Positions 1 to 64,000 of a DNA stretch of 64,000 nucleotides are shown piece by piece; the stretch's first letter is position 1, and every line of letters begins with the position of its first letter. The stretch is taken from the NCBI GenBank assembly GCA_049322915.1, contig JBMOPW010000016.1, positions 7,971 through 71,970 on the forward strand, given 5' to 3'. Source of the stretch: Candidatus Zhuqueibacterota bacterium (GTDB lineage Bacteria > Zhuqueibacterota > Zhuqueibacteria > Thermofontimicrobiales > Thermofontimicrobiaceae). Below the pieces are notes generated by a model. It was not told the DNA's origin, did not search any database, and saw only the letters and a list, made by a program, of their open reading frames with translations. Both the position numbers and the translations under genes were made by a program.

Positions 1-1
1 A

Positions 2-976
2 GCAAAAGAGTTGATCAACCAACTTGGCAGCGCAGCCAAAGAGCAGGCGACGCCGGTGTTGATCACAGCTTTAAAAACCGCAGTCAGCAAAGACGATGCT
101 CTGACCCGTGTACCAGCGCTCATGGAACTGATCAACCAGCTTGGCAGCGCGGCCAAAGAGCAGGCAGCGCCGGTGTATTCACAATTTGAAAAAACGATTT
201 CAGTACGAATTGTTGCATCTTTAAAAGCCAAAGGCTTAACCATGGTTCCTGTCAAAGGCGGTACGTTTGAAATGGGCGACACTTTTAATGAAGGAGATAG
301 TGATGAAAAGCCGGTGCACCGCGTAACGCTGTCGGATTTTTGCATCAGCCAGACCGAGGTGACCAATGCCCAGTTTGCCGCATTTCTCAATGACTATGGC
401 AAAGCTACCAACGACAATGGCAACACCCTGATCTATGAGCACGGCTGGGGCCTACGCCAAAACGGCAATCGCTGGGAGGCGCAGCCGGGCTATGGGAACT
501 ATCCGGTGGTGTATGTCACCTGGTACGGCGCGGCGCAATACGCCAAATGGGCGGGTTGTCGCTTGCCCACGGAAGCCGAGTGGGAATATGCCGCGCGCGG
601 CGGCAACCAGAGCAAAGGCTATCGCTACAGCGGCAGCAATTCTGTGTATGATGTGGCGTGGTATGATAATAATGCCAGCGGTACCCATGCGGTGGCCGCC
701 AAACAGCCGAACGAGCTGGGCTTGTACGACATGAGCGGCAATGTTTGGGAATGGTGCGCCGATTGGTATGATGAGAACTATTATGAGAAGAGTCCTGCAC
801 TAAATCCGCATGGCGCGACATCCGGCTCATATCGCGTGCTGCGGGGCGGCTCGTGGGGCGATAGTGTTAGAGTCGTCCGTTGCTCGGACCGTGACAGGAA
901 CAACCCTGACGGCAGGTACATCAACAACGGCTTTCGAGTTGCTGTCTCGTTGGCGTCACTGAAATCTGGGTTCTGA
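2..976 (+). CDS. DGR target protein: helical (HEAT-like) repeats plus C-terminal FGE-sulfatase/SUMF1 (CLec-fold) domain; 5' end lies outside the window
   Basis: Motifs [59 protein letters not shown]...GFR. Frame is open to the window edge. 39-aa repeat LINQLGSAAKEQA occurs twice. Confidence 0.93.
   Translation, partial: AKELINQLGSAAKEQATPVLITALKTAVSKDDALTRVPALMELINQLGSAAKEQAAPVYSQFEKTISVRIVASLKAKGLTMVPVKGGTFEMGDTFNEGDSDEKPVHRVTLSDFCISQTEVTNAQFAAFLNDYGKATNDNGNTLIYEHGWGLRQNGNRWEAQPGYGNYPVVYVTWYGAAQYAKWAGCRLPTEAEWEYAARGGNQSKGYRYSGSNSVYDVAWYDNNASGTHAVAAKQPNELGLYDMSGNVWEWCADWYDENYYEKSPALNPHGATSGSYRVLRGGSWGDSVRVVRCSDRDRNNPDGRYINNGFRVAVSLASLKSGF
830..958 (+). repeat. DGR variable repeat (VR)
   Basis: Gapless 129-nt match to 1512-1640; differs at 13 positions (9 A>G, 4 A>T relative to TR). 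Confidence 0.97.
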
Positions 977-1015
977 GTTTCTGTTTTCTGTTTTTAAAAA
1001 TTGGGGGGTTGGGGG

Positions 1016-1107
1016 CATAGCCGTAAGGCCAGGAGAAAAAATGATATGGAATCGTTAACAATTGTCAATGAAAACACAAGTCATAACTCCTTGGCCTGAC
1101 GGCAATG
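1016..1107. mobile_element. 92-bp MITE (IS4-like CAT ends) inserted in the DGR downstream hairpin region
   Basis: Imperfect terminal IR CATAGCCGTAAGGCCAGGAG / CTCCTTGGCCTGACGGCAATG, flanked by the direct repeat GGGTTGGGGG (1006-1015 and 1108-1117). Confidence 0.75.
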
Positions 1108-1110
1108 GGG

Positions 1111-1128
1111 TTGGGGGCTTGCCCCCAA
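1111..1128 (+). promoter_or_regulatory. GC-rich hairpin downstream of VR (candidate DGR target-recognition hairpin/cruciform)
   Basis: TTGGGGG-CTTG-CCCCCAA, 7-bp stem with 4-nt loop; overlaps a CC-A8-T8-GG palindrome (1125-1144). Confidence 0.65.
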
Positions 1129-1153
1129 AAAAAATTTTTTTTGGAGAACGAGC

Positions 1154-1507
1154 GTGCAGGAATCGCCATTGTTTATAAAAACCTATGATTTTTTAAAATG
1201 GCTGCTGGAGCATACGCAGCAATATCCCAAATCGCAACGGTTTGTGCTGGCGCAACGGGTGAATGACGCTGCGTTGAATTTTCATGAGTTGTTAATAAAA
1301 GCCACCAAATCCATGAAAAAACTTCCGGTGCTTTATGAGGCAGACTACGAGTTGGAACGGTTGCGGCTTAATTTACGACTGAGCAAGGATCTGGCGTTAT
1401 TAAAATTCAACCACTACGAACATGGGGCGCGGCAGCTCACCGAAATAGGTAAACTGCTGGGTGGCTGGATAAAAAAAATACAGGAAGGTACTGAAAAAAA
1501 GGGATAG
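1154..1507 (+). CDS. avd: DGR accessory variability determinant (four-helix bundle)
   Basis: 117 aa, basic; motifs [41 protein letters not shown]; lies between target and TR. Confidence 0.92.
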
Positions 1508-1511
1508 ACCG

Positions 1512-1640
1512 TATCGCGTGCTGCGGGGCGGCTCGTGGAACAATAATGATAGAAACGTCCGTTGCTCGAACCGTAACAGGAACAACCCTGACAACAGGAA
1601 CAACAACAACGGCTTTCGAGTTGCTGTCTCGTTGGCGTCA
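1512..1640 (+). repeat. DGR template repeat (TR)
   Basis: Adenine-rich copy of VR with 13 AAY codons in the target frame; begins 5 nt after the avd stop. Confidence 0.97.
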
Positions 1641-1800
1641 ATAATATCACTGCCAAGATATGTTATTTCTACGGAAATAACATTAGCGCCTGAATATTCT
1701 ATCGGTTTATTCCTGCGGCGCTTGTAAAAGCGACCCAAACAAAGAAAGTAACGGCAGGATGAGTAGCCAGGAGTGAAAATCCTGCTGTTACCCTATCATC
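1641..1800 (+). ncRNA. Structured DGR RNA spacer between TR and RT
   Basis: Hairpins ATGTTATTTC-TACG-GAAATAACAT (1660-1683), CGCTT-GTAA-AAGCG (1719-1732), and GTAACGGCAGGAT...ATCCTGCTGTTAC (1748-1791) enclosing AGTA/GAA. Confidence 0.65.
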
Positions 1801-1812
1801 AAGGTAAAAACA

Positions 1813-2886
1813 ATGATACAACATATCAGTTTATTTTCATCGATAATCAGTTTTGAAAATCTGGTGGCCGCTTTGCAAAAAGCCCAGGCAGGAAAAAAGC
1901 GCAAGAACAATGTCACCAGTTTTATTTATTTTCAGGAAGAAAGTTTATTCCGTCTACAACAGGAGTTAGTCGAAAAGACCTATCGGCCCGGGCCATATAC
2001 CACCTTTTATATTTATGACAAAAAGAAGCGCATGATTTCAGCCGCTCCGTTTCGGGACCGCGTCGTGCATCATGCCTTGTGCCGGGTGATTGAACCGATA
2101 TTTGAAGCCGGTTTTATTGAGGACAGTTATGCCAATCGTAAAAAAAAGGGAACACATTGGGCTGTTAATCGCTGTTCTGAATTCTCACGGGAAAATAAGT
2201 ATGTGCTAAAATTTGATATTAAAAAATACTTTCCAAGTATTGATCATGCGATTTTGAAAACACTCATCCGTCAAAAAATCAGCGATCAGGATACACTTTG
2301 GCTGATTGATTTGATCATTGATCACAGCAATACCCAGGAACCTGTTCTCGATTATTTCGGTGGAGATGATCTATTTACGCCGACAAAACGCCGCAAAGGA
2401 TTGCCGTTGGGTAATCAAACGTCACAATTTTTTGCCAATATTTATCTTGATGCTTTGGATCATTATGTAAAAGATGGACTGCAATGCAGATATTATATTC
2501 GTTATGTCGATGACGGATTAGTATTTGAAAATGACAAGAAACAACTATGGAATATCGGCAAACAAATTGGCGATTATCTTTCTACGTTACGATTACGCAT
2601 TCACCCCAATAAATATAATGTTATGCCTGTCCGGAACGGTGTCTTATTTTTAGGTTACAGAGTGTTCCCAACGCATAAATTGTTACCGAAATCCAATACC
2701 CATGGTTTTAAGCGTAAGCTGCGTTTGTTCCAAAAATTATACGCCCGTGAGATTTTACATATTTCAGACATTCGACCGTCAATCCATGGTTGGTTGGGCC
2801 ACGCGCTTCAGGCGAATACATATCGAATACGCAGGAGAATATTTTCCAGTTTTGTACTCGTTAAAAAACCGAAAATATCCTGTTAA
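1813..2886 (+). CDS. DGR reverse transcriptase
   Basis: 357 aa; RMISAAPFRDRVVHHA, KFDIKKYFPSIDH, LPLGNQTSQFFANIYL, RYVDD, FLGY; no maturase or endonuclease domain. Confidence 0.96.
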   Translation: MIQHISLFSSIISFENLVAALQKAQAGKKRKNNVTSFIYFQEESLFRLQQELVEKTYRPGPYTTFYIYDKKKRMISAAPFRDRVVHHALCRVIEPIFEAGFIEDSYANRKKKGTHWAVNRCSEFSRENKYVLKFDIKKYFPSIDHAILKTLIRQKISDQDTLWLIDLIIDHSNTQEPVLDYFGGDDLFTPTKRRKGLPLGNQTSQFFANIYLDALDHYVKDGLQCRYYIRYVDDGLVFENDKKQLWNIGKQIGDYLSTLRLRIHPNKYNVMPVRNGVLFLGYRVFPTHKLLPKSNTHGFKRKLRLFQKLYAREILHISDIRPSIHGWLGHALQANTYRIRRRIFSSFVLVKKPKISC

Positions 2887-3082
2887 AGCATATCTTATTG
2901 AGTTGTTATCTGTGCGGGAATTACCCGGAGTACTCACTTATAACAAGTGTAAGCCGGAACGTATATCAGGTTTCTGGTTGTGGGGTAACGAACAACGAAA
3001 GAATATGGGCTTTATCCCGGTGGTAAGTATCAAGCGAAAAACGCATTAACAACCTATCACTAATCAACAAAAGGAAAAACAT

Positions 3083-3610
3083 ATGGCATTATGGCATCAA
3101 ATACGACAGTGGAAGTATCCGCGTGAGTTTCGGATTGCACCTTCGCTGCTGGATCAAAACAGCGTCCGGCAGTTTCAGCAGCTTATTGATTCCTATACCA
3201 CGCAGGTTAAAACGACCATGGAACAGGCGAAACAGAAGCCGGATACAAAAATGAATACCCGTCTGTTGGCGGACATTGGCACCGGTTTGTGGCGCATCAA
3301 ACAGAAAGTGGTGCATCCGGTTTCAGGGCAGCCGCTGCCGGAAATGCGCAGCACCTATCGCCACGTGGAATCGGTCTGGGATGTATTAATCCAAACCGAC
3401 GTGGAAATCATGGATCATACGAATCAACCGTTTGATCCGGGCATGTCGCTGAAAGTAATTGCTTTTCAACAAACCGAAAACTTGCAGCGGGACATGATTA
3501 TTGAAACCATTAAACCCAGTATTTATTATAAAAAGCAGCCGATTCAAATTGGCGAGGTGATCGTTGGCACCCCGGTGACGCCGGACGAACCGAAAAAGAG
3601 CGGCAACTAA
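3083..3610 (+). CDS. Divergent GrpE-like protein (putative nucleotide-exchange factor)
   Basis: Helical N-half; C-terminal pattern QPFDP...IIETIKPSIYY...IGEVIV resembles the GrpE beta domain; lies directly upstream of the Hsp70. Confidence 0.6.
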   Translation: MALWHQIRQWKYPREFRIAPSLLDQNSVRQFQQLIDSYTTQVKTTMEQAKQKPDTKMNTRLLADIGTGLWRIKQKVVHPVSGQPLPEMRSTYRHVESVWDVLIQTDVEIMDHTNQPFDPGMSLKVIAFQQTENLQRDMIIETIKPSIYYKKQPIQIGEVIVGTPVTPDEPKKSGN

Positions 3611-3645
3611 AAATTTCAAATTACAGAACAGAGAAGGAGTGTAGC

Positions 3646-6147
3646 ATGAACCGATTAACCATTGATTTTGGTATTGACCTTGGGACAACCAATAGCAGTA
3701 TTGCCGTTATAAAAGGCACAGAAGTTGAAGTTTTCAAGAACAACGAAAATTCAGAAATCACACCGTCCGCCGTCTATATCGATAAAAAAAATAGTTTGTT
3801 TACCGGCAATGCGGCGAAATCCATGCTGGAATCGGATTTGGAGAATTCAGCTTCCGAATTCAAATTAAAAATGGGAACATCTTTCGAAAAAGTCTTTGTT
3901 CGCAGCGGTCGTCGGATGAAACCGGAGGATATGTCAGCGGAAATATTGAAAGCACTGAAATCCGATGTCCGGCAACGGACCGGCGAAGATGTACAGGCGG
4001 CGGTGATCACCGTACCGGCAGCATTTGAATTACCACAAAATGCGGCCACCAATAGATCTGCTGAAATGGCAGGCTTCAAGCTGGCGCCATTGCTGCAGGA
4101 ACCCGTAGCCGCAGCGATGGCGTATGGTTTTCAAAGCACCAGCGATAAAGTATTCTGGCTGGTATATGATTTTGGCGGCGGCACCTTCGATGCCGCCATT
4201 ATTCAGGTGCGCGATGGAGTCATTGAAGTTGTCAATCATGGCGGCGACAATCAGATGGGTGGCAAGCTGATCGATTGGTCCATTGTCGATGAATTGTTGA
4301 TCCCGGCAGTAGTCAAAGAATATAAGCTAAAAGAGTTCCATCGCGGTAATCCCAAATGGGCGGGCGCCTTTGCCAAATTAAAGAGCCATGCCGAAGAAGC
4401 GAAAAAGCGGGTTTCGCGCCAGGAGAGCTCCGGCATCACCATCGACTTCTTGTGCAATGGCGAGGATGGGCATCCCATCCAGTTTGAATATGATCTGTTA
4501 CAGAAAGATGTGGCGCGGCTGGCAGAGCCATTCTTTTTAGGTTCGATTCGAATCTGTAAAAAGGTTTTGACAGAAAAGCGTTTAGGGGTTGGCAATATCG
4601 AAAAAGTGCTGCTGGTCGGCGGGCCGACGTTAATGCCATCGCTACGCGAATTATTGAATGATCGGGAAAAAGGTTTGGGTATTCCGCTGGACTACAGCAT
4701 TGATCCACTGACTGTCGTTGCGCGCGGCGCCGCAGTGTTTGCAGGTACCAAGCGCATGGATGGCGTCTTTATTCCTTCCGTGCAAACCGGTCAATTCGCG
4801 CTCGAACTGGAATATCAACCCACGGGTTCAGAAACCGAACCTTTGGTCGGCGGCAAGGTTATCGCGTCTGAAACAGTAAAATTATCAGGTTATACCATCG
4901 AATTTGTGAATGCCGAAGCCAGACCACAATGGCGCAGTGGAAAAATCCCATTGGGTGCAGAAGGAACCTTTGTCACTAATCTCTGGGCTGAAAAAGGACG
5001 CCTGAACACATTTTGGATTGAATTATTGGATGCGAATGGTACCAAACAGGAAACGGTTCCCAATCGCCTGGAATATAAAATTGGTTTGACCATAACTGCG
5101 CCACCGCTCACACACTCGGTGGGTGTTGCTATGGCCAATAATGAAATGGAAAAATTTCTTGAAAAGGGAGCTCCCTTACCGGCACGCAAACGAAAGGTGT
5201 TTCGTACCGCAATTGATATACGCCGGGGACAAAATGAAGATTTATTGCGCATTCCGGTCGTTGAAGGAGAAAATATCCGTCGGGCGGATCGTAATCATCT
5301 GATAGGCTATTTGGAGATAAGCGGCACAAAAATTAAACGTGATGTTCCAGCCAGCAGCGAAATTGAGGTTACCATCGAAATGGATGCGTCGCGATTGATT
5401 CGCACCAAAGCCTATATCCCGATCCTGGATGAAGAATTCGAAGAAGTTATTGTGTTAGGCAAAACAGAACCCGAACCTGAAAAATTAAAGAAAGAATATG
5501 ATTCTGAAAAGAAACGTTTGGACGATGTAAAGCAGAAAGCGTCAACATCCAGCGATGACAGAGCGATGAATATAATTAATCAGGTCGAAGATGAACAGAT
5601 TCCTCATCAAATTGAAACCTCGCTGAATGCATCAACCGTTGATTCTGAAGCGGCGGATAAATGCGAAAATAAGTTGCTGGAATTGAAATCCCGGATCGAC
5701 GAAATTGAAGATATTCTTGAATGGCCAACTATTGTAAAAGAAGCGGGAGACCAATTATCACGAACGAAAGAAATTGTCGATAGCCATGGTTCCAGTGGTG
5801 ATAAATTGGAATTTAACAGCCTGGAACAGGAAATGAAATTGGCCATGCGATCCACTGCAAGGGATACCGATACCCTGCGCCGTTTGATTGATGAATTAAG
5901 CACAATGTCAATCCGTATTTTGCGCGAACAGCCAGGATTCTGGGTCGCCATACTGCAAAATCTGGAAGAGATGAAAGATAAAATGAAAAATCAATCCGAA
6001 GCGAGCCAGCTTTTTTCGCAGGGAAACCGTGCAATAAACAATAACGACATTGTAGGGCTGAAATCAGCAATTCAGCAATTATTTAAACTGCTGCCACCTG
6101 CTGAACAACAGCAAGTAAGGGGCTTTGGAAGTGGAGTAACTCTGTAG
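3646..6147 (+). CDS. Extended Hsp70-family protein (non-canonical DnaK paralogue)
   Basis: GIDLGTTNS, TPSAV, AVITVPAAF, EPVAAA, VYDFGGGTFD, LLVGGPTLMP; 833 aa with an extra domain after the NBD and a long helical tail. Confidence 0.92.
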   Translation: MNRLTIDFGIDLGTTNSSIAVIKGTEVEVFKNNENSEITPSAVYIDKKNSLFTGNAAKSMLESDLENSASEFKLKMGTSFEKVFVRSGRRMKPEDMSAEILKALKSDVRQRTGEDVQAAVITVPAAFELPQNAATNRSAEMAGFKLAPLLQEPVAAAMAYGFQSTSDKVFWLVYDFGGGTFDAAIIQVRDGVIEVVNHGGDNQMGGKLIDWSIVDELLIPAVVKEYKLKEFHRGNPKWAGAFAKLKSHAEEAKKRVSRQESSGITIDFLCNGEDGHPIQFEYDLLQKDVARLAEPFFLGSIRICKKVLTEKRLGVGNIEKVLLVGGPTLMPSLRELLNDREKGLGIPLDYSIDPLTVVARGAAVFAGTKRMDGVFIPSVQTGQFALELEYQPTGSETEPLVGGKVIASETVKLSGYTIEFVNAEARPQWRSGKIPLGAEGTFVTNLWAEKGRLNTFWIELLDANGTKQETVPNRLEYKIGLTITAPPLTHSVGVAMANNEMEKFLEKGAPLPARKRKVFRTAIDIRRGQNEDLLRIPVVEGENIRRADRNHLIGYLEISGTKIKRDVPASSEIEVTIEMDASRLIRTKAYIPILDEEFEEVIVLGKTEPEPEKLKKEYDSEKKRLDDVKQKASTSSDDRAMNIINQVEDEQIPHQIETSLNASTVDSEAADKCENKLLELKSRIDEIEDILEWPTIVKEAGDQLSRTKEIVDSHGSSGDKLEFNSLEQEMKLAMRSTARDTDTLRRLIDELSTMSIRILREQPGFWVAILQNLEEMKDKMKNQSEASQLFSQGNRAINNNDIVGLKSAIQQLFKLLPPAEQQQVRGFGSGVTL

Positions 6148-6211
6148 TTTCATGCTTAGAGCATTGAATGTAATTTAAAATATTTGCTCTTTTTATGGCG
6201 ATTCAGCGCGC

Positions 6212-6364
6212 ATGTCATTCCGGCAGAAATCCCGAGTAGTCTATTGAGTCGGATACCGGAACCTGCTAACGCTTTTTACCTTAAATTAGAATATGCAGGG
6301 CAAACACGGACTTCTTACAATCGTAGCCGTTTTGAAAAAAATCGGGACGGAACCGGAATGACAT
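6212..6364. repeat. REP-like inverted-repeat element
   Basis: ATGTCATTCCGG ... CCGGAATGACAT 12-bp inverted ends; related GTCATT/AATGAC motifs at about 12390 and 17380-17475. Confidence 0.55.
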
Positions 6365-6422
6365 TGCAGGGCTGAATGGAAACCACTCTTTAACTAAACT
6401 TTCTTAGAAGGATTATTTTTCT

Positions 6423-7409
6423 ATGAATATGAACGAACTTGTGACTTCGGAGAAATTGACAGAATCTTCAGCCACGGCCAATTACTCCAATCAAAAGATT
6501 GACCGACTCATAACATTAATGCTGCTGGAAGATGCCTGTAAATTAGCGCACACCGGCAGATATGCAGAGGCAGAGAATTTACTCTCGGAAATAAAAGGAG
6601 ATCGGTCGATCGAGCTTCAAAAATTGGATCTGCTTGCTCGAATTAAGGCCCAACAGGGACGTTTGCCCGAGGCTGAGTTACTTTGGAAAAAAGCCGAACA
6701 ACTCGATCCCGAAAATAGCGTATATCGCACTGCACTTCAGACGATTTCCAACTTTCAACAGCGGCCGTCCTGGTTACTTTGGCTTGGACCTGTCTCTGTT
6801 GTCGTTATTATCTGTCTTGTTATAATTTTCTTACTCTGGATTTTTAAATTAAGCCTACCAAAAGACAATCAGGATGTCAGTATTGCGCTTTCAAAATTAG
6901 CGTCAGAACAAGCTAAATTGGGTGCTCAGCTAAGCGATTTGAGAAAAGATGTCAAGCCAGATTCATCGACCTCTGCCATCGCGAAAATTAGCCTTTCACT
7001 CCCGGAAATTTCAACTACGAATAATGGTACCACCTTGACTATTGTTTTTCGGGAGGGGCTATTCCACCATGGGGCAACATTAACAGCTACTGCAAAAGAT
7101 ATTTTGATCCGTGTGGGAAGGCAGTTAGAGCAGTATCGTGATACTATCCAAATTGTTGTAATTGGCTTTTCCGACGATATCCCCATGCCAAACGATCAAA
7201 AATATCGTGACAATGTTACATTAGGCTGGACAAGAGCGCTATCAGTCGTTGAATGGCTGCGTCTGAATACTGCACTCACTGCAGAGAATTTTTCAACATA
7301 TAGCAAAGGCGAAGTCATGCCTCCTTTCCCTAACGACTCCTATCGCAATAAAATCAGGAATCGAACTGTTATTATAAAAGTAATGGACATTTCTACAGAA
7401 AAAAAATAG
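6423..7409 (+). CDS. TPR repeat - transmembrane helix - OmpA/MotB-like peptidoglycan-binding protein
   Basis: TPR-like LLARIKAQQGRLPEAELLWKKAEQLDPEN; hydrophobic run at about aa 117-141; C-terminal IVVIGFSDD...LGWTRALSV...NRTVII. Confidence 0.8.
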   Translation: MNMNELVTSEKLTESSATANYSNQKIDRLITLMLLEDACKLAHTGRYAEAENLLSEIKGDRSIELQKLDLLARIKAQQGRLPEAELLWKKAEQLDPENSVYRTALQTISNFQQRPSWLLWLGPVSVVVIICLVIIFLLWIFKLSLPKDNQDVSIALSKLASEQAKLGAQLSDLRKDVKPDSSTSAIAKISLSLPEISTTNNGTTLTIVFREGLFHHGATLTATAKDILIRVGRQLEQYRDTIQIVVIGFSDDIPMPNDQKYRDNVTLGWTRALSVVEWLRLNTALTAENFSTYSKGEVMPPFPNDSYRNKIRNRTVIIKVMDISTEKK

Positions 7410-7411
7410 TC

Positions 7412-7758
7412 AGGTATTGGTGTTCTCTTCCATTCGGATCGGGCTGTATAAAATGCCTGTCATGAATTTCGAGAGTTACTTTCAAAATATGACATGATCC
7501 AAAACATGAACGGCAAGGGCAATTGCTAAGATCATACCGTGTGTGAAAGTTTTTTCTTACACTTAAAGCCGATTTGGTATCGTTTGAAAAATACAAATCC
7601 AAAGAACAGGCGAAACAAAGCTTATTCGGATATATTGAAGTGTTCTATGTTCGTCATAGAAAACATACTGCCCTGAATTATAAATCACCGGTGCAGTTTG
7701 CTGAGTCAGAAAATAATGTCTAACTTAACTCTTTGTACATTTTTCTATTGCAATTTCA
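7412..7758 (+). pseudogene. IS3-family transposase 3' remnant with right end
   Basis: Translates to LFHSDRG...MNGKGNC*D...ESFFLTLK...YIEVFY...HTALNYKSP with a stop and a frameshift; ends in CA at 7758. Confidence 0.85.
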
Positions 7759-7944
7759 TTTCAAATGAGGACTTATTTAAATTTTTTTTTAATCGAATGA
7801 AATACTAGCTCGCTTACAATCTTGATACGCGTAAAGTGAAAGAGCGTGGATTCATCTTTATCAGTTTTTGCTTTTAATTCAAACTTATTTATTTCATTTC
7901 TACCGTTTTTATCTCCAAATTAACCTTACGCAGTTGAGGATGCC

Positions 7945-8352
7945 ATGAAATACTATTCAACAAACCAAAAAACCTTTTTCCTAGTGATTATTTCTATTGT
8001 CATTTTCATTATTATAACTGGCTGCAAAAAAGATTCTCCTGTTCAACCAACAAACAATACTCCATATTTCCCCGATCCATTTCAATGGTATTCTCAAACT
8101 CAATTTCAATACGACAATGTAGGCCGTATGACACAAGCAAGCACTACCATAACGATTCCTGCAGCCATCGATCCCGATGGTGATGAGCTAAGCTATACAT
8201 GGACAGCTTCAAATGGAACAATCTTAGGTAATGTCCTTACAGGAACGTGGCAACGCAGTATTATATCTGGAAGAGTTCAATCAGGGACGGTAACAGTTGT
8301 TGTTGATGATAAAAAAGGCGGAACAAATAAATGTACTCTGAATTTTCAATAG
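7945..8352 (+). CDS. Putative lipoprotein with Ig/PKD-like domain
   Basis: Lipobox ITGC; DPDGDELSYTW and VTVVVDDKKGG are typical of Ig-like/PKD domains. Confidence 0.7.
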   Translation: MKYYSTNQKTFFLVIISIVIFIIITGCKKDSPVQPTNNTPYFPDPFQWYSQTQFQYDNVGRMTQASTTITIPAAIDPDGDELSYTWTASNGTILGNVLTGTWQRSIISGRVQSGTVTVVVDDKKGGTNKCTLNFQ

Positions 8353-8396
8353 AATTTTACCAATCATTTTTTAATTGAGATTTCAAGGAGTTCCAA

Positions 8397-9971
8397 ATGA
8401 AAAAATCACATTTCTTCTTTCTTAAATTGTCTCTGATTCTCGTAATTTGTATTTTGGCAAGTAGTGAAGTAAAATCACAGGTGAATCCGGCTGCAACAGA
8501 GAAAATGGTTTTTGCACATTACATGGGCTGGTACGGCGACTCACTGGCAAGCGGAGATGACAACTTAAGACACTGGAAATGCGGTCATGCCAACCAGCCA
8601 CTCATCGGTTGTTATGATTCCCGGAATAGTTCTACGTTAACATACCACCTTTTATTGGCAGCTGCTTGTGGCATTGATGGCTTTGTGATAAATATCAAAG
8701 ATGAGTTTGACCACCAGACATTGTCTGCTTTAGTCTCTACAATCAATTCCATCAAGGCGGATAATCCGGAAACATTTCATATGCAATTTGCCCTTAGCAT
8801 TGATGATGCTGCTTTTGGTGAACATGATACCGCTGCGGTTGAGACTTCATTTACATTTATTCGCGATTCTGTAGTAACTAAAACTGATAGCTACCTCAAA
8901 GTGAACGATCGACCAGTAATTTTTCTTTTCGATTATCCGGGACATATTGAAGCATCCGAATATCGCAGCGTTGCTGATTCTGTTTTTGAGCCTGATCCGG
9001 TGTTAGTGTGGAATGAAAGTCAGGAGTTTGTTATGGGAATTGTTGATGTGTGTTATCCATGGGTGCAGCCCTTTGCAGGCATTTGGGATTCAAGTGGAAA
9101 TGAATGGGGGGGCAGGTATATCGATGATTTTTTTTGGCGCGTGAATAATATCGTCACACCTCCAAAATTGTCTTTTGCGGTTGCAGGTGTGTGGCCTGGT
9201 TTTGATGACAGAATTAATACTTGTTGGGGCTATGGTCGCTGGATGGATCGGCAAGGTGGCGCAGTGTACGATTCTACATGGCTGAAAGTCATGAATTATA
9301 ATTATGGCCTTGAAATTCCGTGGGTATACATCGAAACATGGAACGATTGGAATGAGGGGACAGAAATTGAGCCAAGCGTTGAGTATGCTTACCAATATCC
9401 TTTGGCGACGATACGAAATATAGAAAAATTCAAAAATTCATCCAGCAGTCTGGACACACTGATCACCGATACTCTTAAATTTGTAGTTGCGGAATGTATT
9501 TACGATACCTACCGGCGTATCGAAACAGGTCTATTAGATTCTACAACGTATTTTCCATGCATCAAAGAGGCAATTACGTATTATTTGCAAGCTGAGTACA
9601 CCAAGGCGGATAGTCTTTTTCGTAAGCTTGGTGTTTGCCCCGTTGGCGCTCAAGGAATCAAAGACAATGGCGCATCATCGCCAATTGAATTTGTTCTTTT
9701 CCAGAACTACCCCAATCCGTTTAATCCTTCGACCACAATTAATTTCAACGTTTCGCGCTCAAGCTACATAACACTCAAGGTATACAACCTAATCGGTGAA
9801 CAGGTTGCAGTCCTTGTTTCCAAACGTGTTAATGCCGGCTATCATCAAGTGAAATGGGACGCGAGTGGTCTCGCGAGTGGTGTATATATCTATCGTTTGG
9901 AAGTTGAAGATACGAAAGATATAGCCAGACAAAATCATGTCATGACCAAAAAACTGTTGTTGATGAAATAA
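8397..9971 (+). CDS. Secreted GH99/GH71-like glycoside hydrolase with T9SS-type C-terminal sorting domain
   Basis: Signal peptide; FAHYMGWY, GIDGF, RPVIFLF, PGFDDR, TWNDWNEGTEIEP; QNYPNPFNPSTTI...ASGVYIYRL...KKLLLMK. Confidence 0.82.
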   Translation: MKKSHFFFLKLSLILVICILASSEVKSQVNPAATEKMVFAHYMGWYGDSLASGDDNLRHWKCGHANQPLIGCYDSRNSSTLTYHLLLAAACGIDGFVINIKDEFDHQTLSALVSTINSIKADNPETFHMQFALSIDDAAFGEHDTAAVETSFTFIRDSVVTKTDSYLKVNDRPVIFLFDYPGHIEASEYRSVADSVFEPDPVLVWNESQEFVMGIVDVCYPWVQPFAGIWDSSGNEWGGRYIDDFFWRVNNIVTPPKLSFAVAGVWPGFDDRINTCWGYGRWMDRQGGAVYDSTWLKVMNYNYGLEIPWVYIETWNDWNEGTEIEPSVEYAYQYPLATIRNIEKFKNSSSSLDTLITDTLKFVVAECIYDTYRRIETGLLDSTTYFPCIKEAITYYLQAEYTKADSLFRKLGVCPVGAQGIKDNGASSPIEFVLFQNYPNPFNPSTTINFNVSRSSYITLKVYNLIGEQVAVLVSKRVNAGYHQVKWDASGLASGVYIYRLEVEDTKDIARQNHVMTKKLLLMK

Positions 9972-10239
9972 ATGTTAGATTGGTGCGTCGATTACCGCAA
10001 GGCATCCCGATAAAAAGAATCGGGAAGCTTTGCTGGTTTGGCGGGTAACTCAAGGACTGGATTCGATGCTTTTCAAAACATCCGTCGGCCAGCACAAAGC
10101 CCTTTTGTTTTTATATTTTTTAAGGAAGCGGGTAACGTGCAATCCGGCTCTGTGGTAGCAGTGACGTCTGGTTTTATCGGCAGTCATTTTTCGTAACGTG
10201 CGTCATACATAAAATGGGCACGTTGCCCTGTGTCCGTTG

Positions 10240-10373
10240 CGCTAACTAAACATCCATCGGAAAGAAGGGCTGCCAATGAAATCCGCAAAGATTGGCGCGT
10301 TGATAAAAGTGTAAATTTAAACATGATAGACGGGGCGTTGACTGCCCTTTTTTAATTGATACCGGCGTTATCC
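10240..10373 (+). other. attC-like integron recombination site
   Basis: CGCTAAC + 5-nt spacer + ATCCAT..AAAGAAGGGCTGCCAA pairs with TTGACTGCCCTTTTTT..ATTGAT + 6-nt spacer + GTTATCC; about 134 bp. Confidence 0.55.
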
Positions 10374-10438
10374 CTTTAAATTTGTCATGATGTACAGAAA
10401 ATGAAATAATCAAACTACTATAAATTTTAAAAAACTAC

Positions 10439-10467
10439 TTGATTTTCAATGTAGTATTGTATATAAT
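10439..10467 (+). promoter_or_regulatory. sigma70 promoter of the TA operon, probably giving a leaderless mRNA
   Basis: TTGATT-17nt-TATAAT; ATG lies 7 nt after the -10 box; near-palindrome GTATTGTATATAATAC over the -10 is a candidate operator. Confidence 0.7.
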
Positions 10468-10473
10468 ACCGTT

Positions 10474-10896
10474 ATGAGTAAAAAACACAGAATAGTAATC
10501 GATACAAATGTTTTTATTTCTGCCTTAAAATCCAAAAAAGGTGCGTCGTACAAACTACTTTTTGAGACCTCAAGAGAAAAATATGAGCAATGTATTTCCC
10601 CTGCTTTAATATTTGAATATGAAAGTGTGGCAAAGCGAGAAAATTTAAAGATTGATATTGAACAAATTGATGATATTATCGATATGATATGCTTACGTTC
10701 AAAGAAATGCGAGATATATTTTTTATGGCGACCATTTTTAAAAGATCCAAAAGACGATTTCATACTGGAGTTAGCGATTGAATCTAAAAGCGAATTTATA
10801 ATAACTTATAATATAAAGGATTTTGAAGGAGTCTCTCAGTTTGGAATAAATGTAATAAATCCGAAAGAATATTTACAAATAATTGGAGAAATATAA
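10474..10896 (+). CDS. PIN-domain toxin (type II TA)
   Basis: RIVIDTNVFISAL, EYE, DPKDDFILELA, IITYNIKDF. Confidence 0.9.
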   Translation: MSKKHRIVIDTNVFISALKSKKGASYKLLFETSREKYEQCISPALIFEYESVAKRENLKIDIEQIDDIIDMICLRSKKCEIYFLWRPFLKDPKDDFILELAIESKSEFIITYNIKDFEGVSQFGINVINPKEYLQIIGEI

Positions 10897-10899
10897 AAT

Positions 10900-11136
10900 A
10901 TGAGTACGCTCAGTGTAAGGCTTCCTGATTCAATACATGAAAGAGTGAAGGAATTTGCCCAAAAAGAAGGTATATCAATAAACCAATTTATAGCGAGTGC
11001 GGTCACCGAAAAAATATCTGCATTTGCAACAAAGGATTATTTAGAGAGACGAGCAAAAAGAGCAGATATTACTAAATTTAAAAAAGCACTTTCTCAAATA
11101 CCAGATGTTGAACCAGAAGAATATGATAATTTATAA
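10900..11136 (+). CDS. Ribbon-helix-helix (HicB-like/CopG) antitoxin
   Basis: STLSVRLPDSIHERVKEFAQKEGISINQFI; starts 3 nt after the PIN gene. Confidence 0.88.
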   Translation: MSTLSVRLPDSIHERVKEFAQKEGISINQFIASAVTEKISAFATKDYLERRAKRADITKFKKALSQIPDVEPEEYDNL

Positions 11137-11190
11137 TCATAAGGCTATTTTAAAATATCTACGAGTAACAGTGCTTAAATGCAAGGTATA

Positions 11191-11637
11191 ATCAGGTAAG
11201 CGGGAGTATTTCTCTCCCACTCCCTACAATCCGCCTAAAAGACTGGCGGACGAATGCGCACCGGATATTTTACGCCAGAGGCGCACTTTCAGCACCGAGT
11301 TAATCCAGAGTTCACAAATGGAAACCAAACCCTGTTCTTTGAGAGAAGTACAGCATGATATTTCCATATTTTATAAGGTAACTGTATAAAACATTAGTCA
11401 GACAGACCGCTTTGGCCCGCCAAAAAACTGGCGGACATTCCGCTGCCATAAGTTTTAACCCATCGAGAAAACATCGGTGTGCGAGATTCTTGTAAAAACG
11501 AAAAAGCATTGCTGTTGAGAATCACGCTAAGTCGCCATCAGCCTTTACTGCTCAATCCGACCGCAATGGCATAGGTTTTCACCGCACCGAGATTAATGAG
11601 GTTGCGGATTCTCGTGCGGCACTTGCGCCACTGTTTA
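11191..11637 (-). mobile_element. Group II intron 3' remnant (class C-like): maturase C-terminus, disrupted domain V, domain VI
   Basis: Minus strand ends GGGAGTGGGAGAGAAATACTCCCGCTTACCTGAT; upstream fragments KQWRKCRTRIRNLINLG...GLSSKG*WRL and EQGLVSICELW. Confidence 0.8.
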
Positions 11638-11691
11638 GTGGGTGAGATAATAGAGTGAATGGCATTTGCTAATTTTATTTTTATTACTATC

Positions 11692-11895
11692 TCACCCCAT
11701 GAATGTAACACATGCGGACTCAGCGACGAATTGAATGAGATGGTGGTAGGTGATGTGCCCGATGCCGGGAGCGGGCTGCTGTTGGATGAAGGCATTGAAT
11801 TCCAGCAACCGGCACTCCAGCGATTCGATGGAGCGATTGGAGAAGTTTGAATTTTTGCAATACTCTAAAAAATGAGTGATATGATGACGAAGCAT
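11692..11895 (-). pseudogene. Tyrosine recombinase N-terminal (SAM-like) fragment
   Basis: MLRHHITHFLEYCK..NFSNRSIESLECRLLEFNAFI..ITYHHLIQFV resembles integrase N-terminal domains; truncated by a small IR element. Confidence 0.5.
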
Positions 11896-11904
11896 AGGGA
11901 GACC

Positions 11905-13290
11905 TTCACTACCGGACACATTTTTTTTTCGATGATTTAACAAATATTCTAATGCTCTTAGTCCTAATGTAAATAAGCTGAGATCGCAACGGTCAATGCG
12001 ATGAATATTTTTCATAAAATCATTGTGAGTTGCCAACAGTCCAAAATAAATGATAAAGATATAGGCTAATGCTGCCACGATTAAAAGCTTGGCCACGCGT
12101 TCTGGCCTTGATATATGACTTTTATGAATGTTAAATCCGCGACTCTTTTTATCGGAGAACATGGTCTCGATTTTAAATCGTTTTCGATACCAATAGAGTG
12201 ATTCTCGTACAGGCTCTATATTGGTCTCGCTACCGGACACTTTTTCCAAAATAACATTTTTGATTAATTTGTCATGCCCGAATGCCATGTCCAGCTTCCA
12301 TTAAATTTATAAAGGATGACAGACTGGGCTTCTTTCGGGCATCTATTTGACAATATTTTGGGAGATTCCCGCCAAAAACATGCGGGAATGACAGCTCTAC
12401 CGAGCATAATTTGAAAAGTGTCCGGTAGTGAAATATTGGTTAGCAAATAAACTGGATCGTTATACTCTTTTCTGTGCCAAACAATAGCGTCAAATTTCGG
12501 ACTATTCGCTTGATCGAATCGAACATCAGGAATCCAAAAATACTCTTCGCGCTGCAAGGGACAAATAGTGCGAAAGGAAAAAGGATCGTCCTGTTCGATT
12601 AAAATTCGGTTTTTGCTTGTCCTAAGGACAAAAGACCACCCGTTTTGTTGAATGAGTCTGATGAGATTTGAACCATCAAATTCGCCATCACCCAAAATGA
12701 TGACGTTCGCTTTAGATGGGATAATTTCTTTTAATCGATTGACCAATTCAATGTGCACGGATTCTTTTAAATGTCCCTTTGATCCAGTGAGAACAAGCTA
12801 GCAAAGTGGCAATGCTCGATTTTTATAAACAACGCTTGCCATGAGCGTGATACAATTTCTACCAACAACACTGCCATCAATAGCAATCGCTATGGCATTG
12901 GTACATAGTAAAGACAATAAAGCTTGCACAAAAGGTAAAAAGTAACACTCAAAAGAAACATATTCGTTGGAAATCCAACGAGAAAAGGATTTTATTGTAC
13001 TGTCTGCCTGGCGATTATCAGTAACTTTGGTTGCGACCTGTGGCAGTTGGCAAGATCTTGATCCAATTGTACCAGCGATTAAATAGGAGAGCGTCGTTAG
13101 CCTGCGAGCATAATTGCCAGTGGGCTGGTTGGGACTAAGTTTTTTCAAAGAGCGAAGAATAATTTTAAATCGACGAATATTTTCGGACATCTCTTGTGCT
13201 TTCATTTATTAACCAATTAAATTTCATTAAGTTAATAAATGATACTATCTTTGTAAAGACAATTCTTTTAAAAAAGTGTCCGGTAGTGAA
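11905..13290 (-). mobile_element. IS4-like DDE insertion sequence with pseudogenised transposase
   Basis: Terminal IRs TTCACTACCGGACAC / GTGTCCGGTAGTGAA; transposase pieces IAIDGS, LGDGEFDG, YRKRFKIETMFSDKKSRGF; in-frame TAG at 12798-12800 and an internal MITE. Confidence 0.88.
12226..12432. mobile_element. 207-bp MITE sharing the IRs of the host IS, inserted in its transposase
   Basis: Ends CTCGCTACCGGACAC / GTGTCCGGTAGTGAA; 8-bp TSD ATATTGGT (12218-12225, 12433-12440); removal restores LLTNIEPVRESLYWY. Confidence 0.9.
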
Positions 13291-13300
13291 AGATAATTTT

Positions 13301-14437
13301 ATGAAAAAAAAACCGATGTATACAATTCTTTTTCTTTTTATTATTTTATTGTTATTAGCCATTGTATGTTCAAAAAACAAAGAAAAAACTGAAAAGAAGG
13401 TTGATCATTTTTTAGAAGCTAATAGAAAAATACTAATAAAAACACAGTTAAAGTATAAGCGGGAGTTTTTTGCCGTATCATTAGATTCTCTGATTTCTAT
13501 TAATCTTGAAAATTTGGAAAATGTACTTTATATCCCCCTTTTTTGCCGGTTTGATGATGATGGGAATTTGTTTTTAATGGATAGAACGACGTTTCAAATT
13601 CATAAATTTTCTACGAATAACAATTGGACTAATTACATCCATTCCGTCTTTGGAAATGGTAAGGGTGAGGGGCCTGGTGAGTTCATGAATCCTACTGATT
13701 TTAAAGTGTTTAAAAATAGGTTATTTATCACAGATCAGCAAACAGGTGCAATTGAAATTTATTCTACCGACGGTAACTATTTAAAACGAATTACAACAGA
13801 GGCGCGGGCAGATTATATACTGCCATATCAAATAGCTCCAGTTAACGAAAACCGAATAATTATCGAACGGAGGGGCTATCCCGTAGAAAATTTATTCTAT
13901 ATTTGTGATTATAATGGAAAGATTATAAAAGGATTTGGGAAATATATTGATAACTCCAACTTGAATAATGCAGTCTATCACGACAATAAAATAACAGCTT
14001 TGTTTAAAGGGAGCTATTTTTATTATTTGCCCTATTACTTGGGATTCGTAGGTTTGTACAAAGACGACAATTTATTGTTCGCTCGTCAAACCGTAGATGG
14101 ACTTCAAAAGTTAGAAGTCGTTACCAAAAAAATAAGGGATGGAGTCGTAGCCAGAAAATTAGACAGAAAGTTTGAAACAGCAGTTCGCCATGCGATTAAT
14201 GAGGATTACATTATCATCCAGGCCTATGATCGAGAAAAAAAACTATTTTTTTATGATATCTACAGTTTAATGAATTTCGATTATATTTTTAGTGTTTCAA
14301 ATTTTCCAAAAACCAATGACTTTGACACAAAAGGCAATCTCCTTGCATGCACATTATATAATAGCCTTAACATATACAATATTGAGAAAGTTAACTCCCT
14401 GATACGAGAGAAAATTGAAGAGCTGAATTCTCATTGA
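13301..14437 (+). CDS. Exported 6-bladed beta-propeller (NHL/TolB-like) protein
   Basis: Signal-like N-terminus MKKKPMYTILFLF; GNGKGEGPGEFMNP, LFITD, YSTDGNYLKRI repeats. Confidence 0.75.
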   Translation: MKKKPMYTILFLFIILLLLAIVCSKNKEKTEKKVDHFLEANRKILIKTQLKYKREFFAVSLDSLISINLENLENVLYIPLFCRFDDDGNLFLMDRTTFQIHKFSTNNNWTNYIHSVFGNGKGEGPGEFMNPTDFKVFKNRLFITDQQTGAIEIYSTDGNYLKRITTEARADYILPYQIAPVNENRIIIERRGYPVENLFYICDYNGKIIKGFGKYIDNSNLNNAVYHDNKITALFKGSYFYYLPYYLGFVGLYKDDNLLFARQTVDGLQKLEVVTKKIRDGVVARKLDRKFETAVRHAINEDYIIIQAYDREKKLFFYDIYSLMNFDYIFSVSNFPKTNDFDTKGNLLACTLYNSLNIYNIEKVNSLIREKIEELNSH

Positions 14438-14628
14438 CGAAGGAGTGATAGAAATTCGATTCATCAAATTATTCGTAAATAAAGCCGATAATTCTAATCG
14501 AAAGTAATCTGCAGAGATGTGAAATTAATAGTATCCCTTCGGTGAACCCCATATTTGAAAATAGAATAAAATAAGGTATATTGAGCCCGATACGTTACGT
14601 AAATTATTCATGAAACGACGGGCGAAAT

Positions 14629-14967
14629 ATGCCAGATCAAAAATTAGTGCTGCATCGCCAGGCGCGGATGGCGGTCATTGAAAAATACCTGGCCAGCGGA
14701 CAAGTGCAAAAAGAGTTCTGCCAGAACGAACAGATCAGTTATGCGACCTTTCACTACTGGTTGAAAAAGTATCGTCAGGGGCAGACTTCATCCGCCTCGG
14801 GCGAGCCATTGCCAAACTGCTCTGTGCCGATTACGTTTTCATCGGCGGCTGTATCCCATCCAGCGCCTTGCTACACGATTGAATATCCCGGCGGCGTTGT
14901 TTTGCACATCAGCGCGCCCCTGGACCCGCACGCGCTGATTCAACTCATTCGGGCGCAGGACGTTTGA
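14629..14967 (+). CDS. tnpA: IS66 accessory protein TnpA
   Basis: ASGQVQKEFCQNEQISYATFHYWLKKY HTH; IEYPGGVVL. Confidence 0.8.
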   Translation: MPDQKLVLHRQARMAVIEKYLASGQVQKEFCQNEQISYATFHYWLKKYRQGQTSSASGEPLPNCSVPITFSSAAVSHPAPCYTIEYPGGVVLHISAPLDPHALIQLIRAQDV

Positions 14968-14968
14968 T

Positions 14969-15312
14969 ATGCTGCCGATGTTCCACTGACTCCGTTTTTT
15001 TCTGTGCACCTAACCGACCGACATGCGTCATCCCGCAAAGCGGGAAACGGATTGAGCGGCATCATCAGCAACGCCCGGATCAGTCGGCCCGACAATGGTG
15101 ATGCCTATATCTTCATCAACCGTCGGCGCGACCGCATGAAGCTGCTTGTCTGGGATCGCACTGGATTCTGGCTTTTGTACAAACGCCTGGAAAAAGGCAC
15201 GTTCCAAATTCCGCCGAACCCGGCGAATCAGCCAGCGGTTGAACTATCGTATTGGGCCCATGCGCGGCGCTATTTTACAGACGGCCAGGCAGTGGCTGCT
15301 GGCAAAGCTTGA
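14969..15312 (+). pseudogene. tnpB: IS66 TnpB (degraded), fused by deletion to a TnpC fragment
   Basis: AYIFINRRRDRMKLLVWDRTGFWLLYKRLEKGTF, then WAHARRYF. Confidence 0.8.
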
Positions 15313-15702
15313 AAAGTTATACTTACTTGAAGATCCGGCGCGGACGGAACAGCGCGAACACGATGCTCGTTATCACTTCAGGCAAACGTACGCCCTGACG
15401 TAATGGCCGTAAGAACTATTTGTTCGCTGGTTCGCACGACGGCGTTATTTACTCCCTGGTTGCCACTGCGAAAAAGCACGGTGTGGAGCCGTTTGCCTGG
15501 CTCAACGATGCGCTCGCCCGAATCGCCCATTGTCCAGTCACCTAATCTATTTAAGTTAACAATACTGGGGATCATCCGTTCAGGCAGCTCCACCAACTCC
15601 TGCCGCCCAATTGGACGCCGTCTAACTAAATCTGATCTTTCAAAGAACTGCTCGGTTTTTTATTGGTGTACTTGACCGAAGGGATACGCCTGTCCACTTG
15701 CT

Positions 15703-17067
15703 CTATTTCATCCCATACTTTTTCAATTTATACCGCAAATGCCGTTCGGTGATGCCCAGGTTTTTGGCGGCCCGGGTTTGCACGCCCTCGGCTTCTTCCA
15801 GGGCCTGGTTGATGAGCATCAATTCGAATGATTCCACGCGCTCCACAAATGTCCCCTCCTCGGTCCGGTCCTTTGCCTGAGATTCAGCGCGAACGCCGCG
15901 CACAGTAGATGGTAAATCCCGAGTGGTAATCACATCGCCGCGGGTGAGCACCACCGCCTGTTCGATCACGTTCTCAAGTTCCCGCACATTGCCGGGAAAG
16001 TCGTATTTCATCAACTGGTCCATGGCCTCCTTGGAAATGGACGTCACCTGTTTTGCATTTTCATCCGTGTATTTTTTGAGAAAATAATCCACTAACAACG
16101 GGATATCGGTCTTTCGCTTTCGCAACGGCGGGATGTTAATTCTCACCACATTCAGCCGGTAGAACAGGTCTTCGCGGAACCTGCCGATTTCAATCATGTC
16201 CTCCAGGTTGCGATTTGTGGCGGTAATGATTCGCACATCGGTTTTGATGGGCTCGACGCCGCCAACGCGTTCGAACACATGTTCCTGCAGAACGCGCAGC
16301 AGCTTCACCTGGGTGGACAGCGGAATTTCGCCCACCTCGTCGATGAACAGCGTACCGCTGTTGGCCATTTCAAAGCGACCTTTGCGGAGTCTGTCCGCGC
16401 CGGTGAACGCGCCTTTTTCGTGGCCGAACAGTTCGCTTTCGAGCAGGTTTTCGGCGAGGGCGGCGCAGTTCACGGCGATGAACGGATTGTTCTTTCGCGG
16501 ACTGGCGAAGTGAATGGCGCGGGCGAAAAGCTCCTTGCCGGTCCCGCTTTCCCCGGTGATGAGCACCGTGGATTTGCTCGGCGCTGCGCGGCCGGCAATG
16601 TTCAGCGCCTCTTCCAGCGCTTCGCTGACTGAAATGATGTGTTTGAAACCGGATTTCTCGGCAATCTGCTCGCGGAGAAATCGGTTTTCCGAAACCAGGT
16701 GCTTGCGCTCCACCGCCCGATTGATGACCAATTCCAATTGATCCAGATCGACCGGCTTAATCAGGTAATCCGTGGCTCCGGCTTTCATGGCCTCGATGAC
16801 GCTTTCCACGCTGCCAAACGCAGTCATTAAAATGACATCGATGTCCGGATTGAGCTGCTTCGTATTTTTTAAAACCTGCATGCCATCCATGTCCGGCATT
16901 TTAAAGTCGGTCAGTACAAGATCGATGGGCGATTTTTCGATGATCTTCATCGCTTCGGTGCCGGAATTCGCCTTTTGAATTTCGAATCCCTTCTTCTTCA
17001 AAAAACCGGATAATATTTGAACCTGGGACGGTTCGTCGTCCACGACGAGAATGGTGTGTTGTGGCAT
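15703..17067 (-). CDS. Sigma54-dependent response regulator (NtrC/AtoC/ZraR family)
   Basis: REC domain; [41 protein letters not shown]; Fis-type HTH. Confidence 0.96.
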
Positions 17068-17273
17068 TTTTTTCCTCTACGCTATTATATGTTTAGGCCT
17101 CGAAGGCGCCAAGACTCAAAAGAGTTTCTATGTAAATCTATAGACTGTTTGACTGGAAAATTCCAAAAATCAAAAAACAAAATACAAATAAAACACAACA
17201 ACAAAATCCTAAAAATCAAACTACTCAGGTTCCAGGTTTAAAGGTTCCCGGTTCCGAGTTAAAGAGAATTTTC

Positions 17274-17981
17274 GTCGCTATCCAGGCATGTAGTCTCGCC
17301 GCGAAATCACCGAGCCACAACGTTACACGAAGATGTCATTTTCATTTTGTATCCGCTCAATAATTTATGGTAAGAAAACGTGTCATTGCGTAGTCCCGAT
17401 TTATCGGGACGAAGCAATCTCCTGGGGTAAACCACGGGATTGCTTCGTCACAAAAAACGTTCCTCGCAATGACATTTCCATCTTTTATTGAGCGGATACT
17501 TCATTTTCATTCCCGGGTCGACTCTGAAAAGCCTTAAACGGCTTTGAAACGTTGGTTATGATATCGTTTCCACGTCATAAATGACGTGGCAATTCATTGA
17601 AAAAAAAGTTAGATAACTTGAATAGCCCCGACTTTTAAGTCGGGGAAACAGAAATCATCCTTTGATTTTTGGGCTTTAGCCCCTTTTTAGCGCCGACTCA
17701 TTCGTATACTGTGAAATTCAATTCCATTTTTAAAACCAAGTTCAGCTTTTCTGAATCGATAATTCAGCCTGCATTGTTCGAAGTATTTTTAAAGGAGGCT
17801 GGCTAACCTGAATGGTGCTCTTTTTAGAATAAACGTACAAAAACTGAATTTCAAAATAGCTCAGATTTTAGCTAATTGAAAATCTCAATGTTGACTCAAA
17901 TTCTGAGCAAGTTCATGAAAAATTCAGGTTAGATGTATTTTTTTTCTTCGCGCCTTTGAGACTTTGTGGCTGAGCAGCAGA
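17274..17981. mobile_element. Degenerate composite MITE (inverted paralogue of 30788-31174) with nested insertions
   Basis: Segments 17278-17348, 17500-17763 and about 17940-17980 match the reverse complement of 30788-31174; contains REP-like palindromes. Confidence 0.8.
17349..17499. mobile_element. 151-bp MITE (IS66-like ends) carrying a REP doublet
   Basis: Perfect 15-bp IR GTATCCGCTCAATAA; 8-bp TSD TTCATTTT; empty site visible in the paralogue near 31100. Confidence 0.88.
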
Positions 17982-18205
17982 TACAAAAAAGTATCGAATT
18001 TATTGCACTTGCTTTTAACCCTACCACGTCACATAGATTTTTTATCGTTGTATTTTTGATAGATGAAAAACTCAACATATTGTGATAAATTTAGTAAATG
18101 ACGTTGTAGGGTTAACTGGTCATTCAAATTAAGAATATAAGGTGAAAACCCAGTTTCATTTTTTTCTCGGAGCCTTCGAAACCAGGAGGCGAAAAAGTTG
18201 TTGCA

Positions 18206-20236
18206 TTAAACCGGCAAATACACATAAAACGTCGTTCCTTTTCCCACTGCGCTCTCTACTTCAATTCTGCCATTGTGCTGAGAAATGATCTGATTCACCA
18301 GACTGAGCCCCAAACCGGTGCCTTTGGCTTTCGTCGTAAAATACAGATTGAAAATTTTTGGCAATGTTTCCGGGTCGATGCCCATGCCGGTATCGCTGAT
18401 TTCAATGAGAATTTCATTTTTAAGCTCTGTGAGCGCCGAGCGGATGTCGATGCTGCCTTTGCCAGCAATGGCCTCCAGACTATTGCGAATTAAATTCAGC
18501 AGCGCTTGTTTCATCTGATTTCTGTCCAGCAGCGTCGAAGGCAGAAGCTGCAAATGAGCGGATATCCCGATGTGTAGCTGGTCTGCCTGTGATTTCAGCA
18601 GCGCCACCGTGGATTCGATCAATTCATTGAGATTGGTCTTCTCCAGGTTGAGCGGTGCTGGCCGGGCGAATATTAGAAATTGCTGAATTATGGCATCGAT
18701 GCGCCGGGATTCCGCGGAAATTATCCTGGTCAGTTCATGAAACTCCTCGCTATCCTGATTCGGCTCGAATTCTTTGTCCAACCGCTGCGAGATCATGCCG
18801 ATGGCGTTCAGTGGATTCCTGATTTCATGGGCCACGCCGGAGGCTAACTGCCCCATGGCTGTCAATTTTTCCTGACGTCGAAGATTTTCTTCCAGGGCGT
18901 GTTTTTCGGTCAGGTCTTTGATCACAGCGAAGGCAGAATCAATCTCGCCCCTGTCGTTCATCAAAACCGACGTATTGATCGATGTGATCAATCGTCTGTT
19001 TTCCAGATGAATGGTTTTCTCTTCTTCTGTCACGGTTTGGCCGGTCTCCAGCGTTTGAAGCAGGGGAGAGATATCAACGGCCAAGACCGATTCGCACGGT
19101 TTTTCCAGTACTTTCCCGGCCGGTATTTTGAATAGCCGGGAAGCAGCCCGATTGAAAATGGTGATGCAGCGGTCCTTGTCGATGGCAATGACCGCGTCGG
19201 TCATGTTCTCCAAAATATTTTTGGAATAGGTCTGAATGCGTTGATACGCCGTTTGCATGATGCGATAATTCTGATTCATGGTGAGCAAATTCACCGCCGT
19301 GATGATGAACAATCCCATGATGATGGAGATGATGATCAACCGCCGCTGAATCCGACTATCGGCCTGTTCGAGATGATCTGTTTTTATGCCGATGCGAAAG
19401 AGTCCGGCCGGCTCGCCGGACAGAATGAACGGCTGGACAAATTCGAATACCTCCCGATCATCCACTTCGAGCATGCGAAATGCTTTGGTCTTGTTCGTGT
19501 AAGCCGTCATCAGAAACGAATCGCTTTCGATGCGCTGCATCCGCGTGATTCCGCTGGAGGCAAGGATTATTCCATCCAGATCCTGCAGGATGATGTAATC
19601 GATGCCCTCGTAGTCGGCAATATCCTGCATCAGCCGACCAATGCCAATGGACTTCTTGAATTCCAGTATATCATCCGCGTCGATATCCACGACAATGACG
19701 CCGCCGCCGGAGCGTTTCACAGCCACGGCAAAGAGATTGGATCGCAGCCCGCGCTCGATGAGATAGCCAATCACCCAGGTGTCATCGCCGCGAATCAGCA
19801 TGGTTCTGAATTCGGGCAACGCTTGAAAGTAGGCTGAACCGACATGGCTGGATGCGGTCATAGCACCGCTGGAATTTACGACAAAGATATTATTCAGCCC
19901 ATTCTGGCGCGCAATATCGGTGAGATTCAGGGAGGTCAATTCGGTGTCTGACACCAGTCGGTCGATGAGCCGCGCTGTGGAGATCAGTTTTTCTTCGATG
20001 AGCGTTTCAATCTCCTGAATGGAGAGAATGGCATTGGCACCGCTGACGGAAATGGCTTCCACCAGCGTTGTGGCTTCTTCTTCCATGATATGCAGAATTT
20101 CCCGTCGCGTATGGGAGAGCTCCAGAAAAGCGGAGATGAAAAGCACGGACATGAGCAGGATGGAAAAAATGAACACGTAACGCGGTTGAAGACGTTTGAA
20201 ATTCCTCAACTGGGGGATGGTTTGGCGTTTCCTCAT
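18206..20236 (-). CDS. Membrane PAS sensor histidine kinase
   Basis: Two TM helices; PAS; LASGVAHEIRNPLNAI, NLIRNSLEA, DTGMGI, FTTKAKGTGLGL. Confidence 0.95.
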   Translation of the reverse strand: MRKRQTIPQLRNFKRLQPRYVFIFSILLMSVLFISAFLELSHTRREILHIMEEEATTLVEAISVSGANAILSIQEIETLIEEKLISTARLIDRLVSDTELTSLNLTDIARQNGLNNIFVVNSSGAMTASSHVGSAYFQALPEFRTMLIRGDDTWVIGYLIERGLRSNLFAVAVKRSGGGVIVVDIDADDILEFKKSIGIGRLMQDIADYEGIDYIILQDLDGIILASSGITRMQRIESDSFLMTAYTNKTKAFRMLEVDDREVFEFVQPFILSGEPAGLFRIGIKTDHLEQADSRIQRRLIIISIIMGLFIITAVNLLTMNQNYRIMQTAYQRIQTYSKNILENMTDAVIAIDKDRCITIFNRAASRLFKIPAGKVLEKPCESVLAVDISPLLQTLETGQTVTEEEKTIHLENRRLITSINTSVLMNDRGEIDSAFAVIKDLTEKHALEENLRRQEKLTAMGQLASGVAHEIRNPLNAIGMISQRLDKEFEPNQDSEEFHELTRIISAESRRIDAIIQQFLIFARPAPLNLEKTNLNELIESTVALLKSQADQLHIGISAHLQLLPSTLLDRNQMKQALLNLIRNSLEAIAGKGSIDIRSALTELKNEILIEISDTGMGIDPETLPKIFNLYFTTKAKGTGLGLSLVNQIISQHNGRIEVESAVGKGTTFYVYLPV

Positions 20237-20407
20237 GGCGGTTGTCTTTTGAATGGCTAATTACTACTTCGTCGGATTCAGATAAAAATGGAGCGCGATG
20301 TCTGCATCGCGATGCGCATTCCATAAAGGGAATGTACTCCACATAGCTTTGTATTCATGATTGTTAAATGCACCCACGTTGACTGCGTTATTCGAATCGA
20401 TACGAAA

Positions 20408-21634
20408 TCAGAATTTTATACTGCTGCCCACTGAAATCAGGCTTCCCCGTGAATCGTAATAAAAATCATTGGATTCATTGATCAAATAAAAATATGAAAA
20501 ATTTATGGTCAGGCCGCGGACGAAGCGGCGCAGCGCGAACTTTTTCTCGAGACTCCCGCCGAGGTAAACCTGACTGTCCGAGCGATTTTCATAATCCTGT
20601 GCCAGCGAGACAGAGTCGGTTTGAGTCGGGTAGGTGTAGTTTTTATCGGCAGAGCTGACCTGAAACGCCAGCGCGAAGTTGTGTGGGAGTATCTGCGTCA
20701 CGGTGGCGTACCATTCGTGGCTGGCGTAGGTGAATGGGTCATCGAATAATTCGTCGTCTTTGGAATAGGCGTATCCCTGGCCGGAGAGGTACCGCGTGTC
20801 CTGCGAAGGCGAAAACCGGCGGAGATACCCGATGCTGACGCCTGTCGTTTTGAAAATGGATTGCGCAATTTTTACATCCAGGCTCCATTGATGCGTCTCC
20901 GGGATGGATAAATGATTGGCAACGATGGCGGTATCCGACACAATGGGCGCATCGCCATGCCTGCGGCCCGGGCCCATTCCCTGATGCGGCAACACCCGGT
21001 CGGTGATGATCATCGTTTCTCCGGTTTGATCTTCGAGATAATTTTTCAATCCGAAATTGACCTGGGCGAAGATGGTCGTCCGGGTGGGGAGCCCAATTCG
21101 CGCGAGAAAGCTGGCGGACTGCTCGGCGAAATTAAATTGTTCCAGATTCTGAAAGCGTTTCTCTTTGAAAGAATAGCCGGTCTGAAAATGGACGTTTTGC
21201 CAGGGGGTCAGCGACAGGCTAGTTTTCAGCAGCCAGGTTGCAGCATCGTAGATGTCATATTCGGGCAAATTTTTCCGAAGCTGAAATTGCATGCCGGCTT
21301 GAAGCGTAAGCGACTTATAAATCGGCGCGATGGCGCTGGTTCCCAGATCATGCGTGTGAAAAAGCCGCTCATTGAAATCGTTGAATGCATTCAGATTGCC
21401 GGCATAATGAAACTGGAGTTGGGAGCTTTTGATGGGAATTTGATGGGAGAAAAATGCTGTGGTCTGAGTGATGACATCCGCTATTTCGAGATAATTGCGG
21501 AACACATTTTCATCATATACAACGGACTGTTCGATCCCGAACCGGGTTTGAGCCTCGCTCGAACTGAAAACTGAACTGAAAATAATTACAATCGTGCACC
21601 AAAACCATCCATTACGGAGCATTTTTCTTGCCAT
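20408..21634 (-). CDS. Putative outer-membrane beta-barrel protein
   Basis: Start MARKMLRN with signal peptide; alternating aromatic beta-strand pattern; C-terminal Phe. Confidence 0.7.
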   Translation of the reverse strand: MARKMLRNGWFWCTIVIIFSSVFSSSEAQTRFGIEQSVVYDENVFRNYLEIADVITQTTAFFSHQIPIKSSQLQFHYAGNLNAFNDFNERLFHTHDLGTSAIAPIYKSLTLQAGMQFQLRKNLPEYDIYDAATWLLKTSLSLTPWQNVHFQTGYSFKEKRFQNLEQFNFAEQSASFLARIGLPTRTTIFAQVNFGLKNYLEDQTGETMIITDRVLPHQGMGPGRRHGDAPIVSDTAIVANHLSIPETHQWSLDVKIAQSIFKTTGVSIGYLRRFSPSQDTRYLSGQGYAYSKDDELFDDPFTYASHEWYATVTQILPHNFALAFQVSSADKNYTYPTQTDSVSLAQDYENRSDSQVYLGGSLEKKFALRRFVRGLTINFSYFYLINESNDFYYDSRGSLISVGSSIKF

Positions 21635-22340
21635 GTGATTGTCCCATCTTCCCTTTATTTGACCGCTGAAAGCGTCGACCATCGGAAATCCCATCGCCAT
21701 CGTTGTCAATGAAATAATCGTAGAACCGATGGGAGCCATACTGGTTCTTATCCATCTCGAAACGATCGGCAAATGAGTCGTGCATGCCATCGCCGTTTTT
21801 GTCTTTGAACGAGTACGGCTCGTCGCTGGTTTCCTCGTCGATGCAGCCGTAGCGATAGCCCATGGTATTATCGCTGGCGAACCGGATGCCGGAAATATCG
21901 TTAGCCCCGTCGCTATCGGCGTCCAGCACAAACTCGCTGAGGTCCGCTTTGAACACCGCTTTCACGCCCGAATCCTGCAGGCCATCGCCGTCATGGTCGA
22001 CCCAGGGGATCTCCGGGCGAATACCCCTGGCCTTTAAAATGGCTATCATCAGGTCATTGATGCCGTCGCCGTCTTTGTCGCGCCAGAGATCGTTCACCCC
22101 GTCATTGTTTTTATCCTGATACTGAAACTGATGCGCGTACTGAAGGTTGGAAACATCATTGACGCCATCGCCATTGCCATCGGCGAACAGGTCGTTGATC
22201 CCATCCTTGTTTTTATCGACGTAGCCGACCGTTGCGACGGAGTTGCGGGGTATCTTCTGCTGGCTAAAACTGACGCCGGTCCCGAACAGCAGCAACAACA
22301 GTCCGGCGCGCGCCAGATTTTTTAGTATTATGTATTTCAT
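21612..22340 (-). CDS. Exported protein with multiple DxDxDG Ca-binding loops
   Basis: Signal peptide; DKNKDGIND, DGNGDGVND, DKNNDGVND, DKDGDGIND, DHDGDGLQD, DADSDGAND, DKNGDGMHD, DNDGDGISD. Confidence 0.8.
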   Translation of the reverse strand: MKYIILKNLARAGLLLLLFGTGVSFSQQKIPRNSVATVGYVDKNKDGINDLFADGNGDGVNDVSNLQYAHQFQYQDKNNDGVNDLWRDKDGDGINDLMIAILKARGIRPEIPWVDHDGDGLQDSGVKAVFKADLSEFVLDADSDGANDISGIRFASDNTMGYRYGCIDEETSDEPYSFKDKNGDGMHDSFADRFEMDKNQYGSHRFYDYFIDNDGDGISDGRRFQRSNKGKMGQSHGKKNAP

Positions 22341-22539
22341 GTTTAAACCTCTCCTCCAAAAAATATGCAGGAAAAGGTGCCCATTTTCGGTTTGAACGCC
22401 ACCAGAAGATAAACAATCTGATGTAAAGAATCAAGCTCAAAAACATGGCACCTTCTCCTTCCTTCCATAGATAAGGGATTATACGGATAGGGCATACTTT
22501 TCGTAATCCCATTATGGGATATTAATTTCTATCGGTCCT

Positions 22540-24027
22540 CTACTTCATGAAGACCATTCGTCGTGTCTGAACCTGATCGTTCACGGCCAATCGGTAAAAA
22601 TACACTCCGGACGGAAGCGCATTGCCCAGATTGTCACGACCATTCCAGGTCGCCTGATGGGAACCAGCGTCTTTCACTGCATTCACGAGCGCACGCACTT
22701 CGTGTCCCAGCGTATTGTACACAGTGAGTTTCACCAGGGATCGCTCATTGAGCTGATAGCTGATCGTGGTTGTCGGGTTGAATGGGTTCGGGTAATTCTG
22801 CGCCAGCGAAAATTCGTGCGGCGTCGATGCGTCCTGAGTGAGAATGCCGGTGCTGCTCTCGGTGGCATAAAACAAAGCATAATAGGTTTCAATCGAGTTC
22901 GACTCCAGGGAGACCGTCTGCAGGGTTCCATCGATAGTTGTCCCGTCGATAGCCACCCAGATTTCGGCGTCTTCATTCCAATATTTCAGCGTGAAAGAAG
23001 CGGCGCTGGTTTTCGGCAGACACAGGCCATTGGAATCGCCGGCACAAAATCCGAGGTGCAGATGCAATTTTTTCATGAATTGGAACTGTCGGCTCGACTT
23101 CTGATATTGGCCGCTATCCGGATTGTAGAATCGGAAATGCCAGCCGGCCAGCGCCGAATCCGGTTTACCGGGGAGGCTATCGCGCCAAACCTGGTAGAAT
23201 TCGCAGTACAGAGAATCCGGGAAGCGCATGGAATGCTGGCCACTTTGCTGCATCGCTCCGGCCGGGACGTCCATCCACGAGGTGGAGTCCGATGGGCAGT
23301 GCAGTCGTGCATTGTTTGGATTGCCGCGGGAAATCCATTCGCCGGCCCAGGGCGCTGGTCCCTGAACATCGCGCCAGACCAGACTATTGATGTTCAAAAC
23401 GACCAGCCGCGTTAAAGTGAGATTCTCTTTGACAGCGCCCTCAATTGTGATCAGGTCTCCATCCAGTGGACGCACTGCGCCGCTTTCCGGCTCATACCAG
23501 ACCGGGCCAAAGCTCAAATAATAATCGGCAATTTCATCGCCATTGACATCCAGAAAATATTTCGGGTAGTAATACGTGGTATCCACCATCGCTGTCCCGC
23601 TGACAGTGATGACGGTGAGGCTGTCACAGAAATCATTTTGCCGCCACCAGTTTTCCACCGGCTCGCGCCAGATGAGGCCATTGATTTCGAACACAATCAC
23701 AATCGGGATCACCGGGTGCGGGTTGACCGACCCGACGATGGTCACAAAATCACCAGCAGTCGGGAGCGCTGCGCCGCTCTCAGGGACATACCAGTCCGGG
23801 CCAAAGGCCAGGTTGTAATCGGCGATTGCATCGCCATCGACATCGAGGAAGAACAGATTCTGATGGGTGGAATCAATCACCACGGTCCCTTGAAGCGTCA
23901 CCGCGGACAGTGAATCAGGCCATGCCTTTGTGCGTCTGTTTTTATCCTGCGCTGTGACATCCGCTATCTGCAAGACAAAAACGATCGCCATAGCCACGAT
24001 AGAAATGAGTTGTAGTCGTTGTTTCAT
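22540..24027 (-). CDS. Secreted protein with tandem FGPxWY (OB-fold-like) repeats and T9SS/FlgD C-terminal domain
   Basis: Two ~95-aa repeats LDVxGDxIADYxLxFGPxWYxPESGA; QNYPNPFNPTTTI...WNGRD...PSGVYFYRL. Confidence 0.8.
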   Translation of the reverse strand: MKQRLQLISIVAMAIVFVLQIADVTAQDKNRRTKAWPDSLSAVTLQGTVVIDSTHQNLFFLDVDGDAIADYNLAFGPDWYVPESGAALPTAGDFVTIVGSVNPHPVIPIVIVFEINGLIWREPVENWWRQNDFCDSLTVITVSGTAMVDTTYYYPKYFLDVNGDEIADYYLSFGPVWYEPESGAVRPLDGDLITIEGAVKENLTLTRLVVLNINSLVWRDVQGPAPWAGEWISRGNPNNARLHCPSDSTSWMDVPAGAMQQSGQHSMRFPDSLYCEFYQVWRDSLPGKPDSALAGWHFRFYNPDSGQYQKSSRQFQFMKKLHLHLGFCAGDSNGLCLPKTSAASFTLKYWNEDAEIWVAIDGTTIDGTLQTVSLESNSIETYYALFYATESSTGILTQDASTPHEFSLAQNYPNPFNPTTTISYQLNERSLVKLTVYNTLGHEVRALVNAVKDAGSHQATWNGRDNLGNALPSGVYFYRLAVNDQVQTRRMVFMK

Positions 24028-24118
24028 GTTGGACTCCTTTGCTTAAATGAAATGTTGATCGAATGGCGGGTACGATGTTGAATGGCATACCCTGGGTGAA
24101 GATCTTCGCTCGAATAAA

Positions 24119-24134
24119 ATCAAACTCCATGCCA
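24119..24134 (-). promoter_or_regulatory. Putative sigma54 (-24/-12) promoter
   Basis: Minus strand TGGCATGGAGTTTGAT (GG-N10-GA variant), about 90 nt upstream of the operon that ends in a sigma54 activator. Confidence 0.55.
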
Positions 24135-24402
24135 GTCAATTGAATAGCCCCTAACGGCCAAAAATTGAGTGAGTTAAAGTCGTGTCCTCTGAAGGGTATT
24201 CAACCAGGAAATCGACGACATGGTCGAGTTATTTCGACCATTTCGACGGTGTCCTCTGCGATGTCGGCAGTTGGCCTGGTCCGGCAAATAGTTAAATTTC
24301 ATCTTGAATAATCTGAAAAAAAATGTTATCTTCAGCTTCGGATTTGAAAAGTACTCAGAACAGGAGTGGGCTCAATCAATCATACAACGAGGTGTTGCGG
24401 TG

Positions 24403-25605
24403 ATGGCGAATTTTCAGGTGAGGGATATCGAATTGGCGCCGCGCGGACAGGTTCACATCGATTGGGTGGCGAAGTGGATGAAAGTGCTGAATCAATTGCG
24501 CGAGCGGTATGAAAGCGATGGTTGTTTCAAGGGCAGGCGAATCGCGCTCTGCATTCATCTGGAAGCGAAGACCGCCTATCTGGCGCTGACGATGCAGCGG
24601 TTGGGCGCTGAAGTGTGGGTGACGAGCAGCAATCCGCTTTCGACCAAAGACGATGTGGCTGCGGCTTTGGCCAGGCATGGCGTTCACGTTTTTGCCGAAC
24701 ACGGCGCAGACGAAGGAACCTACAATGGCTTTATCCGGGCCATTGTTGAGCAGCAACCCCATGTCATTGTCGATGATGGCGGCGATGTGTGTCATTTCAT
24801 CCATCAGAACCCGGCGTTCGGCCAGAGCCTGTCCGGATTCTGCGAAGAGACAACCACCGGTGTGGCGCGGCTGCGGGAGATGGCCCGGGCGGGTAATCTT
24901 CGCTATCCGGCCATTGCCATCAACGACGCGCGCTCGAAATATCTGTTCGATAATCGCTACGGCACCGGGCAGTCCACCTGGACGGCCATTATGCACCTGA
25001 CCAATAGAAATATCGCCGGTAAAACAGTGGTGGTCATCGGCTATGGCTGGGTGGGACGGGGCGTGGCGCTGCGCGCGAAAGGGCTTGGCGCTGAAGTCGT
25101 CGTCACGGAAATTGATCCCTGGAAAGCGCTGGAGGCCAGCATGGATGGCATGCGGGTGATGCCCAATGCTGAGGCGGCCCGAATCGGTGATTATTTCATC
25201 ACCGCCACCGGCGCACGGGACGTGCTGCGCCGGGAGCATTTCGCAACGATGAAGGATGGCGCCTGCCTGGCCAATGCCGGCCATTTCGACTATGAAATCG
25301 ATACGCGCGCGCTGCGGGACATGGCCCAATCCGCACAGATGGTTCGCGACAATATTGGGGAATTCGCCCTGAGAAACGGGAGCCGCCTGTATCTGTTAGC
25401 CGATGGCGGCATTGTCAATATTGCCGGCGGACTGGGGCATCCGGTGGAAATAATGGATTTGTCGTTCGGTGTTCAGCTTGGCTGCATCCATTATTTGCTG
25501 TCCCACGAAAAACTCGCGCCCGGCGTCTACAGCGTGCCGGTGGAAATCGACGAGTTGGTTGTCCGCGAGGGGCTTCGTTCCGATGGCATAAAAATTGACG
25601 GGTAG
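24403..25605 (+). CDS. ahcY: Adenosylhomocysteinase (short, archaeal/Thermotoga-like type)
   Basis: HLEAKTA, SNPLSTKDD, DDGGD, EETTTGV, KYLFDNRYGTGQS, GYGWVGRG, NAGHFD, GHPVEIMDLSF. Confidence 0.93.
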   Translation: MANFQVRDIELAPRGQVHIDWVAKWMKVLNQLRERYESDGCFKGRRIALCIHLEAKTAYLALTMQRLGAEVWVTSSNPLSTKDDVAAALARHGVHVFAEHGADEGTYNGFIRAIVEQQPHVIVDDGGDVCHFIHQNPAFGQSLSGFCEETTTGVARLREMARAGNLRYPAIAINDARSKYLFDNRYGTGQSTWTAIMHLTNRNIAGKTVVVIGYGWVGRGVALRAKGLGAEVVVTEIDPWKALEASMDGMRVMPNAEAARIGDYFITATGARDVLRREHFATMKDGACLANAGHFDYEIDTRALRDMAQSAQMVRDNIGEFALRNGSRLYLLADGGIVNIAGGLGHPVEIMDLSFGVQLGCIHYLLSHEKLAPGVYSVPVEIDELVVREGLRSDGIKIDG

Positions 25606-25811
25606 GGTGCGGACGAGGACTTCATTTTTCCTGAGAGAAGGACGCGCGAAGCCTGGCGGCGTGAGGCTGGCTCGTTTCGCAGAGAGCCAAAGAATGCTAT
25701 CAGAGAATTTCGCCAATGTGATTGGCTTACAGTTGTGAAATCAGGCGATCCGCCGGCATGGCGACGAATGAATCAGAGAATATCACACATTTTCAGGAGC
25801 AAGCGATTCGA

Positions 25812-26846
25812 ATGAAACAAGAGGCTGCTGCCATCATCGCTGCAATGCCCAAAGTTGAATTGCACCTCCATCTGGAAGGCGCTTTCACATTTGATTTTTT
25901 ATTCGATCTGATCGAAAAATACGGCGGGGATCCATCGGTGAAAAATCGCCGCGATCTGGAGCAGCGGTTTGTCTTCAGGGATTTTCCCCATTTCATTGAG
26001 ACGTGGATCTGGAAGAACAGATATTTTCGCGCGCCGGAGGATTTTGAAAATTCGACCTATCACACGCTCAGGCAATTGCACGAGCACCATGTCCTCTATG
26101 TTGAGGCCTATTATTCGCCGTGGGACTTTTCAGGGAATGGCGTCGCAGTCGAAGCCATAACCGAAGCGAATCTGTCCGCCATTCGGCGCGCCCGCAGCGA
26201 TTTTGGCATTGGCTGCGCTTTGATCGCTGACATCAATCGCGATCTGGGCTGGGAGACAGGCATCGAGCGATTGAAGCAGATCATCCCATTTCGGCAGGCT
26301 GGCGTCATTGGCATTGGGCTTGGCGGCAGCGAGCAGTCTTTTCCGGCAGAGCCATTTCAACAGGTTTACCGGCGGGCGAAGGAACTCGGTTTTCACAGAG
26401 TCGCGCACGCCGGCGAGGCGGCCGGGCCGGAATCTGTGTGGGCTGCCATTGAGTCGCTGCATGTCGAGCGAATCGGCCACGGTGTTCGGGCGGCTGAAGA
26501 TGCAAAACTGATCGATTATCTCAGGGAAAGTCAACTGCCGCTTGAAGTCTGCGCCGGGAGCAATATGAAAACCGGCGTGTACAAAACACTGCGTGATCAT
26601 CCGGCCAAATTCTTATTCGAACAGGGGCTGTGCGTCACGATCCATTCGGATGACCCGGCCATGTTCGGCGCGTGGATCACCGACGAATTTTCAATGCTGC
26701 ACAAAGGCCTGGATTTTTCACTGGAGGATATTCGGCGACTTTCGCTCAACAGCGCGAACGCCGCGTTTTTGTCGCCCGGCGATAAAGCTCAATTGATCGC
26801 CCGGATGAACCAATTTTGGGAGCCGCTTCAGCATCAGCCAGCGTGA
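25812..26846 (+). CDS. add: Adenosine deaminase family protein
   Basis: PKVELHLHLEG, HAGE, RIGHG, EVCAGSN, SDDPAMF. Confidence 0.92.
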   Translation: MKQEAAAIIAAMPKVELHLHLEGAFTFDFLFDLIEKYGGDPSVKNRRDLEQRFVFRDFPHFIETWIWKNRYFRAPEDFENSTYHTLRQLHEHHVLYVEAYYSPWDFSGNGVAVEAITEANLSAIRRARSDFGIGCALIADINRDLGWETGIERLKQIIPFRQAGVIGIGLGGSEQSFPAEPFQQVYRRAKELGFHRVAHAGEAAGPESVWAAIESLHVERIGHGVRAAEDAKLIDYLRESQLPLEVCAGSNMKTGVYKTLRDHPAKFLFEQGLCVTIHSDDPAMFGAWITDEFSMLHKGLDFSLEDIRRLSLNSANAAFLSPGDKAQLIARMNQFWEPLQHQPA

Positions 26847-26945
26847 TCCCTGTTTTCGAAGCGCGTGCAGTGCATCGGGGCGTTGATCCGCATCCGGGCA
26901 GGGCGGCGCGGCAGTGCGCAATTTGGTCGAACGAGATAACGTCAC

Positions 26946-28085
26946 ATGAATGATGACCCTTGTAAAAATTTACGGTTAGCGCAGACCTGTTTCTCCGGTT
27001 CCTGGGGCGGATTGGAAATGTCGACATTGAAATGGACGAGCTATTTTCAGCACGCCGGAATATACAGTCCCTGTCTGTGCAAAAGTGGCAGTCCGCTGCA
27101 TCAACAACTGATACAGGAAAAATTGCAGCACATCGCGTTTCCCGTGGCGACCAAATATTTTTCGCCTGGCCTGAAACGGACCATCGCCGCCACGTGTCGG
27201 AACGAGCGAATCGATATTCTCATTTCCCATCGGTCTTCGGATTTGTGGCACATCGCACCGATGCTGTGGGGCCGGCCAATTTCGCGGCTGGTTCTGGTCA
27301 GCAGAATTCTGAGCAGCACGGTCGATAAAACGGATTGGTTTCACCGGCAAATTTACCGGAAGCTGGATGCCGTGATTGTTCTTTCTCAACTGGGAAAAGA
27401 TTTTTTTATCGCCATGACGCGGATGGCCCCGGAGAAAATTCATGTCATCCCCAATGGCATTACCATTGAAAAGTATGTTCAGGCGCGCGGCTTGCGCCAG
27501 CAGTATCGGGCGGAATTCGGCCTGTCGCCCGATGAAATTGTGGTCGTGCTGGTGGGCAGAATTGATCCGCTGAAAGGCCACCTGGAGTTCATTCAGGCGC
27601 TCTCCAATTTGAAAAAGCACTATCCCGGGATTCGGGCGTACATCGTGGGCGAGCGAACCCGAGGCGAATGGGACGATTATTTCGCGACGCTGGAAAAAAC
27701 GATTGCCACGAACCAGCTTGGGGATGTGGTTCAGTTTTTAGGCTACCGTCCGGATGTAGAGAATATCTACTCAATCGCCGATATATGTATTATGCCATCC
27801 TATGCAGAAGCGTTTGGCAATGTGCTGCTGGAGGCCATGGCGTCGCGCGTGCCGGTCATTGCCACAAACACCGGCGCTCCGCCGGAGATTCTCGATCACG
27901 GGAAATACGGAATCCTCATCGCTCCGAAAAGCGCCGGGGCCATTGAAAAGGCATTGAGCGACCTGATTGGCGATAGCGCCAGGCGGGAGCAGTTAAGCCG
28001 GCTCGGATTTGATCGAGTCAAAACGACCTATCAATTGAACATTGTGATGAAACAGGTCATTGATTTATGTTGTGGATTGAAATGA
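26946..28085 (+). CDS. Glycosyltransferase family 4
   Basis: VIPNGI, GRIDPLKG, PSYAEAFGNVLLEAMA, PVIAT. Confidence 0.92.
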   Translation: MNDDPCKNLRLAQTCFSGSWGGLEMSTLKWTSYFQHAGIYSPCLCKSGSPLHQQLIQEKLQHIAFPVATKYFSPGLKRTIAATCRNERIDILISHRSSDLWHIAPMLWGRPISRLVLVSRILSSTVDKTDWFHRQIYRKLDAVIVLSQLGKDFFIAMTRMAPEKIHVIPNGITIEKYVQARGLRQQYRAEFGLSPDEIVVVLVGRIDPLKGHLEFIQALSNLKKHYPGIRAYIVGERTRGEWDDYFATLEKTIATNQLGDVVQFLGYRPDVENIYSIADICIMPSYAEAFGNVLLEAMASRVPVIATNTGAPPEILDHGKYGILIAPKSAGAIEKALSDLIGDSARREQLSRLGFDRVKTTYQLNIVMKQVIDLCCGLK

Positions 28086-28088
28086 CGT

Positions 28089-29474
28089 ATGGATAAAGAT
28101 CTCATTTGCAAAAATCATCCGTACCGAAAGGCGAGCAAGAAATGCTATTACTGTAAAGCGCCGATTTGTACCACGTGCCAGATTCTGAAATCGCGTCACT
28201 ATTTCTGCAGCAAACGACATTACAGGTTATTTATGATTCAGGAAATGAAAACGAAACTGCTGAAATTTTTAAAGAAGGTCGTTGAATTCGGCAAGGTCAC
28301 CTGGAAAAAACTGAAGGCGTTGCCTGTCAATTGGATCTATGTTCTGTTATCGTTTGGGCTGCTGGTGAGTATTATCTGGAATGTGGTCAATTTCAGCCAG
28401 TTGAAACGAATGCAGCGCGAATTGTTTGGCGAGCGGCGATACGGGCTGGCGTCGGATAGCGCCAGGACAGCGGAGGAACTGGCGCGCCATATCGACACGC
28501 TCACGGTCCATTCGCGCCCGGCCAATGCCATGGTCATTCAGAATCGATTCGACATCGAAGGCGAGTCGGAGAACAATCGCGTGGTGACCCTGTCGTTGAA
28601 CGGGGAATTGCTACAGGCGCTCCTGGTGAAGGATAGCAAATTTTCATTCAGGAATGTAGAGGCAAAACCCGGCGATAATACCTTTGTCGTCCGATCCATC
28701 AGCGAAGACGGCAGCGGCGTTGTTCTCGAAGAGATCAATGTCAATTACGCCATGCCCATTCCGTCGGCGCTGGCGAAAGATTTTTCCCGCGGAAGCATGG
28801 AGGAGAAGAAAATCGCCCTGACCTTTGATGGCGATTACGAGGATAATATCACCACGGAAATTCTGGACATTCTGAAGCAGGAGAATGTGCGGTGCACAAT
28901 TTTCGTGACTGGCCGTTATATCCGCCGCTACGGCGACATTGTGAAGCGCATGGGGGAAGACCATCACGTCATTGGGAATCATACCTGGACGCACCCGCAT
29001 TTAACCAGCTTTGAAAAAAATCGCCGGCACGATACCCTGCCCGGCATTTCAGAACAGTTGTTGCAACAGGAGCTACTGAAAACAGCGGAGTTGTATTATC
29101 AGGTCACCGGGAAGAGAATGGCGCCGTACTGGCGCGCGCCCTATGGCGAGCACAATGCGACCATCCGCTCGTGGGCTGCCGGGGTTGGCTTCCGGCAGAT
29201 TGGCTGGACCCTGGGCAAAAGCTGGGACGATGGCATGGATACACTGGACTGGGTGGCCGATACTTCGGCCTCTTACTATCACAGCGCGGATGAGATCGCC
29301 GAGAAGGTCCTTCATTTCGGGGAGGGCAAAAACACCGGGGCCAATGGCGCTGTGATTTTGATGCACCTGGGTTCGCAGCGAAACGGTGATTATCCCCATC
29401 TGAAACTTCCGCAGATCATTCAGGAAATGAAACGAAGGGGCTACACTTTTGTGACGGTCCCGGAGATGTTGTAA
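28089..29474 (+). CDS. Membrane-anchored polysaccharide deacetylase (NodB) with N-terminal B-box-like zinc finger
   Basis: CKNHP..CYYC..ICTTC..FCS; TM helix; Ig-like domain; IALTFDG, GNHTWTHP, RAPYG, VILMH. Confidence 0.88.
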   Translation: MDKDLICKNHPYRKASKKCYYCKAPICTTCQILKSRHYFCSKRHYRLFMIQEMKTKLLKFLKKVVEFGKVTWKKLKALPVNWIYVLLSFGLLVSIIWNVVNFSQLKRMQRELFGERRYGLASDSARTAEELARHIDTLTVHSRPANAMVIQNRFDIEGESENNRVVTLSLNGELLQALLVKDSKFSFRNVEAKPGDNTFVVRSISEDGSGVVLEEINVNYAMPIPSALAKDFSRGSMEEKKIALTFDGDYEDNITTEILDILKQENVRCTIFVTGRYIRRYGDIVKRMGEDHHVIGNHTWTHPHLTSFEKNRRHDTLPGISEQLLQQELLKTAELYYQVTGKRMAPYWRAPYGEHNATIRSWAAGVGFRQIGWTLGKSWDDGMDTLDWVADTSASYYHSADEIAEKVLHFGEGKNTGANGAVILMHLGSQRNGDYPHLKLPQIIQEMKRRGYTFVTVPEML

Positions 29475-29483
29475 CCGCGCTGT

Positions 29484-30524
29484 TCATTGCGCTGACTTTT
29501 CTTCCGCGGCCACAAACAACTGGCCGCACGCTGCCTGAATTTCGCTGCCCTTGCTGCGCCTCACAGAAATGACCACATTCATATCGAGAAATGGCTGGAT
29601 GAACGCATTGATCCTGTGTTCCGACGGCGGTTGAAACGGCCCATCCACTGCATTGTAGGGAATGAGATTGATTTTGCATCGCAATTCGCCGATCAGCTTT
29701 TTCAGCGACTGGGCATGGTCGCTGCTGTCGTTGACGCCGTTGATGAGGACATATTCGAACGTGATGCGATTGCGGGATTTGATGGCGTAATATTTGGCAG
29801 CATTCATCAATTCGTGGATCGGATATTTTTTATTGATGGGCATGAGACCGGAGCGGGTCACGTCGTCCGGCGCATTCAGGGAGATGGCCAGTTTGAACCG
29901 CTGCCCTTCGTCGGTGAACCGCTTGATTTGCGGGATGATGCCGGCGGTGGAAATGGTGATTTTCCGCTTGCCAATGGCAATCCCCTTGTCGTGCGAAATG
30001 AGTTCGCATGCGGCTATCACTTCGTCATAGTTGAGAAACGGCTCGCCCATTCCCATTATAACGACGTTGGTCGCCTCGGCGCCAACGATTCGGTGAATCG
30101 TCAGCAGTTGATCCACAATTTCGCCGGCCGAGAGATTCCTGATCAAGCCCATATTGCCGGTGGCGCAGAACGTACAGCCCAATGCGCAGCCCACCTGGGA
30201 CGAGAGGCACACAGTACGGCGTCGGCCTTCTTCCATGTAGACACTTTCCACATAACGACCATCCCTTAGTCTGAACAGGTATTTGATGGTGCTTTTGTCC
30301 GCAGCGATGCGCTGGTCGGCAACATCGATGTGGCCAATGTCCACCTGTTCGGACAATGCATTGCGCAGCGATTTCGAGAAGTTGGTCATCTGATCACAAG
30401 CCGTCACATTCCTCTTGTAAATCCAGTTGAAAAGTTGCGCAGCGCGATAGGCAGGCTGACCAATGGAGGTCATCAGGGTTTCCATTTGCTCGAGGGTCAT
30501 ACCGGTGATATTCACTTTTTCCAT
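29484..30524 (-). CDS. rlmN: 23S rRNA/tRNA m2A methyltransferase (radical SAM)
   Basis: CLSSQVGCALGCTFCATG, MGMGEP, FEYVLI, NLIPYN, AACGQL. Confidence 0.96.
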   Translation of the reverse strand: MEKVNITGMTLEQMETLMTSIGQPAYRAAQLFNWIYKRNVTACDQMTNFSKSLRNALSEQVDIGHIDVADQRIAADKSTIKYLFRLRDGRYVESVYMEEGRRRTVCLSSQVGCALGCTFCATGNMGLIRNLSAGEIVDQLLTIHRIVGAEATNVVIMGMGEPFLNYDEVIAACELISHDKGIAIGKRKITISTAGIIPQIKRFTDEGQRFKLAISLNAPDDVTRSGLMPINKKYPIHELMNAAKYYAIKSRNRITFEYVLINGVNDSSDHAQSLKKLIGELRCKINLIPYNAVDGPFQPPSEHRINAFIQPFLDMNVVISVRRSKGSEIQAACGQLFVAAEEKSAQ

Positions 30525-30787
30525 GGCGCGTAATTTACAAAAATGAAACCAGAGACACAAGAAAATTCATTGATTTTGGTTAAAAATCTGATTATTTTAA
30601 TCGTCGCTGAAACTAACTGGTATCCCTGACATATAACAGGGAGGCTGGTGATGCCGGTCCGCGCCAGACCGAAGATGGGAGTCAGAAAACACATGACCAT
30701 CGAAAGTCTGAACGCCAGCCGGAGTAGCCTGGCTGCATCCGGCGATCGTTCGGCCAGTGATGCCTGTTAATTATGAAAACAATTTTC

Positions 30788-31174
30788 GTTACTATTCAGC
30801 CTCAGACTCTCAACGGCGCAAAGAAAAAGAAATTGCCAAAATGATCGATTCTGAAAAGCTGAATGTGGTTTTAAAAATGAAATTGAATTTCACAGAATGC
30901 GAATGAGTCAGCGCTAAAAAGGGGCTAACGCCCAACAATCAAAAGTGAATTTCTGTTCCCCGAATTAAACGTCGGGGCTTTTCAAGGTGTCTGACTTTTA
31001 ACTTTTTCGATGAATTGCCACGTCATTTAAGACGTGGAAACGATATCATAACCAACGTATCAAAGCCGTTTAAGGCTTTTGGGAGTCGCCCCGGGAATGA
31101 AAATGAAATTGACATCTTCATATTACTTCGTGACCTGGGGACTTCGAGGCAAGAATACATGCCTGAATAGTAAC
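30788..31174. mobile_element. 387-bp MITE carrying REP-like palindromes
   Basis: Perfect 12-bp IR GTTACTATTCAG / CTGAATAGTAAC; 8-bp TSD CAATTTTC (30780-30787, 31175-31182). Confidence 0.88.
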
Positions 31175-31238
31175 CAATTTTCTGAATAAGCCCCGGCAAC
31201 TGTGGCGAACATGAACCGCTCTGCGTTTTGGAGGATGT

Positions 31239-32243
31239 ATGGTGGAGAACAAAGGAAACGAAACTGATCTTGCAATTGTGGCTCAATTGAATGAAGCGCA
31301 CGAAAAATTAGTGAATGAACTTGGCAAGGTGATCATCGGGCAGAGAAAGGTCATCGACGAATTGCTCATTGCGTTATTGTCGCGGGGCCATTGCCTGCTC
31401 ATTGGCGTGCCGGGTTTGGCAAAAACACTGCTCATCAGCACGCTGGCGCAGGCGCTGAATCTGAAATTCAGCCGCATCCAGTTTACCCCGGACCTGATGC
31501 CTTCGGATATCACCGGCATCGAACTAATCGAAGACGATATGACGACCGGGCGCAAATCGTTCAAATTTGTGAAAGGGCCGATCTTTGCCAGCATCATTCT
31601 GGCGGATGAAATTAACCGCACTCCGCCCAAGACGCAGGCTGCTCTGTTGCAGGCGATGCAGGAGCATGAAGTAACAGCGGCCGGAGAAACCTACGTTCTG
31701 GAAGAGCCATTTTTCGTACTGGCCACCCAAAATCCGATTGAGCAGGAGGGAACTTATCCGCTGCCGGAGGCGCAACTCGACCGTTTCATGTTCAACCTGT
31801 GGGTCAATTATCCATCTCCTGAAGAGGAGGCGCAAATCGTCAAATCCACGACCAGCGCCTATCGGCCCGAGGTGAAGATGGTTCTGCAGAAAGATGAAAT
31901 ATTGAAATTGCAGGCGTTGGTGCGTCGCGTGCCGGTCTCGGATTTTGTCATCAACTATGCCGTGAATCTGGTGAATCAGACTCGCTCCAACAATGAGCAA
32001 GCGCCGAAGTACATTCAGGACTGGATCAGTTGGGGCGCCGGCCCGCGGGCTTCCCAATACCTGATTCTCGGGGCAAAAACGCGCGCCATTCTGGATGGTC
32101 GTTCCACGCCGGATGTCGAAGATGTCCGGGCGCTGGCAGTGCCTGTGCTGCGGCATCGGCTGGTCACCAATTTCAACGCGGAGGCCGATGGGGTCGGCAC
32201 CGTGGATATCATCGAAAAATTACTGCGCGACGTGAAGGCGTAA
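31239..32243 (+). CDS. moxR: MoxR-family AAA+ ATPase
   Basis: [57 protein letters not shown]. Confidence 0.95.
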
Positions 32244-32246
32244 CCC

Positions 32247-33158
32247 ATGGCAGAGCAGGATAAAATCGATTACCGAAAATACCTCAAGCCAGAGGTGGTT
32301 TCCCGGCTGAAAAATATGAATCTCCGCGCGAGACTGGTTGTCGAAGGCTTCATCACCGGCCTGCACCGCAGCCCGTATCACGGCTTCAGTGTGGAGTTTT
32401 CCGAATACCGGCAATACATGCCCGGGGACGAAATCCGTCACATCGATTGGAAAGTCTATGGCAAGACCAATCGGTTTTACATCAAGCAGTTTGAAGAAGA
32501 AACGAACCTGAAATCCTACCTGCTCCTGGACAGCTCCGGCTCGATGGGCTACAGCTCCCACAACGTGAGCAAACTCAGCTATGCTTCGTATGTTGCCGCG
32601 GCGCTCACCTATTTGATGATCGAGCAGCGGGATGCTGTGGGCCTGGTGACATTTGCCGAGAAAATCAATACCTACCTGCCGCCACGATCCATCAAAAGCT
32701 ACCTGCCCCAGATTTTGCGCGAACTGGAGCATATTCAATGCAGCAATACCACCGATGTCAGCGCGACGCTGCATGAAATCGCCGAACGCATTCATCGACG
32801 GGGTTTGATCATCCTGCTGTCCGACCTGTTCGACGATCCGGATAAAGTCATCTCCGGGCTGAAGCATTTTCGGCACAAAGATCACGAGGTGATCGTTTTT
32901 CATATTCTGGACCCCATGGAGATCCACTTCGATTTCAAACAAAATGCGGTGTTCAAAGATCTGGAGACAAGGGAGGAGATGACAACTCAGCCGTGGCACA
33001 TCAAACAGGAGTATCGAAAGAAGGTGCAGCAATTCATCGAAAACTACAAGCGCCAGTGCCGGCTCAACCGCATCGATTATGTCCTGTTAGACACATCGTG
33101 GGATTTCGATCGCGCGCTGATGGAATATTTGATCAAACGCAAGCGCATCGGCGGATAG
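32247..33158 (+). CDS. DUF58 (vWA-like) MoxR partner
   Basis: GLHRSPYHGFSVEFSEYRQY.PGDEIRHIDWK, DSSGSM. Confidence 0.92.
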   Translation: MAEQDKIDYRKYLKPEVVSRLKNMNLRARLVVEGFITGLHRSPYHGFSVEFSEYRQYMPGDEIRHIDWKVYGKTNRFYIKQFEEETNLKSYLLLDSSGSMGYSSHNVSKLSYASYVAAALTYLMIEQRDAVGLVTFAEKINTYLPPRSIKSYLPQILRELEHIQCSNTTDVSATLHEIAERIHRRGLIILLSDLFDDPDKVISGLKHFRHKDHEVIVFHILDPMEIHFDFKQNAVFKDLETREEMTTQPWHIKQEYRKKVQQFIENYKRQCRLNRIDYVLLDTSWDFDRALMEYLIKRKRIGG

Positions 33159-33329
33159 GTTGAAGCCGGCCGTTGGTTCAGGCTACCGACGCGCCGGAGA
33201 ATCGCTGCTGCCGGAGTGAACTGAATCGGCCTGATAAACCGGGCTGCACATGAAATGTCCTGCATTGCACTGTTACATCCTTTCGGCGATAACCATTTTA
33301 AACGTAGCCACTATTGGTATGGTTGAAAT

Positions 33330-34895
33330 ATGAAAATTTTTCTTTTTTGGGTCATTGCCATCTCTCTCATTCTTGCCGTGTATTCCTGGATCATCTATCG
33401 CCGCTCACCAAAAGGGTTCAGATTTCAGGTGAAGCTGACCATCATCTTTTTTCTGCTGGTGCTCATTCCGGCGGTGCCATTGACCTATTTCGTCAGCGGT
33501 TTGCTCACCACCGGCGTCGAAATGCTGTTGCTCCCGGGGATTGAAAACTCGCTGTCGCAATCGCTGGAAGTGATTCGATTTCAGCTTGAAGAACGCGGAC
33601 ACAATTTTTTCAGAGCCAATCCGGCATTTCGTTCGTTGACCCGGGAATTTTTGACAATGCAAAGCATTGCCTACATCGCGGAACTGCCTGCGGACTCGTC
33701 GTTCCCGCCGGCAACAGTGCTTGGCCCTGGCGCGGAACTGATGAAAGGAAGCCCGCTACACAGAGCCGATATTCTCACCCTTGTCCGCCAGGGCGAAGTG
33801 ACCAGCAATCTGTTCACCGGCGAAACTGGAAATATTTGTGAGGTTTACCATGACCTGGGCGGGAACAACGTTGGCGTTGTGGCCTTTGCCGTCAGCGATC
33901 ATGTTCTCAGAGCGAAGGAGCAGATTTCCGAATCGCTGCGTATTTACAAATCGCTGTCGCTGATTAAAAAATCTGTGGTGGAAGCTCAAATCATCTGGGG
34001 ACTGGCCACTATTTTCATCATCATGTTGGCGTTGTCCGCAATCTACGCTGGCAAAATTCTATCGCGGGGAATCAGCGAGCCGATCAAAGAGCTGGTGGTT
34101 GGGATGCAGCGTGTGGCCAGCGGGGATTTGACCCGGCCGGTCGATGTGAAGGCGAAAGATGAACTGAAATTTTTAATCACCTCCTTCAATACAATGGCCA
34201 GGGACTTGCAGACGAGCCAGGAGAAATTGGTACAGGCGGAGCGGCTGGCAGCCTGGCAGGATGTGGCGCGCCGGGTGTCTCACGAAATCCGAAATGCGCT
34301 CACTCCGATTCAGTTGTCGTTGCACCGGCTGCAGACTCACTTGCAGGGCGAAGTTACGCAGCCGGTCGACTCGTCGATATCCGTCATTCAGGAAGAGGTG
34401 GAATCGCTGCGCCGGATTTCCGAAGAATTTTCGCAGTTTGCGCGCATGCCAAAAATTACCAGAGCGCCGGAAAATGTGAACGACATCGTCCGCAGCCTGG
34501 CCAATCTGATCGAGGCCGAACCGCATGCAATTTCACTGCGGTTGACTCTGGATGAAGCGGCGCCCGAGGTGAGCGTCGATCGCGATCAAATAAAACGCGC
34601 GCTGCACAATCTGGTGAAGAATAGCATCGACGCGAGCAGCATTGGCGGGGTGATTTTCATCGAGACAAAATCTGTGGCCGAAGAAAAATTTCGCGTGAAA
34701 ATCATCGTTCGGGATATGGGTAATGGTATACCGGCGGAAGATCTGGAAAAAATTTTCGAGCCTTATTTCACGACAAAGAAACGAGGGATGGGGCTTGGGC
34801 TTTCCATTGTGAAGCGCATCATCGAAGATCATGATGGGAAAATTGCCATTGAAAGCGCGTTGCATAAAGGAACCACCATCACCGTTCTGCTCTGA
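33330..34895 (+). CDS. HAMP sensor histidine kinase (NtrY-like)
   Basis: TM helices; HAMP; AWQDVARRVSHEIRNALTPI; FTTKKRGMGLGL. Confidence 0.92.
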   Translation: MKIFLFWVIAISLILAVYSWIIYRRSPKGFRFQVKLTIIFFLLVLIPAVPLTYFVSGLLTTGVEMLLLPGIENSLSQSLEVIRFQLEERGHNFFRANPAFRSLTREFLTMQSIAYIAELPADSSFPPATVLGPGAELMKGSPLHRADILTLVRQGEVTSNLFTGETGNICEVYHDLGGNNVGVVAFAVSDHVLRAKEQISESLRIYKSLSLIKKSVVEAQIIWGLATIFIIMLALSAIYAGKILSRGISEPIKELVVGMQRVASGDLTRPVDVKAKDELKFLITSFNTMARDLQTSQEKLVQAERLAAWQDVARRVSHEIRNALTPIQLSLHRLQTHLQGEVTQPVDSSISVIQEEVESLRRISEEFSQFARMPKITRAPENVNDIVRSLANLIEAEPHAISLRLTLDEAAPEVSVDRDQIKRALHNLVKNSIDASSIGGVIFIETKSVAEEKFRVKIIVRDMGNGIPAEDLEKIFEPYFTTKKRGMGLGLSIVKRIIEDHDGKIAIESALHKGTTITVLL

Positions 34896-35152
34896 CAGCC
34901 TTCACCGGAACGCCTGCCGTATTTCAGCGAGCGGGCGTCCCCGGCGTTGACATTGCGGGCTCGAATCCTGTCTTTGAAGCGTCGGGCATCCCGGAAATCC
35001 ATGGGCTGCATGTCCCTTCTGCAATTTCTGCTTCGAAACACAGCACCAGTTGTTCCTGCAAAAGAGATAGCTCACAAAGATATCCGACACTGTTGTTTCA
35101 CCGTGGAACACGTGGCCCCATCTGAGACAAAACCCGATTTTCCGCAGCGGAA

Positions 35153-36445
35153 TTACTTTTTCTCTCCGGAACCGGAATAATATTGGACTTCATCCAGAAA
35201 TGCTCCCTGACAGGTTCGGTTATTGAACGTCAGAAAATAGAGCAGATCCAGATTGCTGACCGCTGTGCCAGTCCACGTGGCCTTTTCCGCTTTTAATTCG
35301 TGATCGACAAAAATGTTGTAGAATTGATTCTGACAATCGAATAGCAGTTCGACGAAATACCACTTATTCGAATCGATCGGACAGACAGTATGCCAATTCA
35401 GGTCGTCGCCGTAGTAGGCGATTGTACCATCGCGCAGGGACACCTGCGGCCCAAGTCGTTCTTCGACGGCTATTTCCGAGTATATCCTGAGTCCAAAAAC
35501 GTCCGAACCGGTGGAGGCCCACCAGTAAAATTGCAGTTTGCCGGCGACTCGCGCATCGAGACGCGTCGCCAAAAAACTGTTGCCTGCCAGCGTGGAGTCG
35601 GTGAACAGAACGCTATTACCGGCGTTGTTCCAGGCGATGGAATCAGAAACTACAATTTCGCAGGCGTCGCTTTTTAAAACCTGCCACGAAGCATTATCTG
35701 GATAGCCGCCAGCCGGAGCCGCATCAAAATTATCGGCAAACAGAAGCACCGCAGCTTCGGTGGTGAACTGCCACACGGGTCCGGTCGTGGATAACCCGTA
35801 ATTGTCTTTGGCCTCGATTTTCCAGTAATAGGTCGTTTCGAATTCGAGCAAGCCGATCACATAAAATGTGTCCGGATGGTCAGCAGCCAATAGCTCCATC
35901 GAGTCCGCGGCCTTGCCAAAATAGACATCGTATGTCACGATGCTGTAATCGTTGGGATCGCCACCGCGCCAGTGGAGCGATACGTTTTCAATCGGCAGCG
36001 ACGGTTCGCCGGCAGTCGGAGCAGGATTGGCCGGCGTACGCGGAGCGGCATTATCGCCGAAGCGGGTCTGAAACGTCCAGATGGGGCCGGCCGTTATCCG
36101 GCCTTTGGTATCTTTCGCCGTCACCTGCCAGGAGTAATGGGTGTTGTATTCGAGTTGCGCGTAATGAAACGCGGTGGTATCAAGGTTCGAAGCGATGACG
36201 ACCGTCGCCAGCGTGTCTTTTTGCAGACTGATATCGAATGTCAGCCGGTCGTCTTCATCCGGATCTCCGCATGTCCATTGGAAAGAAATATCGATTATGA
36301 TATCGGTTGTATCATTCGGAGGGAAAATATTCTTCGGCACACCTGGTGGCTGATTGTCTAAATCTGACGGTAACGGCTGGTGGCAGCCGGCAATTCCGAT
36401 GATCCATAACAGAGAGACAAATTTGACCAGCTTTCCCATCTTCAC
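35153..36445 (-). CDS. Lipoprotein with tandem fibronectin-III-like repeats
   Basis: Lipobox IAGC; repeats W..GDP..TYDVY..YYWKI.AKD..GPVWQFTT. Confidence 0.78.
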   Translation of the reverse strand: MKMGKLVKFVSLLWIIGIAGCHQPLPSDLDNQPPGVPKNIFPPNDTTDIIIDISFQWTCGDPDEDDRLTFDISLQKDTLATVVIASNLDTTAFHYAQLEYNTHYSWQVTAKDTKGRITAGPIWTFQTRFGDNAAPRTPANPAPTAGEPSLPIENVSLHWRGGDPNDYSIVTYDVYFGKAADSMELLAADHPDTFYVIGLLEFETTYYWKIEAKDNYGLSTTGPVWQFTTEAAVLLFADNFDAAPAGGYPDNASWQVLKSDACEIVVSDSIAWNNAGNSVLFTDSTLAGNSFLATRLDARVAGKLQFYWWASTGSDVFGLRIYSEIAVEERLGPQVSLRDGTIAYYGDDLNWHTVCPIDSNKWYFVELLFDCQNQFYNIFVDHELKAEKATWTGTAVSNLDLLYFLTFNNRTCQGAFLDEVQYYSGSGEKK

Positions 36446-36597
36446 ACCTCATTCCTGAATTGTTGGGGACAGATTGAACATCAGTGACAGAGTCATTCAA
36501 GGGATTACACAACGGGCATGTTGTATGAACATGTGCGATTTATTTACAGAAATTAATTCTTAAAATCAAGTGAATAAAAACAGATTACTTTTTTTTA

Positions 36598-36637
36598 ATA
36601 AAAAAACCGGCCCTGGATAATATCCGTGGGCCGGTTT
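36598..36637 (-). terminator. Intrinsic terminator after the MinD-like gene
   Basis: AAACCGGCCC...GGGCCGGTTT stem next to an A-run (U-tract on the minus strand). Confidence 0.65.
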
Positions 36638-36685
36638 CGTTTGTGCGATTTGATGCTGTGAACATCAAAACGAGGGGAGAGAATT

Positions 36686-37870
36686 TTATAAAGTTTTCAA
36701 AAAGCCAATATATTTCATTTTACAAGGGTACCCGCCCCGCTGTCGGGTGCAGTTATTCCACAACGTGCACTTTTGCGAGCAGATCAACATCTCCTGATCG
36801 TACGCCACCGTTCGGCTGGTACGCACACCACTCTTTCGATTGATCAAAGTGTCAGCAGCGAACTGACGCTGCGAATGAATGGCAATGAACTGTTCTGCCA
36901 TACGTTTGTAGAATGAAGAAATTTGTTCAATTTTTTCAAGCGACAGATCGCCGGACGAAGAATTCTTGAGATCAGGATAGAAATTCACGCTGCCCCAATA
37001 TTTCAATTGAATGCCGAATATTTCTTCAATGGCCATCTGGAAAGCGGCCGCTTCAAGAAGCTCGGATTTGTTGTATACCTTGTTGAGCAAAAATCCCGGC
37101 CTGAAATTCTGGAGAAGCTGCCCGGGCTGATGGTTGCTTTTATTCAGCCCGTTAATCAACGATTTCAGCGTCTCGCTTGTCACGTCGTCAAATTTTTCGT
37201 AGGCCTGATTGATTAAATTGATCAAACTCGGTTGGCCAGAGACGATGGATTCCAGCTTTTTCAACAGACAGCATTTGAAAAAATTGAAAGCCTCCTGCAT
37301 GGACGTTGGCTCTGGATTTGTAATAATGATTCCTTCATCCGCCTGCAGAAAGAGAATGACATCGCTCAAGTTCAAACCGGTGCCCAGGTCCAACACAACG
37401 TAATCGGCCTTTAGTTTCCTGATGGAACGAATTATACGGGACACGATAATATGCGAACTCTCACTGATGCCAAGCGTGCCCGGTGAACCGAAAATCACCT
37501 TCAGGTTGGGCAGGTCTGTCTTGAACGCCAGTTGATTGATATCTGCCTCCGGATTGAGGATGAGTTCTTTCAGGCTGAACGTGGGATTGTACATATTGAA
37601 ATAGGTGTTCAAACTAGGGCTGCCGAAATTGGTGTCGATCAGAATGACCGACTTCTTCTGCCTGGAAATTTGGTAGCTCAGGTTTGCTGCAAAAAATGTT
37701 TTTCCGACACCGCCTTTGCCGCTGCCAACCGCGATAATCTTCGGCGTTGCTGTTAGCGGGGGGAGCGGTTCCACAGGCCTCTTGGAAACGTCGGGTATTG
37801 TACTTTCAATGGGTATCTCAGCAGAAATGAAATGGCTCAGACTGCTCATAATAGCGCCCCTATCCCTCAT
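36686..37870 (-). CDS. MinD/FlhG(FleN)-like P-loop ATPase with Cys-rich tail (start may be 37849)
   Basis: GSGKGGVGKT deviant Walker A; VVLDLGTG; PEPTS; C-terminal CSQKCTLWNNC...YPC. Confidence 0.85.
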   Translation of the reverse strand: MRDRGAIMSSLSHFISAEIPIESTIPDVSKRPVEPLPPLTATPKIIAVGSGKGGVGKTFFAANLSYQISRQKKSVILIDTNFGSPSLNTYFNMYNPTFSLKELILNPEADINQLAFKTDLPNLKVIFGSPGTLGISESSHIIVSRIIRSIRKLKADYVVLDLGTGLNLSDVILFLQADEGIIITNPEPTSMQEAFNFFKCCLLKKLESIVSGQPSLINLINQAYEKFDDVTSETLKSLINGLNKSNHQPGQLLQNFRPGFLLNKVYNKSELLEAAAFQMAIEEIFGIQLKYWGSVNFYPDLKNSSSGDLSLEKIEQISSFYKRMAEQFIAIHSQRQFAADTLINRKSGVRTSRTVAYDQEMLICSQKCTLWNNCTRQRGGYPCKMKYIGFLKTL

Positions 37871-37936
37871 GAATTTCTATGAAATGGTAAGATGTTGTCT
37901 GGTGAAGGTCATGGAGGAAAAACTGAAACACAAACG

Positions 37937-37951
37937 GCAAAATTTACGCCA
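37937..37951 (-). promoter_or_regulatory. sigma54 (-24/-12) promoter
   Basis: Minus strand TGGCGTAAATTTTGC = GG-N10-GC; palindromic TTGTC-N8-GACAA about 90 nt further upstream is a candidate enhancer. Confidence 0.7.
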
Positions 37952-38341
37952 AAAAATATTAATTAAATGACATTTGTGGATTTTGAAGTTTATTAATATG
38001 TTACAATCGTCAGGCCAATTGTTGCGCCGGGATAACATTGTCTCAAAGTGGACAATTACAAATCATAGAATGCATTTTCAAAAAGTTAGGCTGCACTGAA
38101 TCACGCCATGATACCATTAATTGACTTGCTAATCGCGTGGAAAGTGCGTATATTCAAAAAAATTTTTAAAACATTTTTGTGACATGTCAAAAATTTGATT
38201 TGTCGTCTGTTACCCTTCTGAAAATTGCTTCGGGATTCTCGAAGACAGCGACAGGTCGATTCATTCGAGTCAGGCAGTGAGTCGCGGAACTCATGAATTC
38301 ACATCCAGGCGATGGAATCGCATTACAAAATAGAGGTATCC

Positions 38342-39226
38342 ATGCCGAAAAATTTATTTCGCACCCGAATTTATCCTGACCAGGGAGCATCGCTCCGAAG
38401 CCTGCTCACCGCCCATGGCTATGAAGTGCGCGAAGTGGGGCATGCGCTTTGGCAGGCGAAAAAAGAGCGATCGTATGTCACGTTGTACCGCAATGGCGAA
38501 ATCATCGTGAGGGGGAAAAATTCAGATGGTCTCGCTGCGTGGTTTCAATTGCAGATGGCAGCACAGCCTGTTGAGCGTGAATACCCTGCAGATTTGCCCG
38601 AAACCTGGGTGGCGACGCAGATCTATGGTGAACAAAAGTATTGGGGACCATTGATTTCCGCGGCGATCCTCGTCGATGGACGGACTGAGAAAAAATTGAG
38701 TCGTATCGGCCTCCACCGATACGGAGCATCATCGGATCTGGATTTAACTGAACTCGCAAAGGTGATTCGAAAGACCTGTAAACATTCCAGCGCCGCCATT
38801 CGCCCCAATGAATATAATGAACTGTTTATCGAGTATCAAGATCAAGCGCCGATAGTCTCTCATGCAAATGCCCAGGTGATTAAAAATATCTACTTGAAGG
38901 AGAATTGTACGACGTTCATCGTGCCTGATGCAGGCGATGAAAATTTGCTCAGACAACTGACCGCTGATATACCCAATGCCAAATTGATTTTGCGGCTGCC
39001 GCATGAAGTCCGGCTGGCAATCGACGCCGCTCACATATTAGCAAAATGCAAGTACTATGAGTTTCTGGCGCATCTCGAAGAAAAATATGATACAACGTTT
39101 CCTGAAAATGTCTCACAGGGGAACGAAAGTTTTGTGAATCATTTTGTAGAAGTTCATGGAAATAGCGCTCTGAAGTACGCAGCAAAGTTGTATTTAGGCG
39201 CACGAAAGGATCATGACGTAAAATAG
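38342..39226 (+). CDS. RNase HIII-like protein with degenerate active site
   Basis: TBP-like N-terminus (VTLYRNGEIIVRGK); GPLISAAILVD, PNEYNEL, AAHILAK, AKL; catalytic acidic motifs replaced. Confidence 0.7.
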   Translation: MPKNLFRTRIYPDQGASLRSLLTAHGYEVREVGHALWQAKKERSYVTLYRNGEIIVRGKNSDGLAAWFQLQMAAQPVEREYPADLPETWVATQIYGEQKYWGPLISAAILVDGRTEKKLSRIGLHRYGASSDLDLTELAKVIRKTCKHSSAAIRPNEYNELFIEYQDQAPIVSHANAQVIKNIYLKENCTTFIVPDAGDENLLRQLTADIPNAKLILRLPHEVRLAIDAAHILAKCKYYEFLAHLEEKYDTTFPENVSQGNESFVNHFVEVHGNSALKYAAKLYLGARKDHDVK

Positions 39227-39320
39227 GCTCGCATGAATTTTGCTGAATGTCACATAAAACAAAAAATTGATTGACACTGGAAAAAACATCTTTACGAAAG
39301 AATGTTCTGAATGGGAGAGA

Positions 39321-39749
39321 TTAGCGGAATAAAGCTTTGATGCTGCCCCAGGTATAACGCGCACCTGAGATGGAAGGGGTTACCGCAACAATTTCTGAGT
39401 AGATAGTTTCAGTGTTGTCCACGTTGATGATTGTAAGACGGTAATAAAAGGTTCTATTCAGTTGGGTTTTAAAAACGGTCTTGTCTTCGAATTCGTAATC
39501 CTGGCGAGATGATGAGTTTCCTGTCGCCTTAACAAAACCGATCTTGGAAAATTCGTTTCTATCGAGGCTGCGATCGACTTGAAAGCCCTTGCAGTTGATT
39601 TCGCTCATGGTGGACCATCGGAGCGTAACCCGATTACTGCCGGGTTCGCCTCGAAAATCAATGATGACGGCTCCAGCCCATAACGCGAGGTTGAATAATG
39701 CGATGATTCCGATGGTGAGGAACAACGCTGCAAGTCGTTTTGTGTGCAT
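39321..39749 (-). CDS. Small exported FN3-like protein with C-terminal TWGSIKALFR motif
   Basis: Signal peptide; VTLRWSTMSEINCKGFQVDRS..YEFED..YYRL. Confidence 0.75.
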   Translation of the reverse strand: MHTKRLAALFLTIGIIALFNLALWAGAVIIDFRGEPGSNRVTLRWSTMSEINCKGFQVDRSLDRNEFSKIGFVKATGNSSSRQDYEFEDKTVFKTQLNRTFYYRLTIINVDNTETIYSEIVAVTPSISGARYTWGSIKALFR

Positions 39750-40110
39750 TCAACTGATCCCTTCAATATTTCAAATTATGACATCTATAAGATAAATTTT
39801 TATTTATAAAAGTCAAGTTTTTTTTTATATTTTCATACAAATTTTTAAGTTGTGAATAACCTGGATGGAATACTTATCCAGCAATGCCTATATAATATGT
39901 CGACGGAACTTCAAATTTTCATAACAGATGCGGGAAATATTTTACTCAAGGAAAAGTCGTTGCCGTGCTTTTCATGTATTGCATGCCGGGATCGATGCGC
40001 AGAGAACTGGTCGCAATAGCCGGTCATTTCGACATGACTCCGAAAGAGCAACCACTCATCGTGAGGCAGGAGTCGGTTTGATTTTGTAAAAATAAAATAA
40101 TAATTTGATG

Positions 40111-40139
40111 TTGACAAAAAAAATAAATTTTAGTATATT
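40111..40139 (+). promoter_or_regulatory. sigma70 promoter upstream of rpoD
   Basis: TTGACA-17nt-TATATT preceded by an AT-rich UP-like tract. Confidence 0.65.
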
Positions 40140-40183
40140 CAACGTCCTTTTAATTGATGTTCACACATTTGAAAGGGGGCTTC

Positions 40184-41041
40184 ATGGCCAAAACTCCCAA
40201 TCGAACTCAGAACAAATCCGAACACTCACTTGATCAGTATCTTCAGGAGATTGGTGAAGTTCACCTCCTTTCGCAGGAGGAAGAAATTGATTTAGCGAAA
40301 CGGATACGATTAGGTGATGAAGCCGCGTTAGAAAAATTGACAAAGGCAAATCTTCGATTTGTTGTCAGCGTTGCCAAGCAGTATCAGAGTCAGGGCTTGT
40401 CATTGGGAGATTTAATCAATGAAGGCAATCTTGGATTGATCAAAGCGGCTAATCGGTTCGATGAAACCAGGGGATTCAAATTCATTTCCTACGCAGTCTG
40501 GTGGATTCGGCAATCGATTTTACAGGCATTGGCGGAACAATCGCGGATCGTGCGCCTGCCGTTGAACCGGGTCGGCACGATGAATAGAATCGGAAAAGCG
40601 TTCAGCGCGCTGGAGCAGGAATTTGAACGCGAGCCCTCGCCGGTTGAAATCGCCCAGCAACTGGAAATCAGCGATTTTGAGGTGTCCGAAACGCTCCAAA
40701 AATCCGGCAAACACCTTTCATTGGATGCTCCCTTCAGCGAAGAGGAAGAAAATCGCCTGCTGGATATCATCGAAAATCAGGAACTCCCCTCGCCTGACAA
40801 CACCCTCATCAGCGAATCTCTGAAAATCGAATTGGATCGGGCGCTATCAACGCTCACTGCACGCGAGGCTGAAGTGGTGAAACTTTACTTCGGATTGGAT
40901 CAGGAAACTCCACTGACACTGGAGGAGATTGGCGAACGGTTCCAGTTGACCCGGGAGCGAGTGCGGCAGATTAAAGAGAAGGCGCTCCGTCGGTTACGGC
41001 ACGCGTCACGAAGCAAGCCCCTCCGCGGATTTTTAGGCTAA
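40184..41041 (+). CDS. rpoD: RNA polymerase sigma70 factor, short FCB-type RpoD/SigA
   Basis: [52 protein letters not shown]; lacks region 1.1. Confidence 0.9.
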
Positions 41042-41249
41042 GCGCTTTGATATCATTCCTACCTTTTTTCTTACTCATACTTCAACAACGGATGAATTAT
41101 TTTATCTGGATCAGTTTCCTGCACAGAACGCTACTTCGCTATTGTAAACAAATAACCAAAAATATTTTGTTGTAATTATACTTTTACCTTGATTTTACAT
41201 GATAAATGTTTTAAATTATTGACAGAATTTTTATAAACCGAGGAGCGGA

Positions 41250-42053
41250 ATGATGGGGAAAAAATTATTCTTAATTGTGACAGCTCTGGGTGTTTTTAGC
41301 AGTGCGACGTGTTTTGCTCAGACATATTTTTCCCAGACAGAAACTTTCATAACGAAATCGACCCCTATCAATTTAATTGATAATCCTACAGCGAACTTCA
41401 TCGACAGAAAGAATTTTCAGCTCAAATTACGCGTTTATCATAGCGGAGGCATGCTCACCGGATTGACTGTCGGGCTCACGCAAAAGCTCATGTTTGGCGT
41501 GACCTATGGCGGACAGAACATCATCGGTCAGGGAAAGGTGCTGTGGAATGCGGCTCCCGGCGTGAATATCCGTTACCGCATTCGATTCGAGCGAGTGAAT
41601 TTCCCGGCGATGTGTATCGGCTTTGATTCTCAGGGTTATGGAGCGTACTATCCGGATTTGAAGCGCTACCAGATCAAATCCAAGGGTTTCTATTTCGTCA
41701 TGAGTAAAAACTATTTCATTCTGAAAGACTTCGGCGTCCATGGTGGATTAAATTACAGCGGTGAAAATCATGGCGGTGAAAAGGATTTGAACTTCTTCTG
41801 TGGCGCACATTTAATGTTGGATCCTGAACTGTCGCTGGTGTGGGATTATGATTTTGGTATCAACGATAACGACAGCAATTCGTTGGGGACCGGGAAAGGA
41901 TATATGAACGCTGGGGTTCGTTGGTATTTCTCAGAACGATTGCTGCTGGAATTTTCAGTGAAAAATTTAACCCGCAACAATAGAACAATCGACGGCGAGA
42001 CGATACCGCACTCCAATCGGGAACTCAAAATTATTTATTTCCAGTCGTTGTAG
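41250..42053 (+). CDS. Putative outer-membrane beta-barrel (YjbH-like)
   Basis: Signal peptide; LIDNPTA, IGFDSQG, GYMNAGVRW beta-strand pattern. Confidence 0.65.
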   Translation: MMGKKLFLIVTALGVFSSATCFAQTYFSQTETFITKSTPINLIDNPTANFIDRKNFQLKLRVYHSGGMLTGLTVGLTQKLMFGVTYGGQNIIGQGKVLWNAAPGVNIRYRIRFERVNFPAMCIGFDSQGYGAYYPDLKRYQIKSKGFYFVMSKNYFILKDFGVHGGLNYSGENHGGEKDLNFFCGAHLMLDPELSLVWDYDFGINDNDSNSLGTGKGYMNAGVRWYFSERLLLEFSVKNLTRNNRTIDGETIPHSNRELKIIYFQSL

Positions 42054-42157
42054 ATTTTGAATCCAACGGCCGATGATTAAGGTAGTGTTTTGTCGATAGT
42101 TCGGCGACTCTGTTAAAAGCGGATATAGCCATGATAACCCAAAAAGGTAAAAATAAA

Positions 42158-42733
42158 ATGAAACGCTTACCGAGCCATCGCGCAGTTGTCGCAAGCATCG
42201 CTCTGCTGCTGAGCTGCTTTTTGCTACAGTGCTATACAACACTGCGGCATCCTGAAGTCACCGCGCCCCGTGAGAATAGCGAATTTGTCCATAAGGGTGA
42301 AGTCACTTTTATGGACGATTGTTCTTCCTGCCACGAGCAGAGTTCGGCGGTGGCTGAACCGTATCAGGAACTCTATTACAATCCTGTATATGAACAGGAT
42401 TATAACTGGGAATATTATTTCGTTCTGCCCTGGTGGATCGATGAATATTATTATTACGAATCACTGCCGGGGGCCGGGAATAATCCCGTCCATCCGCCGG
42501 AAAGACGCGGTTTTGAAAGAGGAGAAATCGGCGGGACGCCCAGTTATTCCACTCCCAATATGTCCCAACCCGCTTTGTCCAAAACGCCAACCACGGATAG
42601 CAATTCGTCGGAACCGGAAAAGCGGCATGAAAGGCGAGATTCTGTAACCGATCAAAAAAAGGAATCCACGAAGTCCGTCACACCCGAACCGGTTCGTGAA
42701 AAGAAAGAAAAAAAAATCGAAGAGAAAAAATAG
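42158..42733 (+). CDS. Putative lipoprotein with a single CxxCH motif
   Basis: LLQC-YTTLRHP lipoprotein start; DCSSCHE; Tyr/Trp-rich segment, then a low-complexity tail. Confidence 0.65.
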   Translation: MKRLPSHRAVVASIALLLSCFLLQCYTTLRHPEVTAPRENSEFVHKGEVTFMDDCSSCHEQSSAVAEPYQELYYNPVYEQDYNWEYYFVLPWWIDEYYYYESLPGAGNNPVHPPERRGFERGEIGGTPSYSTPNMSQPALSKTPTTDSNSSEPEKRHERRDSVTDQKKESTKSVTPEPVREKKEKKIEEKK

Positions 42734-42821
42734 CCGAAACGCTGATTGGAACAGCCCTCGGATGTTCATGCTCACAAATTCAGATCAAGGATGTTGCGTA
42801 AGGTAAGTTACCGGAGGTCAA

Positions 42822-45239
42822 ATGCCGCGAGTTGCCAAAGTCATTCTGGTGATTTTAGGAATGGCAATTCTGATTTTGATTATCACGTTGGTCATTGGTG
42901 TACGACTTCTCAAAAAATCGTTACCTCAAACAACCGGCACAGTGGAAATTCAAGGATTGCGGCAGCCGGTTCGCGTCATCCGGGATCATCATGGTCTCCC
43001 CCACATTTTTGCTGAAAACAGTGACGACCTCTATTTCGCGATGGGCTATGTCGTCGCTCAGGACAGGCTCTGGCAAATGGACATCAACCGACGTTCAGCC
43101 CTGGGCACCCTGTCCGAAATTTATGGCAAAAGCACTCTGTCTTATGATCGGTTCATTCATACCATTGGCCTGCCTTCCATAGCCAGGAATCTGACCGAGT
43201 CGCTGAGTCCGGAGTCGAAGAAAATTCTGACTTCGTACGCCGATGGTGTCAATGCGTTCATCACGACGCATTTCGATCAACTCCCCATTGAATTCGCTGT
43301 ATTGGACTATGAGCCGCAGGCCTGGGAGGTGGAGCATAGCCTGGCGTATCAGCGGCTGATGGCCTGGGGGCTGGAAATGGCCTGGTTCGTCGATCCGGTG
43401 TACGGCCAGTTGGCAGGGAAAGTGACGCCGGAGAAACTGGCGGAAATTTCGCTGGATGAATCTGCCGGCAAGAAACCGCGCTTGCATCAATTTAGAGAAC
43501 ATTCTCCAATCGCTCACCAAACGTTTCAGGAATTGAATGACACACTCAACACCCTGGCCGGGTTTTTCGGGACAGGTCTCGGCAGCAATAGCTGGGTGGT
43601 GTCCGGTCGAAAAACAAAGACCGGGAAACCGCTATTGGCCAACGATCCGCATCTTGAATTGAAGAATCCCGGCATCTGGTACGAGGTTCATCTCCATGCG
43701 CCGGGCATGGATTGTCACGGCGTTTCGTTGCCGGGGATCCCCGGCATTGTCATTGGCAGGAATAAATCGTTGGCCTGGGGATTGACAAATGCCATGGCCG
43801 ATGGCTGTGATTTTTGCATCGAAAGTATGAATCCCGTCAATCAAAACCAGTATCTCTACGAGGGGCGATGGTTCGAAACAGTTCAGGAGAAAAAAGAAAT
43901 CGCGGTTCGGGATACCCTGCCGGAGACCATCACCATTCGATCCACCAAACATGGCCCCATCATTTCCGACATTGTTCCCGCCCTGCAGGATTCCAGTCAT
44001 ACCGTATCCATAAACTGGGCCGGCTTCATCCGAAGCGATGAAGTGCTTGCGTTTTCAAAAATAAATCGCGCTCAGAATTGGGAACAGTTCCTCGATGGGC
44101 TGAGACATTTCGCAGTGCCGGCACAAAACTTCATGTATGCCGACGTTGCAGGAAATATCGGCCACTATTGCGCCGGCAAAATTCCCATCCGGGTCAAAGG
44201 TCGCGGACTTGTGCCGCTGCCCGGTCAGAACGGTGACTGCGAGTGGGAGGGATGGATTCCGTTCGAGCAGTTGCCTCACGACTTCAATCCGTTGAATGGC
44301 ATCCTGCATTCAGCCAATAATCAATTAGGCGATCCGCTCTATCCCTATTTCATCTCCAGCTACTGGGAGCCTTCGTACCGCGCGGATCGGATTATCGAAC
44401 GGCTCACGCAAACCGAGATTTTCGACGCCGACGCTTTTCAGGCGATTCAGATGGACCTAATTTCCAGGCATGGCGAGTTCATGAAACCGTTCATTTTAAA
44501 AGTCCTGCCCGGTTTCGAGCAAAAGGATAAACTGACTGAATTTTTCTGCAACACCATTGTATCATGGGATTTCAATACGGACACACGGTCAGTTGGCGCC
44601 ACCATTTTCGAGGTCTATCTGATAAAATTATATGAAAATATCTATCTCGATGAAATGGGCGAGCCGCTCTTTCAGAGTTTTATGAGATTGCCCAATATCC
44701 CGATTCGCGTCACCGATCAACTTTTGACACAGGGAGTATCCCGGTGGTTCGATAATGTCAGTACGCCGGATACGGTCGAAGTCATGGACGGCATTCTATT
44801 GGAATCGCTCCATGAGACGTATGACTTTTTAATAGCGAATTTCGGTGAAAAAGTATTCGACTGGCGCTGGGGGCAAATTCATACCATCACCTTTGACCAT
44901 CCCCTGGGAAAAAAGGCGCCGCTGAATAGCCTGTTCAATATCGGCCCGTTTCCGATCGGTGGTTCTGAAACGACCGTCAATAATGCAACTTACAGAATGC
45001 GTGGAAATCAATTCGAGACTGTCGTTGGTCCGTCGCTGCGGCAGATCATTGATTTGTCACACCCAAATAAATCGCGCTGGATGATAACCACAGGACAAAC
45101 TGCGCATCCGCTCAGCCGCCATTTCAAAGACATGGCGCCCATGTGGCTGAATGGCGACTACCTACCCATGATGACTGACAGCCTGAAAATTTGCACCTCG
45201 GACTTTGACAATTTGGTTTTAAAGCCAGATAACTTCTGA
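42822..45239 (+). CDS. Penicillin acylase family Ntn-hydrolase
   Basis: GLPHIFA, QDRLWQMD, GSNSWVVSG, PLLANDPHL, WGLTN. Confidence 0.93.
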   Translation: MPRVAKVILVILGMAILILIITLVIGVRLLKKSLPQTTGTVEIQGLRQPVRVIRDHHGLPHIFAENSDDLYFAMGYVVAQDRLWQMDINRRSALGTLSEIYGKSTLSYDRFIHTIGLPSIARNLTESLSPESKKILTSYADGVNAFITTHFDQLPIEFAVLDYEPQAWEVEHSLAYQRLMAWGLEMAWFVDPVYGQLAGKVTPEKLAEISLDESAGKKPRLHQFREHSPIAHQTFQELNDTLNTLAGFFGTGLGSNSWVVSGRKTKTGKPLLANDPHLELKNPGIWYEVHLHAPGMDCHGVSLPGIPGIVIGRNKSLAWGLTNAMADGCDFCIESMNPVNQNQYLYEGRWFETVQEKKEIAVRDTLPETITIRSTKHGPIISDIVPALQDSSHTVSINWAGFIRSDEVLAFSKINRAQNWEQFLDGLRHFAVPAQNFMYADVAGNIGHYCAGKIPIRVKGRGLVPLPGQNGDCEWEGWIPFEQLPHDFNPLNGILHSANNQLGDPLYPYFISSYWEPSYRADRIIERLTQTEIFDADAFQAIQMDLISRHGEFMKPFILKVLPGFEQKDKLTEFFCNTIVSWDFNTDTRSVGATIFEVYLIKLYENIYLDEMGEPLFQSFMRLPNIPIRVTDQLLTQGVSRWFDNVSTPDTVEVMDGILLESLHETYDFLIANFGEKVFDWRWGQIHTITFDHPLGKKAPLNSLFNIGPFPIGGSETTVNNATYRMRGNQFETVVGPSLRQIIDLSHPNKSRWMITTGQTAHPLSRHFKDMAPMWLNGDYLPMMTDSLKICTSDFDNLVLKPDNF

Positions 45240-45263
45240 CTCGCTGAACCGAAAGGGGATTCC

Positions 45264-46223
45264 ATGGTCCAAAAGCTAATTTCCGAGCTCAATCCCGGTG
45301 ATTCAGTAATCGCATTTTTTGTCATTCGAAAAAAGGAAATCAAATTTCAAAAATCCAGTCAGGAGATGTATCTATCCCTGGAATTTGGAGATCGTTCGGG
45401 CAGAATCCGCGGGTCGCTGTGGAAGGGCGTCCCTGAGATGAATAAATTTCTGCTGCCCGGCGACATCGTCAAAGTGAAAGGGAAGGTCATCACGTTCCTG
45501 GAGCAGCCGTATATCACAATTGAAAAGATACGCAAAGCCAAGCCCGATGACACTATCGATCCGGCGCAATTCCTGCCAGTGTCGGCACACGATGTGGCGC
45601 AACTGTTAGCTGATGTGCAGCAACGCCTGGCTTCAATCACCGATGCTCACCTGAAAACTCTCAGCGATACGTTTCTGAATGACCAGGAATTTGTCGACGC
45701 CTTCTGTTCAGCCCCGGGCGGCAAACTATGGCATCATGCCTGTATCGGCGGGCTGCTGGAGCACACGCTTTCGGTGATGAAAATCGCGGCGCTGATCAGC
45801 GACCATTACGGGGATTCGATCAATAAGGATCTGCTGATGACAGCCTCGTTTCTGCACGACATCGGCAAGATCGAGGAATTCAGCGCCAAAGGATTTATCG
45901 ATTATTCCACGCCGGGCCGACTCCTCGGGCATATCGCAATCGCGGCGAATCTCATTTCGGAAAAGATGCGTCAGTTCAACGGTTTCCCTGACAATGTGCG
46001 GGAACAACTCCTTCACTGCATTTTGAGTCATCACGGCCAAAAAGAGCGTGGCTCGCCAGTGATACCCATGACGTTGGAGGCGTTGATTCTTGCTCACGCG
46101 GACGAACTGGACTCCTCGGTGGCCGCCTTCAGCCGAATTATTTCCCGTGAGAAAGAGCCTGGAAAAGAATGGAGCAATTACGTTAATTTGATCGACCGGT
46201 TCATCTACCTGGGAGAAGAATAA
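45264..46223 (+). CDS. yhaM: OB-fold/HD 3'-5' exoribonuclease (YhaM/Cbf family)
   Basis: DRSGRI..W; HHACIGGLLEHT, LHDIGK, LLGHI, ILSHHG, HADELD. Confidence 0.88.
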   Translation: MVQKLISELNPGDSVIAFFVIRKKEIKFQKSSQEMYLSLEFGDRSGRIRGSLWKGVPEMNKFLLPGDIVKVKGKVITFLEQPYITIEKIRKAKPDDTIDPAQFLPVSAHDVAQLLADVQQRLASITDAHLKTLSDTFLNDQEFVDAFCSAPGGKLWHHACIGGLLEHTLSVMKIAALISDHYGDSINKDLLMTASFLHDIGKIEEFSAKGFIDYSTPGRLLGHIAIAANLISEKMRQFNGFPDNVREQLLHCILSHHGQKERGSPVIPMTLEALILAHADELDSSVAAFSRIISREKEPGKEWSNYVNLIDRFIYLGEE

Positions 46224-46649
46224 GCCCGCAGTCCTTTTTCTCCCGGTCGACACCCGGATGGATGAATCGGAATACATTTCCCCGCGACACGGAGCACCGC
46301 ATGCAACCGCCATTGTGCAGCGAGGGATGAAATCTTGTGTCTTAACCTCTCAAAAAAACCTGGCTGCCTGCCAATATTTTAATTGCAACTTATAAATTAA
46401 TATATTAAATTCGAATTTATTTTTTCAAAATCCATGCATAATTTCAGAGTGCGAGTTGTCATTGTTCGCCGACTGGTTTCCAGTGATGGAGAGAAGCGTT
46501 TCTGCGCACTATTATTTTTTCGCGCCGATGTTCATACTCAATACACTGACAAATGCTGTGTGAAATTTAAATCATACGCCATGTATCTTTCGAACGTTAT
46601 TTTGAGCCGGAATGGCAGTATTGCTCATTTTCAATTGAAGAGATGAACT

Positions 46650-48299
46650 ATGAAGCTTGCAAAAACAGTTCTGTTTTTCATCCTCCTGCTTTCCCCTCTG
46701 GCAACGGGACAGACCCTGCTGACCCGCGCGGAAGCGAGCCATTTTACCGCGACTTCAAACTATGCAGAGGTGCTCGATTTTTTGAACCAGCTTCAGCAGA
46801 AAAGTCAGTTGATGAAGTTAATTTCCATCGGACAGTCCACCGAAGGGCGCGAGATTATATTAGCCATTCTGGGCGATCCCGCGCCGGCTTCTCCGGCGCA
46901 GTTGCTGGCGATGGACAAACCGGCAATTTACATTCAGGCAAATATTCACGCCGGCGAAGTGGAAGGCAAGGAAGCCATGCTGATGCTGATGCGGGACATC
47001 CTCACTGGCGAGCTCAGACAGTTGCTGAAAAATCAGGTGCTGCTCATCGTTCCCAATTTCAATCCGGATGGCAACGAACAAATCGATCAAAAGAATCGAC
47101 GCAATCAACTTGGGCCTGAAGGCGGAGTGGGCGTGCGGCACAATGGCCAGAATCTGGATTTGAATCGTGATTTCATCAAAGTGGAAAGCCCTGAAAATGC
47201 AGCGGCATTCGCCGAGATACTCAATCGCTGGGACCCCATGCTGCTGATTGATCTTCACACCACCAACGGCTCCTATCACCAGCATCCGGTGACGTTTGCC
47301 ACATCGCACAATCCCAATTGCAATCAGTCGCTGCCGCACTATGTCCGCGAGAAGCTGCTCGCCAACGTGGTGGCTGAGATGGAATCGCGATATGATTACT
47401 CTGCCGTCTACTACGGGAATTTCGAGGATCACCGGGACCCGAACCGGGGGTGGACGACTGTGGATCACGAGGTCTTTTATAGCACTAACTACTGGGGATT
47501 GCGCAACCGATTCGCCATCCTGGATGAGAATTACTCCTATGCGGATTACGAAACCCGGGTGCGCGCCTGTTACCGTTTCATCCAACTCATCCTGGAATAC
47601 ACCCAAAAGCATGGCGCTGAGATGAGACGCATGATTCAACAGGTGGATTCGGAGACAATTTCGCGGGGGCTGAGTCCTGATACGACGGCGCAATTTGGGC
47701 TGGAGTTCCAAACCGTGCAATGCGAGAAGCCGATCCTCATTAAAAGCTATGAGTTTGAAAAATACAATGACGAGAATGGCCGCGAGCGCGTGAAGAAAAC
47801 CGATCGGATGAAGGATTACACCATCCCGTTCTTTGGTAAATTCATCAAAACGAAACAGATCGCGCTGCCCAAAGGCTATTTTTTTTCAGGCAATCTGCAT
47901 GAAGTCGCGGCAAAACTGATGCAGCATGGCATTGCGGTGGAGCGGTTGAACCAGCCGCTGCATGCGTCGGTCGAGTCATTTCAGATAAGCGAGATAAAAC
48001 CGGATGAGCGGCTGTATCAGGGGCATCGGCGAACCCGGTTGAAAGGCGTGTACCAAATGGTCGAAAAGGACTTCCCGGCCGGGACTTTTTACGTGGGCAT
48101 GGATCAGCCGCTGGCAGACCTGGTCGCCTATTTGCTGGAGCCGGAGAGCGATGGCGGACTGGTGCAATGGAATTTTTTCGACCGGTACCTGATGGTCAGC
48201 CAGTGGGGGAATCAGCTCCATCCATTTCCTGTGTTTCGGTTGAAAGGGCCGATGAATTTTTCCAGACAACTCTGGACATCCGATGGGACAGGGGAGTGA
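46650..48299 (+). CDS. M14 zinc carboxypeptidase family, exported
   Basis: ANIHAGEVEGKE, NPDGNE, DLNRDF, IDLHTTNGS. Confidence 0.9.
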   Translation: MKLAKTVLFFILLLSPLATGQTLLTRAEASHFTATSNYAEVLDFLNQLQQKSQLMKLISIGQSTEGREIILAILGDPAPASPAQLLAMDKPAIYIQANIHAGEVEGKEAMLMLMRDILTGELRQLLKNQVLLIVPNFNPDGNEQIDQKNRRNQLGPEGGVGVRHNGQNLDLNRDFIKVESPENAAAFAEILNRWDPMLLIDLHTTNGSYHQHPVTFATSHNPNCNQSLPHYVREKLLANVVAEMESRYDYSAVYYGNFEDHRDPNRGWTTVDHEVFYSTNYWGLRNRFAILDENYSYADYETRVRACYRFIQLILEYTQKHGAEMRRMIQQVDSETISRGLSPDTTAQFGLEFQTVQCEKPILIKSYEFEKYNDENGRERVKKTDRMKDYTIPFFGKFIKTKQIALPKGYFFSGNLHEVAAKLMQHGIAVERLNQPLHASVESFQISEIKPDERLYQGHRRTRLKGVYQMVEKDFPAGTFYVGMDQPLADLVAYLLEPESDGGLVQWNFFDRYLMVSQWGNQLHPFPVFRLKGPMNFSRQLWTSDGTGE

Positions 48300-48303
48300 C
48301 CGT

Positions 48304-49200
48304 ATGAACCTCTATGTCGGGCCGGCCGGATGGAATTATAAGGACTGGGAAGGCATCGTTTATCCATCCCGAAAGGAAAAGAACTTCGATCCGCTGGCGT
48401 ATCTGTCCCGATTTTTCAACGCGCTGGAAATTAACAGCCCGTTCTATCGTCCGCCTGCGGTCCATGCAGCGAAAACCTGGGTTGAGCGCGTGAAGTCCCG
48501 CGGCGAGTTTTTATTCACGTATAAATTATGGCAAAACTATACGCATCAGCGGGATCAATTTCCCGGCGGTCATGAAGAAACTCGGGTGAAGCAAGGTCTG
48601 GATGTCCTGCGTGAAAACGGGCGGCTCGGCGCGCTGCTCATCCAGTTCCCCTGGTCGTTTCAGCGGTCGCCTGAAAACTACAACTGGCTCAGCAAAGTGC
48701 TCCGGTTGTTCAAGGACTATCTGCCGGTGGTGGAGATCCGGCACGATTCGTGGAATGAACCACAATTTTTTGAACTGCTCAGCAACGCCGGCGCCGGGTT
48801 CGCTAATATTGATCAGCCGACGGTGTCTCATTCAATCGGACTGACCAATCGTTACACCAGTCCCACAGGGTATGTGCGCCTGCACGGTCGCAACGCTGCC
48901 AATTGGTTTTCGGAATCGGCGACAGTGGCCAGTCGCTACGACTATCTCTATCAGCCCGAAGAATTGACGTCGATAAAAACGACCATCGAGGCTCTGTTCG
49001 AAAACAACGCCAGGACGTTCATCATTTTCAATAATCATTACCGGGGACAGGCTGTGGCCAATGGGCTTCAAATGATGCATCTATTCTCGAATCACCTGGT
49101 CGCTGCGCCGGCGGAATTGGTGAGGTTTTATCCCCAACTCGAGTCTATCGCGCGGAACGTATCAACAGGCGGACAGGTTTCGCTATTTGGGCCGAGTTGA
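48304..49200 (+). CDS. DUF72 family protein
   Basis: GPAGWNYKDW, EINSPFY, LLIQFP, VEIRH, YVRLHGRN, YDYLY, FNNH. Confidence 0.9.
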   Translation: MNLYVGPAGWNYKDWEGIVYPSRKEKNFDPLAYLSRFFNALEINSPFYRPPAVHAAKTWVERVKSRGEFLFTYKLWQNYTHQRDQFPGGHEETRVKQGLDVLRENGRLGALLIQFPWSFQRSPENYNWLSKVLRLFKDYLPVVEIRHDSWNEPQFFELLSNAGAGFANIDQPTVSHSIGLTNRYTSPTGYVRLHGRNAANWFSESATVASRYDYLYQPEELTSIKTTIEALFENNARTFIIFNNHYRGQAVANGLQMMHLFSNHLVAAPAELVRFYPQLESIARNVSTGGQVSLFGPS

Positions 49201-49284
49201 CATTCGTACGGCCGGGTTGCCGGGGCAGGCCAGTGAGGCACAAGCCGGACACATCGATAATTTCAATGAATAAAGAATTTTGTC

Positions 49285-49531
49285 GTAACCGATCACAGGG
49301 TGAATAGACAAAAACCGCTGAAGCGGTTTCAGGAGTTCTTTTGAGATGATTATAACACCACAATGAATTGTGGTGTTAGTTCAACTCCCCTTTGAATCAA
49401 CACCATGATTCCCAGTATTGTCTCCTTAAAAAATATGGAAGACTGGGCAATGCATCATGGTGTTGATTGTATGAATGAAACATGTCCGAAGCCGTTTCAA
49501 CGGCTTCTATCTACATCCCGTAATCGGTTAC
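49285..49531. mobile_element. 247-bp MITE (GTAA ends) with REP-like palindromes
   Basis: IR GTAACCGATCAC / GTAATCGGTTAC; 8-bp TSD ATTTTGTC (49277-49284, 49532-49539). Confidence 0.85.
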
Positions 49532-49583
49532 ATTTTGTCATCTGATAAACGGTGTAAATTTTAAAATTTAGACAGAGGGTGTT

Positions 49584-49940
49584 ATGGCAATTTTGGGCTA
49601 TTTTCTATTGGGCGCGATTGCGGGTTTTCTCGGAGGCGCATTTGGAGTCGGCGGCGGAATTATCATGGTTCCGGCCCTGTTGATACTTTTTAAGCAACCC
49701 ATTCATATGGCTATTGGCACGTCGCTGATGCTGATCATTCCCATTTCCATCGCCGGGGCGCTGCGCCATTACATGCAGCACAATGTGGAAATGAATATCG
49801 TTCTGATGGCTGGCATTGGGGGAATCATCGGCGCCGTTCTCGGCGCGACTGTCATTATGAACATCCCGGCGATTTATGTGAAACGCGCCCTCGCAATCAT
49901 CTTGATTTATTCCGCGATCCGATTGTGGTTCGCCAAATAA
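49584..49940 (+). CDS. Half-size TSUP/TauE-SafE family membrane protein
   Basis: GFLGGAFGVGGGIIMVPAL, AIGTSL; 118 aa, about 4 TM helices. Confidence 0.85.
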   Translation: MAILGYFLLGAIAGFLGGAFGVGGGIIMVPALLILFKQPIHMAIGTSLMLIIPISIAGALRHYMQHNVEMNIVLMAGIGGIIGAVLGATVIMNIPAIYVKRALAIILIYSAIRLWFAK

Positions 49941-49987
49941 AGTGTGAGCTTAATCAGAATGGAAATTCTATAATTTCAGGAAGGTCA

Positions 49988-52900
49988 ATGAATTCACTCC
50001 CCGAAAAAATAATGAGGCAAATTCCTTCTGCATTTTTGATTGCCGGCTGGAAAATTTACAGCGAGGGCAAATACAAATATTTTGACTTCGTCCGAAACTC
50101 GTACACCAGTCATTTCAAGGAGAAGCGAGGAAGCTACTGGACCACCATCAGGAAGCATAGCGATCAAAGCACGTTTCAGACCTATTGCACGTGCAATTCC
50201 TATTTGATGAATATGAACTGCCCCCATGTGGCAGCGTTGTTTTTCATCATATATGGTTCGGGTGAACATTCGTCGGATGTCGAAAAGACGCTGTACAAGA
50301 ATTTCGAAACGAGCATCTGGGTGAATATTGCCAAGTTATGTTATGAACACTGGCAGGAGGATAAATTAGCCATTGCGTGCGAGGCGACGCCGGATCAGGG
50401 AGGGAAACGCGACATCCGCATTAGCGGCGCTGATTCCGAAGGACTACAAATTTTCAAATTCATACTGACAGCGCCCTATCGGGAGCGATTCCTGTTGAAA
50501 TATCGCTGGCAATTCTTTGAGCATATTGAGGAAGATGTATTTCCGTGGAGTGAATACAACGATGATATGGAATTTCTGACTGCGGACAAGTCCGAACTGG
50601 AAATCCGCATGAACATGTCCGGGTATAAGTCCTGGCAGCAAAAATTTGAAGATAGCTATTGGTACGATTTTGCCAAAGCATGGTATCTGGGCTATGAAGA
50701 TCAGGGGTATTCGGTCGTTTATTCCGAAAAAGAGATGTCCCTGAAAATATTTTCCGGCGAGGACAATTTTGAATTCTGCATTCCCAATAAACAGATATCT
50801 TCCATCATCTCGAAGTTGGCGCAAAACGAAGCCATTCGGGATACACTCAACATTTCCCAGGAAAAGCTTCAACTCAATTATTCGCTGGAAATCAACGATG
50901 CGCACGATTTAATCATCACGCCGGTGTTGATTTTCCCTGATAATTCGGATCCGATATTTTGTCGGGCCGGGGACGCTTTAAAGCCGGTGATTTTCGGGAA
51001 GTACCTTTATCTGCAAAATCGCGGCTTTTTTCAGTACGAACGGGCTATCAAATACTTTGACGCCAATATTTTCAATCTGGAAGAGGTGCGCATTCCCAAC
51101 GATTCGATCCCGAAACTGATGCAAGATTATAAAAAATATTTTGACAAAGGCGAGTTCCATTACGTCAGTCCTTCATTGAAAAATAAGGACTTTGATTTGA
51201 CCATCAAGAATTTGGAGATTCACGTCGAATCGATCGAGGATGATTGGCTGTTTCTCTCCCTGAACTACAGCCTTGCGCGGGAGACGGTGTCGCTGTATGA
51301 TATTTATCAGGCGCTTCGCACAAAAACGCGCTACATCATTGGACAGAAGACCTGGATCGACATGCAAAGCAGCGGCATCGAATGGATTAAAACATTGATT
51401 GACTACGGCGGCGCCTTTTTCGAATTGGACGATAAACACACGGTGCGGCTGAAACTGAATAAGATGAACTTCCTGAGGCTCCGCTCCCAACTACCTGCCC
51501 AGGGCAAAATATCGGCCCATCCGGAATTGATCGAACGAATCGATCTGCTGCAGAATTTAAAATCCTCGGTGAACTGCCCGTCGGTGGCAAACAGGAAATA
51601 TGATCTGCGCGAGTACCAGAAAAACGGCTATGAATGGCTGTGGTTCCTCTACGAAAACCGGCTGGCCGGCCTGTTGTGCGACGATATGGGTCTCGGGAAA
51701 ACGTATCAATCCCTGGCGCTGATTGATGGCGTGACCATGTTCGTTAAAAAACCAACGAATTTTCTGGTCGTTTGCCCGACATCGGTGCTGCCCCACTGGC
51801 ATGATAAATTGTTTCAGTTGAAGAAGAAAGTGAATGTTCATCTGTATTATGGCGGCGACAGAGATCTGGATAATATTGACAGCGAAAAATATTCCGTCAT
51901 TCTGACCTCGTACGGAATTCTCCGCAATGACTTTGCCATCCTTTCGAAGATAGCCTTTGAAGTCGCTATATTCGATGAAATTCAGACCGGGAAGAACAAG
52001 GCCAGCCTCACCAATGCCGCTTTGAATCAACTCCAGGCCAGGGTGAAAATTGGGCTGACCGGCACCCCGATTGAAAATAGCCTGAGCGAACTGAAAGCGT
52101 TGATAGACATCATCCTGCCTTCGTACCTCGGGAGCGACGCCGCATTCCGCACGCATTACATTGTCCCCATCGAGCGGAACAAGAATATGGAGAGGCTGGA
52201 GGAACTGCACCGCATCATCCAGCCGTTTGTATTGCGCAGAACGAAAGTGCAGGTATTGCAGGAGTTGCCTCCCAAAACCGAAGAGGTACGAAAATGTGAA
52301 TTGAGCGCGCATCAGGTGAAATTGTACCAGGATGTGATCAATTCCCGCGCCCAATTATTGATCGCCCAGCTTTTAAAACAGGAGAAGGGCATTCCGTACA
52401 TCCACATTTTCAGCGTGCTCAGCTCCCTCAAACAGATCTGCAATCATCCCAGCCAAATGGAGGATGGTTGCACCGATTACAACAAATATCAATCCGGGAA
52501 ATGGGACCTGTTCTGCGAGCTATTGGAGGAAAGTCTGGGCAGCGGATTCAAGGTGGTTGTGTTCAGCCAGTACTTGAATATGCTGGGGCTGATCGAAGCC
52601 TATTTGAAGGATAACCATATCCAATTTGCAACGATCAAAGGATCGACCCGCAACCGGCGGGAAATGATCGATGAATTCAATAAAAATCCAAAATGCCAGG
52701 TTTTCACGGGCAGTCTGAAGGCCTCCGGCTATGGCATTGATTTGATCGGCGGCTCCGTGGTCATTCATTACGACCGATGGTGGAATGCAGCCCGCGAAGA
52801 TCAGGCCACAGACCGCGTACACCGCATCGGGCAGACGCGGGGAGTTCAGGTTTTCAAACTGGTCACGGAGGGCACGCTGGAAGAAAAAATAGACCGGCTC

Positions 52901-53017
52901 ATTTCGAAGAAGAAAAAACTGATGGAGGAACTCATCCGCGAAGACGAAGCGGATATGGTGAAGAGTTTCACGCGCGAGGAAATGATCGATTTGCTCACGT
53001 TCGACATGGGGGAATAA
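49988..53017 (+). CDS. SWIM-domain SNF2 helicase
   Basis: CTC...CPH SWIM; LREYQ, CDDMGLGKT, DEIQ, LTGTPIEN, LRRTK, WWNAAREDQATDRVHRIGQ. Confidence 0.93.
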   Translation: MNSLPEKIMRQIPSAFLIAGWKIYSEGKYKYFDFVRNSYTSHFKEKRGSYWTTIRKHSDQSTFQTYCTCNSYLMNMNCPHVAALFFIIYGSGEHSSDVEKTLYKNFETSIWVNIAKLCYEHWQEDKLAIACEATPDQGGKRDIRISGADSEGLQIFKFILTAPYRERFLLKYRWQFFEHIEEDVFPWSEYNDDMEFLTADKSELEIRMNMSGYKSWQQKFEDSYWYDFAKAWYLGYEDQGYSVVYSEKEMSLKIFSGEDNFEFCIPNKQISSIISKLAQNEAIRDTLNISQEKLQLNYSLEINDAHDLIITPVLIFPDNSDPIFCRAGDALKPVIFGKYLYLQNRGFFQYERAIKYFDANIFNLEEVRIPNDSIPKLMQDYKKYFDKGEFHYVSPSLKNKDFDLTIKNLEIHVESIEDDWLFLSLNYSLARETVSLYDIYQALRTKTRYIIGQKTWIDMQSSGIEWIKTLIDYGGAFFELDDKHTVRLKLNKMNFLRLRSQLPAQGKISAHPELIERIDLLQNLKSSVNCPSVANRKYDLREYQKNGYEWLWFLYENRLAGLLCDDMGLGKTYQSLALIDGVTMFVKKPTNFLVVCPTSVLPHWHDKLFQLKKKVNVHLYYGGDRDLDNIDSEKYSVILTSYGILRNDFAILSKIAFEVAIFDEIQTGKNKASLTNAALNQLQARVKIGLTGTPIENSLSELKALIDIILPSYLGSDAAFRTHYIVPIERNKNMERLEELHRIIQPFVLRRTKVQVLQELPPKTEEVRKCELSAHQVKLYQDVINSRAQLLIAQLLKQEKGIPYIHIFSVLSSLKQICNHPSQMEDGCTDYNKYQSGKWDLFCELLEESLGSGFKVVVFSQYLNMLGLIEAYLKDNHIQFATIKGSTRNRREMIDEFNKNPKCQVFTGSLKASGYGIDLIGGSVVIHYDRWWNAAREDQATDRVHRIGQTRGVQVFKLVTEGTLEEKIDRLISKKKKLMEELIREDEADMVKSFTREEMIDLLTFDMGE

Positions 53018-53170
53018 GGCCGGATTTCCGGTGGAAGGATTCTCCGCAGTCGATGGCCCGTTGGCCACACCCGTCTTTGAACCAGGGAGCCAAATTTAAC
53101 CTCAAAAAATTAACCCCGCTGACATCGCGGCATTTGGCCGCTCAGCGGGGTTTCTTTCATCAATACCTGC

Positions 53171-56100
53171 TCAACTCTCCTGCTTTTCAAGCCATTCTTC
53201 TTTTGTCATCACTTTGATTGGCTGGAGCTTTTTGACGGCAAGTTTTTTATTGAGTGACGCAAGCTCCTTTTCGATGATTTGCCGGTACGAGACGTTCGCT
53301 TTCTCGATCTCTTTTTCCAGCACAATGATTCGTGCGAGCTGCGACTCGGTCGGCCTTCCAAAGTAATTGCTGACGCTTCCATAGACATCAACGACGCGTT
53401 CGCGGAGCTGTACTTCGCCGGTAATGCCAGCGCTCTTCTTCGTGGCGACGAGCGTTTTGTGCAGTTTGTCGAGTTTGTCAGCGAACTGTTTCAATCCGTC
53501 GGACAGGCCATCGCCTTTTTTCAACTGTTTGGAATGATCCCGGGCCATGTCGCGCGCAGCCGTAACCTGCTCGGCAATGTAGGCCAGATATTCCTGCATG
53601 CGATAGAGTTGCCACACGGTCTTTTGTTGAAGCGCCCGATCTTCGGCCGAATGGGGCAGCTTCGGATCGAACGCAATCTTTATCTCGGTGGACAGCGTGT
53701 CTTTACCGCGGATCAATTTTGCGGTGTAGGTTCCTTCCGGAACCGTAGGACCGAATAACGCCCCGCCAGCCAGAGTCGGCGCCGGCGCGACTTTGGGCGG
53801 TTTCAATCGCATGGGCCAATTGACAATATTTATGCCACGCCGCTTGCCGCCCGGCAGACTTTTGATCAACGCGCCTTCGGCGTCGAAAATCTCCACTTTC
53901 AAATCGCCGAACATATGCCGCTTTTTCATGGAATAAATCACTTTGGCGATTTCGTTCGGATTTGCGCCGATGAATTCGGCCGGCTCTGCGTAACGGATAT
54001 CGCCGCCCATGGATTTGATGTAAGTGACGGGCGACTTGAACAGATGAATGTCTGCGTCCGCAATTTCTTGGGTGATGTTGCGTAGCAGGTCGAGATCATC
54101 GACGATGTAAATTCCGCGACCATGCGTGGCGAGAATTAAATCCGCTTCACGCGGATGAATGGCGATATCGAAGACAGCCACATTGGGGAAATTGCCGGTG
54201 AACTGCGCCCATTGAGCGCCGCCATCGATGGATAAAAATAGCCCAAACTCGGTTCCGACAAATAGCAGATTCGGGCGCTCCAGATCCTCGCGAATGACAT
54301 GGGCGAAGCCCTTGATATCGTCCGTCACAAGTGACTGCCAGGTCGCTCCGAAGTCTGTGGTTTTATAGACATAGGTGCGCATGTCCCCGGTGCGATGCCC
54401 ATCGAATGTGGCGTAAGCGGTTCCCCGGTCGAAGCGACTGGCTTCGATGAAACTGCACCAGGTGTTTTTCGGCAAATTCGGAATGTTTTTCACCACATTG
54501 GTCCAGGCTTTTCCGCCGTCCCGGGTGACCTGCAAATTGCCATCGTCGGTACCGGCCCAGACGATTGTGAAATCCAGAGGTGATTCGGAAATGGTGAAAA
54601 TGGTGCAGTGGTTTTCGGCGCTGGTGTTATCGACGGTAATTCCGCCCGAGTTCTCCTGCTGTTGTTTCGCCGGGTCATTGGTCGTCAGGTCGTCCGAAAT
54701 TCTTGCCCATGAGTCGCCTTTATCTGTCGAGCGAAACAGGAACTGGCACCCAATGTACAACGCGTTTTTGGTGACGGCGATCGGCGTGTTCCAATTGAAA
54801 CGATAGGGTGGCTCGCCTTCTTTGGGCAGCGGTTTTATGTCCTTGCTCTCGCCAGTGGATTTGTGAAGCCGGGACAGGTTACCGCCCTGCCATTCGCGAT
54901 AAATGATGTCCGCATCCGCCGGATCAGCGATGACGTAAAATCCATCGCCGCCGCCAACCTGGCTCCAATCGGCATTGGTGACGCCATCCGGGCTTTGCGA
55001 TGGCCCGTAGCACGAACCGTTATCCTGCAAGCCGCCGTAAACATTGTACGGTTCGGCCATATCCACACTGACGTGATAGAATTGAGATACAGGGATGTTG
55101 TTCAGAAAATGCCAACTGGAGCCTGTATCGAACGAGACATACACGCCGCCATCTGTCCCTAAAACCAGATGGTCGGGATTACTGGGATTGATCCAAAATG
55201 CATGGGTGTCCGGGTGAAATCCTCTGAGTGAGTTAAAAGATTCGCCGCCATCTTTGCTCACATCCAGTACAAATCCCGGTTTATAGACGCGGTTATATTC
55301 GCGGGGATCGACCTGAAGCAGGCTGAAATAGAAGGGACGTTGTCCAATGCTTGTTGAAGAATCCAGGCGCGCCCAGTTCTCTCCCATATCTGCGGATCGG
55401 TAGACTGCGGTTTTTTTCGATTCGATGACCGCATACACGGTGCTGGGGCGACTCGGCGCCACGGCGACGGCGATTCTCCCAAGGTTCTCGCGGGGAATGC
55501 CCTGTTGCAGCTTCTTCCAGGTCTTCCCGCCATCGAGGCTGCGGTAGAGTCCGCTGCCTTTCCCGCCGGAATTGAATGTGTGCGGCTGTCGCCGGAATTC
55601 CCACATGGTGGCGTAAATGACATCCGGCTCCTGGGTATCCATGGCAATGTCGCTGCAACCGGTGTTCTCATCCACATAGAGAATTTTCTGCCAGGACTTT
55701 CCGCCATCGCAGGTTTTGTACACGCCGCGCTGGGGATTGGCATTCCACAGGTGACCCAGAGCGGCAACGTAGACGATATCCGGCTTTTTTGGATTGATCA
55801 GAATTCTGCCAATCCGTTCCGTGCTGTCCAGGCCGACGCAGGTCCAATTGTCTCCGCTATCAGTTGATTTGTAAAGGCCGGTGCCCGCTGAAACGCTGTT
55901 GCGGACCCATGTTTCACCGGTGCCGACCCAGATGGTATCCGGATGCGTTTGATCGATGGTAATGGCCCCAATGGATTGCGTGTATTTATCAAAAACGGGT
56001 TTGAACGATACGCCGGCGTTGATAGATTTCCAGACGCCGCCGTTGGCAGCACCCACGTACATAATTCGGGGGGTTTTGGCGACGACGTCCAGGGCGGTAA

Positions 56101-56260
56101 TACGTCCGCCGATAACTGCCGGGCCAATGGAACGAGCTTCAATTGCGCCAAATGTGTAGGTATCGATTTTCTTTTCAGGCGAGAGGGATGGTGTCACCGC
56201 CCAAGTGCCTGAAACACAGAGAAGTAAAATCACGAAGGCTATCAATGATTTTCGGATCAT
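53171..56260 (-). CDS. VPS10/sortilin-like BNR-repeat exported glycosyl hydrolase-like protein
   Basis: SIGPA..GGRI; many S/TxDxGxTW BNR repeats; GGLQDNG; ATHGRG. Confidence 0.9.
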   Translation of the reverse strand: MIRKSLIAFVILLLCVSGTWAVTPSLSPEKKIDTYTFGAIEARSIGPAVIGGRITALDVVAKTPRIMYVGAANGGVWKSINAGVSFKPVFDKYTQSIGAITIDQTHPDTIWVGTGETWVRNSVSAGTGLYKSTDSGDNWTCVGLDSTERIGRILINPKKPDIVYVAALGHLWNANPQRGVYKTCDGGKSWQKILYVDENTGCSDIAMDTQEPDVIYATMWEFRRQPHTFNSGGKGSGLYRSLDGGKTWKKLQQGIPRENLGRIAVAVAPSRPSTVYAVIESKKTAVYRSADMGENWARLDSSTSIGQRPFYFSLLQVDPREYNRVYKPGFVLDVSKDGGESFNSLRGFHPDTHAFWINPSNPDHLVLGTDGGVYVSFDTGSSWHFLNNIPVSQFYHVSVDMAEPYNVYGGLQDNGSCYGPSQSPDGVTNADWSQVGGGDGFYVIADPADADIIYREWQGGNLSRLHKSTGESKDIKPLPKEGEPPYRFNWNTPIAVTKNALYIGCQFLFRSTDKGDSWARISDDLTTNDPAKQQQENSGGITVDNTSAENHCTIFTISESPLDFTIVWAGTDDGNLQVTRDGGKAWTNVVKNIPNLPKNTWCSFIEASRFDRGTAYATFDGHRTGDMRTYVYKTTDFGATWQSLVTDDIKGFAHVIREDLERPNLLFVGTEFGLFLSIDGGAQWAQFTGNFPNVAVFDIAIHPREADLILATHGRGIYIVDDLDLLRNITQEIADADIHLFKSPVTYIKSMGGDIRYAEPAEFIGANPNEIAKVIYSMKKRHMFGDLKVEIFDAEGALIKSLPGGKRRGINIVNWPMRLKPPKVAPAPTLAGGALFGPTVPEGTYTAKLIRGKDTLSTEIKIAFDPKLPHSAEDRALQQKTVWQLYRMQEYLAYIAEQVTAARDMARDHSKQLKKGDGLSDGLKQFADKLDKLHKTLVATKKSAGITGEVQLRERVVDVYGSVSNYFGRPTESQLARIIVLEKEIEKANVSYRQIIEKELASLNKKLAVKKLQPIKVMTKEEWLEKQES

Positions 56261-56406
56261 GGGAAAGCTCCTTTTTTAGAACAGATCAGAGGAATTTTTC
56301 GATCGATGAAATTCTCCCCGGGCAGAAGCGCCCGGGGAGTTACCATCATTTTCGGTGTGTGCGCGCATTTCGGGTTTAGCGGTCGATGCAGAATTGAATT
56401 CGAACA

Positions 56407-57162
56407 CTAATTTTGGGGTGTTTCCGGCGCGCTTTCTTTCACAGGCATTTTGAAAAGGGAATCGTCGACTTCCACGTTCATTTCAATGGTGTCGATGGTG
56501 ATTTGCGAAACTGTCTGGCCGCTGACTTTGGTTTCCATGGCCGTGCCAACCATCAGACCATTCACCTCTTTGTAATCGCTGATGGATGTCTCAGCCTCGA
56601 TCTGGGTCCCCTGACGATCGATTTTCGCGATGGTCTTAATTTCCAGGAAGTGTTCGGCATCGATGAGATCGTAACGAACATCGCCATTCTTCAGCACGAC
56701 TTTGACCTTGTACACGTCTGTGCCTTCCATGTTTTCTTTGCCGATCAACTCGACTGTATGACCTTTATCCTTGGAGTCCACCAGATGCCCGTCCATGTCC
56801 GCTTGTTCTTCGACACTCCTGGCCTGATCTTCCGGCATTTTTTGTGGATCATTTAAACCCATAAAAGGATTAATCCACCAGGCGTTTTGTCCATCAAAAA
56901 CCTGCACCATCGTTTGTCCCTGTAACGAGACTTCGAGGCGGATGCAGTTCGGGCGCTTTTGAATGATCGTAAACGGAATTTCCATGCCCTGCATCATTTG
57001 CTTGCCGGTCATTTTAACGGTATTCACGGCTTTCAGCTTATCATAACCGCCGCGGGCTTCGATATTCTTTTTGATGATGTCATCGACTGTTTCCTGGGCG
57101 AATGCCAGCGCGCACATCGCCAGCACGAATATTCCAGTCAGAACGACTAATTTTCGAGACAT
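56407..57162 (-). CDS. Exported LolA-like outer-membrane lipoprotein-sorting protein
   Basis: QETVDDIIKKNIEARGG, KRPN, FDGQNAW, SDYKEVNGL, FKMP. Confidence 0.75.
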   Translation of the reverse strand: MSRKLVVLTGIFVLAMCALAFAQETVDDIIKKNIEARGGYDKLKAVNTVKMTGKQMMQGMEIPFTIIQKRPNCIRLEVSLQGQTMVQVFDGQNAWWINPFMGLNDPQKMPEDQARSVEEQADMDGHLVDSKDKGHTVELIGKENMEGTDVYKVKVVLKNGDVRYDLIDAEHFLEIKTIAKIDRQGTQIEAETSISDYKEVNGLMVGTAMETKVSGQTVSQITIDTIEMNVEVDDSLFKMPVKESAPETPQN

Positions 57163-57607
57163 AAAACACTCCTTGTTTAAATGAAATGATGAACCAATGA
57201 ATTATGAGATCGGCGTCAAAACATGTCCGCCTCACGAGGCAGATGCTCAAATCAGGCTGTCCGGGTGTTGCCTGAAATTGTGAACGCATGATTCAAGCTG
57301 AGCCTGCGAGACTAACCTGGATTGAGGTTGTGCCCTGAATTGCCGACAGGGCGGCTCAATATAGAAATTTAATCGTTGAAAATCAATGACAATGTTACGG
57401 CAGGTGTGTTTTATTGTTGCAATTATTTTCTCAGGATAGCAATGAAATAGAGCTTGATTTTTATTCTAATATTTTTTATACTTGGCGCGATGAATCTGGC
57501 TGGAACTGGTTGTCGGCTCGAAATATGGTTCCGGCAGGCAATTTAATGAATCGGACGAATTGAAACGAACAGAATGATTTGTAATTTAATGTACGAGGGA
57601 AGGAAAT

Positions 57608-58543
57608 ATGAAACTGAGCAGGAACATCAGACATCAAATTCGCGATTATACGGCCATTACGATCGGCGCGTTCATCATGTCGGTTGGAGTTGGCGCTTTT
57701 TTGGTCGATGCCAAGGTGGTGCCGGGCGGCGTCAGTGGCCTGGCCATGACCGTGCATTATCTCACGGATTACAAATTTTCAGTGGGACTCCTCATGTGGC
57801 TGTTCAATATTCCACTGTTCATCTGGGGACTGAAGGAACTGGGGAGCCGGTTTGGATTGAGGACGTTTGTGGGTTTTACGCTCAACTCACTTTTCATCGA
57901 TTTGATCCGGGGAAATATTCCCGGATTTCGATTCATCCGATTACAGGATTCGGCTGCGATCCGGGATATGTACCAGAACGATTTCATCCTCGCGATTCTT
58001 TTTGGAGCGGCGTTGTTGGGCATTGGATTGGGGATAATATTCAAATTCCGCGGCACCACGGCGGGCTCCGATATCGTGGCTGCCGTCATGCAGAAGAGGT
58101 TTGGCTGGAAACCGGGTCAGGCCATGATGCTCATCGATTTTTTTGTGATCACAGCCGCTGGTTTTGTGATTCAATATAAGCACCTGTCGGAGTTCAAGCC
58201 GGCGTTGTCGTTGACGTTGTACGCATTCATCCTGTTGTTCATTTCCGCCCGCATCATCGACGTCATCATCGATGGTATGGATTATGCCCGCGCCGCTATC
58301 ATTATCTCTCCCAAATATGAAGAAATCGCCGAAGCGATTATGGACGACCTCAGCCGCGGCGCTACCGCTCTGCGCGGTTATGGCCTGTATACCCAGGTGG
58401 AGCGGCAGGTGATTTTTACGGTTATCACCCGGAAGGAAACCACGCAATTGACGGACATTGTCAAAGAGATCGACCCGGATGCGTTCGTCATTATCAATAA
58501 TGTACATGAAGTGCTGGGCGCCGGATTCCGGCGGAGGATGTGA
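57608..58543 (+). CDS. YitT family membrane protein (DUF2179)
   Basis: PGGVSGL, NIPLF, TTAGSDI, RGAT, IDPDAFV..EVLG.GF. Confidence 0.9.
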   Translation: MKLSRNIRHQIRDYTAITIGAFIMSVGVGAFLVDAKVVPGGVSGLAMTVHYLTDYKFSVGLLMWLFNIPLFIWGLKELGSRFGLRTFVGFTLNSLFIDLIRGNIPGFRFIRLQDSAAIRDMYQNDFILAILFGAALLGIGLGIIFKFRGTTAGSDIVAAVMQKRFGWKPGQAMMLIDFFVITAAGFVIQYKHLSEFKPALSLTLYAFILLFISARIIDVIIDGMDYARAAIIISPKYEEIAEAIMDDLSRGATALRGYGLYTQVERQVIFTVITRKETTQLTDIVKEIDPDAFVIINNVHEVLGAGFRRRM

Positions 58544-58658
58544 GGTGATTAGTTTTAAAATAAAAAATTGCCGCGTAGCCGCCAGGGCGCAAAGAAGAAC
58601 ATTTGAAATTTGAAGCAGGACTGTTAAAATTTTTCAGAAATTTTCTCATTGAAATCTT

Positions 58659-58806
58659 GTAACCGTTCACCGGTTCATCGTTCAGGGTTCAAGGTTAATG
58701 ATAACGTACAGTTGCTGATGGACTATTTTCGCGCACAAAAAGTCTCGCGCAAACCTATCCAAAACCCCAACCGGGAACAATGAACCCGGAACCTGTGAAC
58801 AGCTAC
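58659..58806. mobile_element. 148-bp MITE (GTAA end)
   Basis: IR GTAACCGTTCAC / GTGAACAGCTAC; 8-bp TSD GAAATCTT (58651-58658, 58807-58814). Confidence 0.82.
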
Positions 58807-58871
58807 GAAATCTTTCTTTTAATACTTCGCAACTTCGTGTCTTCTCGGCATTCTTTTATCTCCATCAAAAA

Positions 58872-59972
58872 TCAATCGCGCGCATAGCACGAGAATCCGG
58901 CGTCGCGAATCAGTTTCACTGCTTCCCTGCGCTCCCGTTCTGTGTCAAACGCCAGGCGGATGGAGCCGCCTTCGCCTTCGCGGACTTTGAGCACTTCAAT
59001 GTCCTTGATATTGATATTGTTTTGAGCCAGCAGGTTGGAGAATTTGGCGATCACGCCGGGAATATCTTCCACGGCAATGGAGACGTCGTGCAACGGCCGC
59101 AAGAACCCCTTGCTGTCTTTCGGAATGGCGAGCCGCGTCGTGGCTGCCCTGTCGAAATAGGTCTCCAGATCCTGATCCAGCAGATGGTTTCGCACTTGCT
59201 TCAATTCATTCATGTATTCTTCTAAAAATTTCACGATCTGATCGCGGTTCGTGCGGCAGATGTCCTTCCACACCGAAAACGGGCTGGAGGCGATGCGCGT
59301 CATGTCCCGGAATCCTCCGGCAGCCAATTTCAGGAAATTGGCGTTTTGCTGATTGTGCCGACCCAATAAATTGACCATCGCCACGGCTGCAAATTGAGGC
59401 AGGTGACTGACGCCGGCAGCGATGTCGTCGTGCATTTCCGGGGTGAGCATGAGGATCTTCGCTCCGATTGATTCGAACAGCGTGCCTACCTTTCGGGTAA
59501 TGGCTTCCGGCACCAACAGGCCCGGCGTGAGCACCCAGATGGCATTTTCGAATAAAAACGGATCCGCTGATTCGATGCCCCGTTTCTCAGCGCCGGCCAT
59601 GGGATGGGTGCCGAGGAAGAAATTGCGCTTGCCAAAATACTTATTCGCCTCGGAGACGATGAGCGTTTTTGTGCTGCCTACGTCGCAGACCAGGGCATTT
59701 TCATCGGCGAATTGCGCAATCTGCGGCAGTAACTCCACAATCTGCTGTACCGGTGTGCACAGGAAAATGAGGTCAGAACCTTTGAGCGCCTGCGCCAACT
59801 CCGCTGGATTATATCCTTCAGAGATCGCCCCTCGCTCAAGCGCCTTGTGAATGATGGAATATTCATCCACGCCAATAATGGTTTGGCAAAATTTCTTCCT
59901 GTTCAATGCCAGACCAATAGACCCGCCAATTAGCCCGGTCCCGATAATGGTAATCTGGGAGCATTTTTGCAT
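58872..59972 (-). CDS. tyrA: Prephenate dehydrogenase with ACT domain
   Basis: GTGLIGGS, DVGSTK, HPMAGAE, HD..AGVSHLP, GGFRDMTRIA; C-terminal ACT. Confidence 0.93.
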   Translation of the reverse strand: MQKCSQITIIGTGLIGGSIGLALNRKKFCQTIIGVDEYSIIHKALERGAISEGYNPAELAQALKGSDLIFLCTPVQQIVELLPQIAQFADENALVCDVGSTKTLIVSEANKYFGKRNFFLGTHPMAGAEKRGIESADPFLFENAIWVLTPGLLVPEAITRKVGTLFESIGAKILMLTPEMHDDIAAGVSHLPQFAAVAMVNLLGRHNQQNANFLKLAAGGFRDMTRIASSPFSVWKDICRTNRDQIVKFLEEYMNELKQVRNHLLDQDLETYFDRAATTRLAIPKDSKGFLRPLHDVSIAVEDIPGVIAKFSNLLAQNNINIKDIEVLKVREGEGGSIRLAFDTERERREAVKLIRDAGFSCYARD

Positions 59973-60024
59973 GGCTTAACCTCGAAGTTTTGTGAAGGAA
60001 ATTCAAGTGATGTCTTGCTACTTA

Positions 60025-60870
60025 TTATCTGGTTGTTTTCAAATAGTCATAAAATGCAGCTTGCAGCTTCTTCGTGATCGGCCCCGGCTGGCCGTCGCCA
60101 ACAGTCCAATCATCCACTCGCACCACCGGCGTAATTTCCACCGTAGTGCCGGCAATGAATAATTCGTCAGCGCGTTTCAACCGGGTTTCCAGTATGGGAA
60201 ATTTTTTCACCGGGATGTTTAAAATCATCGCCAGGTCCAATACAATCTGCCTCGTAATGCCGGCCAGCAACAGGTTTGATTCCGGCCCTGTCCACAACTG
60301 GCCATCCAATACGGCGAAAAAATTGGAATGCGAACCTTCGGTCACAGCGCCATCGCGGATGAAAATAGCCTCCGGCGCGCCATTGTCCCGAGCATGTTGA
60401 TGCGCCAGAATATTGGGCAACAATGAAATCGATTTGATGTCGCAGCGAGTCCATCGCGTATCGGACACGAGCACGATTTTGATCCCGGCATCCAATTCGT
60501 CCTGATGCGGGTGGAAGACCGAGGCCGAAGCGAACACCGTCGCCGGTACCGGGGTCACCGGAAACCGATGGGTTCGCGGCGCAACGCCGCGGGTCACCTG
60601 AAAATAGACAGTGGCCTGTCCCTGTTGCAGCCCGTTTTTTTGAATCAACGCTTCAGCGACGCCAGTCAGCGCGTTTACGCCGGGAAAGTCGATGCGCAGC
60701 TCGCGCAAACTTCGGGCAAGTCGTTGAAGGTGAGCGCCTGCCTTGAATAATTTACCATCGTAGCTGCGAATGACTTCGTAGGCTCCATCGGCAAAGAGAA
60801 ATCCCCGATCGTCCGGAGAAATAGTCACCTCTTCTTTGGGAAGAAATGCACCGTTCAGGTATGCAATCAT
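60025..60870 (-). CDS. dat: D-amino-acid aminotransferase (PLP class IV)
   Basis: DRGFLFADGAYEV, YFQVTRG..PRTH, RWTRCDIKS, EGSHSN, LAGITR. Confidence 0.88.
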   Translation of the reverse strand: MIAYLNGAFLPKEEVTISPDDRGFLFADGAYEVIRSYDGKLFKAGAHLQRLARSLRELRIDFPGVNALTGVAEALIQKNGLQQGQATVYFQVTRGVAPRTHRFPVTPVPATVFASASVFHPHQDELDAGIKIVLVSDTRWTRCDIKSISLLPNILAHQHARDNGAPEAIFIRDGAVTEGSHSNFFAVLDGQLWTGPESNLLLAGITRQIVLDLAMILNIPVKKFPILETRLKRADELFIAGTTVEITPVVRVDDWTVGDGQPGPITKKLQAAFYDYLKTTR

Positions 60871-61006
60871 TTTGTTCCTGTCCAGGGAAAAAGTGTGAAT
60901 GATGGGTGTATTGAAAAGAATAATTAGAATGTTCAAATTCCGGCTGAAGCGATCGCATCGCCGTCAACCGCAGTCTCTTCGTTTGCATCGTGCCGGGACG
61001 TGGAAT

Positions 61007-61879
61007 TCAATTTTGTTCGATCGTTTCCATTGACAGGGATACCGGCGCGAGGGTCTCTGTTCCGGGAACCGCGCTTTCTTCCGGCTGAATGCGGTTCGCC
61101 TTGAGAACCGGTTTCAGGTTGTCCGGCGTGGCGTATTTGCGAATGGCGAATTGCCAGGATGTCCTAATGGCGATTTTCTTGAGCAATGATTGGACAATGT
61201 AGGGCATCTTTTCTAACAGCCACATGGTCTCGCGCGTAAATTCCCGGAGGTTGAGCGGCCGAGTGACAACCTCCACCTTCCCCTGTTTGATGGCATGAAT
61301 GATCGCCGGGATGGATTTTTCTTCAGCATACACGTACGAATACGTTGTGCCGAATTGATATTCCTTGTGCGCATCGGAATTGCCAATCATGGGCAGATTG
61401 AATTTTTCAGCAATGCGCATGGCTTTCCGATTCGGATTCAGCCACTTCATGTAGTAATGGCAAAATTCCACGCCATCGAAACACTCGATATGATCTGTCA
61501 AATCCCGGCCGAGGCATTCCGAAACAAGATAATTGGGATGCGGCGCAATGACCAGAACATCGTCGGTCTTGTACTTCAACAAATCTTCGTACGAAAGTAT
61601 ATATTTTTTCGAAGAGAAATTTATCAATAACACATGCTTTCGCTGGATGAACGTTTCCACGCCCGGGATAATCAGAAGACCTTTCCTGCGCGCATATTCC
61701 ACCAGCGCTTTGTCGATAAATTGAACGCCATGATGCGTAATGGAAATCGCATCGTATTTCTGTTCCACTGCCATGTCGATGAGTCGGGTCGGGGAAATCA
61801 GATTTTTCCTTCCTGATACAATTTCTGCCAGATCCCGATTTGTGTGCAGATGCAGATCAACCTTCAGCTTCATCACCAT
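61007..61879 (-). CDS. PHP domain metal-dependent phosphoesterase
   Basis: DLHLHT, ITHH, PGVE, APHP, NSDAH. Confidence 0.85.
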   Translation of the reverse strand: MVMKLKVDLHLHTNRDLAEIVSGRKNLISPTRLIDMAVEQKYDAISITHHGVQFIDKALVEYARRKGLLIIPGVETFIQRKHVLLINFSSKKYILSYEDLLKYKTDDVLVIAPHPNYLVSECLGRDLTDHIECFDGVEFCHYYMKWLNPNRKAMRIAEKFNLPMIGNSDAHKEYQFGTTYSYVYAEEKSIPAIIHAIKQGKVEVVTRPLNLREFTRETMWLLEKMPYIVQSLLKKIAIRTSWQFAIRKYATPDNLKPVLKANRIQPEESAVPGTETLAPVSLSMETIEQN

Positions 61880-61979
61880 AATCACTCCAGATTCGGAAAC
61901 CACTCATCATTCCGACCATGCAGACGCGTATGCACCATGTTCGCAGTTCGAGTTACACAAATGAGGTAGAGTCATGTCC

Positions 61980-63866
61980 TTATTTTTTTTGTGGCTTCAA
62001 TGGATACACCGTGTCCATCAAATTCTGCCACTGATGTGAATTATTCAGCGGCGTTACAAAGGGCGCCGCCTGTCGCTTATAATAGTGCTGCTTCAAAACC
62101 AGCATTCCGCTGTCGGTGGTTTGAAGCGAGTCCAGAACCGATTGATTGACTTCGATATGGTATTTATCGGCTAAATGTAACAAAAAATTATCAATGGTCC
62201 GGATGCGCTTATCATGCAGCGCATCGGTCTGGACGTCAGCCTGAACCTGAGCCAGTGACAGCGGCCCTGCGTCGCGTTTGTCCAATACTTTGAACACGGA
62301 ATACTCGCCGGTCTCTGTCGCCACCGGCCGACTGATGTCCCCAATTTTCAGAGCTTTCGCCGCCTCGCCGATTTTACCAAGCGCTGATGCCGCGAAGTAG
62401 CCGGAAATCCCATCCTTCTTCTTGCTCAATTCCCGCGTGTTATAGACGCGGGCGAGCGCTGCAATGTCCTCACCGGCCTGAATGCGCTGATAGATTTCGT
62501 CAGCTAATTTCTTATTATCGACCAGAATCTCCTGGATGTTCACCATGGCCGGACCTGTGTAATTATTTTGATGGCTGTGGTAAAATGCCTGCACTTCTGC
62601 GTCGGTGACAGTGATCGTATCGATGATAGACTGCCGCAAGTCCATGGCCAGGTACGAATCGGCCCACATTTTTGTCTGATACTGGACGTAATAGGTTTCA
62701 TCCAGTCCAAGCTCTTTTCCTTTTTGCGCCAGCGACTCAAACTCCACCATGCTTTTCATGGCGCGGCTGAGGCTGTTTCGGAATGCGTTTTTCGATTTGT
62801 AGCTGATTTTGTACGGCCCAATGCTCAGCTTTGTGATGAAATCCTGAACCGTCCACTCAGAGCCATCTTCGAACCGGGCGAATGGTTCGTTGATGATGTC
62901 GCTCAACTCGCGCCTTTGCAAAGCCTCCAGAGTGAACTCGCGGAAAATCTGTGTTGAATCATCAGCTGTGCGGTTGCTGCCGATGGGGTACACTTTTTCC
63001 AGCTCGCTCGCAACCAGATCGAACATCTGATGAGAGACTTTCACTTCCTTGTCCTTCATCAATGTCTTCATGTAATTGTAGAATTTCTGGGTTCGCTTCC
63101 GCTGTCGGATCGTTTTCTGAATGGACGGTGCCTGGTTCTGATAATCCGCTTCAGACAAAAAAACGTTGCTCTTTTTATCGATGAGCTTCAAAATGAAATA
63201 CGAGCCATCTGCGTAGATGGGCTGGGAGACCTGGTTCATGCCGAGAGTGTACGCTGCATCTTCCAATGACGGATGGGCCTGTCCCCATTTCATGGGCAGC
63301 GTGAGTACCGAATCGGCTGAGATGAACGTCTCGGTCTGAAATTCCCGCTTGACCGCATTGAGACTCTTGCCAGTCTCGATTTGCTCTCTGGCTTGCTGGG
63401 CCGCCTGCAAGCTGTCGAATGTCAGCACTTGCAGCGTAAGTTCCGATTGAGATCGAATGTATCCCTGTTTTATTTCCTGCTCGGTAATTTCAATGGTCGA
63501 GCTGATTTCGTGATCGAACAGGGCTTCGACCATCGCTTCCTTTTGCATCTGATCCACATACAGGTTGTATTTCGCCTTGTCATCCAGGTTTCGATGATAG
63601 GCCTCTTCGGCCAAAAGCTTTTCGCCGAGCATGGAAGCGACGGCATTTCGGCGGTTTTGAAATTTATCCTTTGTCTGCATGATATGAGGCGTAAACTGAT
63701 AGCGATCCCGAAACTCGGATAGCGGAATGGTCGTTTTACCAGCCCTGGCGACAATGGGCTCCGGGCTCTCTTTTGCACATGTGACAAAGAACATCAATAG
63801 CGCACTGTGAGCAATTATAGCAGCAATCGGGGACAGATACGTATTTTTAAATTTGATTATTTTCAT
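61980..63866 (-). CDS. SurA/PpiC-type peptidyl-prolyl isomerase (exported, probably a lipoprotein)
   Basis: Signal/lipobox FVTC; two parvulin-like domains (VSQPI, QEILV..GEDIAALAR, ISRPV). Confidence 0.8.
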   Translation of the reverse strand: MKIIKFKNTYLSPIAAIIAHSALLMFFVTCAKESPEPIVARAGKTTIPLSEFRDRYQFTPHIMQTKDKFQNRRNAVASMLGEKLLAEEAYHRNLDDKAKYNLYVDQMQKEAMVEALFDHEISSTIEITEQEIKQGYIRSQSELTLQVLTFDSLQAAQQAREQIETGKSLNAVKREFQTETFISADSVLTLPMKWGQAHPSLEDAAYTLGMNQVSQPIYADGSYFILKLIDKKSNVFLSEADYQNQAPSIQKTIRQRKRTQKFYNYMKTLMKDKEVKVSHQMFDLVASELEKVYPIGSNRTADDSTQIFREFTLEALQRRELSDIINEPFARFEDGSEWTVQDFITKLSIGPYKISYKSKNAFRNSLSRAMKSMVEFESLAQKGKELGLDETYYVQYQTKMWADSYLAMDLRQSIIDTITVTDAEVQAFYHSHQNNYTGPAMVNIQEILVDNKKLADEIYQRIQAGEDIAALARVYNTRELSKKKDGISGYFAASALGKIGEAAKALKIGDISRPVATETGEYSVFKVLDKRDAGPLSLAQVQADVQTDALHDKRIRTIDNFLLHLADKYHIEVNQSVLDSLQTTDSGMLVLKQHYYKRQAAPFVTPLNNSHQWQNLMDTVYPLKPQKK

Positions 63867-64000
63867 GGCGTATTTTTATGCTTTGGTCATTTCAAAACGT
63901 GATTGAAGAACGATACCTGAGACAGGTGACTGCAGGAGAGCAACGCCAGGCTGGCATTCACTTTCATCTCAAAAAGAATCGTGCTTCCAATCGGTCATTT

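Follow-up and report, generated by a model that had tools for sequence, protein, structure and literature searches.

A probable chromosomal diversity-generating retroelement with its target gene in a kinase/Hsp70 cassette

Introduction

The Treponema denticola protein TvpA is a lipoprotein that carries a C-terminal variable repeat (VR) on an FGE-sulfatase-type lectin fold. In the diversity-generating retroelement (DGR) of the Bordetella phage BPP-1 (mtd-avd-TR-brt, architecture B1), the order is target, avd, template repeat (TR) and reverse transcriptase (RT), the changes from TR to VR are adenine-specific, the VR lies C-terminally on the lectin fold of a tail-fibre protein, and the constant 3' VR segment is understood through the IMH concept; a GC-rich inverted repeat lies beside the VR there and is present in only 34% of DGRs, according to Wu et al. 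2018 (PMC5758913). In multicellular bacteria, chromosomal DGRs have also been described as diversifying the 'antigen sensors' of conflict systems (Dore et al. 2024, PMC10907252; Kaur et al. 2020, PMC7159879), some with targets predicted to be periplasmic. Genomes encoding such sensors carry several DGR loci each; some of these lack parts, have been degraded by transposons or MITEs, and may be served in trans (PMC10907252, PMC7159879). In the available portions of Kaur et al. 2020 (PMC7159879), HSP70 and GrpE are mentioned solely in GTPase-centred systems. Finally, regulatory proteins or kinases are diversified by DGRs in cyanobacteria (Vallota-Eastman et al. 2020, PMC7517822).

The locus described here lies in a window of 64,000 nucleotides from a Candidatus Zhuqueibacterota bacterium. 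It shares with BPP-1 the gene order, the adenine specificity, the C-terminal VR on a lectin fold and a constant segment at the expected IMH; unlike the phage element, it is chromosomal, has no GC-rich inverted repeat beside the VR, and has a cellular membrane protein as its target. The lectin fold and C-terminal VR are those of TvpA (2y3c, E 1.5e-25), but here the domain is predicted to be the ectodomain of a long protein of several domains, one module of which would lie in the cytoplasm. As in the antigen sensors, a chromosomal DGR diversifies the C-terminal lectin/FGS domain of a protein with several domains. Unlike the MoxR-vWA and STAND systems outlined in these sources, however, the partners of the target are a Ser/Thr kinase, a GrpE-fold protein and an Hsp70 paralogue, no MoxR AAA+, vWA or STAND NTPase being detected by Pfam in the cluster genes; and unlike the GTPase-centred systems of Kaur et al. 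2020 (PMC7159879), as far as these are covered there, no GTPase is encoded at the locus. The RT clade and the idea of tuning a signalling protein are common to the cyanobacterial DGRs as outlined in PMC7517822, whereas here the kinase has a gene of its own in the cassette and is not the protein that is diversified. The machinery is textbook, one further member of a well-surveyed clade; any wider interest would lie in the target, which ties targeted hypermutation to an Hsp70/GrpE/kinase cassette common in metagenomes.

An adenine-specific pair of repeats

The window encodes the 3' part of a target gene followed by avd, a TR and an RT gene (Table 1), and we consider it probable, at roughly 0.85, that this locus is a chromosomal DGR of the avd-TR-RT type. 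Realignment of VR and TR reproduced the initial annotation, which had reported an ungapped match over 43 codons with 13 differences, all of them at TR adenines. The substitutions comprise nine A>G, four A>T and no A>C. Codon positions 1 and 2 account for seven and six of them, respectively, and position 3 for none; together they alter 10 residues bounded by RGGSW and GFR. With 35 adenines among 129 TR bases, the hypergeometric probability that 13 of 13 differences fall at A by chance is 6.3e-9. The figure of about 15^13 protein variants proposed at the same time is arithmetically correct, since the TR translation has 13 Asn (AAY) codons, and avd and the RT gene were rightly called intact: both are uninterrupted reading frames, and the RT translation contains LGNQTSQ and YVDD. 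Homology between the repeats stops at 958/1640, beyond which the sequences diverge, and six codons separate the end of the VR from the stop of ORF 2-976.

From the known DGR mechanism, the TR and the structured RNA 3' of it would be transcribed, an RT-Avd complex would copy the TR RNA into cDNA with adenines misread, and the cDNA would then replace the VR, so that on the C-terminal face of the lectin fold as many as 13 Asn codons would be rewritten, along with further codons containing A.

Table 1. Features of the DGR and of the adjoining cassette genes. Positions are those of the window unless prefixed with a contig.
Feature	Position	Strand	Basis or description
DGR target gene, 5' of the window	C16:6641-7870, plus C16:5603-6637 before the in-frame TAG		
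DGR target gene, 3' part	2..976	+	HEAT-like repeats, then FGE-sulfatase/C-type-lectin-fold domain
VR (variable repeat)	830..958	+	129 nt that align with TR without gaps; final 43 codons of the lectin-fold domain
Invariant 3' VR segment, 37 nt	922..958	+	Equals TR 1604-1640; candidate IMH region, inferred from the alignment
GC hairpin (TTGGGGGC/GCCCCCAA), then A8/T8 palindrome	1111..1144	.	Between target and avd
avd (accessory variability determinant), 117 aa	1154..1507	+	NCBIfam and Pfam matches above cut-off
TR (template repeat)	1512..1640	+	35 A among 129 bases; 13 AAY codons
RNA hairpin 1	1660..1683	+	10-bp stem, 4-nt loop, 100% complementary; 20 nt 3' of TR
RNA element 2	1748..1791	+	13-bp stem around invariant GUA...GAA; 107 nt 3' of TR
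DGR reverse transcriptase, 357 aa	1813..2886	+	PDB match, Avd-linked relatives
GrpE-fold protein, 175 aa	3083..3610	+	AF2 model (pLDDT 89.1), Foldseek
Hsp70 paralogue, 833 aa	3646..6147	+	DnaK-like nucleotide-binding domain (8-368) and family-specific C-terminal half
TPR and OmpA/MotB-like peptidoglycan-binding protein, encoded by the final cassette gene	6423..7409	+	Pfam OmpA 31.8 bits, TPR matches

Conserved RNA structure downstream of the template repeat

Two RNA elements lie between TR and RT. Across seven DGRs with the avd-TR-RT order, hairpin 1 has nine predicted pairs, six of them with compensatory changes. Element 2 comprises 15 pairs, with both-sided changes at 13; 90.5% of its cells are paired, whereas shuffles give 69.9 +/- 3.1, none of the 500 reaching the observed value, and slid controls give 36-49%. 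Its covariance model matched 10 further sites at other DGR loci, in every case on the strand of the RT, and seven of these sit 97-125 nt 3' of a detected TR. Conserved, covarying RNA structure is thus present 3' of the TR, and a role for it in use of the template by RT-Avd is putative.

The hairpin and palindrome between target and avd form a possible bidirectional terminator, which the terminator scan did not call. Because it lies about 150 nt from the VR, this hairpin was not counted as an IMH-proximal inverted repeat, and an inverted-repeat search found no GC-rich repeat within about 150 nt of the VR.

Architecture and integrity of the target gene

The 324-residue ORF fragment at the start of the window belongs to a far longer gene, of which it forms the C-terminal end; the 5' part of this gene was recovered by following the frame through a scaffold gap to an N-terminal family domain. 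The gap is spurious, a k-mer-overlap pseudo-gap: 127 nt are identical on its two sides, and joining them keeps the frame. The joined target of about 1,038 codons has, in order, a helical N-terminal domain, a zinc-ribbon-bearing middle domain, a transmembrane helix, HEAT-like repeats and a non-catalytic lectin domain. The all-helical N-terminal domain belongs to a large uncharacterised family. The single transmembrane helix, which follows RKQQRVRRLR and has a positive-inside flank, is the sole strong hydrophobic 19-mer outside that domain, and the variable tip probably faces the periplasm. All parts of the target, FGE-sulfatase included, occur as an intact fusion in the 1,016-aa homologue P0152. 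In 99 of the 150 best family representatives, moreover, one protein holds the N-terminal domain and, immediately after it, the homologue of the part that here lies beyond the in-frame TAG.

The lectin domain matches Pfam FGE-sulfatase (E 1.5e-64, residues 80-314), and its PDB matches are FGE and the T. denticola variable protein. A catalytic formylglycine-generating enzyme was rejected: the CxxxxC stretch, already noted as lacking in the initial annotation, is gapped in the alignment to Streptomyces FGE (6muj/2q17), and all NCBIfam models of FGE-fold enzymes score the target far under their cut-offs. The HEAT-like label given to residues 1-70 is based on sub-threshold Pfam matches in the target itself and on precomputed HEAT families in P0152.

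The frame is interrupted at C16:6638-6640 by a TAG, where the intact homologues P0152 and G044, the latter from a related cassette locus, have Gln. TAG is a normal stop in this genome: it ends 369 of 1,922 long ORFs and four genes of the target's own cluster, and none of the 47 tRNAs has the anticodon CUA. The target as assembled may therefore be a pseudogene or a split gene, and of the 'complete' DGR proposed at first, the machinery is complete while the target gene is split 5' of the window.

How this stop is to be read bears on the state of the system. The alternative that survives best, although we judge it somewhat unlikely, is a decaying DGR with intact-looking machinery, a nonsense-mutated target and a frozen VR, heading to the degraded state of the genome's other loci. 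One of these, on contig C14, has a TR and VRs with two diversified NACHT-lectin targets, without RT or Avd, and a VR-bearing gene there also contains an in-frame TAG, at a position occupied by Trp in homologues. On contig C18, a NACHT-lectin gene is followed by an Avd fragment interrupted by MITE-like repeats. Both loci combine NACHT/nSTAND with FGE-sulfatase, the mark of STAND-type DGRs, and their targets fit the STAND class of antigen sensors as presented in the portions of PMC10907252 and PMC7159879 drawn on here. No VR variants were seen among assembled contigs from three runs, one contig from the probable source run spanning 98-951 without a difference, which is weak evidence of a frozen VR because contigs drop minor or rare variants. 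Decay is opposed by the full-length, conserved Avd and RT, by the TR, which is intact together with its constant 3' segment and the two RNA elements, and by the roughly 692 codons 3' of the TAG, which are still open and conserved and which imply that the mutation is recent, tolerated or not fixed.

Less likely again is that the TAG does not represent the population, being an error of the consensus or of the assembly or else belonging to a minority allele; the target would then be one uninterrupted ORF of about 1,038 codons. TAG differs from CAG by a single C>T step, the remainder of the frame is open, and the sequence is a metagenome-assembled draft with the k-mer-overlap pseudo-gap only 1.2 kb from the stop; the mean contig depth of 64-71 close to the locus, however, makes a plain base-calling error unlikely.

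We consider it improbable that the split is functional, with the N-terminal domain and the membrane receptor working as two cooperating proteins and the receptor translated from an internal start. The frame downstream of the TAG is intact, and in-frame TTG and ATG codons occur 16-25 codons past the stop, but no start codon or ribosome-binding site lies immediately past it. Moreover, the N-terminal domain is found within a longer protein in nearly all of the 150 best family representatives, a few being of about 300-350 aa, and in 81 of 81 long homologues.

Reverse transcriptase, Avd and genomic context

Avd scored 108.6 bits with the NCBIfam model DivGenRetAVD (NF033474; curated DGR-Avd cut-off 80) and 83.7 bits with Pfam bAvd (cut-off 40), and it matched the PDB entry 4dwl (Bbp7) weakly (E 0.0088). 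The best solved relative of the RT is the 328-aa RT of 8ub7 (E 1.5e-57), which we take to be the Bordetella bRT and which has the ...TSQ.FAN.Y motif in common with it; the group II intron RT GsI-IIC is far more distant (E 3.2e-18, other group II intron RTs being no better), as are PDB chains named retron-type RT (E 9.5e-14). Among the loci of the 80 nearest RTs, many of them cyanobacterial, 73 have an adjacent avd, 66 have an FGE-sulfatase gene adjoining the RT, and 58 have a detected A-biased TR/VR pair. A quick tree, with unclassified RTs as outgroups, likewise placed the RT among Avd-linked RTs, and the DGR identity first assigned to it is upheld by its proximity to 8ub7 and by these relatives.

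That the element belongs to a prophage and diversifies a tail fibre or receptor-binding protein is very unlikely. Related RTs are present in 168 phage records, five of them Bordetella phages, but identity to the best phage RT is 41.6%, lower than the 46-58% of RTs from cellular genomes, and the target protein, anchored in the membrane, belongs to a cellular cassette. Pfam scans of six more genes in 1-7409 and of twelve genes in 7945-25605 found no phage structural, integrase or lysis genes, in agreement with the chromosomal, non-phage setting claimed at the outset. A group II intron, retron or defence RT lying beside a chance repeat is hardly credible, since the best-scoring NCBIfam model, group II RT/maturase, reaches 146.6 bits, far under its cut-off of 300, and no maturase or retron features were found at the RT, which PADLOC RT models also match, while the curated Avd, the adenine-only TR/VR differences and the presence of Avd, TR and VR in most relatives all argue for a DGR.

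The kinase/Hsp70 cassette

The target is the family protein of a conserved cassette, in which a Ser/Thr kinase comes before it and the GrpE-fold protein, the Hsp70 paralogue and the TPR/OmpA protein come after it, in that order. Structural modelling confirmed a GrpE fold for the third product: all 10 Foldseek PDB matches at E <= 0.001 are GrpE (6.6e-7 to 9.4e-4), and the first unrelated match stands at 0.067. Its Pfam GrpE score is only 17.5 bits, under the cut-off, and nucleotide exchange is a putative function. The Hsp70 paralogue matches Pfam HSP70 (E 3.5e-80), and its ATPase motifs are conserved across 14 homologues. In these respects the pair resembles DnaK-DnaJ-GrpE, from which it differs in that PDB matches to DnaK cover residues 8-377 only, the PDB search giving no sequence match to the DnaK substrate-binding domain for the C-terminal 465 residues, and in that no J domain was found: the N-terminal family domain has no Pfam DnaJ match at E <= 0.05 and no HPD in a 61-sequence consensus. 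Both proteins score far under the NCBIfam GrpE and DnaK cut-offs, and none of the PADLOC defence models matched the three core proteins of the cassette.

The cassette recurs elsewhere. Of 17 metagenome loci encoding the family domain, 15 have GrpE-like and Hsp70-like genes, 14 have the kinase and none has Avd or RT; a TPR/OmpA homologue follows the Hsp70 paralogue in 11 of the 17. In G044, the kinase is 64% identical, the GrpE-like protein 46%, the Hsp70-like protein 57% and the TPR/OmpA protein 34%, and the family protein is present without a DGR. The combination seen here is rare: none of the 80 RT loci and none of the 17 cassette loci shows it, and among the 81 long family proteins only one does. 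The DGR is canonical; its target context is a rare variant. Within a limited library, literature combining DGRs or gene neighbourhoods with Hsp70, DnaK or GrpE contained no description of such a tie. The lectin domain and avd-TR-RT have here been grafted into the cassette, between the family gene and the GrpE-fold gene.

The recovered architecture is compatible with the 'cellular sensor or adaptor' first suggested, the sensor role being inferred. Tentatively, and with somewhat less than even confidence, we propose that the target is a receptor whose hypervariable ectodomain reports to the Hsp70/kinase module, in sensing or in conflict. Since a DGR marks a domain that binds changing ligands, the exchangeable C-terminal module of the family would be its ligand-recognition end and the cassette a sensing device, and the presence of the DGR offers a handle on an unstudied protein family. 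A more speculative extension, which we hold to be doubtful, is that the cassette, which is widespread, counts at least 1,752 clusters of proteins (50% identity) and has its own GrpE and Hsp70 paralogue and an OmpA anchor, serves in signalling from receptor to chaperone or in conflict, and that in this lineage the exchangeable module has given way to a DGR-driven hypervariable periplasmic lectin domain; the product would be a membrane 'antigen receptor' read out by an Hsp70 cycle. In addition, the single RT-Avd pair of the genome may also serve the RT-less TR of C14 in trans, recognising it through the conserved GUA...GAA stem-loop. The C14 TR keeps one of the conserved 3' stem-loops, and with these elements conserved, service in trans by one RT-Avd pair becomes testable.

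A J-like pattern can be read in the N-terminal family domain from its sequence alone. Searches with this domain, dominated by its C-terminal helices and barely covering the N-terminal 100 residues, matched no solved fold; given this and the lack of Pfam DnaJ and HPD matches, its link to Hsp70 consists solely of gene order and fusions. Such fusions were found among the 81 long homologues of the family protein, two being joined to the Hsp70 paralogue and one to DnaJ_C.

Template and variable repeats

Realignment of the variable repeat (VR) with the template repeat (TR) bore out the adenine-only pattern described in the initial annotation: the two align without gaps over 129 nt, and all 13 mismatches fall on adenines of the TR (9 to G, 4 to T and none to C), which make up 35 of its 129 bases (hypergeometric p = 6.3e-9). 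Seven mismatches are at the first codon position and six at the second, and together they alter 10 residues in the span from RGGSW to GFR. The repeats end in 37 identical bases, after which homology is lost abruptly at 958/1640. Since the TR reading frame contains 13 Asn codons, the earlier estimate of 15^13 protein variants is arithmetically correct. The VR has undergone adenine mutagenesis in the past and every sequence part of a diversity-generating retroelement (DGR) is present, and we regard the element as a real, canonical DGR with a probability of about 0.97. Its gene layout (target, avd, TR, RT) is the order designated architecture B1 in the excerpted text of Wu et al. 2018 (PMC5758913).

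Remote VRs, an issue raised by the initial annotation, were sought by blastn with the TR against all 45 contigs of the source genome; the local VR was the only one recovered, and the remaining matches mismatch at all four bases. Promoter and terminator counts in a scan of 900-3200 did not exceed the shuffled expectation, and Rfam returned no family for 1-8000, its sole match being a chance, sub-threshold lncRNA.

Features of the DGR, its target gene and related loci (window numbering unless a contig, C, or an extracted locus, L, is named; C16 is the contig containing the window)
Feature	Coordinates	Properties
Target ORF, end of gene	2-976	
VR	830-958	
avd	1154-1507	NCBIfam DGR Avd model 108.6 bits (cut-off 80); Pfam bAvd 83.7 (cut-off 40)
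TR	1512-1640	
Hairpin 1	1660-1683	9 predicted pairs, compensatory changes in 6
Element 2	1748-1791	13-bp stem enclosing invariant GUA...GAA
RT	1813-2886	uninterrupted ORF, 357 aa
PIN and DDE transposase fragments	10474-12758	
Tandem repeat at contig start	C16:1-480 (L004)	~480 nt of 21-nt (heptad-peptide) repeat
ISL3 transposase fragment	L004 2777-3229	
Target ORF upstream of TAG	C16:5603-6637	345 codons
In-frame TAG of target	C16:6638-6640	Gln in homologues
Identical gap flanks	C16:7744-7870; window 1-127	127 nt
Scaffold gap	C16:7871-7970	100 N, directly precedes window
Second TR	C14:577126-577258	133 nt, 34 A
Second TR/target locus	C14:576682-579544 (L001 8683-11545)	
In-frame TAG of second C14 target	L001 10982-10984	Trp in homologues
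NACHT-FGE-sulfatase/Avd fragment locus, C18	L003 6900-10852	minus strand
Type III CRISPR-Cas neighbourhood, C34	L002 2986-16353	
FGE-sulfatase-like gene near DGR-less cassette	L094 12002-12535	

Avd and reverse transcriptase

Both avd and RT are intact, as had been read from the sequence, with avd above the cut-offs of both models and no interruption in the RT frame. The solved structure closest to the RT is the 328-aa RT of 8ub7 (E 1.5e-57), which we take to be the Bordetella DGR RT and which shares TSQ.FAN.Y and YxDD with it; the best match to group II intron RTs reached 3.2e-18, that to chains named retron-type RT 9.5e-14, and the score on the NCBIfam group II model was 146.6 bits (cut-off 300). 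Among the best 80 relatives, the RT is adjoined by an Avd gene in 73 and by an FGE-sulfatase gene in 66, and a TR/VR pair in which A accounts for at least 80% of the differences was detectable at 58 of these 80 nearest RT loci, which were taken from species-representative genomes at 46-57% identity. A quick tree placed the window RT among Avd-linked RTs, closest, though with weak support, to KSB1 and Spirochaetales rows; because its outgroups, five long RTs scoring just 93-110 bits with the group II model (cut-off 300), are unclassified, the tree says little on group II or retron membership.

The top phage RT is 41.6% identical to that of the window. RTs of this kind (E <= 1e-40) occur in 48 of 167 genomes of the phylum, or 46 of 165 once the unpublished G158 and G162 are left out, and the best RT of the same-genus genome is only 46% identical.

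Conserved RNA elements downstream of the TR

Two conserved stem-loops, hairpin 1 and element 2, lie 3' of the TR in all seven DGRs with avd-TR-RT order (the window and loci L005, L006, L014, L041, L064 and L075). Pairing of element 2 holds in 90.5% of cells, compared with 69.9 +/- 3.1 in shuffles, none of 500 reaching the observed value, and both sides have changed in 13 of 15 pairs (slid controls, 36-49%). Searching 1.1 Mb of DGR loci with a covariance model of element 2 (E <= 0.1) gave 10 additional hits, every one on the strand that carries the RT. In seven cases a detected TR lies 97-125 nt 5' of the hit; among these are loci in which the TR follows the RT. In the Bordetella DGR the spacer RNA is recognised by the RT-Avd complex, and by analogy the two stem-loops are probably what this complex recognises here.

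The target gene and its domains

The initial call of a complete DGR holds for the sequence parts of the element but not for its target gene, which carries a single in-frame TAG 5' of the window and is interrupted as assembled. The flanks of the scaffold gap are identical and join in frame, so the gap is most likely an unmerged assembler k-mer overlap and not missing sequence, although it may conceal further copies of the repeat. Across it the target frame is open to C16:6641, about 692 codons being open 3' of the TAG, and past the TAG it continues as the upstream ORF; the 5' part of the gene, which the initial annotation had left to be recovered, could thus be added. The TAG site is Gln both in the homologous protein P0152 and in the homologue from G044, a genome of the same class. 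Recoding of TAG as a sense codon was rejected: TAG serves as a normal stop in this genome (369 of 1,922 long ORFs terminate with it, as do four cluster genes), no tRNA-CUA is present, and the residues replaced by the two in-frame TAGs are not the same (Gln and Trp).

The 345-aa N-terminal part is an all-helical domain (AF2 pLDDT 93.8) for which Foldseek found no solved look-alike in the PDB at E <= 0.001 and VIA-align gave, at best, a generic three-helix bundle (Z 8.8). The sole strong hydrophobic segment outside this domain follows RKQQRVRRLR. According to the positive-inside rule the positively charged flank of a membrane helix stays cytoplasmic, and the HEAT-like repeats and lectin domain would therefore be predicted to lie outside the cytoplasm. 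The lectin domain is without the FGE cysteine pair, in line with the earlier remark that the CxxxxC of catalytic FGE is missing.

The family of the N-terminal domain comprises at least 1,752 clusters at 50% identity (E <= 0.001). A homologue of the post-TAG part directly follows the domain within one protein in 99 of the best 150 representatives, none of which has an FGE-sulfatase domain, and HEAT repeats stand at the end of 16 of 40 scanned representatives. The full target arrangement was found in one of 81 longer homologues, P0152 (1,016 aa, 52% identical), in the order family domain, zinc-ribbon middle domain, HEAT, hydrophobic helix, HEAT and FGE-sulfatase; two of the 81 are fused to the Hsp70 paralogue of the cassette described below and one carries DnaJ_C. 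Other accessory domains in some members point to a modular family whose ends are exchangeable. A phosphopantetheine-binding domain was seen in four members (P0153, P0154, P0020, P0006) and a response-regulator receiver in three (P0188, P0190, P0192).

The cassette carrying the target

The context of the target is unusual and seldom seen. On one strand of C16 follow an FHA-wHTH regulator, a Ser/Thr kinase, the family protein (the target), avd-TR-RT, a GrpE-fold protein (all 10 Foldseek hits at E <= 0.001 being GrpE), an 833-aa Hsp70 paralogue and a TPR/OmpA protein. G044 encodes, adjacent to one another and without a DGR, the kinase (64% identity), the family protein and the GrpE-like (46%), Hsp70-like (57%) and TPR/OmpA (34%) proteins. 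In 17 metagenome loci, two pairs of which give identical figures and are possible duplicates, GrpE-like and Hsp70-like genes stand beside the family domain in 15 (the remaining two contigs end first), the kinase in 14 and TPR/OmpA in 11, and none has Avd or RT. These comparisons show that the target belongs to the cassette. The cassette occurs elsewhere without a DGR; the DGR and the lectin domain were therefore grafted onto a cassette that already existed, at the junction of the family and GrpE-like genes.

Within the phylum the cassette is patchy, this query finding the family domain in 3 of 167 genomes and none in the same-genus genome (94% complete). PADLOC has no model for the three core cassette proteins, and a CoCoNuT type III system (Hsp70-like plus HEAT) was rejected because neither McrB nor McrC is encoded at the locus. 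With an ISL3 transposase fragment and PIN and DDE transposase fragments nearby, the cassette is located in a mobile-element-rich stretch. The tandem repeat at the start of the contig contains no stop in several frames of either strand. At L094, a cassette copy in which no Avd or RT was detected, an FGE-sulfatase-like gene lies ~1.7 kb downstream of TPR/OmpA.

Proposed mode of action and comparison with described systems

In DGRs, RT-Avd copies the TR RNA with misreading of adenines, and the cDNA replaces the VR. Following this established biology, the TR RNA with its 3' structures would be copied here by RT-Avd, with adenines misread, and the cDNA would replace the VR as far as the constant 3' segment. 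Tentatively, the variable lectin tip may bind changing periplasmic or surface ligands and pass a signal into the cytoplasm, where it would reach the family domain, the Hsp70/GrpE cycle and the kinase/FHA-wHTH pair. In the probable source run, positions 98-951 are covered by one contig with no difference, which shows a dominant VR allele and not absence of variation. Among the assembled contigs listed, from three runs of one study, there was no variant VR contig and no RNA data set, and contigs break where TR and VR are identical.

In the excerpted texts of Kaur et al. 2020 (PMC7159879) and Dore et al. 2024 (PMC10907252), DGRs vary the lectin domains of multidomain proteins engaged in conflict or signalling, and an excerpt of Vallota-Eastman et al. 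2020 (PMC7517822) apparently treats the same theme in cyanobacteria. The window DGR likewise diversifies the lectin domain of a multidomain protein, but the systems in the former two excerpts use STAND, MoxR or vWA, whereas the partners here are a kinase and Hsp70/GrpE. The literature searched for DGRs or gene neighbourhoods together with Hsp70, DnaK or GrpE yielded no paper tying a DGR to a kinase/Hsp70/GrpE cassette and no description of the cassette itself. The Kaur and Dore texts also deal with genomes that harbour several DGR loci, of which some are incomplete and may depend on service in trans.

Other DGR-like and RT loci in the genome

A TR/VR search of nine regions around FGE-sulfatase and RT hits revealed a second TR on contig C14, flanked by two NACHT/nSTAND-FGE-sulfatase genes with C-terminal VRs. 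Each VR departs from the TR at 15 positions, exclusively adenines, and the two VRs differ at 16 positions. The contig yielded neither RT nor Avd, and the TR/target locus is followed by an IS200-type transposase gene. Within the 20-kb locus the covariance model scores best 73 nt 3' of the TR (18.7 bits, E 0.011, with rough calibration), on the strength of which the window RT-Avd may serve the C14 TR in trans; blastn detected no similarity between the C16 and C14 TR flanks, the covariance model being the one link. The in-frame TAG of the second C14 target is inside its FGE-sulfatase domain, and two of the three VR-bearing genes found in the genome (this one and the window target) have a premature TAG.

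On contig C18, downstream of a gene for a 1,050-aa NACHT-FGE-sulfatase protein, the first 36 codons of Avd remain, three copies of a MITE-like repeat having cut the gene short. A TR was not found at this locus, which is a degraded DGR. The type III CRISPR-Cas neighbourhood on contig C34 encodes Cas1, Cas6, RAMP and a Card1-like CARF nuclease, together with a TIR-FGE-sulfatase protein and a 982-aa fusion of RT, TPR, TOTE-type archaeo-eukaryotic primase and a Gam-like domain.
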